A stretch of 64,000 bases of DNA, from contig JAKMXF010000031.1 of assembly GCA_024704765.1 (NCBI GenBank), positions 1 to 64,000 on the forward strand, given 5' to 3'. Shown here piece by piece: positions 1 to 64,000 of the stretch. Position 1 is the first letter of the stretch. The number at the start of each line of letters is the position of its first letter. The notes beneath the pieces are model-generated. The model was given only the letters and a program-made list of their open reading frames with translations. It had not been told where the DNA came from and made no database searches. Origin of the DNA: Oopsacas minuta (lineage: Eukaryota > Animalia > Porifera). The position numbers were made by a program, and so were the translations under genes.

Positions 1-493
1 ATTCTGCAGTACTACATGGGACCAGTTGGATACAATTAAACAATGGTTTTATTGTGGGTGGCAAGAATGTACCGGAATTTTCATAATAGTCATTTATGCC
101 AGTGAAACGTAGTGCTAAAGTGCTAATAAAGACGATAATATCATAGTAAGTCAGTAAATATAGATAAATTAAGTCCATTAACTGATAAACTCGGGAGTCG
201 GGTGCTAGAATGAGGCCAAAGTTCTTCCAGATCATGTGACAAGAGCGCCCCCCTAGCGAAATAAGTGGGGGGGCAACGCCCCCCGAGCCCCCCCCAAAAC
301 ATCACTGCTTTTACTGTCATCAAAGTCTATTTCTATCGCCCTCCAATTTACTTTCCAACAATTTACAAATTTCATCGTTATTCTGTTGACATGGGGTTTT
401 GTATTATTACGAAAAACTGTATTATAGCTAAGCTATATTTAAGGAATCAAATACTACTAGACCTCTATTGTTGTACCTATACTATGATCTTGT

Positions 494-1200
494 TCAAAAT
501 TCTAAAACAGGTTCATAGTGATTACCTGTATATACAATTTATATTGATCCATTAGCATTAGCGGGAGGCGAATTCAACACCTCATCAAATGAAGAACCTT
601 TGCCGGGGAATACATTCCAACTATTTCCAGTCTCTTTCATAAACACCCATATGTCAGTCTTAAATAGAAGCGCCGCTGTAAATAGTTCCAAATCTCCACC
701 CCATACTCCATTGCCTTTGATGTTTGTTTTATTTATATAATCTATTGTGTTCCTATAAGTATTTGGGTATTTGTTAGTAATAAATTTTCCACATTTTTCT
801 TTTAGCGAACTTGACATACTGTCTACAATGCATTAACGTATTATATGAGAATTATCTGGCGAACCTGACACGGAATATGCTAAGGGAGAAAATAAGCAGT
901 TCCCATCTCCAGGAATATACTGAGTTCTGCTAGGTATATAATAATTCAACGGCCTGTTCATTTGACTATTAATTTTATTTATTCCTAGACTTACCCTGAC
1001 ATTAAGTAACGTGTTACAAATATCTAACTTTCCTGTGTGGGAGATAGGATTATAACTTGGAAGATCATAATTTAAAGTACACAATTCTATTAGATCCAAA
1101 TCTGTTATAATTTCAACGTTATTAACTGAGAGGACAACATCTGGGCTCGTGTTTCTTACAGAATCTTTGTCAATATTCCTTTTTTTGTGTGGAATTACAA
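494..1200 (-). pseudogene. OTU-like cysteine protease (deubiquitinase fold), disrupted
   Basis: ORFs 833-1099 and 539-817 plus read-through give IPGDGNCLF (catalytic Cys), VWGGDLEL and GNHYEPV (catalytic His), ending at TGA 494-496. Broken by a frameshift and in-frame stops. Confidence 0.8.
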
Positions 1201-1280
1201 AATCAGAATTTTTCTCTTATTATTAGCTTTCCCTCCCGTTTTATTTACATTTATTGCTTCAAAAACTTTATCTACCCTAC

Positions 1281-2466
1281 TTAGATTAGGATTGATGTAA
1301 CTCTGTATTCTTCCAGTCTGGAAAAGCTAGCGAAGGATGCTTCACGCTTTGGAGAATCCTTAACAAAGTTCACTACGGCACGCAATAAATCTAAGGCCTT
1401 AACGGTGTGAGGTTCTTTACAAGCGTCTTGAACAATTAGATTTAGCACATGACCATTACAGTAGCTGAATACAGCCAATGGAAAGTCGTTCGATACCCTG
1501 GGAGCCAGTCCCTTTAAGCAGCCAATCATATTTGAGGCCCATCATATCCCTGTCCCCTGCGCTGGTCTAGAGACAGTCCCAGAGCATTTAGTGAATCACG
1601 TAACTGTTTATACATGTTTTGTCTAGTGGTACTTGGAGTCTCAATGAAACCTAGGAAGATTTCTGACACGGTTAAATCATCCTTCACGTATCTCAAACAC
1701 AAACTCATCTGTTCTACATTAGATATATCTGTAGTATCGTCTACCATAACTGCAAAGAGCCCTCCTGGAGAACATTTAATGGAGTATAGTAGGGCAGCCA
1801 TCACCCCCCTGTACAGCACCTTCAGTATTCCATTCTGAGACTCCGGGCTTGTCCAGTCATACTTTTTCTCTAATCAGGACTGCATACAGTGACTGCCACT
1901 ACGGGCAACTAGTCGTATGATTTGATAGAAGTTAGAACCTACCTTGGTATGTCCCCTGAAATGCTATTGTTCGTCTGGCCATGGTCTTAGAAGTATCGAA
2001 AATGACCTTCATTGCTTCCCTAGCGACGACTTTCTGTTGCTGCTTCTTCGAAAATAGTACTGCATCAATCCCCTACCTTTGTCCAATGAATATAGCATGC
2101 GCACTAACTGCCTCCTTATGCAATCACTAGCCTCGTGTGTAGCTAGCTTTTCTAGGGTCTTTTTCCAGTTTGAAAACCCTCCGATGTAAAGGTAGTTTTG
2201 GCGAACTTGGAGGCGAACCTCTTCCCTGATTCACTGAACCACTTGCAGTGCCTACAAAACACGTGATCTTTTTCTTTAATGTCTACGAGCCAGCTATATC
2301 TCTCCTCCCAGTAATTCTGATACGAGTAGTTCTTTTTCGGTATTGTAGGAAGGGAAACGTAGAGCGTGGTATCAGATGGACTGTCAGCCATAGGTTCTTC
2401 TGTACGTGCTCTTTTGGGCTCTCTTCGGACAAATTTATCCATAATTCTAATCAAAATGAAAGTCAA
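1281..2466 (-). mobile_element. hAT transposase remnant (TTF-type zinc finger + DUF4371/ZMYM1-like core)
   Basis: WEERYSWL...VFCRHCKWF zinc finger; FAVMVDDTTDISNVEQMSLCLRYV, RGQGYDG and CNGHVLNL motifs, split over frameshifted ORFs. Confidence 0.88.
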
Positions 2467-2639
2467 ATGAGAGATTAGTTTATATTCAATTGAGAATATA
2501 ATGCGGCTACCATTAATTTACTTGGTGGATCCAGCCTCTTGTTCTGGGAGGCTAGATCGCCCTCTAGTAAAGTGGGGGGGGGCCCCTACTTTGGCTAATT
2601 CTACGCTTATGGCTATATCCACAGAATATTCAACATATT

Positions 2640-2705
2640 CTCGTCGTGTGCCACTTGTGTCACAAGTGGCAGAATGTTCCAATACTTTTGGCCAGGCAGC
2701 GTATA
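2640..2705. repeat. Partial right end of the Tc1-type MITE family seen intact at 16429-16678
   Basis: gttccaatacttttggccaggcagcgta resembles the TIR gttccaatacttttggccagggagtgta. Confidence 0.65.
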
Positions 2706-3935
2706 GTCAAAGTTACCAGTCGACCGGTCGGTCGGGTCGGGTCATGAAAAAGCTGACCAGATCCATCTCTGCCCTATACATATAACTTTCTAAAGTAATT
2801 GATATACTCTACTTATAACCAAATAAGAACGACTACCAAGCACTACCTTATGAATAGAGTTAAGGGCCAGATTAGCACTATATGTGCTAATCTGGCGCCT
2901 AAACAATCCATGAGATAGTGATCAATATCGGTGAGCTTATATAACTTTCCCTGAGAGATTATTCCTATATCTTAAGAGATAGCATTTAAGCTAGATGTGT
3001 GTGTGTAGGTGGGTGTAGAACGGTCTGGTCCTATAATTATACAATCACAATGAAACACATTCTAAGTGATTATATTTTCTAATTAGAGGAATATAGAAAT
3101 ATTGAATACAGCTGTTTATTATAATCAGAAATATAACTATACAAAGATATTGTTGCTCAGCCTAAAGAAACAGAATGTTGACCCATCCACCCTATCTGAC
3201 CCATGGGTCAATGACTCATTTGCAGCTCTGAGCCAATTTGACACGATTAACCGGTGGCTCTATTAAGCTGAGTCTCCTGTAGTTCATAAATATACACTGA
3301 TAATCTTATACAAAATTTCTGACGTTTTAAGCAGTCAGAGCTACAAACTCCATGAATAGATTTACTATCATGTTGTCCAGACACAAGTAGAGGTATTTGA
3401 CTATATTTCATTGAGTAAGCCTCTTAAGTACAAGAACTTCTGCCTTCAGCAATTCGTATTGCAAAATAGAGATATTACATACAACAATTACTTATTGGTT
3501 ATTGAAAATATTATGATTAATCATATTTTAACACCTTTGATAAATTGAAATATTTCGAAACTTGTTATCAACTGACATTCTGACTTAAGAAAATATGTAA
3601 ACTCAAAATTTTGATACTTTTCACGCACATATTCCAAGGAAGAATATACAAGAAACTATTAGAATCACAAATTGAAACTGATAGCTAATATAGCATAGCA
3701 ACTAATTCTATACAAAGACTGTGGGTAAGCTATAACTGGAACTAATTTACATATTGAAAGCTATCTTACCCAACACATCCGTAATTCTGTGAGACAATAG
3801 TCTCGTGGTAGAGTTCAAGGAAATGTGATTAGTTATAACTTTCTATTTCACCACTTGACACCTGAATAATTAACCTACAAACTTGTATAAATACAGTCTG
3901 TAAATGAGAATAATCATAAACAGAACAACAAACAA

Positions 3936-5102
3936 ATGGCAACCAAATACCCAGATGAAATTCCTACTAACCATTTCGAAATAGCGGGACAACTGATCCA
4001 TTCCACTTTCGAGAAGATCATTAGAATTGTAACAGAGAGGAGAGATCAGTTGCTTGAGCAGCTGTTCGATATCAAGCAGGACTATCTGAACAAGGAGAAC
4101 ACAAGAAAGAAACTATTAGCAGACCTGGAGAAGCTAATCCAACAATTAATGGAAACTAGCATTCAAAAGAACCAAGTAGTAAAGTTACAAGAAGAACAGA
4201 TGAGGCAAACAAGAGCTGAAATACACAAAAACGAAAATGAAACACCTATCCCAATCCCTTCTCTCAATACAGAGGGTCTTGACTCTCTCATAGAACAGAT
4301 GGGGAAGTTGGGATCTATTCAGGATATAGCTGTACCCTACAGAAACAAGACCGAGCCCATCAGAAAGATTGGGGGTAAGGGCAGTAAGAAAGGAGAGCTG
4401 TATTCCCCAGTTGGACTAGCTCTAGATGGAGATAAGATCTATATAGCAGATGCTAACAATAATATAATACAGATTTTCTCTACAGAGGGTAAGTTCATTC
4501 ATGAATTTGGTAAGGGGCAGCTATATTCTCCATACGGTATAGCATTACATAAGGAATGGGTGTTTATAAGTGATGGGGTACTTGATGCTGTATATAAATT
4601 CTCAAAAACATATTACAAATTAGTTAAGAGTGCTAAGGAAGGTGTTAGTGTCCCTCTTGGTCTAACAACTGACACAAATGGAGAAGTGTTAGTTGCAGAT
4701 TATAATAATAATAGAATTGCAGTATTCAGCTCTAATTTAGAATTTATTAGACAAATAGGAAAATACAAACTCAGATACCCGAGTGACGTCAAAATAAATA
4801 ATAATAAGATATTTGTAGCAGACAATAATAAGATTAATAATATACACATATTCTCTAAATCAGGTGATTTGTGGAAAAGTTTCATAAAATTAGAAAATGG
4901 AGAAGGAAGTATTTTTCTGTGTTTTGATTTGTATAATAATATTATAATTAGCAATAATAAGGGAAATTCAATTAATATATTTACTAAAGATGGACAGCTG
5001 ATACACAAAATTAAATGTAATAATCCTACAGGAATAGTTGTTAATGATAACTTTGATATTATTTGTGCTCGTGATAGTGATAATGTAATAAATATATATT
5101 AA
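3936..5102 (+). CDS. Coiled-coil + NHL-repeat beta-propeller protein (TRIM71/Brat-like C-terminus, no RING), intronless, 388 aa
   Basis: Open 388-aa ORF. N-terminal helical region, then repeated NHL motifs (YSPVGLALDGDKIYIAD, PYGIAL, PLGLTTDTNGEVLVADYNNNRI, YPSDV). Confidence 0.9.
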   Translation: MATKYPDEIPTNHFEIAGQLIHSTFEKIIRIVTERRDQLLEQLFDIKQDYLNKENTRKKLLADLEKLIQQLMETSIQKNQVVKLQEEQMRQTRAEIHKNENETPIPIPSLNTEGLDSLIEQMGKLGSIQDIAVPYRNKTEPIRKIGGKGSKKGELYSPVGLALDGDKIYIADANNNIIQIFSTEGKFIHEFGKGQLYSPYGIALHKEWVFISDGVLDAVYKFSKTYYKLVKSAKEGVSVPLGLTTDTNGEVLVADYNNNRIAVFSSNLEFIRQIGKYKLRYPSDVKINNNKIFVADNNKINNIHIFSKSGDLWKSFIKLENGEGSIFLCFDLYNNIIISNNKGNSINIFTKDGQLIHKIKCNNPTGIVVNDNFDIICARDSDNVINIY

Positions 5103-6683
5103 TAGTATTGTTGTGTTTACATATTTGTTTGTAATTAAATTGTCATATATCACTCTTTATATATTCATAATTCCGGTGTAACTCCAGACTTGTGGAAAAG
5201 GAGTTTAGGATATGTTCCCGTTCCTCCCCTGATTCCCTTCCATTTCCTACTCATATTTCCAATCTAAGAATACTTTTTCACCAAAATTACAAATTGACTC
5301 TTTAATCAGGTCTACTTCTCATAAGAAGAAACAACTAATTTTAGGACATTCTATGGAATATACATTATGAGATCCTGTGTATCTCAGGTTTGTAACAGCT
5401 GTGGATTATCATATATAAGTACAGTCAACTCCTGCTCGGATACATAGAAATACTTATACCGAATTATGGAATATCATCAATGGAATACCGACAATTCGCA
5501 CCTAATTTGATTGGTCAATTGATTTGACAATTCTTTCATTTTCTATTATAGGAAAATAATGAATTGTTAACAAGTAATAACTCTGACGTAACTAACTGCT
5601 ATTGTAAACTACTAGCACCTGGGAGTCGCTTCTATTTCATTAGAAGTTGACTTCATTATAGCCGAATGAAATAATATAATTGCAGTTGGATGTTATATTG
5701 ATTTACTTCTTTTTAGGTGGAATTTTGTTATATGACTAATATCCGATTTGTTTACGAGAGTCCACGGCATTAGTAACTCAGCCACCACCAAAAGTTCACC
5801 GGGCGCCCGAACATAGAGTTTAGAGGGCAATTGGTTACAAATCAAATCGATGTCATAATCCAAGGGTTTCCCATGGCTCTATTGTAGGCTAACAACGCAT
5901 CCTAACCCCAGATCCCTTCCTAGAACCAGGGCCGGATTAAGGCATAGGGCTCCATACTTCGAGGGGTAAATTTGTCTATATGAATGGATTAAATCAATCC
6001 AGTATTTTGAATTTCCCTGTCAGAACATGCAATATATATATTACATGGTTTTCATCCCGAATTTCTTCGAAAACCTGAATGGCAGATGATGGTTTTGTTG
6101 AGGTAATTTGTAATATATTGTTTAAACCTTTGGTTATCTCATCACTTTCTCTCTGGGTATATCTTATATATTCAAACTCTATCATTTTTTGCTTGTCCGA
6201 ATTGATAGAGGAACTGGTTTGAGATACAGACTTGAAATTTGATACGGGGGATGGGGAATGACGTTTCTAGAAACATGTTTGAATATCTAATGAAAGTATT
6301 CACACCTTCTCACATAGTTCATATTTATTTGTTATTATGTAGATATCTAGGTGTTGATAATACAAAAATTCAAAAGGTTTTCAAATTATACTTCTAAAGG
6401 CTGTAATGGGATAATCGAGTATGCTAAATATGATTTTAGGATCATGGGATCAAATTTGTTTTGTTATTTATGTACACAAAGTAAACTAATTTCAAATATT
6501 TTGTATACTTTTAACGGCTACAGAGGTAATCGAGTGTTCGAATGTGATGTGAATAGTGTATCGTGAATATTCAACTTAGACCACCCCGTTAGTGCCAGGA
6601 AATTAACGCTTTTAGGTTTCTAATCGATAACAAGTCAGATCAATCAAGTAAAGTTATAAATAAACTATATTGAATGTCTAATA

Positions 6684-6990
6684 TCGTGGAACCTGCATAA
6701 TCCGACACCTCTGTAATCCGGAATGTCGCTAAACCATCATTATTTATTTTCACGGATAGTTTTTGTATAGAAAACAACCTCAATAACCCGGAACCTCGCT
6801 ACTCCGTAATCCAACAATTTAATGATGATCAAGTACTATAAATTCAACCTCTATAAACCGACGATTTTGCGATTTAGCTTTCATTTATCTGAGGTGTACA
6901 TATTTCAACAAATGTAGGATTATGGAGGGTACTCGATAATCCGACATTTTCTTCGTTCTTAACAAGTGTCGGATTATGCAGGTACCACTG
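6684..6990. mobile_element. pogo/Tigger-type MITE
   Basis: TIRs tcgtggaacctgcataatccgacac / gtgtcggattatgcaggtaccactg, flanked by TA on both sides. Confidence 0.8.
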
Positions 6991-7179
6991 TATGTCTACA
7001 AAGTAATGGAATAAAATTATGATAAATTATAATAATATCTCTAAAGAATATGAGAAGAGAGTGAGAAGATCAAGAGAGGTGCAGCTACCGCATCATAACC
7101 ACTGTTCTTCTTATATGGTAGCTGCACCTCAATAGAAAGGATAGAGGAGTGGAGTGGAGTGGAGTGAGGAGAGAAAGGA

Positions 7180-7545
7180 GGTGTGACGCATTGGTTATGT
7201 GAGCAAAGAGGAGTTTGCAAAGCTAGAGTTCACACCAAAGGGATGGTGATAGTCAAGCGCACGAATGAGCACTCCTGTGCTTTCCTCTTCATGCCTGCCT
7301 TCGCTTCACAACAGCCCGCTGCCTGCTCGTCAGGACCATGGGAGTGCTCATTCGTGCGCTTGACTATCACCATCCCTTAGGGTATGAACTCTAGCTTTGC
7401 AAACTCCTCTTTGCTCACACAACCAATGCGTCACATCTCCAACTCTCCTCTGTACTCCAAATAAATATCCACACTCGTAGAGCTTGTTTCCTCTTCTTTG
7501 TGACTTGATCAGCCTCGTTGGCTGATCAAGAGGTTCCGCCATTAA
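7180..7545. repeat. FLYWCH-coding fragment with ~95-bp inverted duplication (fold-back)
   Basis: 7183-7275 is the reverse complement of ~7341-7435. Both arms encode THWLCEQRGVCKARVHT; the minus arm is preceded by KSQRRGNKLYECGYLF. Confidence 0.85.
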
Positions 7546-9521
7546 GGATTGTCAAATTTCAAATACACAATGTTATAAGTAATATTGAGAAAACGAATCT
7601 GAGTTTGAACTAGATCATTTTCTATTTATGTCCGAGGATTGCAAATATCACAGGTGATCACATCCAGTTTACTACATTCCTCTTTACCAAATATAGCCCT
7701 AAGAGTATTTACATCGTGTGTGCTTACTTACTTTAGCAATCTTTTGAATTCATATCGTTAGTGGATCCCATTGGAATGGATGTAATCTAAAATTAGGATT
7801 ATCTATCCAATTTAAAGACTTGTCCGTTTGCAGAAATAATTATTAGAAAATCGATTAATTATGTGTCCTTAGAATAAAATTATTACTTAATTAATATCAT
7901 ATCAAATTGACCAATCAAATATGGTCCGAATTGTCCGGTGCGAATTGTCGGTATCCGAATACGCTATTAGGGTGGGTAGATATCCTAAAAGCCATCCATT
8001 CCATTTGTTAAATAACTAAAATCACCGCCTGTCCCGACAAATAACATTTAGTGAATTATTGGAATTATATTATCCTACAAAAATCCATTTTAGCAAGGAA
8101 AGACAAAATTGAGTTTTACTAATCTTTTAGACAATTAATTATGTTAAAATTGAATTAAATGTTCACCAAAAGGTGTGAAAATAAGATTAATCATATGATT
8201 AATCAGTGTATATATATTTAATAGAATGTATTAACCAATAGTATTACAGTCTCCATCAATACAAATATTTGGAAATGCTAGAATATCCCAGAATAAAACC
8301 ACAGAAAATATTGGAATCATAGAATAATCTAGAATATTGAATACAGATTCCAAATTCTACTAAAATCACATATATTTAAAAGTGAGTAGTGCATGCGCTA
8401 CTCACTTTGAAATAACTCTAAAATCAATGTATGGTGTTCAGGAGTATGTTATTGTTAGGGAGTTCAACTTCTTAAGTTCGAATTGCAAATATATTTCGAA
8501 TTTAGAAATTTTAGTCTCTAAGAACGACCCAATTCATAAGTGGCCCGTCCACCTGGTGGGCCCGAAGGCTATAGCCTACTTTGCCTAATGGTAAATCCGG
8601 CACTGGGTTCAGTCAGATCAATATTAGTCATTTCACACCTTAGGAAAATATTTAGAATTGTTATACACCAAAAATGAAATACAGTAGACTCCACCGGTTA
8701 ATCCGGTCAAAATGGCATGACACTGTTCAAGACTATAGAATAATGCTAGAGCAATACTGAGTAAATAGGAAATAGAAATAACAAACAATTAGACAAACAT
8801 TCTAATAGTAATACTGCTCTTACTTATAGCTAACGTAAGCCTAGTAACAGACATTACTAAAGACACCTTGTGAGGTATACTAATTAGCTCATAACAGTAC
8901 CGTGTTCGTGTATGACTTTATGTCAATTTACTTATCCTAATACATCATACATCCTTAGTAATTACTGATATACTGAAGATAACGGTTATAACACGAAGAT
9001 AACACGAAAAGAACAGTGTTAGGTTATTATGGGAGCTAAATCGTATCAGTATTCCTCAATTTCCTTAACAAAACTAGCTTAAATAATAATAATCTTGAAT
9101 ATATCTCAGATATAAAGTTTCATTGACAACTATGTGAATTTTAGGCACATAGTGCGGGGTATATCCCGTCGCATAGCAACCAAAAGCATTAAGAATATTT
9201 CATAATTAAGTCAACCAGTAGGACTGTTTGCGTGTCAGAATTGCTGTCTGTATTACTGGTACCATGGATATTCATAATTCAAGTCAGAATTAGTTCACCG
9301 ACAAAACTTACTCAATAGCGTAATACAATTAACCACTACTCACACCACCTCAAACTAACACATGTCTATATAACTGCTAGCAAGTTAAGCATCATATTTA
9401 AACACATAGTAGCATAAATATAAAAAGGAAATAATCTGTGTTGTAAATAATGGAAATAATAAATATACTAATGTTCAGGTAAACAAGTTCTGAGTAAAGA
9501 GTAAACAAAATACAAATACAG

Positions 9522-10986
9522 CTATAATGCTGGTAACAATTCTATTTTAATTAGAAGAGTTATGCTGTCTTCTTTACAATATTTAGCTTCTAATATTTCA
9601 AAGTCTAAAATTAATAAAGGAATTCCAAAACCTTCATTTCTTAGCTGAGTAGGTCTCTTGAATTTATTAGGAGATTTCTCCAAATCTTCCTTAGTTACTT
9701 GATTAGTGATTTCATAATTATTATTACTGTTAATGTGATTGAGTAGAATTAACGTATATTTGTATCTGATAGGCCAGTGTAGTTTATCATCATAACCTCC
9801 TTTCATAATACAAATGGAAACACCTACTACACCTGAATTAAACCAATTCCATTCAATATTTCCCTGACACTTGTATAAACCTACATAGAATGGATCACTG
9901 AAAGTATCCTCTTTGTTTTCTATCTTCTGTTTAACACCTTTAATCTTCCATTCCAATTGTCCTGCAGATAGAGGTAGAGGTGTATAAGAATAGAGTACTT
10001 CTATAATTGATTTCAGTTCTGAATCCTTCTCAGTAATTTGTTTCTCTAAATTCTCGATTTTGGTATTTGCTGTAGTCAGCTCTTTGGTTTTACTTTCACT
10101 TTCATTTTCCAAGATTGAAATCTTCTCAGTTGTTTGAATTCGTTTCAGTTTCATATCAGTCTCTAATAATCTGAAGTGAATATGAATGAATTCTCTTTCA
10201 TGAAGATCCATCTCTTTCCTCTCCATCTCCTCTCTGCATCCATACTCCCAATACGGACACTCTACTTTCTGTAGAGGACACACGTCAGCTAGATGGACAG
10301 GAACATCTCTCCTCTTCAATTGTCTGGTCCCTTCGTATCCTTCCTTCACACATCTATTAGGACAAAGAACTGGAAAGTGTTCACAGTACTCCAAATGAGG
10401 ATCCATTTCACAGGCCTTTACTTTATTCACACAGAATTTACACACAAGTTCTCTTAAGGGACACGAGTCTCTCTGATGTTCTGGAATTAGTCTCTTCTCT
10501 AGTTTCATTGCTTTCCCCTTCCTCTCTCCTTCCGCACAGACACAACCCAGAGGACACAGTACAGGAAAGAACTCACATTCCTCCAGGTGGTGTATTGCTG
10601 TACTCACTGTGTCACTCCATTCACACCCTCTCTTCTTTAGAGGACAACTAATCTACAAAGAAATAACTCATCTATAAACACAAAAAACACTTGTAAAATA
10701 ACAACAAATCAACTACCATTTTATCGGAGACAATTTCACGATTCATCTTTACTGGTTGCCATGCTACACCCTCAGGAATGCAAACACCACACCTCAATTC
10801 TCCTTCACAGATACAAGCATCTCTTAACATTCCTTTACAACTGCTACATAACAATAGTTTCAGTTCCAGTTTGTTTGATAAGTTTTCTACCAACAAATCA
10901 ACCCTCCATCCTCTGTAACTACCATCCTCTGTCTTTATGTACACCAAGTCCTCTCTCCCTTCTGAGTCTGTTAACTTCTCTGCCAT
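9522..10986 (-). CDS. TRAF-family protein (degenerate RING, TRAF zinc fingers, coiled coil, MATH domain); exons 10986-10717 and 10652-9522
   Basis: 64-bp GT-AG intron (10716-10653) joins ...IVSDKM to ISCPLKKRGCEW in frame. Repeats CPLRELVCKFC and CPLQKVECPY; MATH motifs LEWKIKG...FSDPFYVGLYKCQ and DDKLHWP. Confidence 0.9.
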
Positions 10987-13006
10987 TATACAATATACAA
11001 ATCAAATACTGAGTAGGAATACTTTGTTTAATTCTTAATAGATAGAACATGTACATACTATAGCTATCAGTTACAAACAAGACTCTTGTCCTGCTAATTA
11101 CTAAGTAACAGCTGATATACTAATACTAATACAGTGGATGCTGAGTATACGGACATCGAGTTTATATGATAACTTAAAAGAGTCAACAATATATTACATT
11201 TTCTAATATTTACATAAACAAATACTATTATGACGTCATCATATGACATCTACAAAATACACTAAATATGTACAAACTAGATTCAAGCGATATACCAAAT
11301 AAGGAAATAATGTATTATTAGATTTTAGGCGCTAACAAAGGTTAATTAGATTACAAATATTAACTAATTGGTTCCTATTTTGAAAATTATTCAAATGCCA
11401 ATCTATTAAACCTGTAACTAAGTTAGTGAATATAATTACTGTAATTAGAAATTATATTACCGCTTATAGTGAGTAGTTCAAATGGTAAGAAATACATGGA
11501 AATACATTATTGAGTAATTACATAAACGTTTCCCTAATTAGATTATGTGTAATTAATGAATAATTTGTGGTTAGTGTAATGCTATTATTAGAAATGTAAA
11601 TGGTTGATAAGTTTATGTTCAATAGTAAATAAAAGAGAATTCAGTGGACACCCGAAGGATGCCAACCGCGAACATAAAGTGTTCGCTTACCGCGCAACGC
11701 AAGTAAGCGTAGCTTGCTTATATTTAATAGAATGAATTGACCAATAGAATTACAGTCTCTATCAATACAAATACATTACTGTACTAATTAAATTACAATC
11801 ACTTCATCAGAACTAATTTTATGCATTTATGTTGCAGTTTATGGACGTGCTTGGTGTGCACGTGTGCACACTGGTGTATGGCCATGCCATAATACAATGT
11901 TCTCTTCTGGTTCTTTATTAAATAATATAATTAGCGATACAATAGTTCTAATTATAGTGATACAAATATATTTAATTATAGGATATATATCTAAACTTTC
12001 CATAACAATTGAGTAATATGCGGAATTAGATTTTCAGTAATATGCAGAATTAGATTTCTATCCAGCTCGGAACCTCAATCTAGTACTAGGGAAAAGTACG
12101 TAATTATCTTTGTATTCTGACTTGTTTGTTCAGTTATAGCGATAGCAGAAACAGAGTTTAAGGTTTGTTTGATTTGTATCTATTTAGTAATAAATGTCTT
12201 TGATTAATTGTTCCATAATTGTTCAGTTCGTAAATGGTCAACATTCTATTATAGTAATCTGGGATTTTCTTCTCACAGAAATTTACCATAATTCTTTTAC
12301 TGAACACTTCAAAACCATTGTCATGCATGTACTTGTGTCCACATTTATTACTAATTTACAAGGCTGAAATCGATTGAACCGAATATCAGTATTATGAATA
12401 GCAGCCCAACCGGTTACTGATTTTCGGTTTGCAACAGAATATTGAACTATTCTCCAAATACAGTATTATTCGGTTGCAAACTTGCTAATTAATTTGTGTC
12501 TAAAATTTGTTCCCATCCATTCTAATTCAATCCATATTTGGACAAGACGTACACTCGGATAGTACTGAAAATATTTTTTCCCTAGGTGTACTGTTTTCCC
12601 CGAGTTCCACTTTTCGTAATTACCCTAGCAAATTGTTTTGAACAAACTATTAAGACTACTTACTACACTACTACATGGATGGCCTAGTAACTAGAACATC
12701 TTATATGAACTAGATATGAACTAGACTCTATTTCGTATTTAGTTACGTTACAACGGTTAACTCCGTACCATTACCACATAATAATTCCAAATTGTCCAAT
12801 ACACTAAATTATTTATAATCTGCTTGACTACTCGTGTAGCGAAGTGTCTGTATTATCCAATTTAAAATAATTTTTGAGACTGAGCAAGAAATCTTTATTT
12901 TATTCTAATTATAAACTAATGATTTGGCAATTTGAAAGTTCTAACAAATATTAAGTGATGACTTGTGTTATACGTAATGACTATTCTCTCTGCTACTAGT
13001 AGTATG

Positions 13007-13183
13007 TTATGCGAACTTGTTAAAACGAGTGTGACCCTTCTGGTATTTAGTGTTGCAACTTCTACCTGATTTCTTGCAAGGGTACCTTAGTGTTTTACAG
13101 TGCTTACATCTACATGCTGAATCACTGAGGCCCAGAGAAGCATTTTGCATTGCTCCCGTTTGACTAACTATAGAAGTATGGCA
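13007..13183 (-). mobile_element. C-terminal Cys cluster of a Ginger/KRBA2-like integrase, fused to the TRAF paralog
   Basis: CRCKHCKTLRYPCKKSGRSCNTKYQKG...NK* resembles the CxCK..C.T.RCxCKK.G..CNxKCH tail I recognise from these integrases, with two apparent Cys>Tyr changes. Confidence 0.55.
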
Positions 13184-14090
13184 TTCATAATTATTATTAC
13201 TGTTAATGTGATTGAGTAGAATTAACGTATATTTGTATCTGATAGGCCAGTGTAGTTTATCATCATAACCTCCTTTCATAATACAAATGGAAACACCTGC
13301 ATTCCACCGATTCCATAGAATATTTCCCTGACACTTGTATAATCCTACATAGAATGGATCACTGTAAGTATAATCATAGTTTTGTATCTTCTGTTTAACA
13401 CCTTTAATCTTCCATTCCAATTGTCCTGTAGATAGAGGTAGAGGTGTATAAGAATAGAGTACTTCTATAATTAATTTCAGTTCTGAATCCTTCTCAGTAA
13501 AGTTTTTCTCAAAATAATCGATTTTGGTATTTTCGGTTTCCAGTTTCTCTTCCACATGTTCAAATTTTGATAGCTCTTTTAATTTACTTTTATTTTCTAA
13601 GAATGTTATTCTCCCAGTTGCTTTATCCAATTTTTGAGATGTTTGAATTTGTTTCAGTTTCATATCAGTCATGGATAATCTGTAGTGAATATGCATGAAT
13701 GTTCTCTTTCATGAAGATGCATCTCTTTCCTCTCCGTCTCCCTCAACATCCATGGTCCCAATAAGGGCACTCTACTTTCTGTAGAGGACAGTCATTAGAT
13801 AGATGGACAGGAACATCTCCCCTCTTTATTTGTCTGGCCCCATCCTCTCTTTCTATTATCCATCCATTCGGATAAGAATGGAAAATGCTCACAGTCCTCC
13901 GAATGAAGATTCATCCCACAGGTCTTCACTGTATTCACACAAAATTCATACACAAGTTCTCAAAGGGACACGAGTCTCTCTGGTATTCTGGAATCAGTCT
14001 CTTCTCTAGTTTGATGACTTTCCCTTTCCTCTCTCCTTCTAGACAGACACAACCCAGAGGACATAGTACAGGAAAGAACTCACATTCATT
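13184..14090 (-). pseudogene. Truncated, frameshifted paralog of the TRAF gene at 9522-10986
   Basis: Long near-identical stretches with 9710-10580. The 5' end is cut by the repeat at 14095, the 3' end is replaced at 13184, and the zinc-finger part is frameshifted. Confidence 0.88.
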
Positions 14091-14094
14091 TGCC

Positions 14095-14362
14095 TTATAC
14101 GTTTAATCTACAATTTTAGTGACGTAACTTCTATTAGGCTAATTTCTGTAATAAATATTTTGCATTAAACAGAAGTTCTGGAATTGTTAATGAATAATCT
14201 CAGTATTGTTAACCATATCCTGTAATACTTGATAATAATGTGACTTATACAAGTCTATCAATGTTAAAATCTAATATTTCGAGGTTAACATAGACGCATA
14301 ATACTTTCAAATAGATCACATATCCCGTATTATGCGTTATACGCGTATTATGCAATTTAGAG
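14095..14362. mobile_element. Partial copy of the CTAAG-terminated MITE family
   Basis: Shares aatctacaattttagtgacgtaacttctattaggctaatttctg... with 31153-31469; one terminus present. Confidence 0.75.
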
Positions 14363-15403
14363 ATATACTAAGCATCTCATGTAATTGAGTAGAGTTTTGC
14401 TGCTATAAATTAAGGAAGAGAACTTTCTGAATGCCCAAAGTATAATACGGGAAGTAAGTTTCCAGCTTAATATCACACTTCTTGTGCGAATGTGACATCA
14501 TCTATGATTATCTGGTAATCCAATTCGTATACATAGTATGTATGTACGTGTTTACTAAATGCTAATACATGTAGACACACCTTCATATTGCTCACTAATG
14601 TACAGTATAATTCCACGTGTATTATTCTAATAGATTTATATAATTAACCTTCAAACCGTAATTCCCGTTAACTAATAAGATATCATCCGGGAAAGATACC
14701 AAATCTTACTACATTTTTATAATAATATCCCAGATATTCTATTAACAGGTATGGCAATAAGTCAATAATAGAGTATTCAGTCAGGGTTCCGTCGGTATGG
14801 AGTTAGGTATCATTTTCTTGCAATGGGAATTCCCATATAAGAATACCTATTTATTCTCCGTACTAATCCGTGTGTATTCTCTTGAGATGAATTCCTGCAT
14901 CCAGGGTTGCCACTGAAATGGGAATTCCTACAGAAACCCTGTGAGAATGGGAATTGAAATTCTCCTGATTTAGTACAAGAAATAAAGAAATGTTTTTGTA
15001 TTTAAACTTTTAATGATAATAATCGTAAGAATATTAACAGGATCCTCTGTACCAGTACTGAAGCTGATAATTGTTGATTTTGTGAATGATAGTCACTATT
15101 AGTAGTGAAGAGATCTAATATGGATTAATGTCCAGTCAGACTGTGGTTGTTAGCTAATTCAAGAAAATTGACGAGAAATTGCAAATCTAAGTCGATAAAT
15201 CGCAGGCCTATGAAATTTGATGACTGCAGACGAATAACCTCAATCCTAGTCTAGCTGTGACGAGTAATTGTATAGCAAATTTTGATAAATAAATATCTAA
15301 AATCATCGAGAAATATCAAAGCTATTATTACACAGAATGAACAAATAATTAGTTATTGAGCTAAGTAACTCAACTTCACTACTGGGATGTAGTTAGAGTT
15401 GTA

Positions 15404-18400
15404 TTACTGACTGTTCGTAACCGCTGTATCTTCTGAAGTAGTTTGTTTGGACTCTTGAATCTCTTGCCAGTGCTGATCAGATATCTTGTATATACCTTGT
15501 ACTTGCTCTTGTAGTTCTAAAGTTATCTAAGGAAATGGACAGATAGGTTAGATAAATAGTAGGTTTATGAACAGGAATAAAGTATTATTCCCTTTTGGAG
15601 GATATTTCAGGAATTCACATTAATATTACAATGTAAGCTGCTTAACCGGGACAGCTCGGGAGTCAATGATTTGTCCCGATTAACCGATTATGATTGAGTT
15701 AAGTATTCAAAACTGGCTTTTCATGGCCTCATAACCAGAAATATCTTATAGTTTAAACAATAAAGCACGGACATACTCTGCAACCCATGCAAAACGTTTG
15801 GATATCCAACTGTCTGGTCATTATTGAGGGAATTATACAAGGTGGAATAGCCAATGGAACCTGAGGCGAGTGAGCAAAGTAAATAATCTTAGACTAGCAA
15901 ATGGTAATTGGATCGGTGTTGTATGTTTGTAGATAATATTCAACTTCATAGAGTTAAAATAACAATTATACAATGACTCTGAATAATATACAAACGGTTA
16001 ATCGGGATAAGAAATCCCGAATAACCGATTCGATGTCCCTAGCATCAGACGATTTTTCTATGTAAAAAATCTGTTCCCAATCATTGTCCTGATTAAGCTG
16101 CTTCCATTGCAGTAGGTTATATGATAAATACAAGAGAGATTACATATGAGAAACTTGAAATAAGAAATTATAATTCAGAGTACACTACACCCTCACTAAT
16201 CCGAACAGTTAGGCTCCAATCTCAAAATATTTCGTTCGGATTAGTGAAATACACTGAAACTTTACTATAGGAATAGGAGGACTTAGTTGCCCCTAGATAG
16301 CCGTTTAGAGCAAGCCTGTATATATATTTTGAGATTTGGCTAATTTGTTTACTTTATATAAAAACAACAATAAATTTACATATGATTAATCCAAAAGTGT
16401 GAAAATCAGATTCAGCATGTTCGATATACACTCCCTGGCCAAAAGTATTGGAACTCTTTGCCACAATTGACACATGGCACAAATATGTATTTACTTTAGT
16501 TGCATAGGCTGAAGATAACTTTAAACGTCTATGAACTACTTTAGATAATTACTTTTATCATTACAATCGCCTTTTCTGTTATATTTTCAGACTATTCAGT
16601 ACTTATATTCTCGCAATGTGCCATATGCCACAGGTGTCATTAATGGTATGGTGTTCCAATACTTTTGGCCAGGGAGTGTATTCAGTGAAGTTTTATTGAG
16701 TTCTATTTACTTCCTTGATAAACAAGATAAATACATAGTTATGCGACAATTTCAAAATTGCATACCGTAAATCCTTTCTGTGACAACGGACAAACAAACA
16801 GACAGACAGACAGACAGACAACAATTGAGATTTAATAATATAGATTCGGAGTACTTGCATATGAAAATGCTGCAAGCATATACAATAAGGTCATTTTGAA
16901 CATTTTCCAAAGGTTGTCCAGCACCTGTTCACGTAGCGATGGTCTACTGAACTAGGTTAGTTGCTAGAGCAAGTCTCTTTCTAAATAGAATTACGTAGAT
17001 TTCGTTACAGTCAACTCCCGTGACATCGAACACGGATATATCCAAATAACCGCTGATATATTGAACTTCTCATATGCTAAATGACTGATGGCGACCCAAA
17101 GAGCTTGACAAAGATGTAGGACACGTAAACTCCGTAGTACACTAGTATATAATGTAACAATATTTGTAGATAATGGTAAACTTACTTGAGAAGTTAATAT
17201 AGCATACCATTGCTGATTCTGCTGACTAATAGACTCAATCAGAAGCTTAAAGGCAATAAACTCATCATATTCATCATCTACATCTACTAACGTCTCGTAG
17301 TCACTTTCTAGCTCTGTCTTATCGAGAGTGTCTGTGTCATGGTCTGAACTATCAGAGCTATACTCTTCCTCTCCTCCTGCGTGCTTTAATAAACGTCGGA
17401 ATTCCTTAAAATCATCCTCGTCGTCAAGGACGTCCTCTCCATCACTCACAATAGGTTTCCTGGCTACATCTTCATCAGAGTTTAGTCCAGATCCTGACGT
17501 GTTAGAGGTCTTAGCTTCTTCTTCTTCTTCTTCGTTTTTCTCATACGCCTTAATCAGCTGATTCAGGATTGATACCATATTAGGTATAATTATAGGCGCC
17601 AAATTCTGAAAACATTCAAGCTGAATAGCAGTCCCAGACTGAAGGAGAGAGCATAACGCTAGAATAGATATCTTTCTGTCGTGAATACCCTCCAGATCAT
17701 CAGGATTCTCAATCCATCTAGACAATAGTTGTGACGTCACGCTCTCATCACAATTCGGGAACCTAGTGTTCTCCACAAGTTGTAGCACTATATCTGGAGA
17801 GGTGAAAAAGGCTGCTATCACTACCATGAAGCACTGAGACCTCAGCTCAGGTGTCTCTGTACTCTGAGTTAGCTTACACATGACTGGAGTTAGTATAGCT
17901 GGTAACCACGCATCAACTTTACCTTTAAGATTCAATACAATTATCTCCAACATTTTACAAGCATGCTGCTGTGAGTTCTCTTCATCAGATCTCTCCAGCA
18001 CTCCACTACACATGTCTATAATACATTCCATGTATTTAGCATTAGATAGGAAGGTATCTTCATCTACTGATACGTAGTTATACAGACTAGGCATAATACT
18101 GGGGAAATAGTCAAATGCATCTCTCTTGAAACACTCGTATATCAGGAATAATACATCCCACATTCCAGGACTAATCTGATCATCTGTTAGCTTCTCAATT
18201 ATTAGGAACACCTCCTCGTATAGATCCAGTAGCCCTGTCTTCAATAGATATACCATTAGCTTTCCTATACACTGCTCTAGCTGTGATAACAATGTGAGGT
18301 TGTCAGACATAGCAGTCAGTAAGGAGAGGATAGAATTAAGTATCCCCATAGCTACCAGAGATTTTGAGAATTCACCTTCATCTAGAGGCATTTCAGGGGG

Positions 18401-21400
18401 AGTACTAGTTATCTGTACATCTGGAGAGTCAGTATTGATGTCGTACATCTCAGAGAATGTTCCTACCAGACTGGAGCACAGATCAACTGCAATCCCTGAT
18501 ATGTCTTCGCCTATGTTATACAATAAAATTATATAGCTCGTATAATGAGAGAATTACTTCCTACTGTAACGAAATATTCAAAGATGACGTCATGTCCACC
18601 CAAAATCGCCCTAGTTTCGCCTATGAACTAGCGTACGTAGATTTCTTTTAGTAATAAAGCTATGATATCAAACTAAGTTATATAATACGCGTATAACGCA
18701 TAATACGTTAAATGTGATCTATTTTGAAAGTATTATCCTTCTAGGTTAACCTGAAATATGAGATTTTGACACTGTTGGACTTGTATAAGTCACTTTATTA
18801 TCAAGTATGATATAATCAATTACTTATTTATTGCACAGCTGTACAGATCAGCTTTTCTATCTTCGAGGAAAGGATATTTTTTCGGATTAATGAAAGTCCC
18901 CTTTGTGAATGGAGTATGGTGTTTTGTATTGCAAAAAAAACTTTACTATACTATAACTCAGCTATATAAGGAATATCATTATTCAAGTCACTCCAAATCC
19001 AAATATACACAATACATCATGCATAAGCAACATTATTATCAAGTATGATATAGTTTGGTTAACAATGCTGAGATTTCTCATTAACAATTCTGAACTACTG
19101 TTTTGATGCAAAGTATTTATTGCAGAAATTAGCCTAACAGAAGTTACGTCATCAAAATTGTAGATTGAACGTATATGTAATACAAATTATACGAAATATG
19201 TCTTCATTGAAAGACGTATTACACAACTTAGCTATCATAAAAGTTTGATCAAAACTCCCAAACAAGTAAAGATATATTTGCATAGTATTGTGAAGCTATA
19301 TTAACACTAATCTATGACTCAATAACCACAAAACACAGAAAAATACACAGACACATTATATGCAAGCTAGATTTAAATATTTAAATCTGTCTAGACAACT
19401 CTATAAGCTAGTTACAAGACAATGGGATATGGATGGCTAGATAGGTCCAAAAATTCACCAACCAATATCAACTGGTAAAAATTGGTCAGGTCCAGTTTTG
19501 GCTGAGTAAAACTGGTCGGGGGACCAAATTTGGACAATAGGGATAATTATTGGTCCCGGACCAGTTTTGGCGTGACACTACTGGCTACCTCTTTGTGAGT
19601 AGACAACGCCTATAGGTTAAACAAATTATGAAGAGGAATACAGCAGTATGATTGTATTAGAGAAGGTTTAAAGAGGAATCTACACTATAACTAGTAATAA
19701 GAAATGACAGATTCAGACATCGGTTCAATCCATTTCAATGGTGCAATTAGGGATCGACCGGAGCTCCGATCGATCCCTTGTTCCTCAAGTACAACCTAAG
19801 AGCTGTTGGATTTGGCTCATTCAAATTACTTCAACCACCTCCTGACGAAGTTCTTCCTAATCAACACGTCGAGGAAATTGATGATGATAGTGAAGATTTG
19901 ATATATGCAAGGTTAAGATAGATTATAGAAATGACATACGTATATATTTTGATTTAGAATCTCGCATTTAAATTTCTTGGTTCCAAACCTATGATGTTTT
20001 GCTTTAGAAATAACTCTTAGCATAATATTTCATTAAACACCCCGGCTGGCCAAGGGCCGGGTTCTCAACTTTTTGACGGGGCGGTCGATCCCTAAGTGCT
20101 ATTCCAAGCTTAGGTCCTCAGGACTTAGGACTCACCCCATGCTTTCAGCGTCTGTTTAGTACATATACACATAATGCTGAATGAAATACTCACCGTATAT
20201 ACGTATAATATCCCTAAGAGCATCTGCTATATCATCATTCTCTGTCTCTTTAATAAGCACGAGTAATTCCCGAAGCAGAGAGCCTACGAATGGTTTAATA
20301 AAGTTTACACTCTCTTCATGTTCGTCAAACAGACTCAGTAGACCTATAGCAGCTTCTACACGTACAGGAAGCTCTGTCTCATTCATCAGACATCCAATCA
20401 GTCCCTGTATAGCTTGTTGGAGGTTAGGAGTAGAGAGATGGAGTTTGTCGAAATTGTGGAACATCCAGCAAGCTCTAGCTCTAAGATATGCGGTGGAGGA
20501 TGTGAATAGCGGATGTACAAATCTCACGAATAGTCCTTCTATCTCCTACAACCATAACAGTTAGCTGGATTAGGTAAGATATTGACAAGAATGCGACAAT
20601 ATTTCAAAATATTCGAGACACGAATTGATGAGTGTATATAATAACGCTTCCCAACATTTTCACATGTGGACACCCCATACACATTACTTTGGTGTGAACA
20701 TAGCACGAACTTTTCAAGTTTGTGGGTCAAACTTATTGGGCTCATCGCGACACTGGGAGACAAGACCAACACCCTGCATGACACCCAGGTGATGAATCAT
20801 CCCTGTAGCAGACATTAATTAAAGGAGTCTGTCTATATATATACAAACCTGCCTGAGAGATTTCTGCTCATATATAGCCTCGGATGCACAAGATATAACA
20901 TGCAAAGCTCCATCAGTTCTCTGAGCATTCCATTCATCACCTTGTGCAGCTAGGACTCTCATACAGTGCTCTAATACCATATTAAGCATACCTCTCCTCT
21001 TCTTCATACACTCCTGTAGCAGAGACTCGGCTGCACTAACAGGAGACAGGAAGTCATCAAATATATCAAATCTAATCCTTATGTACTCAGATGGATCTTG
21101 ATCCCACATCTCTTGGTCACGTTGTGAGTGACACATCAAAGGAAAGACAAGAGCCAAGAAGAGAGCCTCGAAATTTGGTTTGATTAGTTTCCATGATACA
21201 GAATGACTGATGGAGTAAGCGAGGTAAGATAGAGATGTCTGTAGGGTGTTATCTGTCATAGTACAGCCCTTAACGTGTAGATCTAATTGCTGTAAAAGTA
21301 ATGATACTACTTTCTCTGAGTAATGCTGAGTGAAGAACTTCTTGAATCTGACATGTTTCTTATCATCAGTATCAAAATATTTCTTATCAGTATCAAAATA

Positions 21401-24400
21401 TTTAACAATAAGCTGATAGAGGGTCTTTAATGCCCACTTCTTACACTTCCACCACTGAGCACTAGCTCGTGATTCTTCCGTTAGTGTCGCGTCTATTTCA
21501 GGTAGACCCTTGCCTATTACACACATCCAATAAGGGAACCATTGATGTAGGACATGGTCCTGGAATATGGATAATGGTAGATGACAGTTCACGACATAGA
21601 ATATAGACTTTAATACATAATGCTGTATGTAGTAAGATAGCTCATCCTCTTGATTCACTAGAGTACGACAGCGCTGGTATAACAGAGGTAGGAGAGTTTG
21701 TATTAAACCTATATGATATATGATATTAGCACAGCTCCTTAGGGAGATTACCTAATGGCATAAACGTACGTCAGTAAGCACTGCAGTGAGAACTCTAGCA
21801 GCCTATTTGCATGATAATTAGTACATATATACATTCTGTCAAAGATTTTGCAACTGAAACTTTTCAAACCTTATTGGTGATTAAGTAATCATATTTTCAT
21901 TTTCACAATATTCTATAAGGAAAATTAAAAACATGCTAGAGATTAAATTCAATTAGTTGTTAGAGGTACACATTGATAGTAAATATTCTACGTATTTCAT
22001 TCTGTACAATATTTCTTTAAATAAGTTTGTAATCTCGAATTATCCAATACTAGCCGCTTCACTTACTTGCTCTGCAAACACCTGTGTTTGTATCTAACGC
22101 CGCACTTTGTGCCTCGAATGTTTTCATAAAATATACTAATATTAACAAATAAGGATTGAAAGAATTCTGAATCAGAGCACCCGATTACACTGAATAATTC
22201 CATTAAGGTTAAGAAGCCAGGGATATCTGACTTGGGTCTAGCACACTTGCGTACAGTATGTTATTATTTGTTGAATTCAAACAAATTCATATATATATTT
22301 AATGATTAGGCCATGTAAAATAAAATACTTGTTTCTCATCCATTTTCTTCTGCGAAATAAGGGCGGGGGGCGGCATTTTATTTTTATTTTTTGCATAGCG
22401 TCATTTTACTAATTTATTTAAACTATCTCGTTAATACGAATTTCTGATAAGACTAACAATATTCGTACATAATCAGGTCCCCACAACCGTACTTCAATGG
22501 ATATTACTCCGGTTTATGAGCTCCAGAAAGGCGAATAAATTTTAACCGTACGGTCCATTGGTGTTCGTATTATGCTTACACTGTATATGGGAAAACGCGA
22601 TTAATCTATAATTGTATATAATAATAATGATAAAAATAATAATAATAAAAATTTAGTGCACACCCCAGGGCTGATTTTGCCATGCAGGGAGGGGTATTTA
22701 GGCCTGACTCGGACAGGTTTGAGTCTTGGTCAAAAATTCTGTTCTCTTTAGTTGCAAATATCACTATCTTATCGGGGCCAATGCCAGAGTCGTAGAATAG
22801 AAAATTCCTGTTAGAAAATGTCTTGATGTTGTCAGCGTCTAATTGAAGTTCTTCAAGAGATACTGGATTAGGTGGAGCAATACGTTGCCTTTTATACATC
22901 ATTTTCAGGGCGTGTTGATTTGGAAGCAGAGGCTTCGCAGATTCAGACAATAAACTGGTCATCTCTCCTATCGCAACGTGTGGATTGTCATTAGTTTCTC
23001 TCCCTCGCTTCCTCATTAAATCTTTCATGACTGTTACCTCATCTTTACCGTATTCCTGTGGATGAGAATGTTCCTCACACCGCCACTCCTTTTTGATAGC
23101 TCCCCGATGGAAAATATACAATATCCGTCGTGGGATAATTTGTTAGTCCCCTTTGAAGATTTGACTATTTGGAATGAAGTATCGCGATTAGCAGACATTA
23201 GATACTTGGTGATAAAATATTCAGCTCATCCAATGCATTTTATAGATCCCGAAATAATTTTGTAATTAATTAGAGTTTATTTATCTGTGAAACCTTTAAT
23301 TAACTTATCAAACATACATTACATTGTACACAACTGTGAACTATAAACCTTGTACGCAAGTGTGATGTACACAAGTGTGCGGCTCCCATTTTGTCAAGTT
23401 TTATTGATGTGTCTAAGGATTATTGCAAGGTAATCAATAATACCATATCAAAATGTATCTTCAGGGTATATACGATATGTTTGCAATGTTATTGGCCATA
23501 ACATTAATGCAGGGGTTCTTAACCTTTTTTGAAGTGAAAGACCCCCTATAAAGATCTGGTGAAAGCTATGGACCCCTGTCCAGAAACTGTACAAAACTAA
23601 ATAAGGCGTTAAGTTGACACAATATTATTATTCACACGCATGACAAATCTGAAGAAAAACTAAGGTGTTTTGAATTACTAGTTAATTAGTATATTAGTAG
23701 AATGCGTATGATTGAGAATTAGTATCTTATGATAATTGCGAGAAAAAATATTTCTCATATAAAAAGAATGCAAAGTTTGCAAAGTACATGAAACTCCTTT
23801 TCTGCTCGACGGTATGGACCCGCTGAAGGACACCTACGGACCCCTTGGGGTCCATTGACCCCAGGTTAAGAAACCCTGCATTAAAGGCTGTCAAGTTATA
23901 AGTGAATATTAGCAGAAATGTGTCATCTATGGTTACTACTATAACCCTAGAGCGGGGCGCATGCATTGGTTCTACTCGGAAAATTGGCGTTAGTTCTACT
24001 TTTTCAATGTGTAGGCATTAGTTCTACTCGGAAGATTGGCAGTGCTACTATTAATTAATCCAACAAAAGTCCATCCAAACACAAAACTAGCATGGACTCT
24101 ACATCTCCGCCCCTAGGTAGCTTAATAACGAGTACAAATGAAAACTCCCAGACCAATAAGGTAGTGAACAAAATTTCTAATCCCCTCCCAATGGTACGGG
24201 TTTATAATTTATACAATAAAATGCCCTATCACGTCCTCGTTTTTTATAAATCCATTTTCTATATCGATCTATCGACAACATAGCTAAAATAAATTCGATC
24301 TATCACAACGTCTGAATTCGACTAAAGCCAACACACGGAATACGACCTAATGCAGCGCCCAAATGGACACATTGAAAAAGTAGAACTAACGTCTACAAAA

Positions 24401-27040
24401 GACAATTAGAACTAATGACTACTAGAGTACTAGAACTAATGCCGCGTTCCCCTCTAGAACATGAGAACTGTATTATGGCAATTTTTGATATTTTGTATGA
24501 AAATTCTTTGGATTATTTGGTGTTAATTCTAGAGTCTACGAAGTGATATGTGTATATATTCATTGATCATTTGACTGAGAAAAAATGGCGCATTTTTCAC
24601 AACATAATTCCGTTTTAACCAATCAGATGACGTCATTTCGACCTGGGACTCTAGTTTGTATTAATTATTAACTAACAATAATACATTTATTCGGGACAAA
24701 ATGCACCAATTTTGTATTATCGTTAATAATAGTATTGCCTATCAATATTAATGTACTTCAAGTAATCCATGGTTCTGAATGGTAGTATGACCTTATATAA
24801 CGATGAGGGGTGCATGCTTTAGTTAGAATTTTAAGGTTGTCATTAGTTAGAATTTTCTGAATTGTAACAAGTTAGAATGAATTTTTAGTCGATTCTAACT
24901 TGTTACAATTCAAAAAATTCTAACTAAAGCAGCGCCCCCAACGATGCTCACTACACAGGTTTCTCAAAATCTCATGTACTATGATCGATTGATTTCAACC
25001 TAGAGTTAAGTTCATACACCTGTACGTTACATATGTAATAATAATATGAATACCTTACTATAGGAAATTAACTCGAATTGGAGCTGAACACTTTCAAATA
25101 CATGAAATTATCGCGATTGAGAGGGAGAACATTTGTGTATACACTATTTTATGCGGATAAATATTAAGAAAATTATTCAATTATCTAAACATATAAAGAA
25201 ATAATTCCAGTCCACTTGATAGACATGGTATCCTCTCAAACCAGTCACGCATCGGAAAACATGTAATTTGGGAGTTTGCCCATCCATTGTATAAATTGCA
25301 GGAAATAATGTCATGGAGCGTTAATTTCCTATAGTAAGGTATTCTCAATTAACAAACCTAAGAATTCTCCTCTATTATCATCAGCTTTGAATTGATACTT
25401 CCTTCCAATCTGATACAATGCTAGAGCAGCTCCTCTCCACTGGGGCACTGAGTCTGTTTCTAAATATCCTCTCAATTTCAGGACTAAATCAGGCCATACC
25501 TGAGGGAAATCAGACCTTGATATCAGCTCTAGACAGTAACAAAGAGGTCTACGTGTGTTGTTATCCTCTGTCAGGACAAGAGAGTCTATGATACCCGATC
25601 GAATAATGTTCTTATCTTCTACAGATATAATATACTCAAGACAGTCTGTATCTTTATCTGACTTATCTCTCCATAGACGACCTAATGAATAGAATACATA
25701 TGTACACTCATTTCCTGTCATATAGAATACTGAGTAGAGTAACCTCCGGTTATAACGAAGTTATGTATTAATTGGTTATAACCGGAAAGCTATTGAATTT
25801 CACTCAGTTATAACATAGTCCTCTCAAAACAAAGCCAGTTACAAAAACTTCCACTAATATTAATCTAATAACAGTTATGGTTATTAAGATCTAGTGCTTT
25901 GAAGATAAGATTCAGTTTCAATTCAATTATAGTTACAGTCAAAGCATACCTAACCACAGACTATGAACTAATCAAACTTGCGTTAAATACGTAACGCAAC
26001 TTTCCTCACCTCCCTGACACTATTTGACTGTTTTGTAACAAAAAGAATAGAGATGTCACACATTTAAACAGTACCCTAAGGAAGTGGCTATAATTAAAGA
26101 AGCGGGGATTGATGAAATGAGAAAAGACTAACAACTAATACTCACTATGGACAAGTAGATGGCTATATTTTCGAATACAGTCGAATTCTATTAACGGGGA
26201 GGGGTCTTACTTTAGAGATAATTATGCCTCATATTTACCTCTATAAGTGTATAAGTATATAAGTGAAGCATTTTTAAGATAAATTCGGACCATGGATAGT
26301 AGATTTCGTATTTATGCTTGGATGTTATTCTGTCATTTTGATGCTGGATTGGAGGAAAGGGTATATCTAAGTGCTTGGTGGGAATCTAAATTGCCAGTCG
26401 GCAGCCATGAAGGACACAAAATGCCGATAGTGAGATTCAAATTAGTAAAGGATCAATATGCTAACGTCCAAATAAACCCCTGATTAAAGGGAAGATTCAA
26501 CATAACTTAAAGCCAGAGATCCGCCATCCATGGTTAAAATATAATTAGCGAGCGAGCGAGACTATTCTCTGTTCAGGCAGTACAGGCTAAACACATTGTT
26601 TGATGTGTGTTTGTCGTAAAGAGCCATAACCACACCGACATAAACGGGTCGTCCTAAGAGACCTATGTTCGGGAAATTTTGTATTTCGGTCTATATTGGA
26701 GTTATTAGGTAAGTGTTATATTTGACTATTTGGGTCAAAACAACTGTTCCCATAATATATACAATAGAATTCACTTAGTAGGAGACTAAATAGTTAACGA
26801 GAGGTAATGTATATTAAGCTATAACATACCAATAGTATTCTTGAGGTATACAGATGCTGACTGTCTTATATGAGGAGGTATATCAATACTCATATCTACA
26901 GCTATACGTAGCAGGAGAGGACAGAACCCTGTCTGGAATGAAGTCTCTTCTAAAAACCTCTCAGCTATGTTCCTCTCATTATCTTCCAACTGTACTGTCT
27001 TACTGAGAGCTGAAACTAACACTTCTAATGGAGATGACAT
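15404..27040 (-). CDS. IPO7: Importin-7/8 family karyopherin; exons 27040-26830, 25681-25358, 21708-20849, 20545-20194, 18510-17186, 15526-15404 (3195 nt, 1064 aa)
   Basis: All five introns are GT-AG with compatible phases and the total length is divisible by 3. IBN_N (AERFLEE...IRQSASVYLKNTI), DFPQVWP, QWWKCKKWALK, YLRARACW, GIHDRKISILAL and an acidic C-terminal loop. IPO7 vs IPO8 is not resolvable. Confidence 0.92.
15629..16109. mobile_element. pogo-type MITE in importin intron 5
   Basis: Imperfect TIRs caatgtaagctgcttaaccgggaca / tgtcctgattaagctgcttccattg. TA on the left, CA on the right. Confidence 0.65.
16295..16845 (-). mobile_element. Helitron/Helentron-like non-autonomous repeat with (CAGA)n; other copies at ~37236-37430 (+), ~45330-45400 and ~45733-45820
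   Basis: Both full 5' ends read a|TCTATATTATTAAATCTCAATTG. Shared internal gattaatccaaaagtgt and tagccgtttagagcaagcctgta blocks. No TIRs seen. Confidence 0.55.
16429..16678. mobile_element. Tc1-type MITE, 250 bp
   Basis: Perfect 26-bp TIR CACTCCCTGGCCAAAAGTATTGGAAC, with TA at 16427-28 and 16679-80. Confidence 0.95.
18673..19231. mobile_element. CTAAG-terminated MITE with an internal ~220-bp insertion
   Basis: Termini ctaagttatataatacg / cgtattacacaacttag. Flanks atatcaaa / ctatcata match 6/8, consistent with an 8-bp TSD. Confidence 0.8.
19748..20094. mobile_element. hAT-type MITE
   Basis: TIR TAGGGATCGACCG / CGGTCGATCCCTA. Flanks ggtgcaat / agtgctat match 6/8. Confidence 0.8.
22730..23130 (-). 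mobile_element. MULE transposase fragment (FLYWCH tail + downstream region) in importin intron 2
   Basis: WRC...HSH, PNQHALKMMYKRQR and FLFYDSGIGPDKIVIFAT are motifs I recognise from FLYWCH-MULE transposases. Confidence 0.75.
23510..23878. mobile_element. hAT (Charlie-like) MITE
   Basis: TIR CAGGGGTTCTTAACCT / AGGTTAAGAAACCCTG. Flanks cattaatg / cattaaag match 7/8. Confidence 0.88.
23947..24457. mobile_element. Possible TIR element with ttagttctac subterminal repeats
   Basis: ctagagcggggcgcatgcattggttctac vs tagaactaatgccgcgttcccctctag form a degenerate inverted pair. Confidence 0.45.
24843..24927. repeat. Near-perfect 36-bp stem / 13-nt loop hairpin
   Basis: ttagttagaattttctgaattgtaacaagttagaat pairs with attctaacttgttacaattcaaaaaattctaactaa with 1 mismatch. 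Confidence 0.9.
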
Positions 27041-28257
27041 TCCTTTGCTGTATAGCTGTTGCTATAGAATATGCTAGAGTATTTGTTATAGAAGTTACAA
27101 CACGCCGTATTACATGATAACAACTTTTGTATACATTTGCTTACAGTTTTGAAAATAGAAAAGATATTAGTGATATTAATTATCCAAGTTTGTTGCATAG
27201 TCAAAGAGGCATACAAGAGGGTGGTGATAGATAATTATTCAGTCTTGTAGTGGTATTCCTGCCCCTGTTTATCAGGGAAAAATGTATACATAATAGTTAT
27301 GGAAGATTCTATTGTGTTAGTAATATACTAACCTCAGTGCCAGTGCTTCACCGCGGTTAAAATAGTGTTGTGATGTCATATACAATTGAATATATTTCAG
27401 AGCTTCCATTAATTACCATTCAAGGACACAGGATCAATTCTCATAGCCACTATCAATAAATGGAGAAATGATTGGTGTCATGTACTTTGAGTAATTATTG
27501 CACTATCATTACAGGCCTAATTCATATATGAACTCAAATGCATTGGTTTGTATGGGGGGAGATCTGAAAGATCAGAGATCTTCTGATACACTAATCCGAT
27601 CTCTTAAAATGCCATATTCAGGGTGCTAGATTAACTCAGATAGGCGTGAGGCTATTAACACTGACAGGTCAATACTTAAATCTCGAATTCAAGCAAAACT
27701 ATCACTAAGATATTACTAGCGAGCTTAATATAAACGTTCTCCTATTGTGAACCTAGTGTAGTAGTCCCAACAAAATCATTCTCATAGCATTTGGATTGAA
27801 TGAAGTCTCGTACTATGAATAAGATCTTTAGTCCCGTGAGGTGACCCAATAAGCTACCCTGACTGTAACTCATTTGAGAAAATATTCATCTCTATACAAT
27901 CTCGAAAGTCAAAAGCTTCATGAATTTCATTTGGTCTACTATAATGCTACCTATACCAGACACCGTCTAAGCCACATCAATACAGAGGAATACACTCATA
28001 GCGAACTAATTCGGACATTTATTCGCTATAAGCGTGAAACAGAAATAAATTGTGAGATATCTCAATTCAGAAATATAACTCAAATATTTGTGTAAAGTAG
28101 CCATGAGCGGGGAATTATTTGGTAAATTCTTTCGAATATTCAAGTTTTGTGCTAAATTAGGACAAAATCAATTGGAACTATGATTAATTGGAACTATGAT
28201 TAATTGAATTTTTGGGTTTCTGAGAAGAAATTATATTTTGCAAAAATAGCTGAAATA

Positions 28258-28385
28258 ACAATCGTTGGAGGAAGTGAGTCTACACTTTCAAAATCTCTGG
28301 TTAGAGGACATTTACATTTGAAAGTTTAAATGAGGAATGGGGATTAGCAGGAGATCCGACGGCACGAGCTCTCCCCCCTTATAGA
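28258..28385. repeat. Solo arm of the repeat family also at 29575-29690 (direct) and 29770-29895 (inverted)
   Basis: Shared ggaggaagtga...aaaatctctggtt...acatttgaaagt.taaatg.ggaatggg...gcaggagatcc.acggcac. Confidence 0.75.
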
Positions 28386-28644
28386 TGTTATCCTGTAATA
28401 GCCGTAAATTCGCTATATCCGTGTTCCACTGTAACATACTGGAATCTCGATAATACGAACATAATCGAGGGTTAAACATTGTCAGCTTTATCCGGAGTAA
28501 TACCAATTGATTTACTATTGTAGGGAACTGATGATATGTAAAGTGTTCTTATTAGCGACGTTCCAATATGTGAATAATAACTCTCATTTACCTACAAAAA
28601 TCGTATAATAAACACAGTAATAAATACAAAAACTGATTGGAATT

Positions 28645-29247
28645 TTATTTTTTCCAAAAATACGGATCTAAATTCATTTGAGTTTGAAACTTTTCAATCC
28701 AGCTCTTGACAACATGAGAAGGAATGTATTGCTCTGTAGTTAATGGGTTAATAGCAGCTGGTTGTATTTCATATGACAACGCATGGTTGACAAAGGAATC
28801 CATCATCTTAGAAACAAACTGTGTTTGAAAATCTACTGTAACAGCTTCCGATTTCTTGTCTGGTACTTTCTCTACGATAGACATCAGCTGTTCTACTGAT
28901 ATTCCGATTAAAACACTCGTGTTTGATATATTATGAGATAGTGCTGAGAACATTCCTGGATTACCACCCGTAGCAACCAGATCCCGCCTAGATAAACGGA
29001 ATATCGCAGAGGGTTTCTCATTAGAAATGCATCCCATGTACTCCCATAGAGGATCAGGTTGGTCTTGTGAGGGCCAGCCTATGTGTATTGATCCTCCGTA
29101 ACCATCAGGGAATGGTACTGCTCCTGTCATGAATACACACAAATGGTTCACAGTACTTACAGAGTCTAGCTGCATTACATATACTGTATCAGATACTTGG
29201 GAGATTTCTGTGTTAGGGAGACGTCCTGCTACCAGGTAGCCGAACAT
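28645..29247 (-). CDS. HIKESHI: Hikeshi (Hsp70 nuclear import carrier, OPI10 family), intronless, 200 aa
   Basis: MFGYLVAGRL start, NHLCVFMTGAVPFPDGYGGSIH, GCISNEKPSAIFR, IGISVE and a C-terminal W..KF......DPYFWK. Confidence 0.95.
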   Translation of the reverse strand: MFGYLVAGRLPNTEISQVSDTVYVMQLDSVSTVNHLCVFMTGAVPFPDGYGGSIHIGWPSQDQPDPLWEYMGCISNEKPSAIFRLSRRDLVATGGNPGMFSALSHNISNTSVLIGISVEQLMSIVEKVPDKKSEAVTVDFQTQFVSKMMDSFVNHALSYEIQPAAINPLTTEQYIPSHVVKSWIEKFQTQMNLDPYFWKK

Positions 29248-29574
29248 TATTGAATAGTAATTAGCTAATATTAGGAGTAATCAGAAGGAAACTGTTACAA
29301 ATATCTCAATCTGGAAGTGAGATTCGTTGGAATCATACAATATACTAGAAGTGATCTATGAAAAGACTAAGAATTCGGCAGCATGTAAATGTAAACCCGA
29401 AATCGTGAGAGTTGAGGGCTCAGCTGTTAGTTGGGAACTCAGCTGACTAGAGAACGAATGATTCCAGTAAGTGCTTTACTCAATGTAACTCCGCTACAAT
29501 GTACACAGAGTAACAAATATAGGAAATAGAGATTACTGTTCTCTGTCTAGCATATGCATCAATTATCTCTATAA

Positions 29575-29895
29575 CAGTCATCGGAGGAAGTGACTTTACA
29601 TCTTCAAAAATCTCTGGTTACATTTGAAAGTATAAATGGGGAATGGGGGTTAGTAGGAGATCCTACGGCACTACCTCCCCCACTTCTAAAGGGTATACTC
29701 TAGTAAGTATTAACTATTAAGCAAGTTCTCCTGTGTGCTATAAACGGATTGAATATACAATAGAGCATCATAAGTGGGGGAGGTCGTGCCGGCGAATCTC
29801 CTGATAACTCCCCATTCCCCATTTATAATTTAAATGTAATTGTCCTTGAACGAGATATATTTGAATCAAATGTATAGCCACTTGCTCCAACGACC
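29575..29895. mobile_element. MITE-like element with ~115-bp inverted arms
   Basis: 29575-29690 is roughly the reverse complement of 29770-29895. Termini and TSD are not resolved. Confidence 0.6.
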
Positions 29896-30483
29896 CTCTT
29901 TTCATTAATATTTGATTATTATATCATGCCCTAAGGGTGTTGGTTGGATATACAAATTGTAAGAAATTCCCTTCAGAGAAACACAAACTTTTCTATTCAT
30001 TATAGCGATAATTACGTAGTTTTTTCAAGTTTTGTTATTCAAGAAAATTTATCGCAGAATTCCCCACTTTTAGAGGTAAATTCAATGGTTTGAGGGATAA
30101 TTATCTCTAAAGTATGCCCAATCCCCAGGTTCGTTTCTATGGAAATGAATGAATGAATGAAGATGGACCAAGATTGCCCAAATTAAAGCGATTACAGCGC
30201 ACTCATATGATTAATCATACTTTAACACTTACTCTTTAATAATATTATAATATTACTAAATATATATACAGCGTGTTCTTATTAAATTGATATATAATAC
30301 ATGTGATAGATAAGTTACAACAAATCAAAAATACTCAGAAGTATTATCTAATAATTCATAATACAAACTCAAATTACATAGAACGTGATGCATTCCAATT
30401 GAGCTGGTGATGATCTCGTGTTGTTACGAGCCATCACAAGCTATGTAGACGGAACGATTATAATCATGAGGCTCAATAAAGGA

Positions 30484-30493
30484 TATATATAAG
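30484..30493 (+). promoter_or_regulatory. Putative TATA box of cathepsin L
   Basis: tatatataag about 45-50 nt upstream of the ATG at 30535; position only. Confidence 0.4.
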
Positions 30494-30534
30494 GCAGGAA
30501 ATTTGAAGGCATATCAAAGTCAATATTCGTTGCT

Positions 30535-33500
30535 ATGCAGTCCATTTTACTTCTTTCATTATGCGTACTGGCAATGGCCAATGCATTCTCCTTTAATGTC
30601 AACATAGCCTTAGATGTAAACGTGGTTGATGTATGGGCAGAATGGAAACAGACACACGAGAAGGAATACGATACAATCGTGGAGGAAGAGATAAGGAAAG
30701 CAATCTGGATGGATAACCTCGTCTATATACAAACGTTCAATAGTGAGGAGCATTCCTATAAGCTGGGACTCAATCAGTTCTCTGATTATGTGAGTTTTCT
30801 ATATTTACCATTTTAACAGTGTTAGGTGATATAATATTTAAGAGTTTGGTAACCAGAAACTTAGGTTACTGATTAGAAATTCTATTATTAAAATCTTAAG
30901 TTGTATAATACGCATAAAATACACGAATTACTAAAATATATTCTTTAACAGATTTTATACCTTGATTGCCTTATTGTTCTACTTACATTAACCTACTATT
31001 GCGCTTCGCTTGTTCGCGTTGCGCTGCTTGCTAACACTCTGTGTTCGCATGGGGCTGGCAATTCGTGCTTCGAATTAAACTTGATAGTGTGAAAATCGGA
31101 ATCAGTAGGCTCGATTACCCCTATTTGTTTGTTTACATTTCTTATATTATACCTAAGTTGTATAATACGTCTTTCAAATAAGACGTATTACGTAAAATAC
31201 GTATTATACGTTCAATCTATAATTTTGGTGACGTAACTTCTATTAGGCTAATTTCTGCAATAAATATTTTGCATTAAAACAGAAGTTCTGGAATTGTTAA
31301 TGAGAAATCTCAGTATAGTTAACCAAATATATGACAATTGATAATAAAGTGGCTTATAGAAGTCTATCAATGTCAAAATCTAATATTTCGAGGTTAACCT
31401 AGACGTATAATACGTCAAAATAGATCACGTATACCGTATTATGCGTTATACGTGTATTATACAACTGAGTATTATATACACAGATCGTTTCGTGTACAAA
31501 CAAGCAAACTAACACACAAACACACAACAATTGAGTTTTAATCAAGGGTTCCACCGAATTTTACCAGTATTCGGTTAGGCCGCTATTCATGAAGTACTGA
31601 TATTCGGTTTGATCGGTTTCAACCTTGGTTTGAATAATGTAGATTTGTTTTCAGAAATCAGAAATCTTTACTTAATACTTCTAATAGTATTTATTACAAA
31701 ATATTGCTAAGAATTGTTAGCACACAAAAATCTAAGTCGCTAGTTAGTAATACATTATTTCTATATTTCTAATTGGAAACATCAGACATATAATCTCTAG
31801 CATCATATATATATATATATATAGTTCCTTATAGCCAGGGCTGTCGAGAGGGGGGGTAATTACCACAGGGCCCGAGAAACTCTGTCTGTGAAGGTATGCA
31901 TGGGCTTTATTGGCTGCATTAAGTAGACAAGTAAAGGGGAAATAAAGACATCGCTGGGCAGAGTAATACCTTTGTTATTTAATCCTTCCTAGAAACCCAG
32001 TCCTGACTTACTTTGTATCAATTATAATTTTTTTCCATAACTAACTCAGTTTACGGGATACGATCCAAACGGCAGTCACGCGTAGATAGGCTAATAACCT
32101 TTTTGTGTAATTTTTGATATATACATATAATACGAATGCGATAGTTTGCGTTTAGTTTATTCACTTCACGATAACGGAACAAAATATCAGAGGGGGCCCA
32201 CACGCGCTCTCGCCGGCCCCTGCTTATTGCTATATTCACAATTGTATTAAATACATTAAGTTTAGGAAATCTTAAGATTAGTAATTATTTTCCTAAGAGT
32301 ATATTCACTACGCTATAGATACATGGACCTTACATAACAGGAAAAGTCCAATAAATTACTTGAATTATCTGTTTTTGTGCTAGATTTGTAACAATAACCT
32401 GAAAACACACCTGATTGAGAATTTTCTTATCTTGTCCTTTCTTAATGACATCACAAAATTCATAAATACCCGCAATATACACTAAACTCTCATTTTAATG
32501 AAGTGAGTGTTTCCCTCAAATTAGTAAGTAATCGCTGTTACTCCGAAATTCTGGATATGAGGAAATAGAACCCGGGTACTTCGTTAGAACGAGAGTTTCC
32601 TGCAATATTAGACACTACTCAATTAAATGAAACTACCTAAACTGAAACCGAAACTGAATTGTCTTGAAATCAATTAATACATTACTTAACAAGTGTATAA
32701 TGTGTAATATCCTCTGTAGACTAATAAGGAGTTTCAGGAGATATTCTTAGGATACGATTACGAACAGAGTCTGGTGAGAAGGAATGCTACTCTACATAAA
32801 GTGGATTCCTCAGTCGAAATAGCTGATAGCATGGATTGGAGGGGAAAGGGAGCTGTTACAGGTGTTAAGGACCAGGTGAGTAATGGTCAGGGATTTGAGT
32901 ATATAATAAGATGGAAGCTATGGGAGGAATAATTAGGGATAAAATATTGTTTATCGTGTTGTGTAAATTTGGATTATGTGATTTGAGAGTGACGAATACA
33001 ACAGCTTGGTTCACATCTGAGTTGTTGAATACGTCTTTCAATGAAAACATATTTCGTATAATATGTCTTATACGTTCAGTCTACAATTTGGTGACGTAAC
33101 TTCTATTAGGCTAATTTCTGCGATAAATATTTTGCATCCAAACAATAATTCTCGAATTATTAATTATAAATCTCAGCATAGTTAACCAAATTATGTAATC
33201 TTGATAATAATGTGACTTATAAAAGTCTAACAATCTCAAAATCTGATATTTCGAGATTAACCTTGATATTCAGGCAGATCTAGTATAGCTAATAATTATC
33301 ACCCAGCTGTTGTTGTTGAAATAATATACGTAATTATTATATTTTAGAGATAACATACGTTACGTGTGATAATTTAATTAACACGAATGTATATGTGTAT
33401 ATGTGTGTGTAGGGACAATGTGGGTCATGCTGGTCATTCAGTGCTACTGGCAGTCTAGAGGGACAATACTTCCTAAAAACTGGAAAGTTGATTTCATTTT

Positions 33501-34378
33501 CTGAACAGCAATTGTGCGACTGCTCAACTGGATATGGGAACCATGGATGTAAAGGAGGTCTCATGGATAATGCCTTCAGATATTGGGAAAAGTATTACGA
33601 AGAGTCAGAGGATAACTACCCTTACAGAGCAAAGGTATATCAAATATTTTCATTGATAATATAACATATTGTTTGTTTGTATACACCTCCAGTTGGGACT
33701 CCATTTCCGAACAGCGACATCGTTACGGAGATGCACATAAGGGTCAATGCCCCTTGGCTCAAATTGGGAAATATAAGAATACTCTTAGAGTATTAGTCAA
33801 ATTAGTTATCATTACAGGTTTGTGTTTATAATATGAGAACAGTTTTTCATAAAATTGTTCCCACATCCAAATCTGTATAAATGAAGTGTTTTCATAATCA
33901 ACACCCACACTTAACTACATACCGGTTATATGAGTATTATGTCCAGTTCATGACCACTATATTATCACTGAATTACATTCAATAGCTTAATAATATTAAT
34001 GGTTTAACTGGTTAGGATGGAATGTGTCAGTACGACGAGAGTAAGGGAATAACAGAAGACAGCACTTACAGGGATATACCTAGAGGAAGTGAACAAGGGC
34101 TAATGGATGCAATAGCAAAGGTGGGTCCTATCTCAGTAGCAATGGATGCAGGCCATAGATCATTTCAATCTTACCATAGTGGAGTTTATTCAGAGCGAGC
34201 CTGCTCATCTTTTAAACTGGACCATGGAGTACTAGCCGTGGGATACGATTCTACTGGAGGTTACTGGATAATTAAGAACAGCTGGGGCACAAGATGGGGC
34301 ATGGAGGGATACTTCGAGATCGCCATGGCTGATAATATGTGTGGGATTTGCACACAAGCAAGCTACCCAATAATATAA
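30535..34378 (+). CDS. CTSL: Cathepsin L preproprotein; exons 30535-30789, 32720-32875, 33413-33634, 34016-34378 (331 aa)
   Basis: Signal peptide, ERFNIN-like I29 prodomain, [30 protein letters not shown] (Cys), [11 protein letters not shown] (His) and IKNSWG (Asn). Three phase-0 GT-AG introns. Confidence 0.93.
31153..31469. mobile_element. Complete CTAAG-terminated MITE (reference copy of the family), cathepsin intron 1
   Basis: TIR ctaagttgtataatac / gtattatacaactgag. Flanks tattatac / tattatat match 7/8. Confidence 0.85.
31836..32222. mobile_element. hAT-type MITE
   Basis: CAGGGCTGTCGAGAG / CTCTCGCCGGCCCCTG. Flanks cttatagc / cttattgc match 7/8. Confidence 0.8.
33033..33270. mobile_element. 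Partial copy of the CTAAG MITE family, cathepsin intron 2
   Basis: ctgagttgttgaatacgtctttc...gtgacgtaacttctattaggctaatttctg matches 31153-31400. Confidence 0.75.
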
Positions 34379-35488
34379 CAGTAGAACTATGGATAGTGTG
34401 TATTCTCGACTAGCGAGATTCTATCTTTCAGCATGTATAAGATATTTTAACATAAATTTTGTGTAAACTTTCGATATAGTTTAGGATTGATTAAATGTTC
34501 TTCTTACTAATAAACATAAATACAGTAGTACTGTGGGAAATATGTGACTGGCTATAGTCAGTGTATCTCACAGCAACGGACAGCAGTAAACTGCCAAAGT
34601 ACTGTTACCAATACAGCTGTGATGATTTTTGGATTCGCTCCACTATTCCTAACATAATAATAATGTAGAGATTTCGGGATTAACATTTTAGTACAGCTGA
34701 GTTCCTATAGAGAGATGCCCTAATGGAATGGATGATGTGAGACGTCTATACGTCTGTGGGAATGTAATGATACGATTTACACAGTTTGGGTAGGAGACTG
34801 CATCTCGGGCATGGCTCTCGACACAAGTACAGTCGGGATTTGATCCATCTTCCAATTTAACCAATATTCCATTATTACTTAAATATATATCAAACTCCTT
34901 ACTAAGGGGTCTCCAGATTTTGGTTTAGTATGCGCCGTGAATCTTTTCCTCGAATAAATATACTTAAAAATTTACAGATTTCCAAATACAGGCAAAAACC
35001 TTTGAGAATGGCTTGGGTAGTCAGTGCTACCTCTAAGGAATCCCGGATATCTCACAGATTATTTCTTCTTCAAACCAAACCCCAGAAATGAAATATATTG
35101 AATGCTTCACCAAGTAATACATAGTGTATAATACCTTACTAGAATTCCCTAATTGAAGTGGCCTCTAGGTTGAATTTATAGGGTCAATATGTTGGTGTAC
35201 AAAAAACTCCTATCACAGGAGATTCTCTGCAACTATTACAATAGTAATCGATTGGAATCAAATTCAACCTTTGCTTTAATCATAAACATAAAGGGAAATA
35301 CTCAAAAGTAATCAACTCCAGGTCTGTTCATGACAGGGTCAGGGATATTAAACAGGACTAACTATCGCCACCAGTATAACCAGCAACAATCACCAATTAC
35401 AAGATTGATAAATAATGATAACTAATATATACATGAATCTACTAATAGACACTAGAATAAGCAAATAGTTATGACTACTGTTAGTCTG

Positions 35489-38400
35489 TTACTGATCTCC
35501 TGGATCAACTTCTCCAGGTGGGCCTATAAACAAACAACAAATAAACAATCAGTACGACGTATCATCTGTAGCAAAAGATCTCTCAGATTTGGTACATTTC
35601 AATATACTTTTAAGGAAATTTTGTGAGAAGAGATGTCTCGCTTATAGAATAGAAATCAATTGAGTGTCTAAGGCCACAGTTAATGAGAAACTTGTTTCAG
35701 CTACACGTTAGATACACCTGAACAAACATTCTGGCGGGCTACTCATTATTTTGTGAGATATCAGCTGGGAAATTAGTTCATTGACTTCATTTAACAATAA
35801 TATTAAAATCAATAAAGTCAAGTTTGCTATGAGAACTGTCTAGACTATGAATAAGATACTTCTATTGTACTCTAGCCGGTTTATACAACTTGTATTTAAA
35901 TACATTGAGTAAAATGGTGAAATAATGACAATAATGACAATANNNNNNNNNNNNNNNNNNNNNNNNNNNNNNNNNNNNNNNNNNNNNNNNNNNNNNNNNN
36001 NNNNNNNNNNNNNNNNNNNNNNNNNNNNNNNNNNNNNNNNNNNNNNNNNNNNNNNNNNNNNNNNNNNNNNNNNNNNNNNNNNNNNNNNNNNNNNNNNNNN
36101 NNNNNNNNNNNNNNNNNNNNNNNNNNNNNNNNNNNNNNNNNNNNNNNNNNNNNNNNNNNNNNNNNNNNNNNNNNNNNNNNNNNNNNNNNNNNNNNNNNNN
36201 NNNNNNNNNNNAATAATGACAATAATGACAATACCAGTAAGGTAGCCAAATCAGATGTGGGTGGTGGAGCTGAAACATGTTTCCAACTAACAGTGGACTA
36301 ACAATTGAAAATCAGTGAAAATTGGAAATACAAAAGTAAAGCAATTCTTAAGTATAAATAGAGGAAATATTTTGAGGAATAATGACCTGTAAAACTGAGA
36401 TTTTCTGTGAGTTATCGTCGAGTAGACATAACTACCCAAAAGCTAATCAATGAATGATACAGTAGGCACTCGAAGAGTGACTTCAACTGACAGGAAATAC
36501 TTAACACAGATTCCATCAAACTTATCAAGAACATAAGACAAAAAGTGTATTCTTATTCTTCCATACAGCTTGATTATATATTTTATATTACGATATGGAA
36601 GTCTAATATCTTTTGCATAGACTTATATTACACGAAGTGTATGGGCCCGTAGGCTGTAGCAGCGCTGCATTCGTCTGGATAATACCCTGCTTAGCACCGC
36701 GTTCATTCCATTATGGTATCTCACTGACTGTTCAAACAATACAAAGAGGTAATTAGATTAGGTTACTCACCATCCTGCATATCAGATGTCCATAGAGTTA
36801 GGTTATCTCTTAACAGCTGCATTATCAGAGTAGAATCTTTGTAGGAATCTTCATTCAGACTGTCTAGCTCTGCGATTGCATCATCAAAAGCGCCCTTGGC
36901 AAGTTCGCATGCTTTGGTTTGATCATCATGGATTTCGTAGTTGAACACTGAGTAGTTAAGAGCTAGTCTATGAGAAGAAAAGGTGTTGAGTACATTTATA
37001 ATATTTGGTGCTGAACAATGATTACTTACCCAAGTCGGATTGGGTGAGTGGATGGAAGACCCTGTAATTCACTGTCTACGTTCACTCCATTTACTGCCAG
37101 AGTTAGAGCTTCTTTGTATGCTTCATGGGCACGGTGAGCAACTTCTTTACGCGGTTTATCTAGTTTATATTCCGCCATGTAGCGGCAGTAATCTCCTTTC
37201 CTACACACATAGGTAACTAATCCAACAAATTACATAATCTATATTATTAAATCTCAATTGTTATATGTATGTTTGTCCGTTGTCAAGGAAAGATTTATGG
37301 TATGCAATTTTGAAATCGTTGCATAACTATGTGTTTATCGTGTTTATTAAGGAAGAAAATAAAATTCAATAAAACTTCACCAAATATATCGAATATGCTG
37401 AATCCGATTTTCACACTTTTGGATTAATCACAAGTGAGTTTATTGTTGTTTGTATGAATTAAAGTAAACAAATTTCAATATTGTTGTAGAATCATACTTT
37501 CAAAGACTATCCTGGGGTAATCGAGTATACTGAGTCTGAATATTGTAAACAACATTAATATTATTAAAACTACAATTGTTGTTATTGCGTTGAATACTTC
37601 GAGGTATATTGCGCCGAGTTCATCGCGAAGCGACGAGTCTAAGGCTCATGATGTAGAAATCAGTTTGTATGTACTCGTTTTGGAGAAAAGATGTACTTTT
37701 CGCCGAAACGAATTTCTTTCATTCTATTAATTATATAAAAAACATATTTGGATAAGATGAACTTCAGTTAGTACAAATTATTGTTGCCAGGGCGGTAGAC
37801 CGTCGACACTGGGGGAGGAATAAACTAAATAATTAGTGAAGCAGGTTTGCAATTAAATGAATAGATACCGTAGCTAGAAGTTACTACTGTATTCTCACTA
37901 GAATATCCGATCTGCCAAATATTGAATCGGATGAATGAGTGAGAATACAGTAGTTGATGAGGTTAATGTATATACAAATCCACTTGTATAATTCGATACT
38001 ATTTTCATCTTCCAACGAGTGCCGGATTATGCAGTTTTCACTGTCCACTGTAAGCACAACATTTCTAANNNNNNNNNNNNNNNNNNNNNNNNNNNNNNNN
38101 NNNNNNNNNNNNNNNNNNNNNNNNNNNNNNNNNNNNNNNNNNNNNNNNNNNNNNNNNNNNNNNNNNNNNNNNNNNNNNNNNNNNNNNNNNNNNNNNNNNN
38201 NNNNNNNNNNNNNNNNNNNNNNNNNNNNNNNNNNNNNNNNNNNNNNNNNNNNNNNNNNNNNNNNNNNNNNNNNNNNNNNNNNNNNNNNNNNNNNNNNNNN
38301 NNNNNNNNNNNNNNNNNNNNNNNNNNNNNNNNNNNNNNNNNNNNNNNNNNNNNNNNNNNNNNNNNNNNNNNNNNNNNNNNNNNNNNNNNNNNNNNNNNNN

Positions 38401-39802
38401 NNNNNNNNNNNNNNNNNNNNNNNNNNNNNNNNNNNNNNNNNNNNNNNNNNNNNNNNNNNNNNNNNNNNNNNNNNNNNNNNNNNNNNNNNNNNNNNNNNNN
38501 NNNNNNNNNNNNNNNNNNNNNNNNNNNNNNNNNNNNNNNNNNNNNNNNNNNNNNNNNNNNNNNNNNNNNNNNNNNNNNNNNNNNNNNNNNNNNNNNNNNN
38601 NNNNNNNNNNNNNNNNNNNNNNNNNNNNNNNNNNNNNNNNNNNNNNNNNNNNNNNNNNNNNNNNNNNNNNNNNNNNNNNNNNNNNNNNNNNNNNNNNNNN
38701 NNNNNNNNNNNNNNNNNNNNNNNNNNNNNNNNNNNNNNNNNNNNNNNNNNNNNNNNNNNNNNNNNNNNNNNNNNNNNNNNNNNNNNNNNNNNNNNNNNNN
38801 NNNNNNNNNNNNNNNNNNNNNNNNNNNNNNNNNNNNNNNNNNNNNNNNNNNNNNNNNNNNNNNNNNNNNNNNNNNNNNNNNNNNNNNNNNNNNNNNNNNN
38901 NNNNNNNNNNNNNNNNNNNNNNNNNNNNNNNNNNNNNNNNNNNNNNNNNNNNNNNNNNNNNNNNNNNNNNNNNNNNNNNNNNNNNNCTTCTACAGTAATA
39001 CCATATGCAGAATTTCCGAAACATACCGTACACTGTTACTCTGCCGCGGACGGACGGAATGACTTAACACATCGTTAATGGCAAAAGGACATTTCCCTAG
39101 AAGCTGTACTAATTGTCATATACAGGAACCATGGAGATATTATAAGGGTTATTCGGAGCACTCGGCCCCTAAGGCTCCCTATATCAAATATTCATACGAA
39201 TAAATCAGTAAATAGAGGAAAGACTGATAGCAATATTCTTTCCGATCACTGTTTATAAATGGTTGCTCTAGTTATGGCATAGGGAAAGATCCGAAATATA
39301 AATTCGTCAAAAATGGTACGCCAAGAGGAGCTACTAGATAATCCATAGTCCGGCACGGTTATTTTAGACTAAAGATATAAGATACATGGGGCATCCACCT
39401 CTAGAGAAGACATAGCGTTGGTAGAGAAAGCGATCGGGTTGTATAGTGTACACATATTTCTAAGTTAACTAACTTTGAGTATTTCAACTTTTTTCTCGTT
39501 TCGTGGCTCTCGACCCAATTCTTTCTGCTCAATAGAGCTTATTATTCTCCAGGATGTTCTCCTACTACCGATCACATTCTTGTAGGCAACTGAGAGCAGA
39601 TTCCTCTCTTCTGTCAACAGGACTTGTCCATGTTTGTGTTTCAGTTTGAGAAAGTCTTCCATTGACTGAACCATTTCTAGATCGTATTCATAAATAATAC
39701 CATAAAGATAACCAATAATGCTTACTTACCGTCATATCTCTCTGCTTGCTCAGCAAGTTTAGCAGCGAACACTTTAGGACTGAATTCCTTATTCTCAGAC
39801 AT
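35489..39802 (-). CDS. 14-3-3 protein; visible exons 39802-39730, ~39676-39476, ~37201-37030, ~36961-36770, 35523-35489; one middle exon missing, probably in the gap 38069-38987
   Basis: [90 protein letters not shown]. Confidence 0.92.
35922..36233. repeat. (AATAATGAC)n tandem repeat spanning assembly gap 35943-36211
   Basis: The same 9-bp unit lies on both sides of the N run. Confidence 0.8.
38069..38987. other. Assembly gap
   Basis: Run of N. Confidence 1.
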
Positions 39803-40066
39803 GTAACTAGAGTATTCGTTTTGTAACTAGACTTATTCAATCCTATTTATTGAATAGAAAGCTTTCTCTTGACGTCCTTAGCAACCATAGCAACTGTATT
39901 ATAACTAGTAGAATTACGTAAACCCAATTTAGATCTCTAATGGTAGTATAGTGATTGATAATTGATACTCTTATACTGACTGATTGGGAGATATTACTGT
40001 ACAGATTCCCACTATTCATATTGGTAATGAGATATATTACACTGAACACAAAGATTGTTTTACTTA

Positions 40067-41990
40067 ATGGCAACTCGACACGGAGCGCTTGGTGAATCTG
40101 ATAATAGTGAGGGCGACTTGGCTGATTATACAGAACGCCTCGAGCATTATTATGTAGCTAATTAGATTGAATCGGCAGAAAAGTGAAGAGCTATATTACT
40201 AAGCTGTTGCGGTCCATAGACTTTTCAACTTGTGAAGATCTTGCTTGCTCCAGAAAAACCATACGGCGAGATAGTACAATTGGTAGGCACTCATCTTAAT
40301 CCTAAACCTTCGATAATAGTGCAGAGGATATTTGACTTAGTGAACTTGAATCTTTGGATACTTATATGGCTGAGCTGAAAAGACTTTCAGAAAATTGTGG
40401 ATTTGGCGAAACGCTGCAGGACATGTTACGTGATCGTCTGGTATGTGATATAAAGATGCAGGTGTCCAGAGCAGGTTACTTTCTGAATCTGAGTTTACGT
40501 ATAAGAAGGGATACGACATTCACTGGGTGTGGAATCCGCAGAACGGAACGCGAAGAATCTTCAATCCCAGAAGAAGGAAGAACATCTAACAATGAAAACC
40601 TAGGCTCAGGCCATGCCTTCGTCATGAATTCTTCAGCTCGATAACACACAACCCTACGTGGTCAGAGAGGTTTGTGTTATAGATGAGCTGGAAGGCATCA
40701 ATCGAAGGGCTGCAGTTTTAAAGAGGCGACGTGTTACAATTGTAATATACGGGATCATTTAGCTAAAGTTTGCCAAAGCAAATCGGGGTCAGATTCTACC
40801 AGAGGGTATTTTAAGCTCCGATGATCGGAAAAATGTGAAGCTATAAATGATTTTGTGTAGTAACAAAATGCAAAATGTGAAGTATAAAAAAATGTGTTTG
40901 AACTTTACATGTCAAAGGACATTCAGATTTTGTAACTTTCACTTCAAATGAAGATATCGTTAGGGATGTTCATCGTTGCATTGCACCTGATGTAGATCTT
41001 GCCTCAGTAGCTGATCAATATGATGATATCGTTAAATTTGAGTTTCCAGAAAGAACCTCAAAGAAGGTTTTATGTCATCTTTGTTCAATCAAAACTGGGG
41101 ATTTTTATGAAATTTCTATACTATTAAGTCGCATTTTGGTATGTAAACCTCATTCGGCGGATTGTGAGAGGTTAATTTCTGCTTATAATAAACTTAAAAC
41201 TCAAGAAAGATCTTCTCTATCTCGAAGTACGATCAGTGATTATTTATACGTCATATCAATATGCCTGAATTGAGTAATTTTAATCCAAGACCAGCAGTGT
41301 ATATTGGATTAATGAAGTGGAACATAGAAAAAGAGATTCATTGAAAGCAGGAGATCAAAAATGGTACAAAAATGTACTCGAACATAGTCTAACTGACACA
41401 AATTTAGATACTATCACTTCAGATAGGACCATTAAGAGATTATTCTAGATTTCTTAAACTTGTAGCTGGACATGTTACTATTTTATAGAATAATACATCA
41501 ATAACACGATTCCTATACTACATGGTTAGATAAAAGAGGTGGATAGTATAATTATGGGACCTAATCGCTCGGGGACCTAATTTACTCGTACTATTTTGGA
41601 GATGTGAAGTTATAAAAAATCGTTAAAATAACCCCTGGATTCTACTTATGCGCCTGGCCGCCTGCTCGTCTGAGAAATATTCATAACTTAGGCCATGACA
41701 ATGAAAACGCCAATCACGCGCCTGAATATAGCATTAGATATATAACATTAGAGATCTAGTGTGTAGGCTTAGGTTTAGGGTATCTAACTAACAATGGAAA
41801 TCTATACAGGACCAAATACACTAGACTAAGAACCTATACAGGGGAGACTATCAAAGTTATAGGTGAAATGGAGGTTGAGCTAACGCTAGACAGTCAATAA
41901 GAAAAGCTTTTCCTGGTTAATCGTGGATGGCGATGGACCGAGCCTATTGGGGAGAGACAGGTTAAGGAAACTGAGAATCAATTAGTGTCA
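40067..41990 (+). mobile_element. Decayed Ty3/Gypsy gag + protease remnant, interrupted by a hAT fragment
   Basis: DYTERLEHYY...RAILLSCCGP..FQLVK.LLAP and YMAELKRLSENCGFGETLQDMLRDRLV (gag); LRTYTGETIKVIG...VDGDGPSLLGRD (protease end). Many stops. Confidence 0.82.
40900..41450 (+). mobile_element. hAT C-terminal dimerisation-domain fragment nested in the Gypsy remnant
   Basis: KPHSADCERLISAYNKLKTQERSSLSRSTISDYLYV.INMPELSNFNPRPAV. Confidence 0.75.
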
Positions 41991-42389
41991 ACTGAACCAA
42001 ATTTATTATTAGTCTCATTTACTGAATGTATTTATACAAGTTATACGTTAATTATTCAGGTGTCAAGTGGTGAAATAGAAAGTTTCTGTAATATCGCAAT
42101 ACGTATTATTCTAGAACATTCCTCTCTGCTGCACTGATGACAGGATCATATTAGTTAGTATTTATAATAACTCTTGGATTAGGCTTCAGAGTATTCTTAG
42201 ATTATACCTGTAATTGTAGATTCATAAGATTCCCACTACTGATACATTATACTTTACTATTCCCTTGAATGTTATGTCATCTTCAGTTACCTAACAACCA
42301 TAATACACAAGAGTTATTTAACTCTTCTCACCTGTCAGTCAATTTGTAATTTTGCGGAATGATTATTTAATCCCAGATTTGTACTACCG

Positions 42390-42582
42390 TAATTATGAAT
42401 ATACAAAGAGTGAAATATGATAATTTAATTACTAACAAATATGTAAACACAACAATTGAATTAATATATATCTATTACACTATCAATAAAACTAGTACAA
42501 ATAATATCAAAGTTATTATTAACAACTATTCCTCTAGGATGATTACATTTAATTTTGTGTATCAGCTGTCCATCTTTAGTAA
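42390..42582 (-). pseudogene. 3' end + 3' flank of an NHL gene (paralogous to 4980-5165)
   Basis: The reverse complement aligns with ttactaaagatggacagctgatacacaaaattaaatgtaat...tatttgtt...cactcttt at 4981-5165. Confidence 0.9.
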
Positions 42583-43258
42583 ATGGACAGCTGATACTAG
42601 CTTAGAGAGACCTGCCCTCTCTTGGACAGCATTCATGGGGTTGAGTCTCAGGAGAGGCTGTAGTATTCCCAGTTCTTGTTCGTAGTCCCTCTTTCCCAAT
42701 GACAGAAGCATAGGAACTGTTTTGCATTGCAATCCGACTGCATTACTCACTGACTCTGGTAAACTACTGCTCCACCTCTACCCACGCCTGAAGAGCCTCT
42801 GGAGATGATAACAGGAATTGTGTGTCCTCTCTTTCCACAAATGAGATTGAGGCCTGTAGTCTAGCTAGTCTCCCTTCTGGTGCCTCACACACTCCTAGAG
42901 AAGAGGGGATCTCTTTTGTATCCGGGGACTTAGTTTCCCTAAAGGAACTGACTATCCACCAGAGAGAGGATTTCCCCTTGAGTGATTTCTTGCGGGAGCG
43001 GGACATGTAGAGCTTGGGAGCTCCTGGCACCAATTCTGTCCTCTCAAAGAGGGACTCATCCACTATATGTCAGTTATCAGATATTGTGGTAGCGGTTATT
43101 TACAGTTGTGTTCGCCTAATAGCAATATTGCTCAATTTGTAAGTTACTTTTAGCCCCTAAGTGAGTATTTCTTGTATATTTTGTTCCTCTAATAGCAAGT
43201 TAGCTTATTAGTTACCAAATTCCATTCAAAATGCGACTTCTTATTACTCAAACACCAC
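42583..43258 (-). pseudogene. Liprin-alpha-like fragment (SAM1 region), copy 1
   Basis: Near-duplicate of 51240-51902; MLLSLGKRDYEQELGILQPLLRL resembles liprin SAM1. Confidence 0.7.
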
Positions 43259-43284
43259 TCCTTATTTCAGAGGTAGCATTCTCT

Positions 43285-43405
43285 GGTAGACCTAGAGCTA
43301 CCGCTTTTATAGCATAGCAATCCTCTGTTACTGTTCCTGTAGACTTCAAGTACTTCCAAACTTCTCAAATGCATCCACCTTCACAACCCATATAGTATAT
43401 AGAAT
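43285..43405 (-). pseudogene. Cathepsin-B-like (papain family) fragment
   Basis: MGCEGGCI*EVWKYLKSTGTVTEDCY then, after a frameshift, YKSG...EC. Confidence 0.55.
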
Positions 43406-44558
43406 AAGATATTCACATACTTGCTGATTAGCCTCCCAAGATTCATGGATTATCACAGAATTTTCATACAAATCAAAGGAAGAAATTGATTTTTCCAAAT
43501 AATTGTTTCAAATTGCTATTTAAAGATGGAAACTTGGAAATACCGAAATTTAGCAAAGAGATTATACAAATAGGTTTGCCAGTGATTAACTGTCACATTT
43601 TGCTAGTTTGTATACTGCCTTCATCTCCCTATAATACTTCTGATTTCCTTCTAGAATCCTTAAATTCAACGTCAACATACTAGACGAATGGAAACGATTG
43701 TTGTGCCAGGAGATTAATTATTGTTGTTTGATTTTGGACCATTTCAGGCAGTAACTGGAGTACGTTCCCAATAGATACCAAATTCTCTTTGATCTCTCAA
43801 AAGTTCTAACTTATCATCCTCTTTTGCAATAAGAATAGACTTTGTATCATTAATGTCAATGGACGTTACCAACTATGATGATGTCCTTTCCTACTAACTG
43901 CTGGTACTTCACCATCAAATGGGACTGAAGGACTAATTGGCATTTCACTACTTTCGACCAGGATAAAAGGAAGTGGAGATATTGTATGGGCAATACGATT
44001 TAGTGCTAGAATTCTCATGTTTCACTCATCTACTGAGTCTATTCCCTGTCTCACAGTAGAGACTGTACCTAGTATATTCTTGTTGGCTAGGCCTATGCCC
44101 ACCATAGCTTGTTCCCTCTCCCATCTGCATTTTTCCAACAGCAGCTCCTTCATTACTACGTAGCACTTTTCTATACGGCCCTGCACACAATTTCTCTATC
44201 TCTATCCTGTAGCAATTGGTGTGAAGGATCCAGTGATGAGATAGCTCAGAATCAATAGTTCTGAGCTCTTCGTGCTCTTTGAAGCCATCCAATCCTAAGT
44301 CTGTCTGTACAAACTGGTTAGCAGAGGGAGTGAAGGTAGGATGTTGAATGGAAGAGGAACTAGGTGGATCTTGCAGCTTCTGTACCTTCAATGATGGATA
44401 GTAAGAACTGGTCGGAGCACTACCCGAGGCGCTTGATTTGGGTGTGGTGTAGGGTTGGGAGGGAGACTCGGGAGTATCTGAGTCTGAATATTTGCGTTTA
44501 CGAGTTGATTTGAGACTAGTGTTGCTAGGGGTGGGGGTAACGTCATGTGATGCATTAA

Positions 44559-44645
44559 GTTCTCCTCACACCAGTCTAAAGTAGATGTGGTATAGCCCCA
44601 GTGTCCCTTGATGTGGTATTTATCCGTCCATACATTAGGAGCCAT
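44559..44645 (-). pseudogene. Alkaline ceramidase (ACER3-like) N-terminal fragment
   Basis: MAP...GHWGYTTSTLDWCEEN, the family's N-terminal signature, then an abrupt switch to unrelated Pro-rich sequence. Confidence 0.8.
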
Positions 44646-46429
44646 TATTAGGAATCCTAGATCTAAACAAGGAGATAAAAATAAAAAAATAGTTAATGAA
44701 GGGAATGAAGAACTATAGGTGCTATAGTACACTAGTAAACAAAAATAAAACATAAATAAGATTACATGCAATGTAGAGATGTCAACAAATGAAATGCTAT
44801 AATATATAGGAATTAGTTAGTGATAGAATGCTAAACTAACCAATAAATAAGAATCTGCTGTATTGAACCTGAACCTACGGAGTCCACTAAGTGATGATTA
44901 AAGTAATCTTGTGGTAAGTATAAGTTAATCGGGTCAAAACGGAGCTTCGAAGTTACAAATCAAGAAAACTGTTGAAAGGATTTAATAGACTATAGAGTAT
45001 TAAGAAAAGGAAATAATCTGTGTAAGATAGAAATAATGGAAATAATCAATATACTAATGTTCAGGTACGGGAATTTTTGAGTTGTCTGTGATTATCATAT
45101 TGCTTATACCATTCTTTTTGATGTAATTAGCTTTCTGACCCTCCCCTCCAGTCATGTGTATTTCCTGTATATGTATAGCAGCATATATCATCTCCTGCAT
45201 GTCTAACACCTTATAAAGTTCGGTATGGACTCCTCCTCCTGAAAACATAAACAAAATAATAACGAATATAATTGTAACGAAAATAAACTATACCATCAGC
45301 TGCGCGACAGCTTAGTGCCTCAGGTTAGAAAACAATAAATTCATATATGATTAATCCAAAAGTGTAAAAATCGAATACAGCATATGCGTTATAATTAGAA
45401 CGTCATGATGACGTAATAATTCCATGATAAGTTAGCTTTTGGTCAGAATCATGACATCAGGACATGTGGCACCTTGAGGAGTACCTCTGTTTCAAAAATT
45501 TCAAACTTCTATCAACTATATTTGCTGAGCAGTGTTGAATAATGTGATTTTTGAAAATCAAAAAGGTGACAATTAACTCACAGTTTTGGTCATAGGTCTG
45601 AATTTTCCTTCAAATACTCGAAATGGTCCGAGGCAGGACCAAAGTACCCCCCCTGTATACCAAAAATCAGCCCTCGAGGTTCTCCAGGTTTTTCAATCAA
45701 TTCTGGACATACTAACATATATATGCACACTACCCTGTGTAGCCGTTTAGAGCAAGCCTGTATTTACATTTTGAAATTTGGCCAATTTGTTTACTTTATA
45801 TTCATAAAAACAACAATATGATTTCTCTTCGTAAGATCATCTGTTGTATGTTGCTAATGGTATCAGAAACACAAAGAATATTCCATTATTTCCTAATTAG
45901 TTATGATTTCTAGTCTATTGTGTAAACATTTAGATATTAAGCGTATCAAACAATACAAATACTTTTTCAAGTCAATTGAAGGATAATATTCGTAGAATCA
46001 ATCTAGATACAACATTCATACATTCTAGCAAACCATAAAACATATCTTTGAAATATCAAAATATTGTTACTTAGTAAACCATAACATTAAAATTCAAATC
46101 TTGTATAAGATTAACCTTGCTCAGTTTAGCAGCGCCAAATACTCAATTTGGACGGTAACGACAGATAAAGGTTGAGAAACGCTGGAGGGTTTATCTCACT
46201 ATTTGAATGACCATTTAATAAACAGAACTTACCGCTTCGCTAGTGAAGTGGGTGGGCTGTCACCGGGATGCTTCCGCTTGCGGCAAGCGCGATCCGTTGG
46301 CGGTGGAGGAGGAGGAGGAGTTGGAATCGGGATCTAGTAAAGAAAATAAAATAAAACTCGTCCGTAATAGGATGTATACATTCACACATTCTGGTGTACT
46401 CACTCTTGGTGGTGGAGCAGTAGTTGCTA

Positions 46430-47110
46430 GATAGAACAAAAGTTGTACTCGAAGGGAGTCGCATACCATTCGAGACCTATCTAGTTCCTCCTTCAATACT
46501 TTCTCACATTTTAATAGAGCTTGCTTCTCATCCTCCAGTTGTTTCCTCCTAGTCTCCTCCATTTGAGCATTATTCTCTATTTGCTTCTTCAAATTGTGAT
46601 TAGCTCTAGTGAGTTTCTTGATCTGATCACGTAGATAACTTGTTAGTTTATCATTCTCTACCTGTAACATCTTATATAATATTTCAAACATTGAATAATT
46701 GGAGAACAATTGTACTGGAGTTTCATGCAAATTAATAATTGGAGAAATTCCTATTTACAATTTGTATATTATTCCTATTTAAGTCACATTGAAGTGTCTT
46801 AAACTATTTTAATTATTCTTAGACAATTCGTTAGTGGATTTTGGGAAAATTTTAACGCAGAATATAATGAAGGGATTATCAATGATCAGTAAGATAGATG
46901 AAACTAACTTTCTTAGAATCTTCAATTGGGATAATTTTCTGAGTTTCATCCGTTCTTACCAACGTTCTACTGTTTATGATCTTTGGTTAAGTCAGCTTAT
47001 CCACTCCCTCTTTCTCCTTCTCCTTCTCCTTCTTCTCGAAGAATTCTTTCAATAGCTCTTCTTTCTCACAGTCAATAGCAAGCTTTATTTCGGGCATTTT
47101 CGTTCCTCAC
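46430..47110 (-). pseudogene. Unidentified coiled-coil protein fragment
   Basis: Heptad-like VENDKLTSYLRDQIKKLTRANHNLKKQ...LEDEKQALLKCEKVLKEEL; the upstream part has stops. Confidence 0.4.
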
Positions 47111-48138
47111 GTAGAATGTGTTTTAATTATTCAGGAAAACAAGACAATAGTTCAATAAAAATAGGGAAGAAATAGAAATTAATAAAAATTAGATAATTTT
47201 TAATAAATTATAAATGAGAATTTCCAAACTTATGGGTGTATAAAAATTGAAATTATCATAGATTGTGAATATGCGAAGTATTTGGAAAATTGATATTATC
47301 CATTGGCTATGTACGGTATCGGCTCCTCTAAATGTATCAATTTTTCTTTTCACTTCTTTTATACCTATATTTACCCACATATGATGAAAACTGGAACTTA
47401 TACGTCTTGCCGTTGGTTTGATATTAAACATAGTATTACGATTTGGGAGCATATCTAATTGAAGAGCATTGACGAAATGTCGGAGCATAAAGAAAGAAAT
47501 ATTTCGAATATTAAAATTGAATCAAAGAAATTGTAATGTTCTAAACTTGAATGGATAAAGTTACTAATCATATTTATTACTTTGATTGGTGAGAAGACCG
47601 CTGACAGGCTAATGGCAGTTCAAAGAGAGTTTGAAGTATCTCAAGGATCGGATTTCTTTGGAGTGGAATAATTAAAATTTACAGTGAATAATACAAACTC
47701 TATGAACAACAAATACACATGCAATGTGATTATAACTATCCTATTTTATCATATCGTTTGAAAATGCCAAAAATGGAAAGAAAAATTGATAAACACCCAT
47801 TCAAATGTACAAACCACTGTTTCTCAATATTCTTTGGGCCAAATAGCTCCCTTAAACACTTCCGGTGGGCGAAGAAACGCCCCCAGCGTGAGAAAACTGG
47901 TATAAACCAATAAATACCAAGTTAGAGTATTAAATGATATAATTAGTTCAACAACAGCAGAATCCATAGAAATAACTAATACAAAATAAATAGCAATGAT
48001 TGTATCTATTGTATCAGTACGGAGATTAGAAATATACAATTCAAAATATTACAAAGCTTTAGAGAAATAAGTTTAGTGCAAAATACAAATAATATACAAA
48101 TGAGGGCTGACCTATAGCTATCGGATATTTACATAGTT

Positions 48139-49857
48139 TCAAGCAAAATACACTCCTTTGAGAATCTCATCGTGTATCTGTACTAGTTTAAACAGGTTTA
48201 AAGTTCTCCGCTCATCGTTTGCAAACTCAATACTAATAAAGAGATATATTAATATATTTGCGAGATAATAGTCACCATTAAAATGCATTGGGTATAACAT
48301 TTGTAACACTTTCTCAGAGATGAACCAAGATTTCTCATAAATAATTAGAATAATTCCGAGTTCAACAACTTTATATGAATATGCTAAGGTTGAATATTAT
48401 GAATAACTTACCCATGTTCATCTCTCTCCATCAAATGGTATCTAGCTCTGAAAGCAACTAATGCGCGTAATAAGCAGGAGCTGGAATAGATACAGATCTG
48501 GTACACCCTACATATGTATGAAATAATTGGTAAGTAAGAGATTGTATCTCATCAGCTGTAAAGTTGTTCTCATCCCATAATACGTGGCAATGAGATGGAT
48601 GAGATGTTCTCTATAAGAACAATATTCAATTGAATTATTGGTTGAATATACATTGATCGAAGGTCTAATAGAAACAGTAGGACAGCGGTCCCAAACATTT
48701 TCACCCGTGGACTCATATACCATTTTAACACATGCTGTGGACCTCTTCACAGAAACCACTGAGATCCTGTGGGCCCTTGTTGTCATCTGACCCGCGGCAT
48801 TAAGAATTTCTAGCAATCAAAATCAATAAGATCGCTAAAACATAATCCAACCATATAACTTAATACAAAACTTATATACGTATTACAAAATATGTGTAAA
48901 ATAGCTCCAAAAATAAGAACTTACAAATATTTACATATAACGCTAGTGTATCCATAAATGAAGCAAATTATAATCTACAAATTGCAACTACAGATGCCAT
49001 AAATAATTAATATTACTTTCCTATATACATACCTGAATACCTGAATGACTACACAGATAGAAATCAATTCTGTTGGATGAGTAATACCTACATCTACTGT
49101 AGTACCAGCTGGGATGTTACCAGATTTACCACATTGATCTTCCTCCTCTGAACAGAACAGATGGTGTGGTGTCTCTTCTGGACTGTAACGAATGTAATGC
49201 CAGGCTTGTAGTCAGCTTCTAAGATATTACCAAAGATTCTCTTACGGCTCTCCATTCTTGATTCAATACCTGTGACGTAAATAGACTCATTACATTATAA
49301 CTATCATACCTTCAACCCTCTCAGAATCTTGCAATTCACAAGAAATTTGGGAAAGATTTGCAATTTTCGTACCTGATTCCCCAAATAATCGCCCAAAATG
49401 CTTTTCATGAAGAATTTTGAAAATCCGGGAAATGATTATAGAGGTTGATAAGAATGTAAAATATAAAAGTAGTTGAATTGAATACTGAACATATTTAGTT
49501 TGCATCTTTGGATATCCCAAAAGATATTACAGTCAGTATTCCATCCAGAAATATTGGCAAGGGGGAGAAGTACCTAGGGTCCAATCAAATATTCCATTGT
49601 TATTGTATATAGTATATTCTTATAGTTAAACTGCGATAACAACATAGCATGACTGTACTGACCTGTTGAACTTGTCCTTCACTGACTCCATCCCGAAAGA
49701 ATATAATCCTCTGAGGCTTAAACCTGGCAGATTTGTAGAATTAAATCAATAGATCTCGGACCATAGCAGCTAACTCTGTTATTATCTCTTGTCTGTGTTG
49801 CTGTACAAGGACTGAAGCACTGTAAGGACTAGGATGAGCGTCCATACTTTCAACTAA
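48139..49857 (-). pseudogene. AGO: Argonaute (AGO-clade) PIWI-domain C-terminal half, 4 exons, disabled
   Basis: Exon 49857-49663 [23 protein letters not shown]...[23 protein letters not shown]. Exon ~49270-49033 PGITFVTVQKRHHT.LFC...GKSGNIPAGTTVD.GITHPTE.DFYLCSHSGIQ. Exon ~48612-48410 [15 protein letters not shown]...[24 protein letters not shown]. Last exon ...VQIHDEILKGVYFA*. TAA stop at 49743-49741 plus several 1-nt frameshifts. Confidence 0.95.
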
Positions 49858-49954
49858 CTAACAATACAAGAAAGAGTGTAAATAGCGAATTGAAATGTTA
49901 TAACGGGTATTCGGACTCAGCCACTTCTGACTTGTTGAATATTGGAGAGAATAA

Positions 49955-50316
49955 TACAGGTAGCAGTGGATACCGGTAGTAGTGGATACCGGTAACAATG
50001 GATACTGGTCGCAGTGGATACAGGTAACAGTGGATACAGGTAGCAGTGGATACTGGTAACACTGGATACTGATAGCAGTGGATACAGGTAACAGTGGATA
50101 CTGGTAGCAGTGGATACAGGTAACAGTGGATACTGGTAGCAGTGGATACAGGTAACAATGGAAACAGGTAGCAGTGGATACTGATAGCAGTGGATACAGT
50201 TAACAGTGGATACTGGTAGCAGTGGATACAGGTAACAATGGAAACAGGTAGCAGTGGATACTGGTAACACTGGATACTGATAGCAGTGGATACAGGTAAC
50301 AGTGGATACAGGTACC
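49955..50316. repeat. Minisatellite, 16-bp unit (agtggatac(a/t)ggta(a/g)c), ~22 copies
   Basis: Tandem array read directly from the sequence. Confidence 0.95.
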
Positions 50317-50605
50317 AGGGGCATCTATTGTATGCTAGTTATAAGAACCATGGATATGCACTAATTGAATAATGATGTCCGCCACAATGCTACACATGTT
50401 CTCACCTATACACGATTTGTAAAGACGGAAACTAAGAAAGCAAAGTTAGGGAAAAATACAAATAAAATGTTTGTATTTAGCAAAGTAGTATTCAACAAAT
50501 CACTTCATTTATATATACAAAAGCTAGCAATATAATTTGACAGGGTTAGTCTTATCGCAGTCTTATCGCCCCTCCTAGGGCTAAGGAGTATGGGAGTCGG
50601 GATTC

Positions 50606-51902
50606 TCAGGCTCTTGAAGACATTCTTGGACTCACTGCGTCGCTTTTCCGCCTGAATAGAGCAAAGTTCCTCTTCTTTGCTTTCTTGTCAGAATTCGAAG
50701 AATCCTGTTGAGACATTAAATCGTCAAGTAACGCCTTACGTAGTTTCCTAGCAACCGAATCATTCTGAGGAATTTGTAGAGTACTAACAATTTTATGATA
50801 ATCATATGAGTTATCAAAATATAGGACAGCTCCGTGTGAGACCTCTAAACTCAATGTTACCACTGTAACCACCCAGACCAATGGAATGTAACCATAAGGA
50901 AATCTGTCCATTGGACCTAAGGGTAGATCTGTCCTGTCTGTGAATGATTGTCTCTGCTTGTTTTATAGAATATTCCTCTCATTGTTGTTGGAACTCTTAA
51001 CCATTCCTAAACTAGTCCTTAGTTCCTTCTTGGACAGATGTTCTAGCACCCTTCCGTCTACACAGCATTGTCTAGAAATAATAGGAAGGTAAATAACAAC
51101 AAATACACGTGTTAACTAACGAGTAAATAACAACAAACCTGAAAATATTGCTGTACTGAGTTAGACCTAGTGAAGGCAGCCAATGAGAAGCTATCCATTC
51201 GTGGTTAACAGCCCTGTAGGTGGGGTAGAGACAAGGGGTACTAGCTTAGAGAGACCTGCCCTATCTTGGACAGCATTCATGGGGTTGAGTCTCAGGAGAG
51301 GCTGTAGTATTCCCAGTTCTTGTTCGTAGTCCCTCTTTCCCATTGACAGGAGCATAGGAACTATTTTGCATTGCAAACTGACTGCATCTCCCACTGACTG
51401 CGGTAAACTACTGCTCCACCTCTACCCACGCCTGAAGAGCCCAGGAGACCATACACAGGAATTGTGTGTTCTCTCTTTCCACAAATGAGATTGAGGCCTG
51501 TAGTCTAGCTAGTCACCCTTCTGGCGCCTCACACACACCTACAGAAGAGGGGATCTCTTTTGTATCCGGGGACTTAGTTTCCCTAAAGGAACTGACTATC
51601 CGTCGGATAGAGCATTTCCTCTTGAGTGATTTCTTGCGGAAGCGGGACATGTAGAGCTTGGGAGCTACTGGCTCCAATTCTGTCCTCTCAAAGAGGGACT
51701 CATCCACTATATGTCAGTTATCAGATATTGTGGTAGCGGGTATTTACAGTTGTGTTCGCCTAATAGCAATATTGCTCAATTTGTAAGTTACTTTTAGCCC
51801 CTAAGTGAGTATTTCTTGTATATTTTGTTCCTCTAATAGCAAGTTAGCTTATTAGCTTTCAAATTCCATTCAAAATGCGACTTCTTATTACTCAAACACC
51901 AC
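50606..51902 (-). pseudogene. Liprin-alpha-like triple-SAM C-terminal region, copy 2, disabled
   Basis: SAM1 (KRDYEQELGILQPLLRL), SAM2 (VNHEWIASHWLPSLGLTQYSNIF | QCCVDGRVLEHLSKKELRTSLGMV) and SAM3 (VSHGAVLYFDNSYDYHKIVSTLQIPQNDSVARK). GT-AG intron near 51138-51072; stops and frameshifts present. Confidence 0.85.
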
Positions 51903-52019
51903 AGATAATGCATATTGATTAAACTGTGCTTTATAGTGTATTCAAACAATATACTAAAGTAGTATTACGAATGGAAATATCAAAGAGTTCAAATGTTCAT
52001 TGAAATTTTTGTGATCGGG

Positions 52020-52334
52020 TTATCGGTCCTGTAGATTGCTTAGGTGTTTGTGTGATTTGGAATTTACATTTCTACAACAATCAGGCATTGGTACAATATT
52101 CTTGGAGCGGATAGATCCTTGCCTAATTAAAGCATCTAAATTATCTTTCCCTTCAACCATCACCATGTACCTCTCAACTCTCCCAACAGAATTGTGTTTT
52201 CCCAATTTCAATTTGGTTCTCTTGGGAGTCTTTGGAGGAGATGAAAAGGTAACCTCCTTAATACTATAATTCCGAAACTTCCCTTTCCCTCTGAGCGAAG
52301 ACGTAAATGCTCTCATCCCAGTTTCCTTTCCCAA
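52020..52334 (-). CDS. Hypothetical basic protein, 104 aa
   Basis: Open ORF only; a homologous ~45-bp piece recurs at 58899-58940. Confidence 0.3.
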   Translation of the reverse strand: MGKETGMRAFTSSLRGKGKFRNYSIKEVTFSSPPKTPKRTKLKLGKHNSVGRVERYMVMVEGKDNLDALIRQGSIRSKNIVPMPDCCRNVNSKSHKHLSNLQDR

Positions 52335-53020
52335 TTAACTTCCAGAAAGCGGAAGCATGCTTGTGACACCCCCCCCCACTCACCAACAAAGCACTCCATG
52401 TGTCTACGTCCCTATATATTGTCGTTGAGAGCCAGTTTCCTTTCGATTACATGTATATTAAGATAAATATCCCGAAAAGACAACAAACTTCTATTTGTAA
52501 ATTAGTATTATATTGTAAATACCAATTCTGCTAACGTCATCACTAAATCCCGCCTAAACAACTCAACCACAAATTTATGAACCTCAACGATGTCACAAAG
52601 GATCCCCGTACCCAATAAATGATTCTGGTTGAAACCTGAAACCGTACTTGTAGCTACGGTCCTGTAGTTTAATAAGTATAGTTTGTCTATAAATGCCAAA
52701 TACACACTGGCCTTCTCGAGAACATATCTGCCGTATAGTAAGTAGGCTATTGTATCTTCCTCTAGCGAAGTTAAGATCAAAAATAAGAGAGGGAAGTTTC
52801 TAAGCGGGGATAGTTGAATACTAGCGCAACGCTTGCTAGTACGCTGTACGACAGCTTAATGCTTCGCGTTAACCTATGTATTGATTAAACAGCTAAAGCT
52901 TATAGAGTTATTGGTCGCGTAGCGACCAATAACTCGAGCCAATAATATACCCATCTGACTTAGCCCATGATATACTCATTATTACGCAATCAACAGAATA
53001 GTGAAATGTAAGTAATCAAT

Positions 53021-53359
53021 TCAGTGATAATTGGGATACAGCTGTTTATAGTCCTTTATGTGATTTTCTCTTGTATCCTGGCTACAACAACCTGTAGCAA
53101 TCAGGCGTTGAGCCATTTCCCTAACCCGCAAATCATTCAGGCTCCTAAACTCCCTGATACTTGTATCACTTACAACCCGCCGATGTAGCAGCTGTCTCAT
53201 CCTCAACAGTTTCTGGCGTCTTCTAACTGCTAACATGCGCCTTCTCTCAGCCTCTCTGCGCATTCGTGTTATGGCTCGAAACCGACGCTGTATTAGTATA
53301 ATCGGCATAATCCTGGGTGAGTTCTGTGCCAATAATTGTCCAGAAGGAATAGGGGCCAT
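53021..53359 (-). CDS. Orphan Arg-rich small protein, 112 aa (copy A)
   Basis: 96/112 aa identical to 63025-63399; many synonymous differences. Confidence 0.7.
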   Translation of the reverse strand: MAPIPSGQLLAQNSPRIMPIILIQRRFRAITRMRREAERRRMLAVRRRQKLLRMRQLLHRRVVSDTSIREFRSLNDLRVREMAQRLIATGCCSQDTRENHIKDYKQLYPNYH

Positions 53360-53973
53360 CTTTTTGTCAAAGTACAGTCAATTCAATAATATCTAATTCA
53401 GCAATAACTAATCACATAAAACCATATATTAAATAGTACTTAGCCCATGCGCTACTAGCATACTATAGGCAGATGAAACTAAAGTGAACTACTGACACGT
53501 GTTGATATGTAATTTGGCTTCTGGGTCAGATATTTTTTAAGTGCTGGACCACACAGTGGGCTATAATTGCGAATTATTAGTATTAGGGTTTACGCGTTCA
53601 ATTTTAGAGATAGGTTTATAAAATACATTATTACTGTATAGTAAGTCGACTATTGTGGTTCTTTTGTTGATTTCAATTTTGTTCTATCACATCAGGTTTT
53701 CAATATATGACGTAATCTTAATTACCATATACAGTAATACAGAAATCTAGATATACACTGAACTGAGAATTATTAAAAGAAATAGAATATGAATATATTA
53801 TGGCTATGGTAACTGAAGAATAACTAACATACGAATATCTTACTGATGAATTAATTTATTTAACTGCTGGACCAGTTTGCATTATATTCAAATATTTGTG
53901 CGTCACTTATATTATTTCACTTCTTTGAGTGCCTAAGTTTTATCCGAATTGTTCCACTTTTTTCTAAATAGCC

Positions 53974-55819
53974 ATGCCTAGAATGACAAATGCGAATGCT
54001 CGGGAGAAGCTTTCTTCCACTCTAAAGCAGTTCCGTTCCATTACGGGAGAGAGTATTGGGGTCGTATTTACGTGGAGAGGAAAGTTAGCTACAATGGGGA
54101 CTGAGAATTTCCAAAATTTGATCCATTCTCTGAAGAATGAATTTTGTGGGTCAATAGTTGGTTCACATCGTGAGACAGACACTGAGAAGTTCAATCAAGA
54201 CAAAGAAATCATCGATCAGTTAGATGGAGATTTAGAGAGCTACAGTGTCCCAACGCTTCGAAGACTAGTGTCATGGATCACTAAACGCTCAGTTGGTGAG
54301 TTTATTTTATTGACAGATATGAATACTTGACTAAGCGATTATGTGTGAATATTCTAGATTATGTTAAGCCAAACTTATCCTGAATTGCTGACACAACGAT
54401 GATACATTTTAGACATTCGTTTGAATTCTATGCGAAGATACCATTCTTCATACTCGCCTTAGCTTAATGCTGTGATTAAACATTACATTTTAGGAAAGAA
54501 TGTGTCCTTCTGGAATGACGCATCTCTTGTACCTTCATTCTGGCCGAGAGATGTGGAATATAAGAATATTAAACATTCCAACAAAAAGACTCTATGTCGG
54601 ATTATTCGAGGTTATAGGAGGAATGACAACCTAGAGGAACCTGTTAATGGCGTCCGAGACAGATCTCCCCATATTAGCCCTCAGAAGACTCCTCGCGTTG
54701 TTCCCAAGAAATTTAAGAAAAGTCCCGAGAAGAAAAATAAATTCGAACACCATCCAGTTATGACACCGATCACTTCTCTTCCACATTCCTCTTCCTATAT
54801 TCCAGTTTCTGATGTCGACTCTAGTTATAGTGAAGGTTTCCTTCCAGGGTTCCGACAGTTTGAACACTCAACTGATGATGTAATTGTTCCTACTACTACA
54901 CCTAGTTTAGTATCTCAGTTAGGTATAACACCTTTGCAACCCATCTTTGAATTTTCACCGATACTTAACCAGAAGGACCGAGATCAATCATTGTTAGAAT
55001 TGTCCACTAAGAATACATTCCTCACTGACACGTGTATGAACACCTTTTCTGTAAGTTAAAATGTGATAAATACAAGTTAATTGCGTTCAATTTTCACATA
55101 TTCATAGGAACTCCTGAAGAATGTGTATCCTCATGTGCAGGGTCTCCGGGACACGATTCTCTCTAAGGTGTTATATAGGTGCCATGCTTACTATGTACGA
55201 GTTTTGTAACACGAATTATTTTAATGTATCTTCTTTAGAACAGACAATTTGTCAGAGCTCCTCGTCCCAGCATGCAAATTCACCATGATGGAGGACTCCA
55301 TTGGGTATGTTCCAGTGTCGATGTTGAGGGCAATGTTACGGTGTATGATTCCCTGGCAACTGATAGAACGAGTGAGGAGCTGGATATACAACTGGCTCTG
55401 CTATATGGACGTAGTGCTGGTAAGATGACAGTAACATTTGCCCCTATTCAACAACAGAGGTGGTGCGGACTGCAGATTATTCGCGGCAGCAGTTTGTCTT
55501 GCAATAGCGAACGGTGATGATCCACAACATATTCGCTGGAAGCAAAATAGGATGAGATCGTACCTCAGTGATTGCTTCAAAACTGAGACTTGATAGCAAG
55601 CAGTTATGGACTAAGATACTCACTTCTTCCAGGTCAGAATTTAAGATTGAGTTGAGGTGTCTCTGTAACCTGCCAGAATTTGCCTCGAGTAACATGATTG
55701 AGTGCTCGAAATGTCGCCAGTGGTTTCATAAACCATGTGTAGGACTAATCGATGACAGCAATGATGTTGAGTGTTTTTCCTGTCCTCAATGCAGCCCTCA
55801 TCGATCTTCATTACCATAA
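53974..55819 (+). pseudogene. Accessory gene: NRF1/EWG-like DNA-binding domain + Ulp1-like (C48) protease + PHD finger; exons 53974-54295, 54494-55050, 55108-55167, 55239-55819; two frameshifts in the last exon
   Basis: In-phase GT-AG introns. Ulp1 triad in GLHWV, VYDSL and QQQRGGADC. PHD CLCNLPE...MIECSKCRQWFHKPCVGL...CPQC. The N-terminus resembles the NRF1 DNA-binding domain by hand alignment. Confidence 0.75.
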
Positions 55820-55937
55820 TAAATCCAATATCAGTATGTACTCATTATCCCATTTAGTAAGGACACACATACACTCTAGTGCAATTATGATCTCATTGAT
55901 CTCTATGTATTACAAAAATACTCACTACATGTATATA

Positions 55938-58660
55938 CTATTTGCCTAATGTTTTGGGCTTATTGCTTATGTTATTAAGACACGCTAGGAAATATCTTGT
56001 GGTGTAAAAGACGTTTTCAAGACGCATGTATGCGATCTGAGTGGCAATTCTTCGAAGTGAAGAGAACAACTGTTCACAAACTTGTGAATTAATTTTCTTC
56101 ATCTCTTCTGTTTTAATATTTCTCAATGAGTAGGATGAACTACACTTGTGATTTGTTGAATGAAATCTATCGATGAGAAAAGTTGTATCCATAAATACCT
56201 TGGGATCTCTATAAAGAACAAAATGCGAATCATGATACTCCTATAACAAACGGTGCATTATTCCTAATTATATTCGTAGAACAATTTCGAATCTGCGAAC
56301 TCAAAACGTATGTAATATACCTTTTCATGCAAGTCTTGTGTAAGTTGCAAGCGTTATCATAGATAATAACCTTTGGCTGTACTTTGAACAATTATCCGCC
56401 AGCTCAACACTTTCATTCTGGTAAATTGGTATCCTAAGAAGTATTAAATAGTTTTAGCTGAACTATGACAGAATGAAATTACTTACTTGTAGTGTTTAGT
56501 GAAAGCTGGGAAGTAGTTGTAGTGCTCATCACTTTTGGGACAGAATTCAACTATTTTTTGAGAAGGTTTTCTGGACAAACCATCAATTTGGATGAATATT
56601 CTCTTCAGCAGTGAGGCAATCATTGGATGTAACGTAACGTTTCCATCTATGTCTACTGATGTATGTATTGAATTGATCAGGTATTCAAGTGTGTGCATTT
56701 TAGTGTATATAATGTTTAGGGTTTCTTCATTGGCTGATCCTCCCTGAGACAGATGTACTAAAGCTTTCTCTCTTGTGAATTCAGTAGAGATAATTGAACA
56801 ATCCTGTCATCGCGTCAGTACGACAAAGAAGCTGTATACTCTTTCTAGTTCTCTCATATCCTTCGGTTATTGACACCCAATGATATAATTAGAAGAATTG
56901 AAGATTATGTAAGCACAAAATTCCTTGTTATTCAATTTTTCTAGCAATTCATCAAATCTATCCTCTTGAAGGCCTTGCAAACTATACTCTAAGAGTGCAT
57001 TTCGAAGATCTACATCATGAATGAATACCCTCTCAGATGTATCAATCATGGGATACTTCTGCTCGTAATCAACTGCTTCTTCCACTTCAGGTAAGGATCT
57101 CATTATTCCCATGGCAATTCCATCTATAACAACTATTTTAGGCTCCAGCTTGCACTGAGAGCAAGTGTAGTGTGACGAATAATCGAGGTCAACCAATCTC
57201 AAATACGAGTTCCAAGCAAGATGTACTACGTGATACTTGAAGCTACCTTTTCTTCCCATTCGTTGCAGTTTCTGATTTTTGGCACTATTAAAATTGAGAA
57301 TTTCGCCATTATGTAATATGAGAATTTGACCCAAGTTTTATAATATACTAACCTCAAGTACCCATATGGAGTGTTCCTTGACATCGTCATGAGTTCACTG
57401 TAATCGCATAATAGGCTGTAATGAATGAAGTATTTGTTGTTAACATTCAGTAGTAACATATTCTGTCCTTCGTAAACAGCTTGACACTTGCAAGAGCCAT
57501 CACAGATAGAGCTGTACACTACAAAATGCATATGATTTGGATAATAAAATATAATTTTTCCTGTAACGCTTTAGCAATAAATGTAGGTACGTACTACCTT
57601 TGTTTTGGTTGAGTCTAATCACGTCATTTTTTGTGTATATAACAATTCCAGTGTTTTCTAGTTTAAGCTGGTCTTCTCTGTTGAATTCGTAGCCGTTCTT
57701 ACAGTACTTTTGTTCAGGAATCAACATTTTTGGTAACTGGATACCTTCACGAAGCTGCTGGTCGTAACTTGAACTAAGCGCTTCATCAAGAATAAATGGA
57801 ATTGGAGCAGAGGTCACTACATTGTATTCAATCTTTCGTTGACTTTTTATTGAAGGTTGATCAGTCATTGCGAGGATATTTTGGAGCTTTGTTTGTTGCT
57901 TACATTTCCCGAGACAAGAATTACAGGAGCAACCACCAATAGTTCTCAAGGTAAAGTTATGAAGGGTGTCAAGCACTAGGATAGATATATTCGTTGGACT
58001 GATTAAGTAATACATCATCTCTTCAAACACATTGGCCTCACAAACTTTCAAGCACATAATCTGTGAACATTGGACGAATGCTTGATAGTGAAGACAATAA
58101 TCATTGTTACAACAAGAGCAAACTTGAAGATTAGTATCAATGACGAGGCTCGTTTTCTTGAAACCCAGTTTTCCTACAGATGTGATATGCAATATAATTA
58201 TTAATAAACAGAATTGTCTTTGCTAATATGCTCTCCTACAGCATTAAACAATTAACTGGGTTGTAAACAAATTTCATACCAATTGTAATAACAAATACCT
58301 TGTGAATGTTCGTAATCTGGTATTATGGTGTATTTACTGTTCTCTAATAGGAACAGTTTAGATTCCTCTACTAAGATCCTAAACATACTGATCTAAAGTA
58401 GATAGTTTAATATCACTGACTTCTGCGAAGTACTCATCATGAACACGATAACCTAGGACATTGGTAACAAGAGATATAATTATAGAACTTAAATAGACAA
58501 TACCTTGTGATACATTGAATTCTGCATTGATTAGCGGATCTTCGGATAGAATTACGTTATTAACATCATCAGTCAGAGAAAGAATAGTGTCTTCTTCAGT
58601 CTTTCGCTTCTTTTTGTTACAATTGAGCGATATCGTTGAGTAGATTATGTTATCTGCCAT
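55938..58660 (-). pseudogene. KDZ-type (HMGXB3/Zisupton-related) transposase, spliced and disrupted
   Basis: YTCSQCKLEPKIVVIDGIAMG, PKVIIYDNACNLHKTC (~56380-56330), FLIDRFHSTNHKC and INSQVCEQLFS. Upstream Cys-rich CxC-like segments. Confidence 0.8.
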
Positions 58661-58977
58661 TAACTCAGCCGGAAGTTTTACTTAGGAATTACAATAGCTA
58701 TTTATACAGAAGTAACCTTTCAAAGAAATTCCAATTGCCATTGTGGTTACATGGTTGCGCATATGACAACTGGTATGATTTGTGGTTAAAATTATCTAAT
58801 CTTCAAAACCACTATGTATATACTCTACACCCCACTATTTATTATATATGTGCATGGGTACTAGTAGCGCATGCGCTAGGTACTTTTTAATACCTCCCGT
58901 ACAAATTCTTGGAGGGGGTAGATCCTTGCCTAATTACAGTATGTAAATTATCATCCCATCACAAATTAAAGGAACAG

Positions 58978-58979
<2 letters not shown>

Positions 58980-59040
<61 letters not shown>

Positions 59041-59062
59041 TATTATTATTATTATTATTATT
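58980..59062. repeat. (ATT)n microsatellite
   Basis: Direct read. Confidence 0.95.
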
Positions 59063-59096
59063 AGAGTATTTATTGTATTGATATCGTAATGTAGTA

Positions 59097-61217
59097 CAGT
59101 AAACATTGGATTTAATGACACTCGTTTGGGCAGGCAAAAAAGGTCGCTATATCCGATTTGTCGCTATATCCGAGGAAGCTTTATATATGCATTATATACC
59201 GGATGACACCCATATTTATTCGTGTTATACGATGTAGTATACTATGTTGTTGTATTATCGTCATAATAATGTCATGAATATGATTAGTTTGACTTGAAAA
59301 AGCTAGTTATTGAGGCCTGCTGCAATCGACTCAGCTGACTTTCAGCCAAGAAGTTTTGAAGTTCGCTGACAGACTGAATCTGTTTCTCTGAGCATGGGAG
59401 GGTGCGCAAGAACTTCATAACGGTGTCAAGGCATGAGACAACAGTGTCGAATTACGGAACATGGATATTGGGGGGATATTCATTGTCGTCATTTTCGATA
59501 TCAACATCGTCATCACTTGGAGGGTGCAGACTATTAAGGATATCGTCAATTTCGAGACCATTTGCACCAGGTCCAATTGCAACACCATCATCCAGAGCAA
59601 CAAAGTCCTCAAATGATAAGCCATCCGAAACAAGCCCTGCTTCTTCAGCACTGCTCCAAATTGATGTGTCAGGTGCTGAGGTTTCTTCAGTGGCAGGTAA
59701 ATCCTTGAACCCAACATGCTGATAGCAATGCTTGATGGTTGTGGGGGTGACATTATCCCAGGACATTTTTAGCCAGTCCAAGGCCTGGAGCAAGTCAAGC
59801 TTGAACCCCGTTTCAGAATCAACTGCCAATAAACGCTTCCTAACAAGAAACCGGCGGTAGTGGTGCTTGAGGTTCTTGATTATACCTGCGTCCATGGGCT
59901 GAGTCATAGACGCTGTGTTGGGTGGGAGAAAGAAAAGCTTGATATGGGACAAGTTAAGGTTCGGATGACCTGAGAAGTTGTCAAGAATCATGGCGATTTT
60001 CCTGTCGTCAAATCTCATAGAATTGTTCAACTTCCTTAGCCATTTCTCAAAAATCTCACTTGTCATCCATGCGGTTCGATTGGCATCATACTCCACTGGA
60101 AGATTCAGGACGCCTCGGAAACAGTGGGGGCGCTTACTCTTTCCAATAACGAGTTGCGGAAACCTCTCCCCAAGCGCACTAGCTGCTACCAATACAGTGA
60201 GGCGTTCCTTGGAGCGCTTGCCTCCTTTGCACAAGTCTCCTCGGAAAGACAAAGTTCTGTCTGGTGTCATCTTCCAGAATAGCCCAGTCTCATCAGCATT
60301 GAAAATATCCTTGTCTTCAAACTCTTCTCTGATCAGTTTCAGCTGCGTTGATATCCAGTTGTCAGCACCAGCGTGATCTGCTGATTGGCTCTCACCCGAG
60401 ATTTGACGGCTGGTGATGTTATGGCGCTTCTTCCAACGATCTATCCAGTTCAGATCAAGGAACACAGGTTCGAGGTAGCCAGGCACATTTCGTACTTTCA
60501 GTTTCTCCGCGATGCATATCGCCTTTTCTAGAAGAAAGGGACAGGTGACTGACTCATCTGGAGCTGTGCTCTTCAAACAACGAAACCACTCAAGCAGTGC
60601 AGTGTCGATCTCCGGGTATCGAGACAGCTTTGTGCTCTTCGAATCAAGATTTGATGCACTTGCGATGGAAGTTTCAATCATCGCCCGATCTTTCAAGAAG
60701 CCGGCTAGGGTCCCATGTGAAATGCCATGTTTCTGCTCCAAGAATGGTCGCTTAGCTCCTGCATCAAGCTCCTTCAAAATTTTGTATTTTTCAGCAAAAG
60801 AAAAGCGCTTCCTTTTGCCAAGTCCGCTCGAATCCATGACGATTAAATTTTAACATTACATTGTACGTACAATAGCTTTTAATAAGCGTTTTCGTAAAAA
60901 GCCAGGTGCTGTTGATTCAATAGGAGATTTAATTGTTTTATAATTTAAATCAATTATTAAACCCTTAATAATTCACTAATTAGTACACTTTTCTTAAGTC
61001 CACAGTATAGACAACCCAAAAGTCGTAATATCCAATTGGATTTGCATAGAGCAGGCATAGAAAATATGTCGCTAAATTCAATGTGTCGTTATCTGACAGG
61101 TCGTTATACCCGAGGTATGGTGTGTGCAGAATAATGCTGCGAGATTCTGGCAAGCAAAATGAGTCGTTATAAGCGATTTGTCGTTAAAGCCGATGTCGTT
61201 AAATCCAATGTTTACTG
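59097..61217 (-). mobile_element. Complete pogo/Tigger DNA transposon, 2121 bp
   Basis: 24-bp TIR CAGTAAACATTGGATTTAA(T/C)GACA (1 mismatch), with TA on both sides. Confidence 0.95.
59452..60837 (-). CDS. Tigger/pogo transposase (CENP-B-type HTH + DDE_1), intact 461 aa
   Basis: KRFSFAEK, YPEIDTALLEWF, FNADETGLFW, ILDNFSGH and QPMDAGII (DD29D). Confidence 0.95.
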   Translation of the reverse strand: MDSSGLGKRKRFSFAEKYKILKELDAGAKRPFLEQKHGISHGTLAGFLKDRAMIETSIASASNLDSKSTKLSRYPEIDTALLEWFRCLKSTAPDESVTCPFLLEKAICIAEKLKVRNVPGYLEPVFLDLNWIDRWKKRHNITSRQISGESQSADHAGADNWISTQLKLIREEFEDKDIFNADETGLFWKMTPDRTLSFRGDLCKGGKRSKERLTVLVAASALGERFPQLVIGKSKRPHCFRGVLNLPVEYDANRTAWMTSEIFEKWLRKLNNSMRFDDRKIAMILDNFSGHPNLNLSHIKLFFLPPNTASMTQPMDAGIIKNLKHHYRRFLVRKRLLAVDSETGFKLDLLQALDWLKMSWDNVTPTTIKHCYQHVGFKDLPATEETSAPDTSIWSSAEEAGLVSDGLSFEDFVALDDGVAIGPGANGLEIDDILNSLHPPSDDDVDIENDDNEYPPNIHVP

Positions 61218-61219
61218 TA

Positions 61220-62090
61220 TTACGAATATTACTATCAAATAGTTCAAGTGTTCATTTAATTCTACGTGAACGAGTTATCGGTACTTACAAACTATTCAAT
61301 AGAACTCGCGAAAGTTCGTGAAGTATTCCAACTCTATGGCTCGGAAGAATTCTGTTCCCATTTAACACTAGGTCTAACTGAAAATGCGAACGAGTCCTTA
61401 CACAATGTCATTTGGAACTTCTGTCCAAAGGCAAATACCTTTCTCCTCAAAGTGTGCGTATTAGCACTGCAATTTTGCTGTAACAATCTTCAATGAAGGA
61501 GAACTAAGCATTTTCGGATTTATGCGGGAGCTGAAACTTTGTCCTTCGTATACTTCATTCCGGTCTGTTGTCAAAAGGGAACATGTAAAGGAACAACACC
61601 GAACCTACATTCGGAAGGCAAATGTTCATAGGGGAGCAAGACGTCTAAACTAAACAAGGCTCCGGCGAGAAACAGGACTTCTCCGAAAGAAAGGTGGACC
61701 CAGCTATAAATCTAGCGCTTTAGGATCTGAGACCCGGTGAAAACCTACAAGAACACCCTGTTCACGTGCAAGAACTAGAAGAACTTCCAGGACAAGAATA
61801 TCTTCCAAAGGGAAGAAAGTCTGTCAGACGATCCCAAATTCTTTTACCTCAAATTCAGAATCTGACTTTTCAATAAAAGACAGCGGTAGTGAAGTTAGTC
61901 ATGTGATTCTTTGTGATATATGCCTCCTTACACACCCTCCGACACAAAGACAACAAGTTATTTCAATTTGCTCCAGGGTGAAGTGGCTCACATGCATATC
62001 CTGTAAGAAATCATTCCACCAGAGATGCACAGAACTTGACAGGGGAGCTGTATCTAATTCTTCGGGGAATACACAGTGATAAACCAAATA
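61220..62090 (+). mobile_element. Mutator-like transposase 3' remnant followed by a PHD-like Cys/His cluster
   Basis: LGLTENANESLHNVIWNFCPK motif; downstream CDIC...WLTCISCKKSFHQRC. Frameshifted. Confidence 0.6.
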
Positions 62091-63024
62091 TTGGCATTTT
62101 ATTTTTTTGGCCGCATGACGGAAATATTCCTGAATTTTGGTTTTTCACTTGATAATCTCCACGACATACTCATGTTTATCATGGAGTTATCACACCTTAT
62201 GATTTGCTCAAAACATTAGGTGGTGTATTAAGCGATTGGCAGCTTAAGGAGTATTGAGATATTCTTATCCTATGTGTTAATACAGAACTTTAACCCTATT
62301 GAGATATCTTTTGATTTATCGATCGTAATTGGTTTATATGACTTTACAAGAGGAGAAACTTTGTTTATAATCTTTATGATTGTATTTTTGAAAATTGGTA
62401 ATTCTATGTGACTACAGGCCGCCTATACCTGTAACATTGTATATATTTTTTCTAGGACTTTTCCCAGTGGTAATTTAATAATATTTTAGTAATGAATAAT
62501 TCATTCCACTGCAATAGTTTAGTAGAATAAGGGGTTAGCAGGCTAAAGTCAAAAATACATACTTTGAATTTTATTTGCAGTTTTCAGTAGGGTCCGGACA
62601 AAGTTATCAATTTCTTGATTTTATACAAGGATTAATCAATCAATCAGTAATTATTCTTCAAATGATTAGCAATGCTACAATACTTTAAGTTGATATACAA
62701 TCACTCTCTGAAAGTTTGAAGTCATTGTGACATATACTTCATCATGGAAAAGTCGTTAAATTTTGATAAAGTTAGTTTTGAGAAAATCATGTTTGAAGTT
62801 AAAATATTGCTTTATTTGAAATTCGATGCTTTGTCGGGTTTTAAAAGCTATTATTATTGATTGCGACACATTTGAGATTACGGTTGTAACAATTCCACCA
62901 CTGATGCATGAATGACATATCTTTCTACTCATAATACTAACGTATTCACATCAATATGGGTTTTATGTGATTAGTTATTGCTGAATTAGATATTATTGAA
63001 TTTGACTGTTCTCTGAACAAAAAG

Positions 63025-63399
63025 ATGCCCCCCATTCCTTCTGGACAATTCTTGGCACAGAACCCACCCAGGATTATGCCGATTATACTGATACAGCGTA
63101 GGGTTCGAGCAATAGCACGAATGCGCAGAGAAGCTGAGAGAAGGCGCATGTTAGCAGTCAGAAGACGCCAGAAACATTTGAGGATGAGACAGCTTGTACA
63201 TCAGCGGATTTTGCTTGATACAAGTATCAGGGAGTTCAGGAGTCTCAATAATTTACGCGTTCGTGAGATGACTCAACGCCTGATTGGTACAGGGTGTTGT
63301 AGCCAGGATACACGAGAAAATCACATTAAGGACTACAAAGAGCTCTATCCCAATCATCATCGAATTGGTTGCTTCTATTTTCACTATCCTGTTTATTGA
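63025..63399 (+). CDS. Orphan Arg-rich small protein, 124 aa (copy B)
   Basis: Inverted paralog of 53021-53359; CGA replaces copy A's TGA, extending the ORF by 12 codons. Confidence 0.7.
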   Translation: MPPIPSGQFLAQNPPRIMPIILIQRRVRAIARMRREAERRRMLAVRRRQKHLRMRQLVHQRILLDTSIREFRSLNNLRVREMTQRLIGTGCCSQDTRENHIKDYKELYPNHHRIGCFYFHYPVY

Positions 63400-64000
63400 G
63401 TAATAATGGGTATATATTATTGCTCTTTTTGTGATACATTAGAGTTTGATATATAATTAATATGGTGTTTCGTCCCGGCAATGAACTCTTCAGTTTATTT
63501 GAATTTATTTGTATATTCGAAGTTTATAACTCAATAGTTTCACGAGTGTGAAATCAGCAGCGAATTCCAGCAGTGAAATATGAGCACAACTTAACAATAA
63601 TTCTGTCAATCCTCGATCAAAACATTCACCTGAATTTGGTTAGTACCTTTGTCTAGAGCGGTGCTTTTTCTAACATTCAATAAATAATCACTATTGCACC
63701 TCTCTTGCCACAATGACGTTTCAAAATTTTAATACAAAATCTCCATAGGGAATATTCAGTCACAGTAGGGGAGGTAGTTCTTCAAAGAGCAGGGGTTTGA
63801 TGCACAATCAGTTTTATGTGCTACTTTGGACACATTTTGAACGTGTTTACGAGCGTATAACTCATCCAGTTTGAATCGATGACCTATTTTAGTTTCGGTA
63901 TTCGTAATCAACTAAAGATTTTGTGTCGTATGAGTGGTTATTCGAATATTTTTGGGAATATAATAAGAAGTACCAATAAGTTTTGACAAACATGGTTCCC

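Follow-up and report, generated by a model that had tools for sequence, protein, structure and literature searches.

A mosaic of intron-bearing gene pieces in the sponge Oopsacas minuta, probably a segmental-duplication unit joined by DNA-break repair

How pieces of unrelated genes came to abut on a single strand is the question raised by contig C31 of the sponge Oopsacas minuta (JAKMXF010000031.1), the first 64,000 nucleotides of which form the window analyzed here. Between 42.4 and 51.9 kb, the minus strand contains pseudogene-like, intron-bearing pieces of seven genes: a liprin-like gene, Argonaute (AGO), cathepsin B, the alkaline ceramidase ACER3, an NHL-repeat gene, an unnamed gene and a coiled-coil gene (Table 1). 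A sequence-only reading of the window had attributed the arrangement to co-oriented capture of the Helitron/Pack type or to serial template switching. Comparison with the rest of the genome suggests that the block probably belongs to a segmental-duplication mosaic ("duplicon") of an in itself ordinary kind, formed by DNA-break repair joining and later amplified; it would hold one unit and the tail of another. In our reading, the duplicon is a non-coding scar and not a functional device.

Table 1. Features of the mosaic and its surroundings on contig C31
Feature	Position	Strand	Basis and remarks
NHL-repeat gene 3' end, last 46 codons and 3' UTR	42386-42601	-	91-96% identity to 4979-5177 in inverted orientation
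13-nt templated snap-back insertion at NHL-liprin junction	42585-42597		Window versus NHL gene versus 51-kb liprin copy
Liprin tail, truncated end of preceding tandem unit, equivalent to 51239-51902	42595-43258	-	95% identity at spacing 8644; tree
Cathepsin-B locus remnant	43259-43670	-	C335:193065-193485 (downstream of cathepsin-B exon 1) in collinear order
Interspersed repeat R1 of about 262 bp, dispersed in 10 or more copies	43684-43945		Own-genome DNA search
Unnamed gene fragment copied from C358:45464-46083	43945-44556	-	ORF 44029-44565; 83% DNA and 77% aa identity; frameshifted
ACER3 upstream region and first codons of exon 1	44558-44864	-	Exon-1 start at 44558-44770; Ceramidase E=0.0077
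Interspersed repeat R4, with 12 or more copies; the 63 nt resembling a TRAF 3' flank lie inside it	44924-45067		
Two arms of foldback/MITE-like repeat	45331-45398 and 45735-45818 (span 45331-45818)		
Nested 323-bp repeat R2, at least 25 copies	45402-45724		Between the foldback/MITE-like arms
Interspersed repeat R3, at least 8 copies	45884-46159		Own-genome DNA search
5'-truncated coiled-coil gene, Oopsacas-only family	46213-47108	-	ORF 46263-46754; GenBank LOD99_10369 (KAI6660637.1)
Argonaute 3' half and downstream flank	47124-49943	-	89%, collinear with C335:194667-197343; Piwi Pfam
10-nt filler at AGO-liprin-flank junction	49944-49953		
16-nt minisatellite from liprin parent's 3' flank	49954-50373		Parent array at C288:539287-540017
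Liprin-like gene 3' half and 3' flank	50375-51739	-	Starts at residue 281 of the 508-aa exon; includes the small intron and the last exon; frameshifted
Continuation of the repeated unit beyond the end of the earlier reading	51740-53427		Inner end of left palindrome arm

Protein-level searches were run exon by exon. In a Pfam scan of 20 minus-strand ORF pieces, domains were recognized only in those of Piwi, Ceramidase and SAM type, and nothing matched the coiled-coil ORF, the 179-aa ORF or the ORFs at 52-53 kb; ten plus-strand ORFs used as a control had no credible Pfam match. Parent loci were located for liprin (C288), AGO and cathepsin B (both C335), ACER3 (C303) and the unnamed gene (C358). 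In agreement with the sequence-only reading, each of the fragments it had listed is present on the minus strand, and the AGO and liprin pieces keep their introns. Because introns and flanks were copied, collinear with the parents, capture took place at the DNA level. Retrocopies (processed pseudogenes) were considered and rejected on the same retained introns and flanks.

The AGO piece contains PIWI exons at about 49633-49857, 49024-49311 and 48411-48607 (span 48411-49857), with Pfam Piwi matches of 2e-17 and 5e-8 and two frameshifts, and AGO exons e1-e3 are missing from every copy. In the C335 parent, the PIWI exons are open, and cathepsin-B exon 1, which carries Peptidase_C1 and Propeptide_C1 matches, comes next on the same strand. 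The window retains an exon-2-like cathepsin-B piece at about 43314-43394 with an in-frame stop. Both liprin pieces are 82-89% identical to the real liprin-like gene at C288, which is intact and encodes SAM domains (Pfam). Their parent exon is broken internally, with the start at residue 281 common to all 10 full liprin copies, and ACER3 is likewise cut mid-exon, right after WCEEN, which bears out the earlier claim of at least two mid-exon junctions. The ORF at 42464-42601 can be aligned with the last part of the NHL gene at 3936-5102, which has an NHL Pfam match, and the NHL-to-mosaic junction is specific to the 42.4-kb copy on C31.

The ACER3 piece shares 93% identity with the real gene (C303:2-111) and 89% with C55:123458-123744, and it includes approximately 200-300 nt of upstream sequence that might act as a promoter. 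The parent of the unnamed piece is a 201-aa open frame, for which a protein atlas yielded uninformative scores of 0.80 or less; a tentative identification as a Tousled-like-kinase N-terminus was dropped. The coiled-coil family includes LOD99_10369, LOD99_14487 and LOD99_11928. LOD99_10369 is annotated with exons at 47005-47097, 46906-46938, 46404-46658, 46232-46333 and 45214-45237, and hypothetical models such as this one may be chimeric. In four copies, the coiled-coil ORF is uninterrupted despite 5-18% divergence, and GenBank carries a gene model for it, so that the unit need not be dead throughout. Frameshifts or stops were seen in the AGO, liprin, cathepsin-B and C358-derived pieces of the window, and dN/dS values range from 0.3 to 1.2, too noisy to show selection.

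Between the gene pieces lie several interspersed repeats. The resemblance of 45005-45065 to a TRAF 3' flank at 9425-9480 is real (88.9% over 63 nt, 45005-45067 versus 9423-9481), but the block is part of repeat R4. The repeats at 45330-45820, earlier called Helitron-like, turned out to be foldback/MITE-like arms with the nested repeat R2. Rfam and tRNA scans of 41.5-54 kb returned no real match and thus no evidence for tRNA-derived SINEs, and no telomere repeats were found in the sequence examined. Some pieces of the segment at 51740-53427 match C320:21980-22345 and C320:24164-24673; a 96-nt repeat and an Arg-rich small ORF are also present there.

The sequence-only reading had overlooked that the mosaic belongs to an amplified family, of which it is one unit, and that it continues to 53.4 kb. 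Liprin copies now number about a dozen on eight contigs, including an inverted copy on C31 itself, and blocks of 1-4.5 kb at 85-97% identity, introns and flanks included, are present on C31 (twice), C113, C97, C41, C55 and C358. Copy number may be inflated, because most of the sequence of the small contigs C97, C113 and C294 is made up of these repeats, they are gapped, and they could represent haplotigs. Within the window, the family is represented by a tandem duplication with a period of 8,644 bp, so that the second liprin piece, correctly noticed before, is the tail of the preceding unit rather than a separate fragment. C31 also carries a palindrome with arms of approximately 7.2 kb (46213-53427 and 62954-70545) that are 91-95% identical, differ by 5-9% plus indels and are separated by a 9.5-kb spacer; it was seen on C31 only, where the contig ends within its right arm. 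The composite appears to have arisen once and then been duplicated, as all full copies share the same liprin and AGO breakpoints and, in a tree, nine liprin copies group as a single clade whose stem from the parent is long (0.075). Copy ends vary, and no identical termini were found at different genomic sites: in window coordinates, copies end at 51908, about 52500, 52974 and 53427 on the liprin side and at 42595, 43219 (40 nt upstream of 43259) and 48652 on the other. The C358 copy is flanked by NHL-gene sequence and local duplicates.

The junctions look like products of end joining: one has 3 nt of microhomology, another a 10-nt filler, a third is blunt, and a fourth contains a templated snap-back insertion of 13 nt. 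The tandem junction at 43258-43259 is common to C31, C97 and C113, and its original flanks can be identified by comparison with 51902-51903 and C55:89659-89660; unit ends read ...ACACCAC-TCCTTATT and ...ACACCAC-AGATAATG. Since the C335, C55 and C332 homology begins at 43256, CAC is shared at this junction as the 3-nt microhomology. The C358-derived piece meets ACER3 in a blunt join (44556/44558). At the NHL-liprin junction, the 13-nt insertion is a reverse-complement copy of a 13-nt stretch at a distance of 13 nt, and its terminal TAC forms a microhomology with liprin; such a snap-back insertion is typical of polymerase-theta end joining. The earlier suggestion of serial template switching is upheld insofar as the junctions carry end-joining or template-switch signatures.

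All pieces do lie on a single strand, but the nine of them represent about four independent joins: AGO and cathepsin B have the C335 locus in common, the second liprin piece results from tandem duplication, and at C55:122-124 kb the coiled-coil and ACER3 pieces likewise lie side by side. With about four independent orientation choices remaining, co-orientation has a chance of about 1/16 (p about 0.06). It is mostly inherited from the source loci and the duplications; because all of the approximately four joins are co-oriented, a directional mechanism may have contributed.

From these comparisons, five steps in the origin of the duplicon can be read, the repair pathway being the part that we infer. 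First, the liprin-like 3' half and 3' flank were fused via the 10-nt filler to a 4.3-kb piece of C335, bringing in the AGO 3' half and the start of its same-strand neighbor cathepsin B. In a second step, the 5' part of cathepsin B was replaced by a block containing the orphan coiled-coil gene and the ACER3 5' fragment, with the C358 gene piece joined bluntly to ACER3 mid-exon and short interspersed repeats inserted. Tandem duplication across the CAC microhomology junction (the 8,644-bp period in C31) then amplified the composite, together with the inverted duplication that gave the C31 arms and copying to other sites, each with a different end. Fourth, the upstream unit of the C31 copy was cut and joined to the NHL gene 3' end with the 13-nt snap-back templated insertion. 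Finally, the copies decayed through frameshifts and stops.

Capture by a transposon, in which a Helitron, a Pack-type element or a neighboring hAT or KDZ element gathered the fragments in one direction and spread the composite by transposition or transduction, is an unlikely alternative. Its appeal lies in the fragments being short, intron-bearing, abutting and co-oriented, like those carried by maize Helitrons, and in the at least 30 Helitron_like_N loci and the autonomous Rep/helicase partner present in the genome. Furthermore, hAT, PIF, mariner-like, KDZ and pogo transposons adjoin the copies and appear active (hAT copies are 99-100% identical), with a hAT end 8 nt from the copy boundary in C41 and a KDZ element starting 2 nt from the left arm end. 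However, the boundaries of the copies differ at every locus, and the junctions consist of microhomology, filler and templated insertion. No inverted repeat of at least 12 nt was found to bound the insert, and none of at least 40 nt to flank the C358 copy; a scan of 43600-46300 gave only weak, chance-level pairs and no convincing bounding pair. The unit and block junctions that were read lack TC...CTRR termini, with CTRR-T absent at 43670, 43945, 44557, 46213 and 47108-47124. Moreover, none of the 43 genome-wide Helitron_like_N matches and no Helitron Rep is located on a mosaic contig, and the supposed Helitron repeats have the foldback/MITE structure described above. The Helitron/Pack-type capture favored by the sequence-only reading is thus not borne out by the variable ends and the junctions.

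A functional reading would make the locus a source of small or chimeric RNAs, in which a hairpin formed by the inverted arms, both of which contain AGO and liprin pseudo-exons, or a uni-strand cluster gives rise to siRNAs or piRNAs that target the parental AGO and liprin genes; we consider this improbable. The long, highly similar arms, the confinement of the gene pieces to one strand, the putative ACER3 promoter and the gene model annotated inside the unit are compatible with it, and pseudogene hairpins that yield endo-siRNAs are known from mouse oocytes. On the other hand, amplification with variable ends and free decay need no function, and the palindrome was seen at a single locus, with one arm truncated by the contig end. 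Equally doubtful is the broader proposal that the duplicon is a working unit, either through the C31 palindrome hairpin feeding small RNAs against AGO and liprin or as a core-duplicon-like unit whose recurrent amplification goes together with the coiled-coil family. Transcription of the inverted arms, if it occurs, would make the locus a simple example, from an early animal, of small RNAs derived from pseudogenes.

That the mosaic is largely an assembly artefact, with order and copy number distorted by collapsed or mis-joined repeats or by retained haplotigs, is very unlikely: scaffolding of the PacBio and Illumina assembly was done with SSPACE and followed by gap filling, N gaps are present in C97 and C113, C31 ends inside the repeat, the first 3.7 kb of C113 are a reshuffle of C41 pieces at 99-100%, and haplotigs or very recent duplicates do exist because C288 and C363 are 99-100% identical at the protein level, but 42-53.4 kb is free of gaps, key junctions recur in two or three contigs differing by 1-6%, the arms are too divergent for a missed-adapter artefact, and the snap-back junction is a biological signature rather than an assembler product.

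Among known systems, the segmental-duplication mosaic resembles the pericentromeric and subtelomeric duplicons of primates, in which unrelated intron-bearing gene pieces are juxtaposed and the composite is re-duplicated with variable ends; copies are likewise 85-97% identical and, as in "core duplicons", contain a gene family restricted to one lineage. The scale in Oopsacas is smaller, with pieces of 0.2-4 kb and units of 3-11 kb, and a compact 61-Mb sponge genome would carry primate-style mosaic duplicons with clean end-joining scars. Plant Helitron, Pack-MULE and CACTA captures share the short, abutting, co-oriented, intron-bearing fragments able to give chimeric transcripts; in contrast, no defined termini, TIRs, TSDs or 3' hairpin and no linked Rep/helicase or matching transposase were found for the Oopsacas mosaic, whose boundaries differ between copies. 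The 3-nt microhomologies, the filler, the blunt join and the inverted-templated insertion from 13 nt away are features of polymerase-theta end joining and MMBIR/FoSTeS, although the pathway in Oopsacas is deduced from the scars. With hairpin endo-siRNA loci and uni-strand piRNA clusters, the mosaic has in common inverted pseudogene copies, a single-strand arrangement and transposon-rich surroundings; unlike in those loci, its content is mostly host-gene debris and not antisense transposon fragments.

The mosaic also affects gene counts. Genome-wide, 35 Piwi-domain matches were found, about seven loci of which look like real genes. Because most of these matches are dead fragments of the mosaic family, mosaic copies can inflate the numbers of AGO/PIWI, liprin or ceramidase genes counted in Oopsacas.

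The minus-strand mosaic of host-gene fragments at 42390-51902 of Oopsacas minuta contig C31 (C-numbers denote contigs of the assembly) is well supported as a real segmental-duplication duplicon of a known kind. Pieces of NHL, liprin (twice), Argonaute (AGO), cathepsin-B and ACER3 genes, an unnamed ORF and a coiled-coil ORF all lie on the minus strand, as the sequence-only reading had described. Protein-level searches were run piece by piece, with exons not joined into spliced models, and the 10 ORFs of a plus-strand control yielded no credible family. The same reading was borne out on the retained introns of the AGO and liprin pieces, whose collinearity with their parents runs across introns and flanks, and on its minimum of two mid-exon junctions, found where liprin is cut at its 5′ side and where ACER3 is cut.

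Features of the mosaic and positions of the 198-nt segment in its copies (window coordinates unless a contig is named)
Feature	Position	Strand	Remarks
NHL 3′ end	42386-42601	-	91-96% identity to inverted 4979-5177
Liprin-like 3′ half	50375-51739	-	second, partial copy at 42595-43258
Argonaute PIWI exons	48411-49857	-	Pfam Piwi 2e-17 and 5e-8
Cathepsin-B exon-2 remnant	~43314-43394	-
ACER3 start	44558-44770	-
Unnamed ORF	44029-44565	-
Coiled-coil ORF	46263-46754	-
198-nt segment	50381-50578; C113:13135-13333; C97:3077-3274 and 18749-18948; C358:14518-14717

Parent loci were located on C288, C335, C303 and C358. The liprin parent is an intact coiled-coil and SAM gene on C288. Its copied part begins at residue 281 of a 508-aa exon, crosses a small intron and the final exon, and continues into the 3′ flank, which includes the 16-nt minisatellite at 49954-50373. 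A second liprin-like parent copy (C288:538758-543235 versus C363:148094-152570) is 99-100% identical at the protein level and oppositely oriented; the two are either haplotigs kept in the assembly or products of a very recent duplication. The AGO parent gene (C335:196005-198111) contains introns, its PIWI exons are open, and cathepsin-B exon 1 (C335:193629-194201) comes after it in the same orientation. Since C335 is collinear with both the AGO block (47214-49943) and the cathepsin-B block (43259-43670) of the window, the two blocks make up one capture that was split later. The real ACER3 gene lies at the start of C303 (93% over the 110 nt available), with longer dead copies at C55:123.4-123.8 kb and C41:47.6-48.0 kb, and the parent of the unnamed ORF is found at C358:45464-46083 (83%). 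The coiled-coil family has only three members among 1.84 billion representative proteins, all from Oopsacas. At C55:122-124 kb a full-length member adjoins an ACER3 fragment, the two being ordered and oriented as they are in the window, and the two window pieces are therefore probably not independent and form one block. Genome-wide, 35 Piwi-domain matches were obtained, mostly duplicon-family fragments, and about seven loci resemble real AGO/PIWI genes (C169, C221, C88, C134, C324, C309 and C335).

Mosaic blocks recur at 85-97% identity on seven other contigs (C113, C97, C41, C55, C358, C294 and C302) and, inverted, on C31. Liprin starts at residue 281 in 10/10 full copies, no copy retains AGO exons e1-e3, and the nine copies in the liprin-block tree form one clade that radiates after a stem of 0.075 from the parent. 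These shared breakpoints and the single clade indicate that the composite arose once and was amplified later. The partial second liprin is the tail of a preceding tandem unit (period 8,644 bp), and the tandem end-to-start junction is found also in C97 and C113. C31 further carries an inverted duplication with arms of ~7.2 kb (46213-53427 and 62954-70545; 91-95% identity), the right one truncated by the contig end, around a 9.5-kb centre filled by a KDZ transposon and a pogo-like element. Past the end originally marked, the unit reaches to 53427, the added stretch itself being patchy, and 43671-46212 is confined to the lineage of C31-left, C113 and C97-unit-2. Between minisatellite and liprin 3′ end, the 198-nt segment runs in four copies in the opposite direction to that in the parent and both C31 arms; this distribution is at odds with the liprin tree and suggests recurrence or exchange between copies.

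The tandem junction shows CAC microhomology, with the original flanks at 51902/51903 and C55:89659/89660, and homology to C335, C55 and C332 begins at 43256. The AGO to liprin-flank junction contains a 10-nt filler, the junction of ACER3 with the C358-derived piece is essentially blunt with one extra A, and the NHL to liprin junction holds 13 inserted nt, which are the reverse complement of a stretch of equal length 13 nt away and end in a TAC common to liprin. These four junctions carry end-joining or template-switch signatures, supporting the template-switching half of the origin first proposed. The mosaic was probably put together by break repair, after which tandem, inverted and dispersed duplication multiplied it in transposon-rich DNA. 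An assembly artefact is an unlikely source of the junctions, since diverged contigs share them and 42-53.4 kb holds no assembly gap, although haplotigs may inflate the copy number. The other half of that proposal, Helitron/Pack-type capture, is not supported: copy ends vary between loci, the unit and block junctions read have neither Helitron-type ends nor bounding inverted repeats, and Helitron Rep genes occur elsewhere in the genome with none on the mosaic contigs.

The supposed Helitron-like repeats at 45330-45820 are instead two foldback/MITE-like arms flanking a nested 323-bp repeat (at least 25 copies). Similarity to a TRAF 3′ flank is present over 63 nt, but belongs to a 144-bp interspersed repeat (at least 12 copies) and not to a gene fragment. 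Two more short repeats occupy 43684-43945 and 45884-46159. Scans of 41.5-54 kb with Rfam and for tRNAs, and of 43600-46300 for inverted repeats, returned no convincing hit. Co-orientation holds for all fragments, but grouping AGO with cathepsin B, the tandem liprin duplicate, and coiled-coil with ACER3, and dropping two repeat blocks, leaves about four independent relative orientations (chance agreement ~1/16), suggestive at most of a directional mechanism.

Frameshifts or stops interrupt the AGO, liprin, cathepsin-B and C358-derived pieces of the window, and noisy dN/dS values of 0.3-1.2 are compatible with relaxed constraint; the coiled-coil ORF is open in four copies. GenBank model LOD99_10369 (KAI6660637.1, 169 aa) spans five exons at 45214-47097 (minus strand) and may be chimeric, since its last exon falls in repeat and ACER3-upstream DNA.

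The window covers 1-64000 of the 70,665-nt C31 in a 61.46-Mb assembly of 365 contigs; the published genome comprises ~61 Mb in 365 scaffolds from PacBio and Illumina data with SSPACE scaffolding (PMC10280926). Elsewhere the window contains ordinary genes read from ORFs (NHL, TRAF, an importin-like gene and cathepsin L), several DNA transposons, assembly gaps at 35943-36211 and 38069-38986, and a retrotransposon gag-like ORF just upstream of the mosaic (40354-40644, plus strand). On three contigs, NHL-repeat genes or parts of them border copies of the duplicon (C97:21148-22442; C358:16033-16349 and 22209-23114; window 42386-42601), possibly by chance in view of the size of the NHL family. A PCM1 C-terminus-like ORF (Pfam 7e-11; C55:86440-86847), either gene fragment or real gene, adjoins the C55 copy. 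Two hAT copies (C113:575-3282 and C41:29688-35059) are mutually 99-100% identical; the former splits another sequence whose flanks overlap by ~10 bp, the latter harbours a nested PIF/Harbinger-like element (DDE_Tnp_4 and Myb), and the family looks recently active.

Follow-up and report, generated by a model that had tools for sequence, protein, structure and literature searches.

Does the DNA-binding module of the transcription factor NRF1 occur inside a transposon, and what might it do there? The question is raised by a locus of the glass sponge Oopsacas minuta, where an initial annotation had proposed a KDZ-class element carrying a transposase gene and a convergent accessory gene with an NRF1/Erect wing-like DNA-binding domain (DBD), a Ulp1 protease and a PHD finger. 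We analyzed the locus in its window (the whole stretch of 64 kb, to which all coordinates refer) and compared it with related copies, here designated L002 to L011.

Extent, ends and related copies

The inverted repeat reported to enclose the element was recovered as 32 nt with arms at 53427-53458 and 58861-58892 (91% complementary). Its 24-nt core occurs at two places only in the window, the two arms, with 0 expected, and terminal inverted repeats are a feature of KDZ elements. The repeat stands, but the true ends of the element lie about 4-6 bases outside it as first delimited: comparison with the termini of L002, L004 and L006 set them at 53423 and 58896, and contigs of other copies part from the window sequence exactly after 58896. 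The element, assigned to family A, is 5,474 bp long.

53423..58896, no strand: whole transposon copy (homology with the L002, L004 and L006 termini; contig divergence after 58896)
53423..53439, plus: left outer terminus, CATATATTAAATAGTAC, on the side of the NRF1-like gene
58880..58896, plus: right outer terminus, GTACTTTTTAATACCTC, on the transposase side

The left 17-nt terminus is also present in L002 and L004, as CATATATTAAAAAGTAC, and has the form CATATAACAAAAAGTAC in L008-L011. The right terminus is identical in L002, L004 and L006, and reads GTACTTTTTGTTACCTC in L008-L011. Target duplications of 7-8 bp were found directly outside the homologous termini in six of six complete related copies. 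They measure 8 bp in L002 (GTATAATT), L009 (ATGATTTG) and L011 (CATAAGTG) and 7 bp in L004, L010 and L008, or 8 bp in L004 and L010 if the last C is counted. The window copy has no target duplication, its flanks being CATAAAAC on the left and CCGTACAA on the right. Published duplications are 8 bp for Zisupton and Dileera and 7 bp for Kyakuja (PMC12730594).

Co-occurrence of the two genes in other copies had been set beforehand as a test of the proposal. Both genes were found, convergent between homologous termini, in L004 and in L008-L011. The layout is common to three divergent families, which come from three assemblies and have proteins 40-52% identical: A (the window copy), B (L004) and D (L008-L011). 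Four copies within one assembly are at least 97.5% identical, and internally deleted derivatives such as L002 exist. The element belongs to a multi-copy, recently active group of DNA transposons of glass sponges.

The transposase gene

As described in the initial annotation, the two genes end tail to tail, with stop codons ending at 55819 (plus) and 55938 (minus) and a gap of 118 bp.

55938..58660, minus: spliced gene of a probable CxC/KDZ transposase (Pfam KDZ/CxC4 matches and motifs; 5' exons modelled without certainty)

Splicing of the minus-strand gene was borne out by joined contigs of run X4, which carry the joints 56208>56321 and 57518>57598, both CT..AC, and define introns at 56209-56320 and 57519-57597. 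The KDZ motifs listed for this strand were all located: VVIDG (57107-57133), IIYDNACNLH (56338-56367), DRFH..NH.C (56142-56171) and NSQ.CEQ (56064-56090). Three cysteine clusters lie at 58094-58120, 57914-57937 and 57481-57504.

The last exon matched Pfam KDZ (PF18758) at profile positions 147-203 (E 1e-4, 22.6 bits against a cut-off of 26.6). The corresponding matches in L004 (positions 75-133, 16.9 bits) and L008 (positions 145-210 at 17.6 bits and 76-133 at 13.2 bits) were likewise each below 26.6, the L008 pair summing to 30.8. These single-exon scores fall below the cut-off because introns split the domain. KDZ was the sole family matched on the two C-terminal exons, with collinear profile positions, in all three families. 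CxC4 (PF18717) scored 15.9 bits (E 0.012), below its cut-off of 26.9. Judged by its sequence, the minus-strand gene probably encodes a KDZ transposase, its membership resting on these sub-threshold single-exon Pfam matches.

Layout and damage of the second gene

From N to C terminus, the product of the plus-strand gene comprises an NRF1-like dimerization domain, an NRF1-like DBD, a Ulp1-like protease and a PHF2/BPTF-type PHD finger.

53974..54297, plus: exon 1, NRF1-like dimerization domain and start of DBD helix alpha5 (residues 1-108 of the spliced product P0001)
54494..55050, plus: exon 2, NRF1-like DBD loop and helix, Ser/Pro-rich linker and start of the protease domain
55108..55167, plus: exon 3 (ELLKNVYPHVQGL...), part of the Ulp1-like domain (joint 55050>55108, GT..AG in X4)
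55239..55819, plus: last exon, Ulp1-like core followed by the PHD finger (55658-55801)

The gene is transcribed and spliced, as joined contigs of run X4 contain the joints 55050>55108 and 55050>55239, both GT..AG. Exon 3 is left out of the public gene model; the segment is conserved in P0052.

The complete Ulp1 His-Asp-Cys triad claimed for this gene was not upheld in the window copy. The core residues map to 55275-55304 (His), 55341-55355 (Asp), 55443-55460 (Gln) and 55459-55482 (Cys), and the His and Asp share one frame whereas the Cys, in GGADC, lies in another. Two deletions interrupt the last exon, one of 2 bp near 55455 and one of about 20 bp near 55590; other copies have two more bases, AG, after 55455 and about 20 more at 55589-55594. 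The intact paralog P0059, 98% identical, reads through both sites. The catalytic residues are conserved in five families. Pfam C48 gave 19.3 bits on L004, below the cut-off of 20.7, and E 0.014 on the window exon. When a family profile of the protease was searched against the PDB, the top eleven matches were all C48 proteases (E 0.03-0.5), with His, Asp, Gln and Cys aligned.

The PHD finger was confirmed by Pfam PHD (PF00628, gathering cut-off 24), with 27.3 bits in the window and 32.5 bits in L004. Its profile matched PHF2, PHF8 and BPTF at E 1e-12 to 1e-9, and the finger resembles, at the level of sequence, readers of H3K4me3.

Relationship of the second protein to NRF1

The resemblance to NRF1, first aligned by eye, was supported by four agreeing tests: Pfam, a PDB profile search and the predicted folds of the DBD and of the dimerization domain. 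Residues 1-170 of P0001 matched Pfam Nrf1_DNA-bind (PF10491) at E 3e-6 (27.5 bits, cut-off 23.5), in an alignment spanning the junction of exons 1 and 2. An L008 exon alone, from a divergent family, scored 24.4 bits, above the cut-off, and the whole intact paralog P0059 scored 23.0 bits, just below it. Profiles from five families were compared with 177,635 PDB sequences and matched NRF1 only (E 1.4e-5 to 3e-5).

For an AlphaFold model of residues 86-170 (pLDDT 79.8), the three best PDB matches were NRF1 structures (8k4l_A, 8k4l_B and 8k3d_A), with TM 0.64-0.71, rmsd 2.0-2.1 A and probability 0.97-1.00; the next match had TM 0.36. The exon 1 model (pLDDT 80-92) predicts a MADS-like dimerization fold of a helix, two strands and a helix. 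Its residues 2-63 matched the NRF1 dimerization domain (102-169) with a moderate Z of 5.2 (rmsd 3.4 A) and the MADS-box proteins SRF and MCM1 with Z 5.3, the top six matches all being NRF1 or MADS. SRF is named in the NRF1 structure paper as having the fold closest to the NRF1 dimerization domain (PMC10810270).

The DNA-binding part of the second gene is a true relative of NRF1. The protein is a domain homolog rather than an NRF1 orthologue, as its C-terminal half consists of the Ulp1-like protease and PHD finger and lacks the activation region, for which no Pfam match was found in the second protein. Compared with NRF1, Erect wing and P3A2 (8K4L, 8K3D; PMC10810270), the order of dimerization domain and then DBD is the same, and GCGCATGCGC stands at the element's ends. 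Unlike NRF1, the element protein has no counterpart of the first ~50 residues of the NRF1 domain (helices alpha1-alpha2), carries the protease and PHD finger in place of the activation region, and is encoded inside a mobile element present in many copies and diverse families.

Palindromes at the ends and residues that may read them

NRF1 reads TGCGC through R206, N242 and R244, and GCGCATGCGC is its consensus site (PMC10810270). Family A elements carry this same sequence as their end palindrome.

53443..53452, no strand: left palindrome core, GCCCATGCGC, in the single left 22-bp unit; one change from GCGCATGCGC
58867..58876, no strand: right palindrome core, GCGCATGCGC, in the single right 22-bp unit; sole perfect match in the window

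With up to one mismatch allowed, the window has three occurrences of GCGCATGCGC where 0.19 are expected, and two of the three fall in the termini. All six perfect sites of L002 fall within its ends. Across families, the ends hold arrays in which units of 22-24 bp, numbering from one to eight, stand in tandem. Each unit has a CATG-centered 10-bp palindrome, and the arrays sit inside the 17-nt outer terminus, which is itself conserved across families. The window copy has one unit per end, the left one mutated; other copies have further units at the left end, as indicated by a loose contig end at 53434 and by three units in L002.

The equivalent of R206 lies in the TLRR motif of exon 1 (54253-54276), and this LR motif is kept in nearly all exon 1 homologs. 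The DBD loop and helix segment, FWPRDVEYKNIKH, is encoded in exon 2 at 54538-54576. In the window family, the Arg (R206) and Asn (N242) equivalents are kept and that of R244 is Lys; at the latter position family B has Tyr and family D has Arg. The CA/TG center, the base pair that the R206 equivalent would read, is kept in every palindrome variant. The N242/R244 equivalents covary with the outer palindrome bases, although in three families only: N/K with GCGCATGCGC, N/Y with ACACATGTGC and S/R with GATCATGATC.

Possible role of the second protein

From its sequence we infer that the second protein is a putative palindrome reader and transposase helper. Its dimers would bind the end palindromes as NRF1 binds its own site and, with units two helical turns apart, would coat one face of each end. 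Bound dimers would mark or pair the ends and recruit the transposase, which would recognize the conserved outer terminus and cut. More speculatively, the PHD finger and protease may tie the complex to active chromatin and strip silencing or inhibiting SUMO marks. Taken jointly, it is probable that the window copy is a mildly decayed two-gene cut-and-paste KDZ (Kyakuja-Dileera-Zisupton) transposon and that its group uses such end binding. This copy could move only with proteins from intact copies. Several observations count against this reading: the covariation comes from three families, the R244 equivalent is Lys, the single-exon Pfam scores for KDZ and C48 are below their cut-offs, the arrays are close to gene starts, and the window copy has a broken second gene, one unit per end (the left one mutated) and no target duplication.

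The arrays might instead be mainly promoter or enhancer elements, through which the NRF1-like protein or host NRF1 switches the genes on or off with no role in cutting or joining. We regard this as unlikely. As the genes are convergent, each array lies a short way upstream of a gene start, 551 bp from that of the second gene and 236 bp from that of the transposase. NRF1 sites are classic promoter elements (PMC10810270), and the site in family A is exactly that of the host type. However, at each end the array abuts the conserved outer terminus, with the two arrays inverted relative to each other, and they are retained in internally deleted copies, such as L002, that have lost the promoters' targets. 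The palindromes of families B and D differ from the NRF1 site, which favors an element-encoded binder over host NRF1. The two roles are also not exclusive, and TnpA of En/Spm has both.

The three cysteine clusters make the transposase CxC region another candidate reader of the palindromes, with the NRF1-like protein acting elsewhere, for example at host promoters, where it would steer insertion, or on host chromatin by way of its PHD finger and protease; the likeness of the PHD finger to H3K4me3 readers would suit such a task. This seems to us quite improbable, as the protein family that includes the second gene's product has exactly the family A palindrome as its site, an invariant Arg pairs with the invariant CA/TG center, and the transposase would more naturally recognize the 17-nt outer terminus, which is conserved across families. 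There is very little likelihood that the second gene is a functionless passenger, a captured host gene fragment as in Pack-MULEs. Plant MULE and CACTA elements are known to carry Ulp1-like fragments as passengers, and the window copy of the gene is broken. Against this, the gene keeps its place and orientation, the order of its domains and both its catalytic and its DNA-contact residues down to 29-42% identity in three assemblies, an intact paralog exists, and the gene is expressed as spliced transcripts.

Comparison with known transposons

Zisupton takes its name from a zinc finger and a SUMO-protease domain. The sponge element shares with Zisupton/KDZ elements (Bohne et al. 2012; Iyer et al. 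2014; reviewed in PMC12730594) the catalytic motifs, upstream cysteine clusters, terminal inverted repeats and 7-8 bp duplications. It differs in that its protease is encoded by a separate convergent gene and fused to the NRF1-like module and PHD finger, in the arrays of family-specific palindromes at its ends, and in its glass sponge host. Our literature search found no paper linking Zisupton or KDZ with NRF1 and no published description of this NRF1-like KDZ element.

PIF/Harbinger and En/Spm (TnpA) likewise combine a transposase with a separate sequence-specific binder whose sites are repeated subterminally. Their transposase superfamilies are unrelated and their binders have other DNA-binding folds, and the sponge binder adds an enzyme and a chromatin reader. 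KI-MULEs and some CACTA elements of plants encode a C48 (Ulp1-like) protease domain. They belong to other superfamilies and another kingdom, and their protease, usually regarded as captured, lacks a fused DNA-binding module that matches the element ends. The partner protein of Harbinger, which is Myb-like, is mentioned in PMC12730594.

Significance

These results would extend KDZ elements, with exact ends and target duplications, to glass sponges. Following Harbinger and En/Spm, the element would represent a second kind of DNA transposon with two components in which the DNA-binding fold and site of the partner protein can be named from a solved structure, and the proposed end recognition is therefore directly testable. 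Across its families, protein and site vary in matched pairs, a natural series that could show how the NRF1 fold reads DNA.

The finding also raises the question of whether common descent links the NRF1 family of animal transcription factors to a transposon protein. The relationship could stem from one capture event, in which a sponge transposon took up host NRF1. That the NRF1/Erect wing DNA-binding module began as, or was repeatedly exchanged with, a KDZ end-binding protein is a rather unlikely proposition at present. If it were true, NRF1 and its palindromic promoter site would derive from a transposon protein that was domesticated and from its subterminal repeats.

Gene structure and boundaries of the element

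The initial annotation placed the transposon at 53429-58890, bounded by a 32-nt inverted repeat around two spliced, tail-to-tail genes. The repeat was recovered with arms at 53427-53458 and 58861-58892 (91% complementary), and its 24-nt core had no further occurrence in the 64 kb window (expected, 0). It does enclose the genes, but homology with related copies sets the true ends at 53423 and 58896, and contigs of other copies part from the window copy exactly after 58896. With stop codons ending at 55819 (+) and 55938 (-), the convergent genes are separated by 118 bp.

Coding features of the window copy
53974-54297, + strand, plus gene, exon 1 of four
54494-55050, + strand, plus gene, exon 2
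55108-55167, + strand, plus gene, exon 3
55239-55819, + strand, plus gene, exon 4
58660 down to 55938, - strand, minus gene, at least seven coding blocks (5' exons uncertain)

Joined contigs from X4, one of four sequencing runs whose contigs were aligned to the element, carried plus-gene splice joints at 55050>55108 and 55050>55239 (both GT..AG) and minus-gene joints at 56208>56321 and 57518>57598 (both CT..AC). Therefore, both genes of family A, to which the window copy belongs, are transcribed and spliced. The plus gene's spliced product is annotated as P0001 (LOD99_10372, Oopsacas minuta, assembly GCA_024704765.1). Plus-sense GT..AG joints were also present in X4 within the minus-strand transposase gene (56660>56720, 56678>56970 and 57088>57140); these may represent spliced antisense transcripts or divergent copies. 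Two related loci, L001 and L002, lack approximately 300 bp (53550-53853) of the sequence that leads from the left end to the NRF1-like gene; this stretch is either an insertion in the window copy or a deletion in those loci.

The transposase gene

The minus gene had been assigned to the KDZ transposases by its motifs. When the two C-terminal transposase exons of three families were compared with Pfam, KDZ was the sole match and the profile positions were collinear, although each match scored under the Pfam cut-off because introns divide the domain. A weak CxC4 match and three cysteine clusters lie upstream of the KDZ region. Judged on sequence, the transposase likely belongs to KDZ, with the formal threshold not reached. 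A homolog search with one transposase ORF returned solely close, unnamed relatives.

The second protein is homologous to NRF1

Single exons searched against Pfam and PDB sequences gave no NRF1 match, a false negative that arises because an intron splits the domain. As proposed in the initial annotation, the spliced product was therefore the informative query: residues 1-170 of P0001 matched Pfam Nrf1_DNA-bind with an E-value of 3e-6 and 27.5 bits (curated cut-off 23.5), residues 47-138 corresponding to profile positions 87-178, and the best PDB sequence match of the spliced product was NRF1. The automatic UniRef name of P0001 likewise includes the NRF1 domain.

A phmmer search with exon 1 against 1.84 billion representatives yielded 58 relatives, almost all of them short exon-sized ORFs, and second exons of five further families were retrieved from the loci of these relatives. 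Each of these second exons had Nrf1_DNA-bind among its top Pfam matches (E 0.001-0.04), with profile positions unchanged, and the family D second exon by itself exceeded the cut-off (24.4 bits, E 2.7e-5). When a profile of second exons was searched against PDB, NRF1 was the sole match (E 1.4e-5 to 3e-5).

Structure prediction, also suggested at the outset, agreed with these searches. An AlphaFold model of residues 86-170 (pLDDT 79.8) had three NRF1 chains as its three best PDB matches, with TM-scores of 0.64-0.71, rmsd of about 2.1 A and probabilities of 0.97-1.00, and no other PDB match came near them; Foldseek E-values were poor for both models (0.25-0.9), and matches were judged by rank, TM-score, rmsd and probability. 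The other model, of residues 1-175, was confident over 1-108 and unreliable over 110-169, where exon-2 pieces were misplaced in its alignment. Its residues 2-63 fitted the NRF1 dimerisation domain (102-169) with Z 5.2, and the MADS proteins SRF and MCM1 with Z 5.3; SRF is the nearest fold to the NRF1 dimerisation domain (PMC10810270). The second protein thus contains the dimerisation and DNA-binding domains of NRF1 in unchanged order, and its homology to NRF1 is well supported. The NRF1 activation region is absent from this protein, which is therefore a domain homolog and not an NRF1 orthologue.

Another predicted protein, P0020 (1,341 residues), matched exon 1 with an E-value of 1e-11, but it consists of about 25 identical 50-residue repeats and no aligned stretch was reported, and the match is probably a repeat artefact.

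Protease and PHD modules

The PHD finger noted initially scored above the Pfam cut-off, and as a profile it is similar to the PHF2, PHF8 and BPTF fingers, which read H3K4me3 (E 1e-12 to 1e-9). The protease region reached 19.3 bits against Pfam C48, slightly under the cut-off of 20.7; in a profile search of PDB its best eleven matches were all Ulp1/SENP proteases, with His, Asp, Gln and Cys aligned. These four residues are kept in five families. A protease domain is also present in Zisupton.

The complete Ulp1 H-D-C triad described earlier holds for the family but not for the window copy. Contigs of other copies from four runs contain an extra AG after 55455 and about 20 extra bases at 55589-55594, so the window copy has suffered two deletions in the protease region; as a result, the GGADC cysteine is out of frame with His and Asp, which share a frame. 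In the intact paralog P0059 (LOD99_11152; 98% identical, 493 residues), protease and PHD finger follow in an unbroken frame.

Related copies, termini and target duplications

We compared the window copy with an internally deleted O. minuta copy (L002), a family B copy from another assembly (L004; protein identity 42-52%) and four family D copies from a third assembly (L008-L011; mutual identity at least 97.5%). The window-family, B and D copies share a left outer terminus, CATATA(TT/AC)AAAAAGTAC, and a right outer terminus, GTACTTTTT(AA/GT)TACCTC, and each is followed inward by one to eight units of 22-24 bp in tandem. Both genes are convergent between homologous ends in families B and D. The two genes had been expected to recur together between shared termini in other copies, and since the convergent pair is kept in these families, the two-gene arrangement came through this comparison.

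Target duplications directly outside the termini
L002, GTATAATT, 8 bp
L009, ATGATTTG, 8 bp
L011, CATAAGTG, 8 bp
L004, GTTATAC, 7 (or 8) bp
L010, CCTTTTG, 7 (or 8) bp
L008, ATTTTGC, 7 bp

These lengths agree with those known for Zisupton and Dileera (8 bp) and Kyakuja (7 bp) (PMC12730594). TTAA was ruled out as the target duplication because the real 7-8 bp duplications stand outside the termini; it sits within the conserved terminus, where family D has AACA/TGTT.

State of the window copy and its flanks

Each end of the window copy carries a single 22-24 bp unit, and target duplications were not found directly outside its termini. An inverted repeat of 364 nt (53004-53367 and 63017-63380, 88% complementary) surrounds the transposon together with about 4 kb on the right; the transposon lies 56 bp inward of one arm, and contigs from other copies of this flank diverge at 53413-53423. 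The repeat, whose left arm holds an Arg-rich 112-aa ORF (53021-53359), may reflect later rearrangement, and together with the flank divergence may explain the missing duplication.

Several internally deleted derivatives occurred among the contigs of the four runs. One form, with 55513 joined to 58786 by one extra A, was found in all four, and in run X2 its depth exceeded that of the element's internal part. It is likely a non-autonomous derivative that kept the front of the NRF1-like gene and lost the transposase.

Elsewhere in the window, a long microsatellite made of about 30 ATT/TTA units is present some 80 bp right of the element (58975-59065), 50000-50381 is occupied by a tandem array of 16-bp units in which the register shifts at least 15 times, and G+C falls to 0.20 at 38001-40000, compared with 0.31-0.42 in the rest of the window.

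Terminal palindromes and base-contacting residues

The proposed link between the second protein and the element's ends was examined on the window copy and ten further loci. Every tandem unit contains a family-specific palindrome of 10 bp centred on CATG, and in family A this palindrome, GCGCATGCGC, equals the consensus sequence bound by the NRF1 homodimer (PMC10810270).

Palindromes and equivalents of NRF1 residues N242 and R244
Family A: GCGCATGCGC (window right end; L002, three units per end; L003; L006); Asn, Lys
Family B: ACACATGTGC; Asn, Tyr
Family D: GATCATGATC; Ser, Arg
Further ends in L005 and L001: TCGCATGCGA, GAACATGTTC, GGACATGTCC

NRF1 reads each TGCGC half-site through R206, which contacts the CA/TG step, and through N242 and R244, which contact the outer bases (PMC10810270). 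The R206-equivalent Arg is retained in almost all exon-1 homologs and the CATG centre in all palindromes, while the N242 and R244 equivalents vary together with the outer palindrome bases in the three families. Covariation of this kind, seen in only three families, is the pattern expected if a dimeric binder co-evolves with its site.

Two loci showed unusual arrangements of ends. At L005 5363-7537, two transposase-side termini (GAGGTATTAAAAA...) with differing palindromes (TCGCATGCGA and GAACATGTTC) stand 2.2 kb apart and point towards each other; they belong either to two elements of different families, both truncated, or to one chimeric element. The second locus, L001 1498-1600, has a left-type terminus containing palindrome GGACATGTCC and, less than 100 bp further on, a right-type terminus, and may represent a very short derivative of an additional family.

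Possible roles of the arrays

Two-component transposons, KDZ/Zisupton elements and Ulp1 domains carried by transposons are already known. Our literature search found no paper describing an NRF1-type module in a transposon, in keeping with the initial remark that no such case was known to its author, nor any on such a module matching its element's own ends or on family-specific palindromes at such ends. The analysis establishes that the element is mobile, that both its genes are conserved and one carries an NRF1-type module, and that NRF1-type palindromes are arrayed at both ends.

We propose that dimers of the second protein would bind the palindrome arrays, spaced two helical turns apart, and would label the ends or bring them together for the transposase, which would itself recognise the conserved outer terminus. 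More speculatively, the PHD finger and protease could tie this complex to active chromatin and strip SUMO marks. The main rival explanation treats the arrays as promoter elements of both genes, since each end sits a short way upstream of a gene start. Marking of the ends and a promoter role may coexist in the same arrays.
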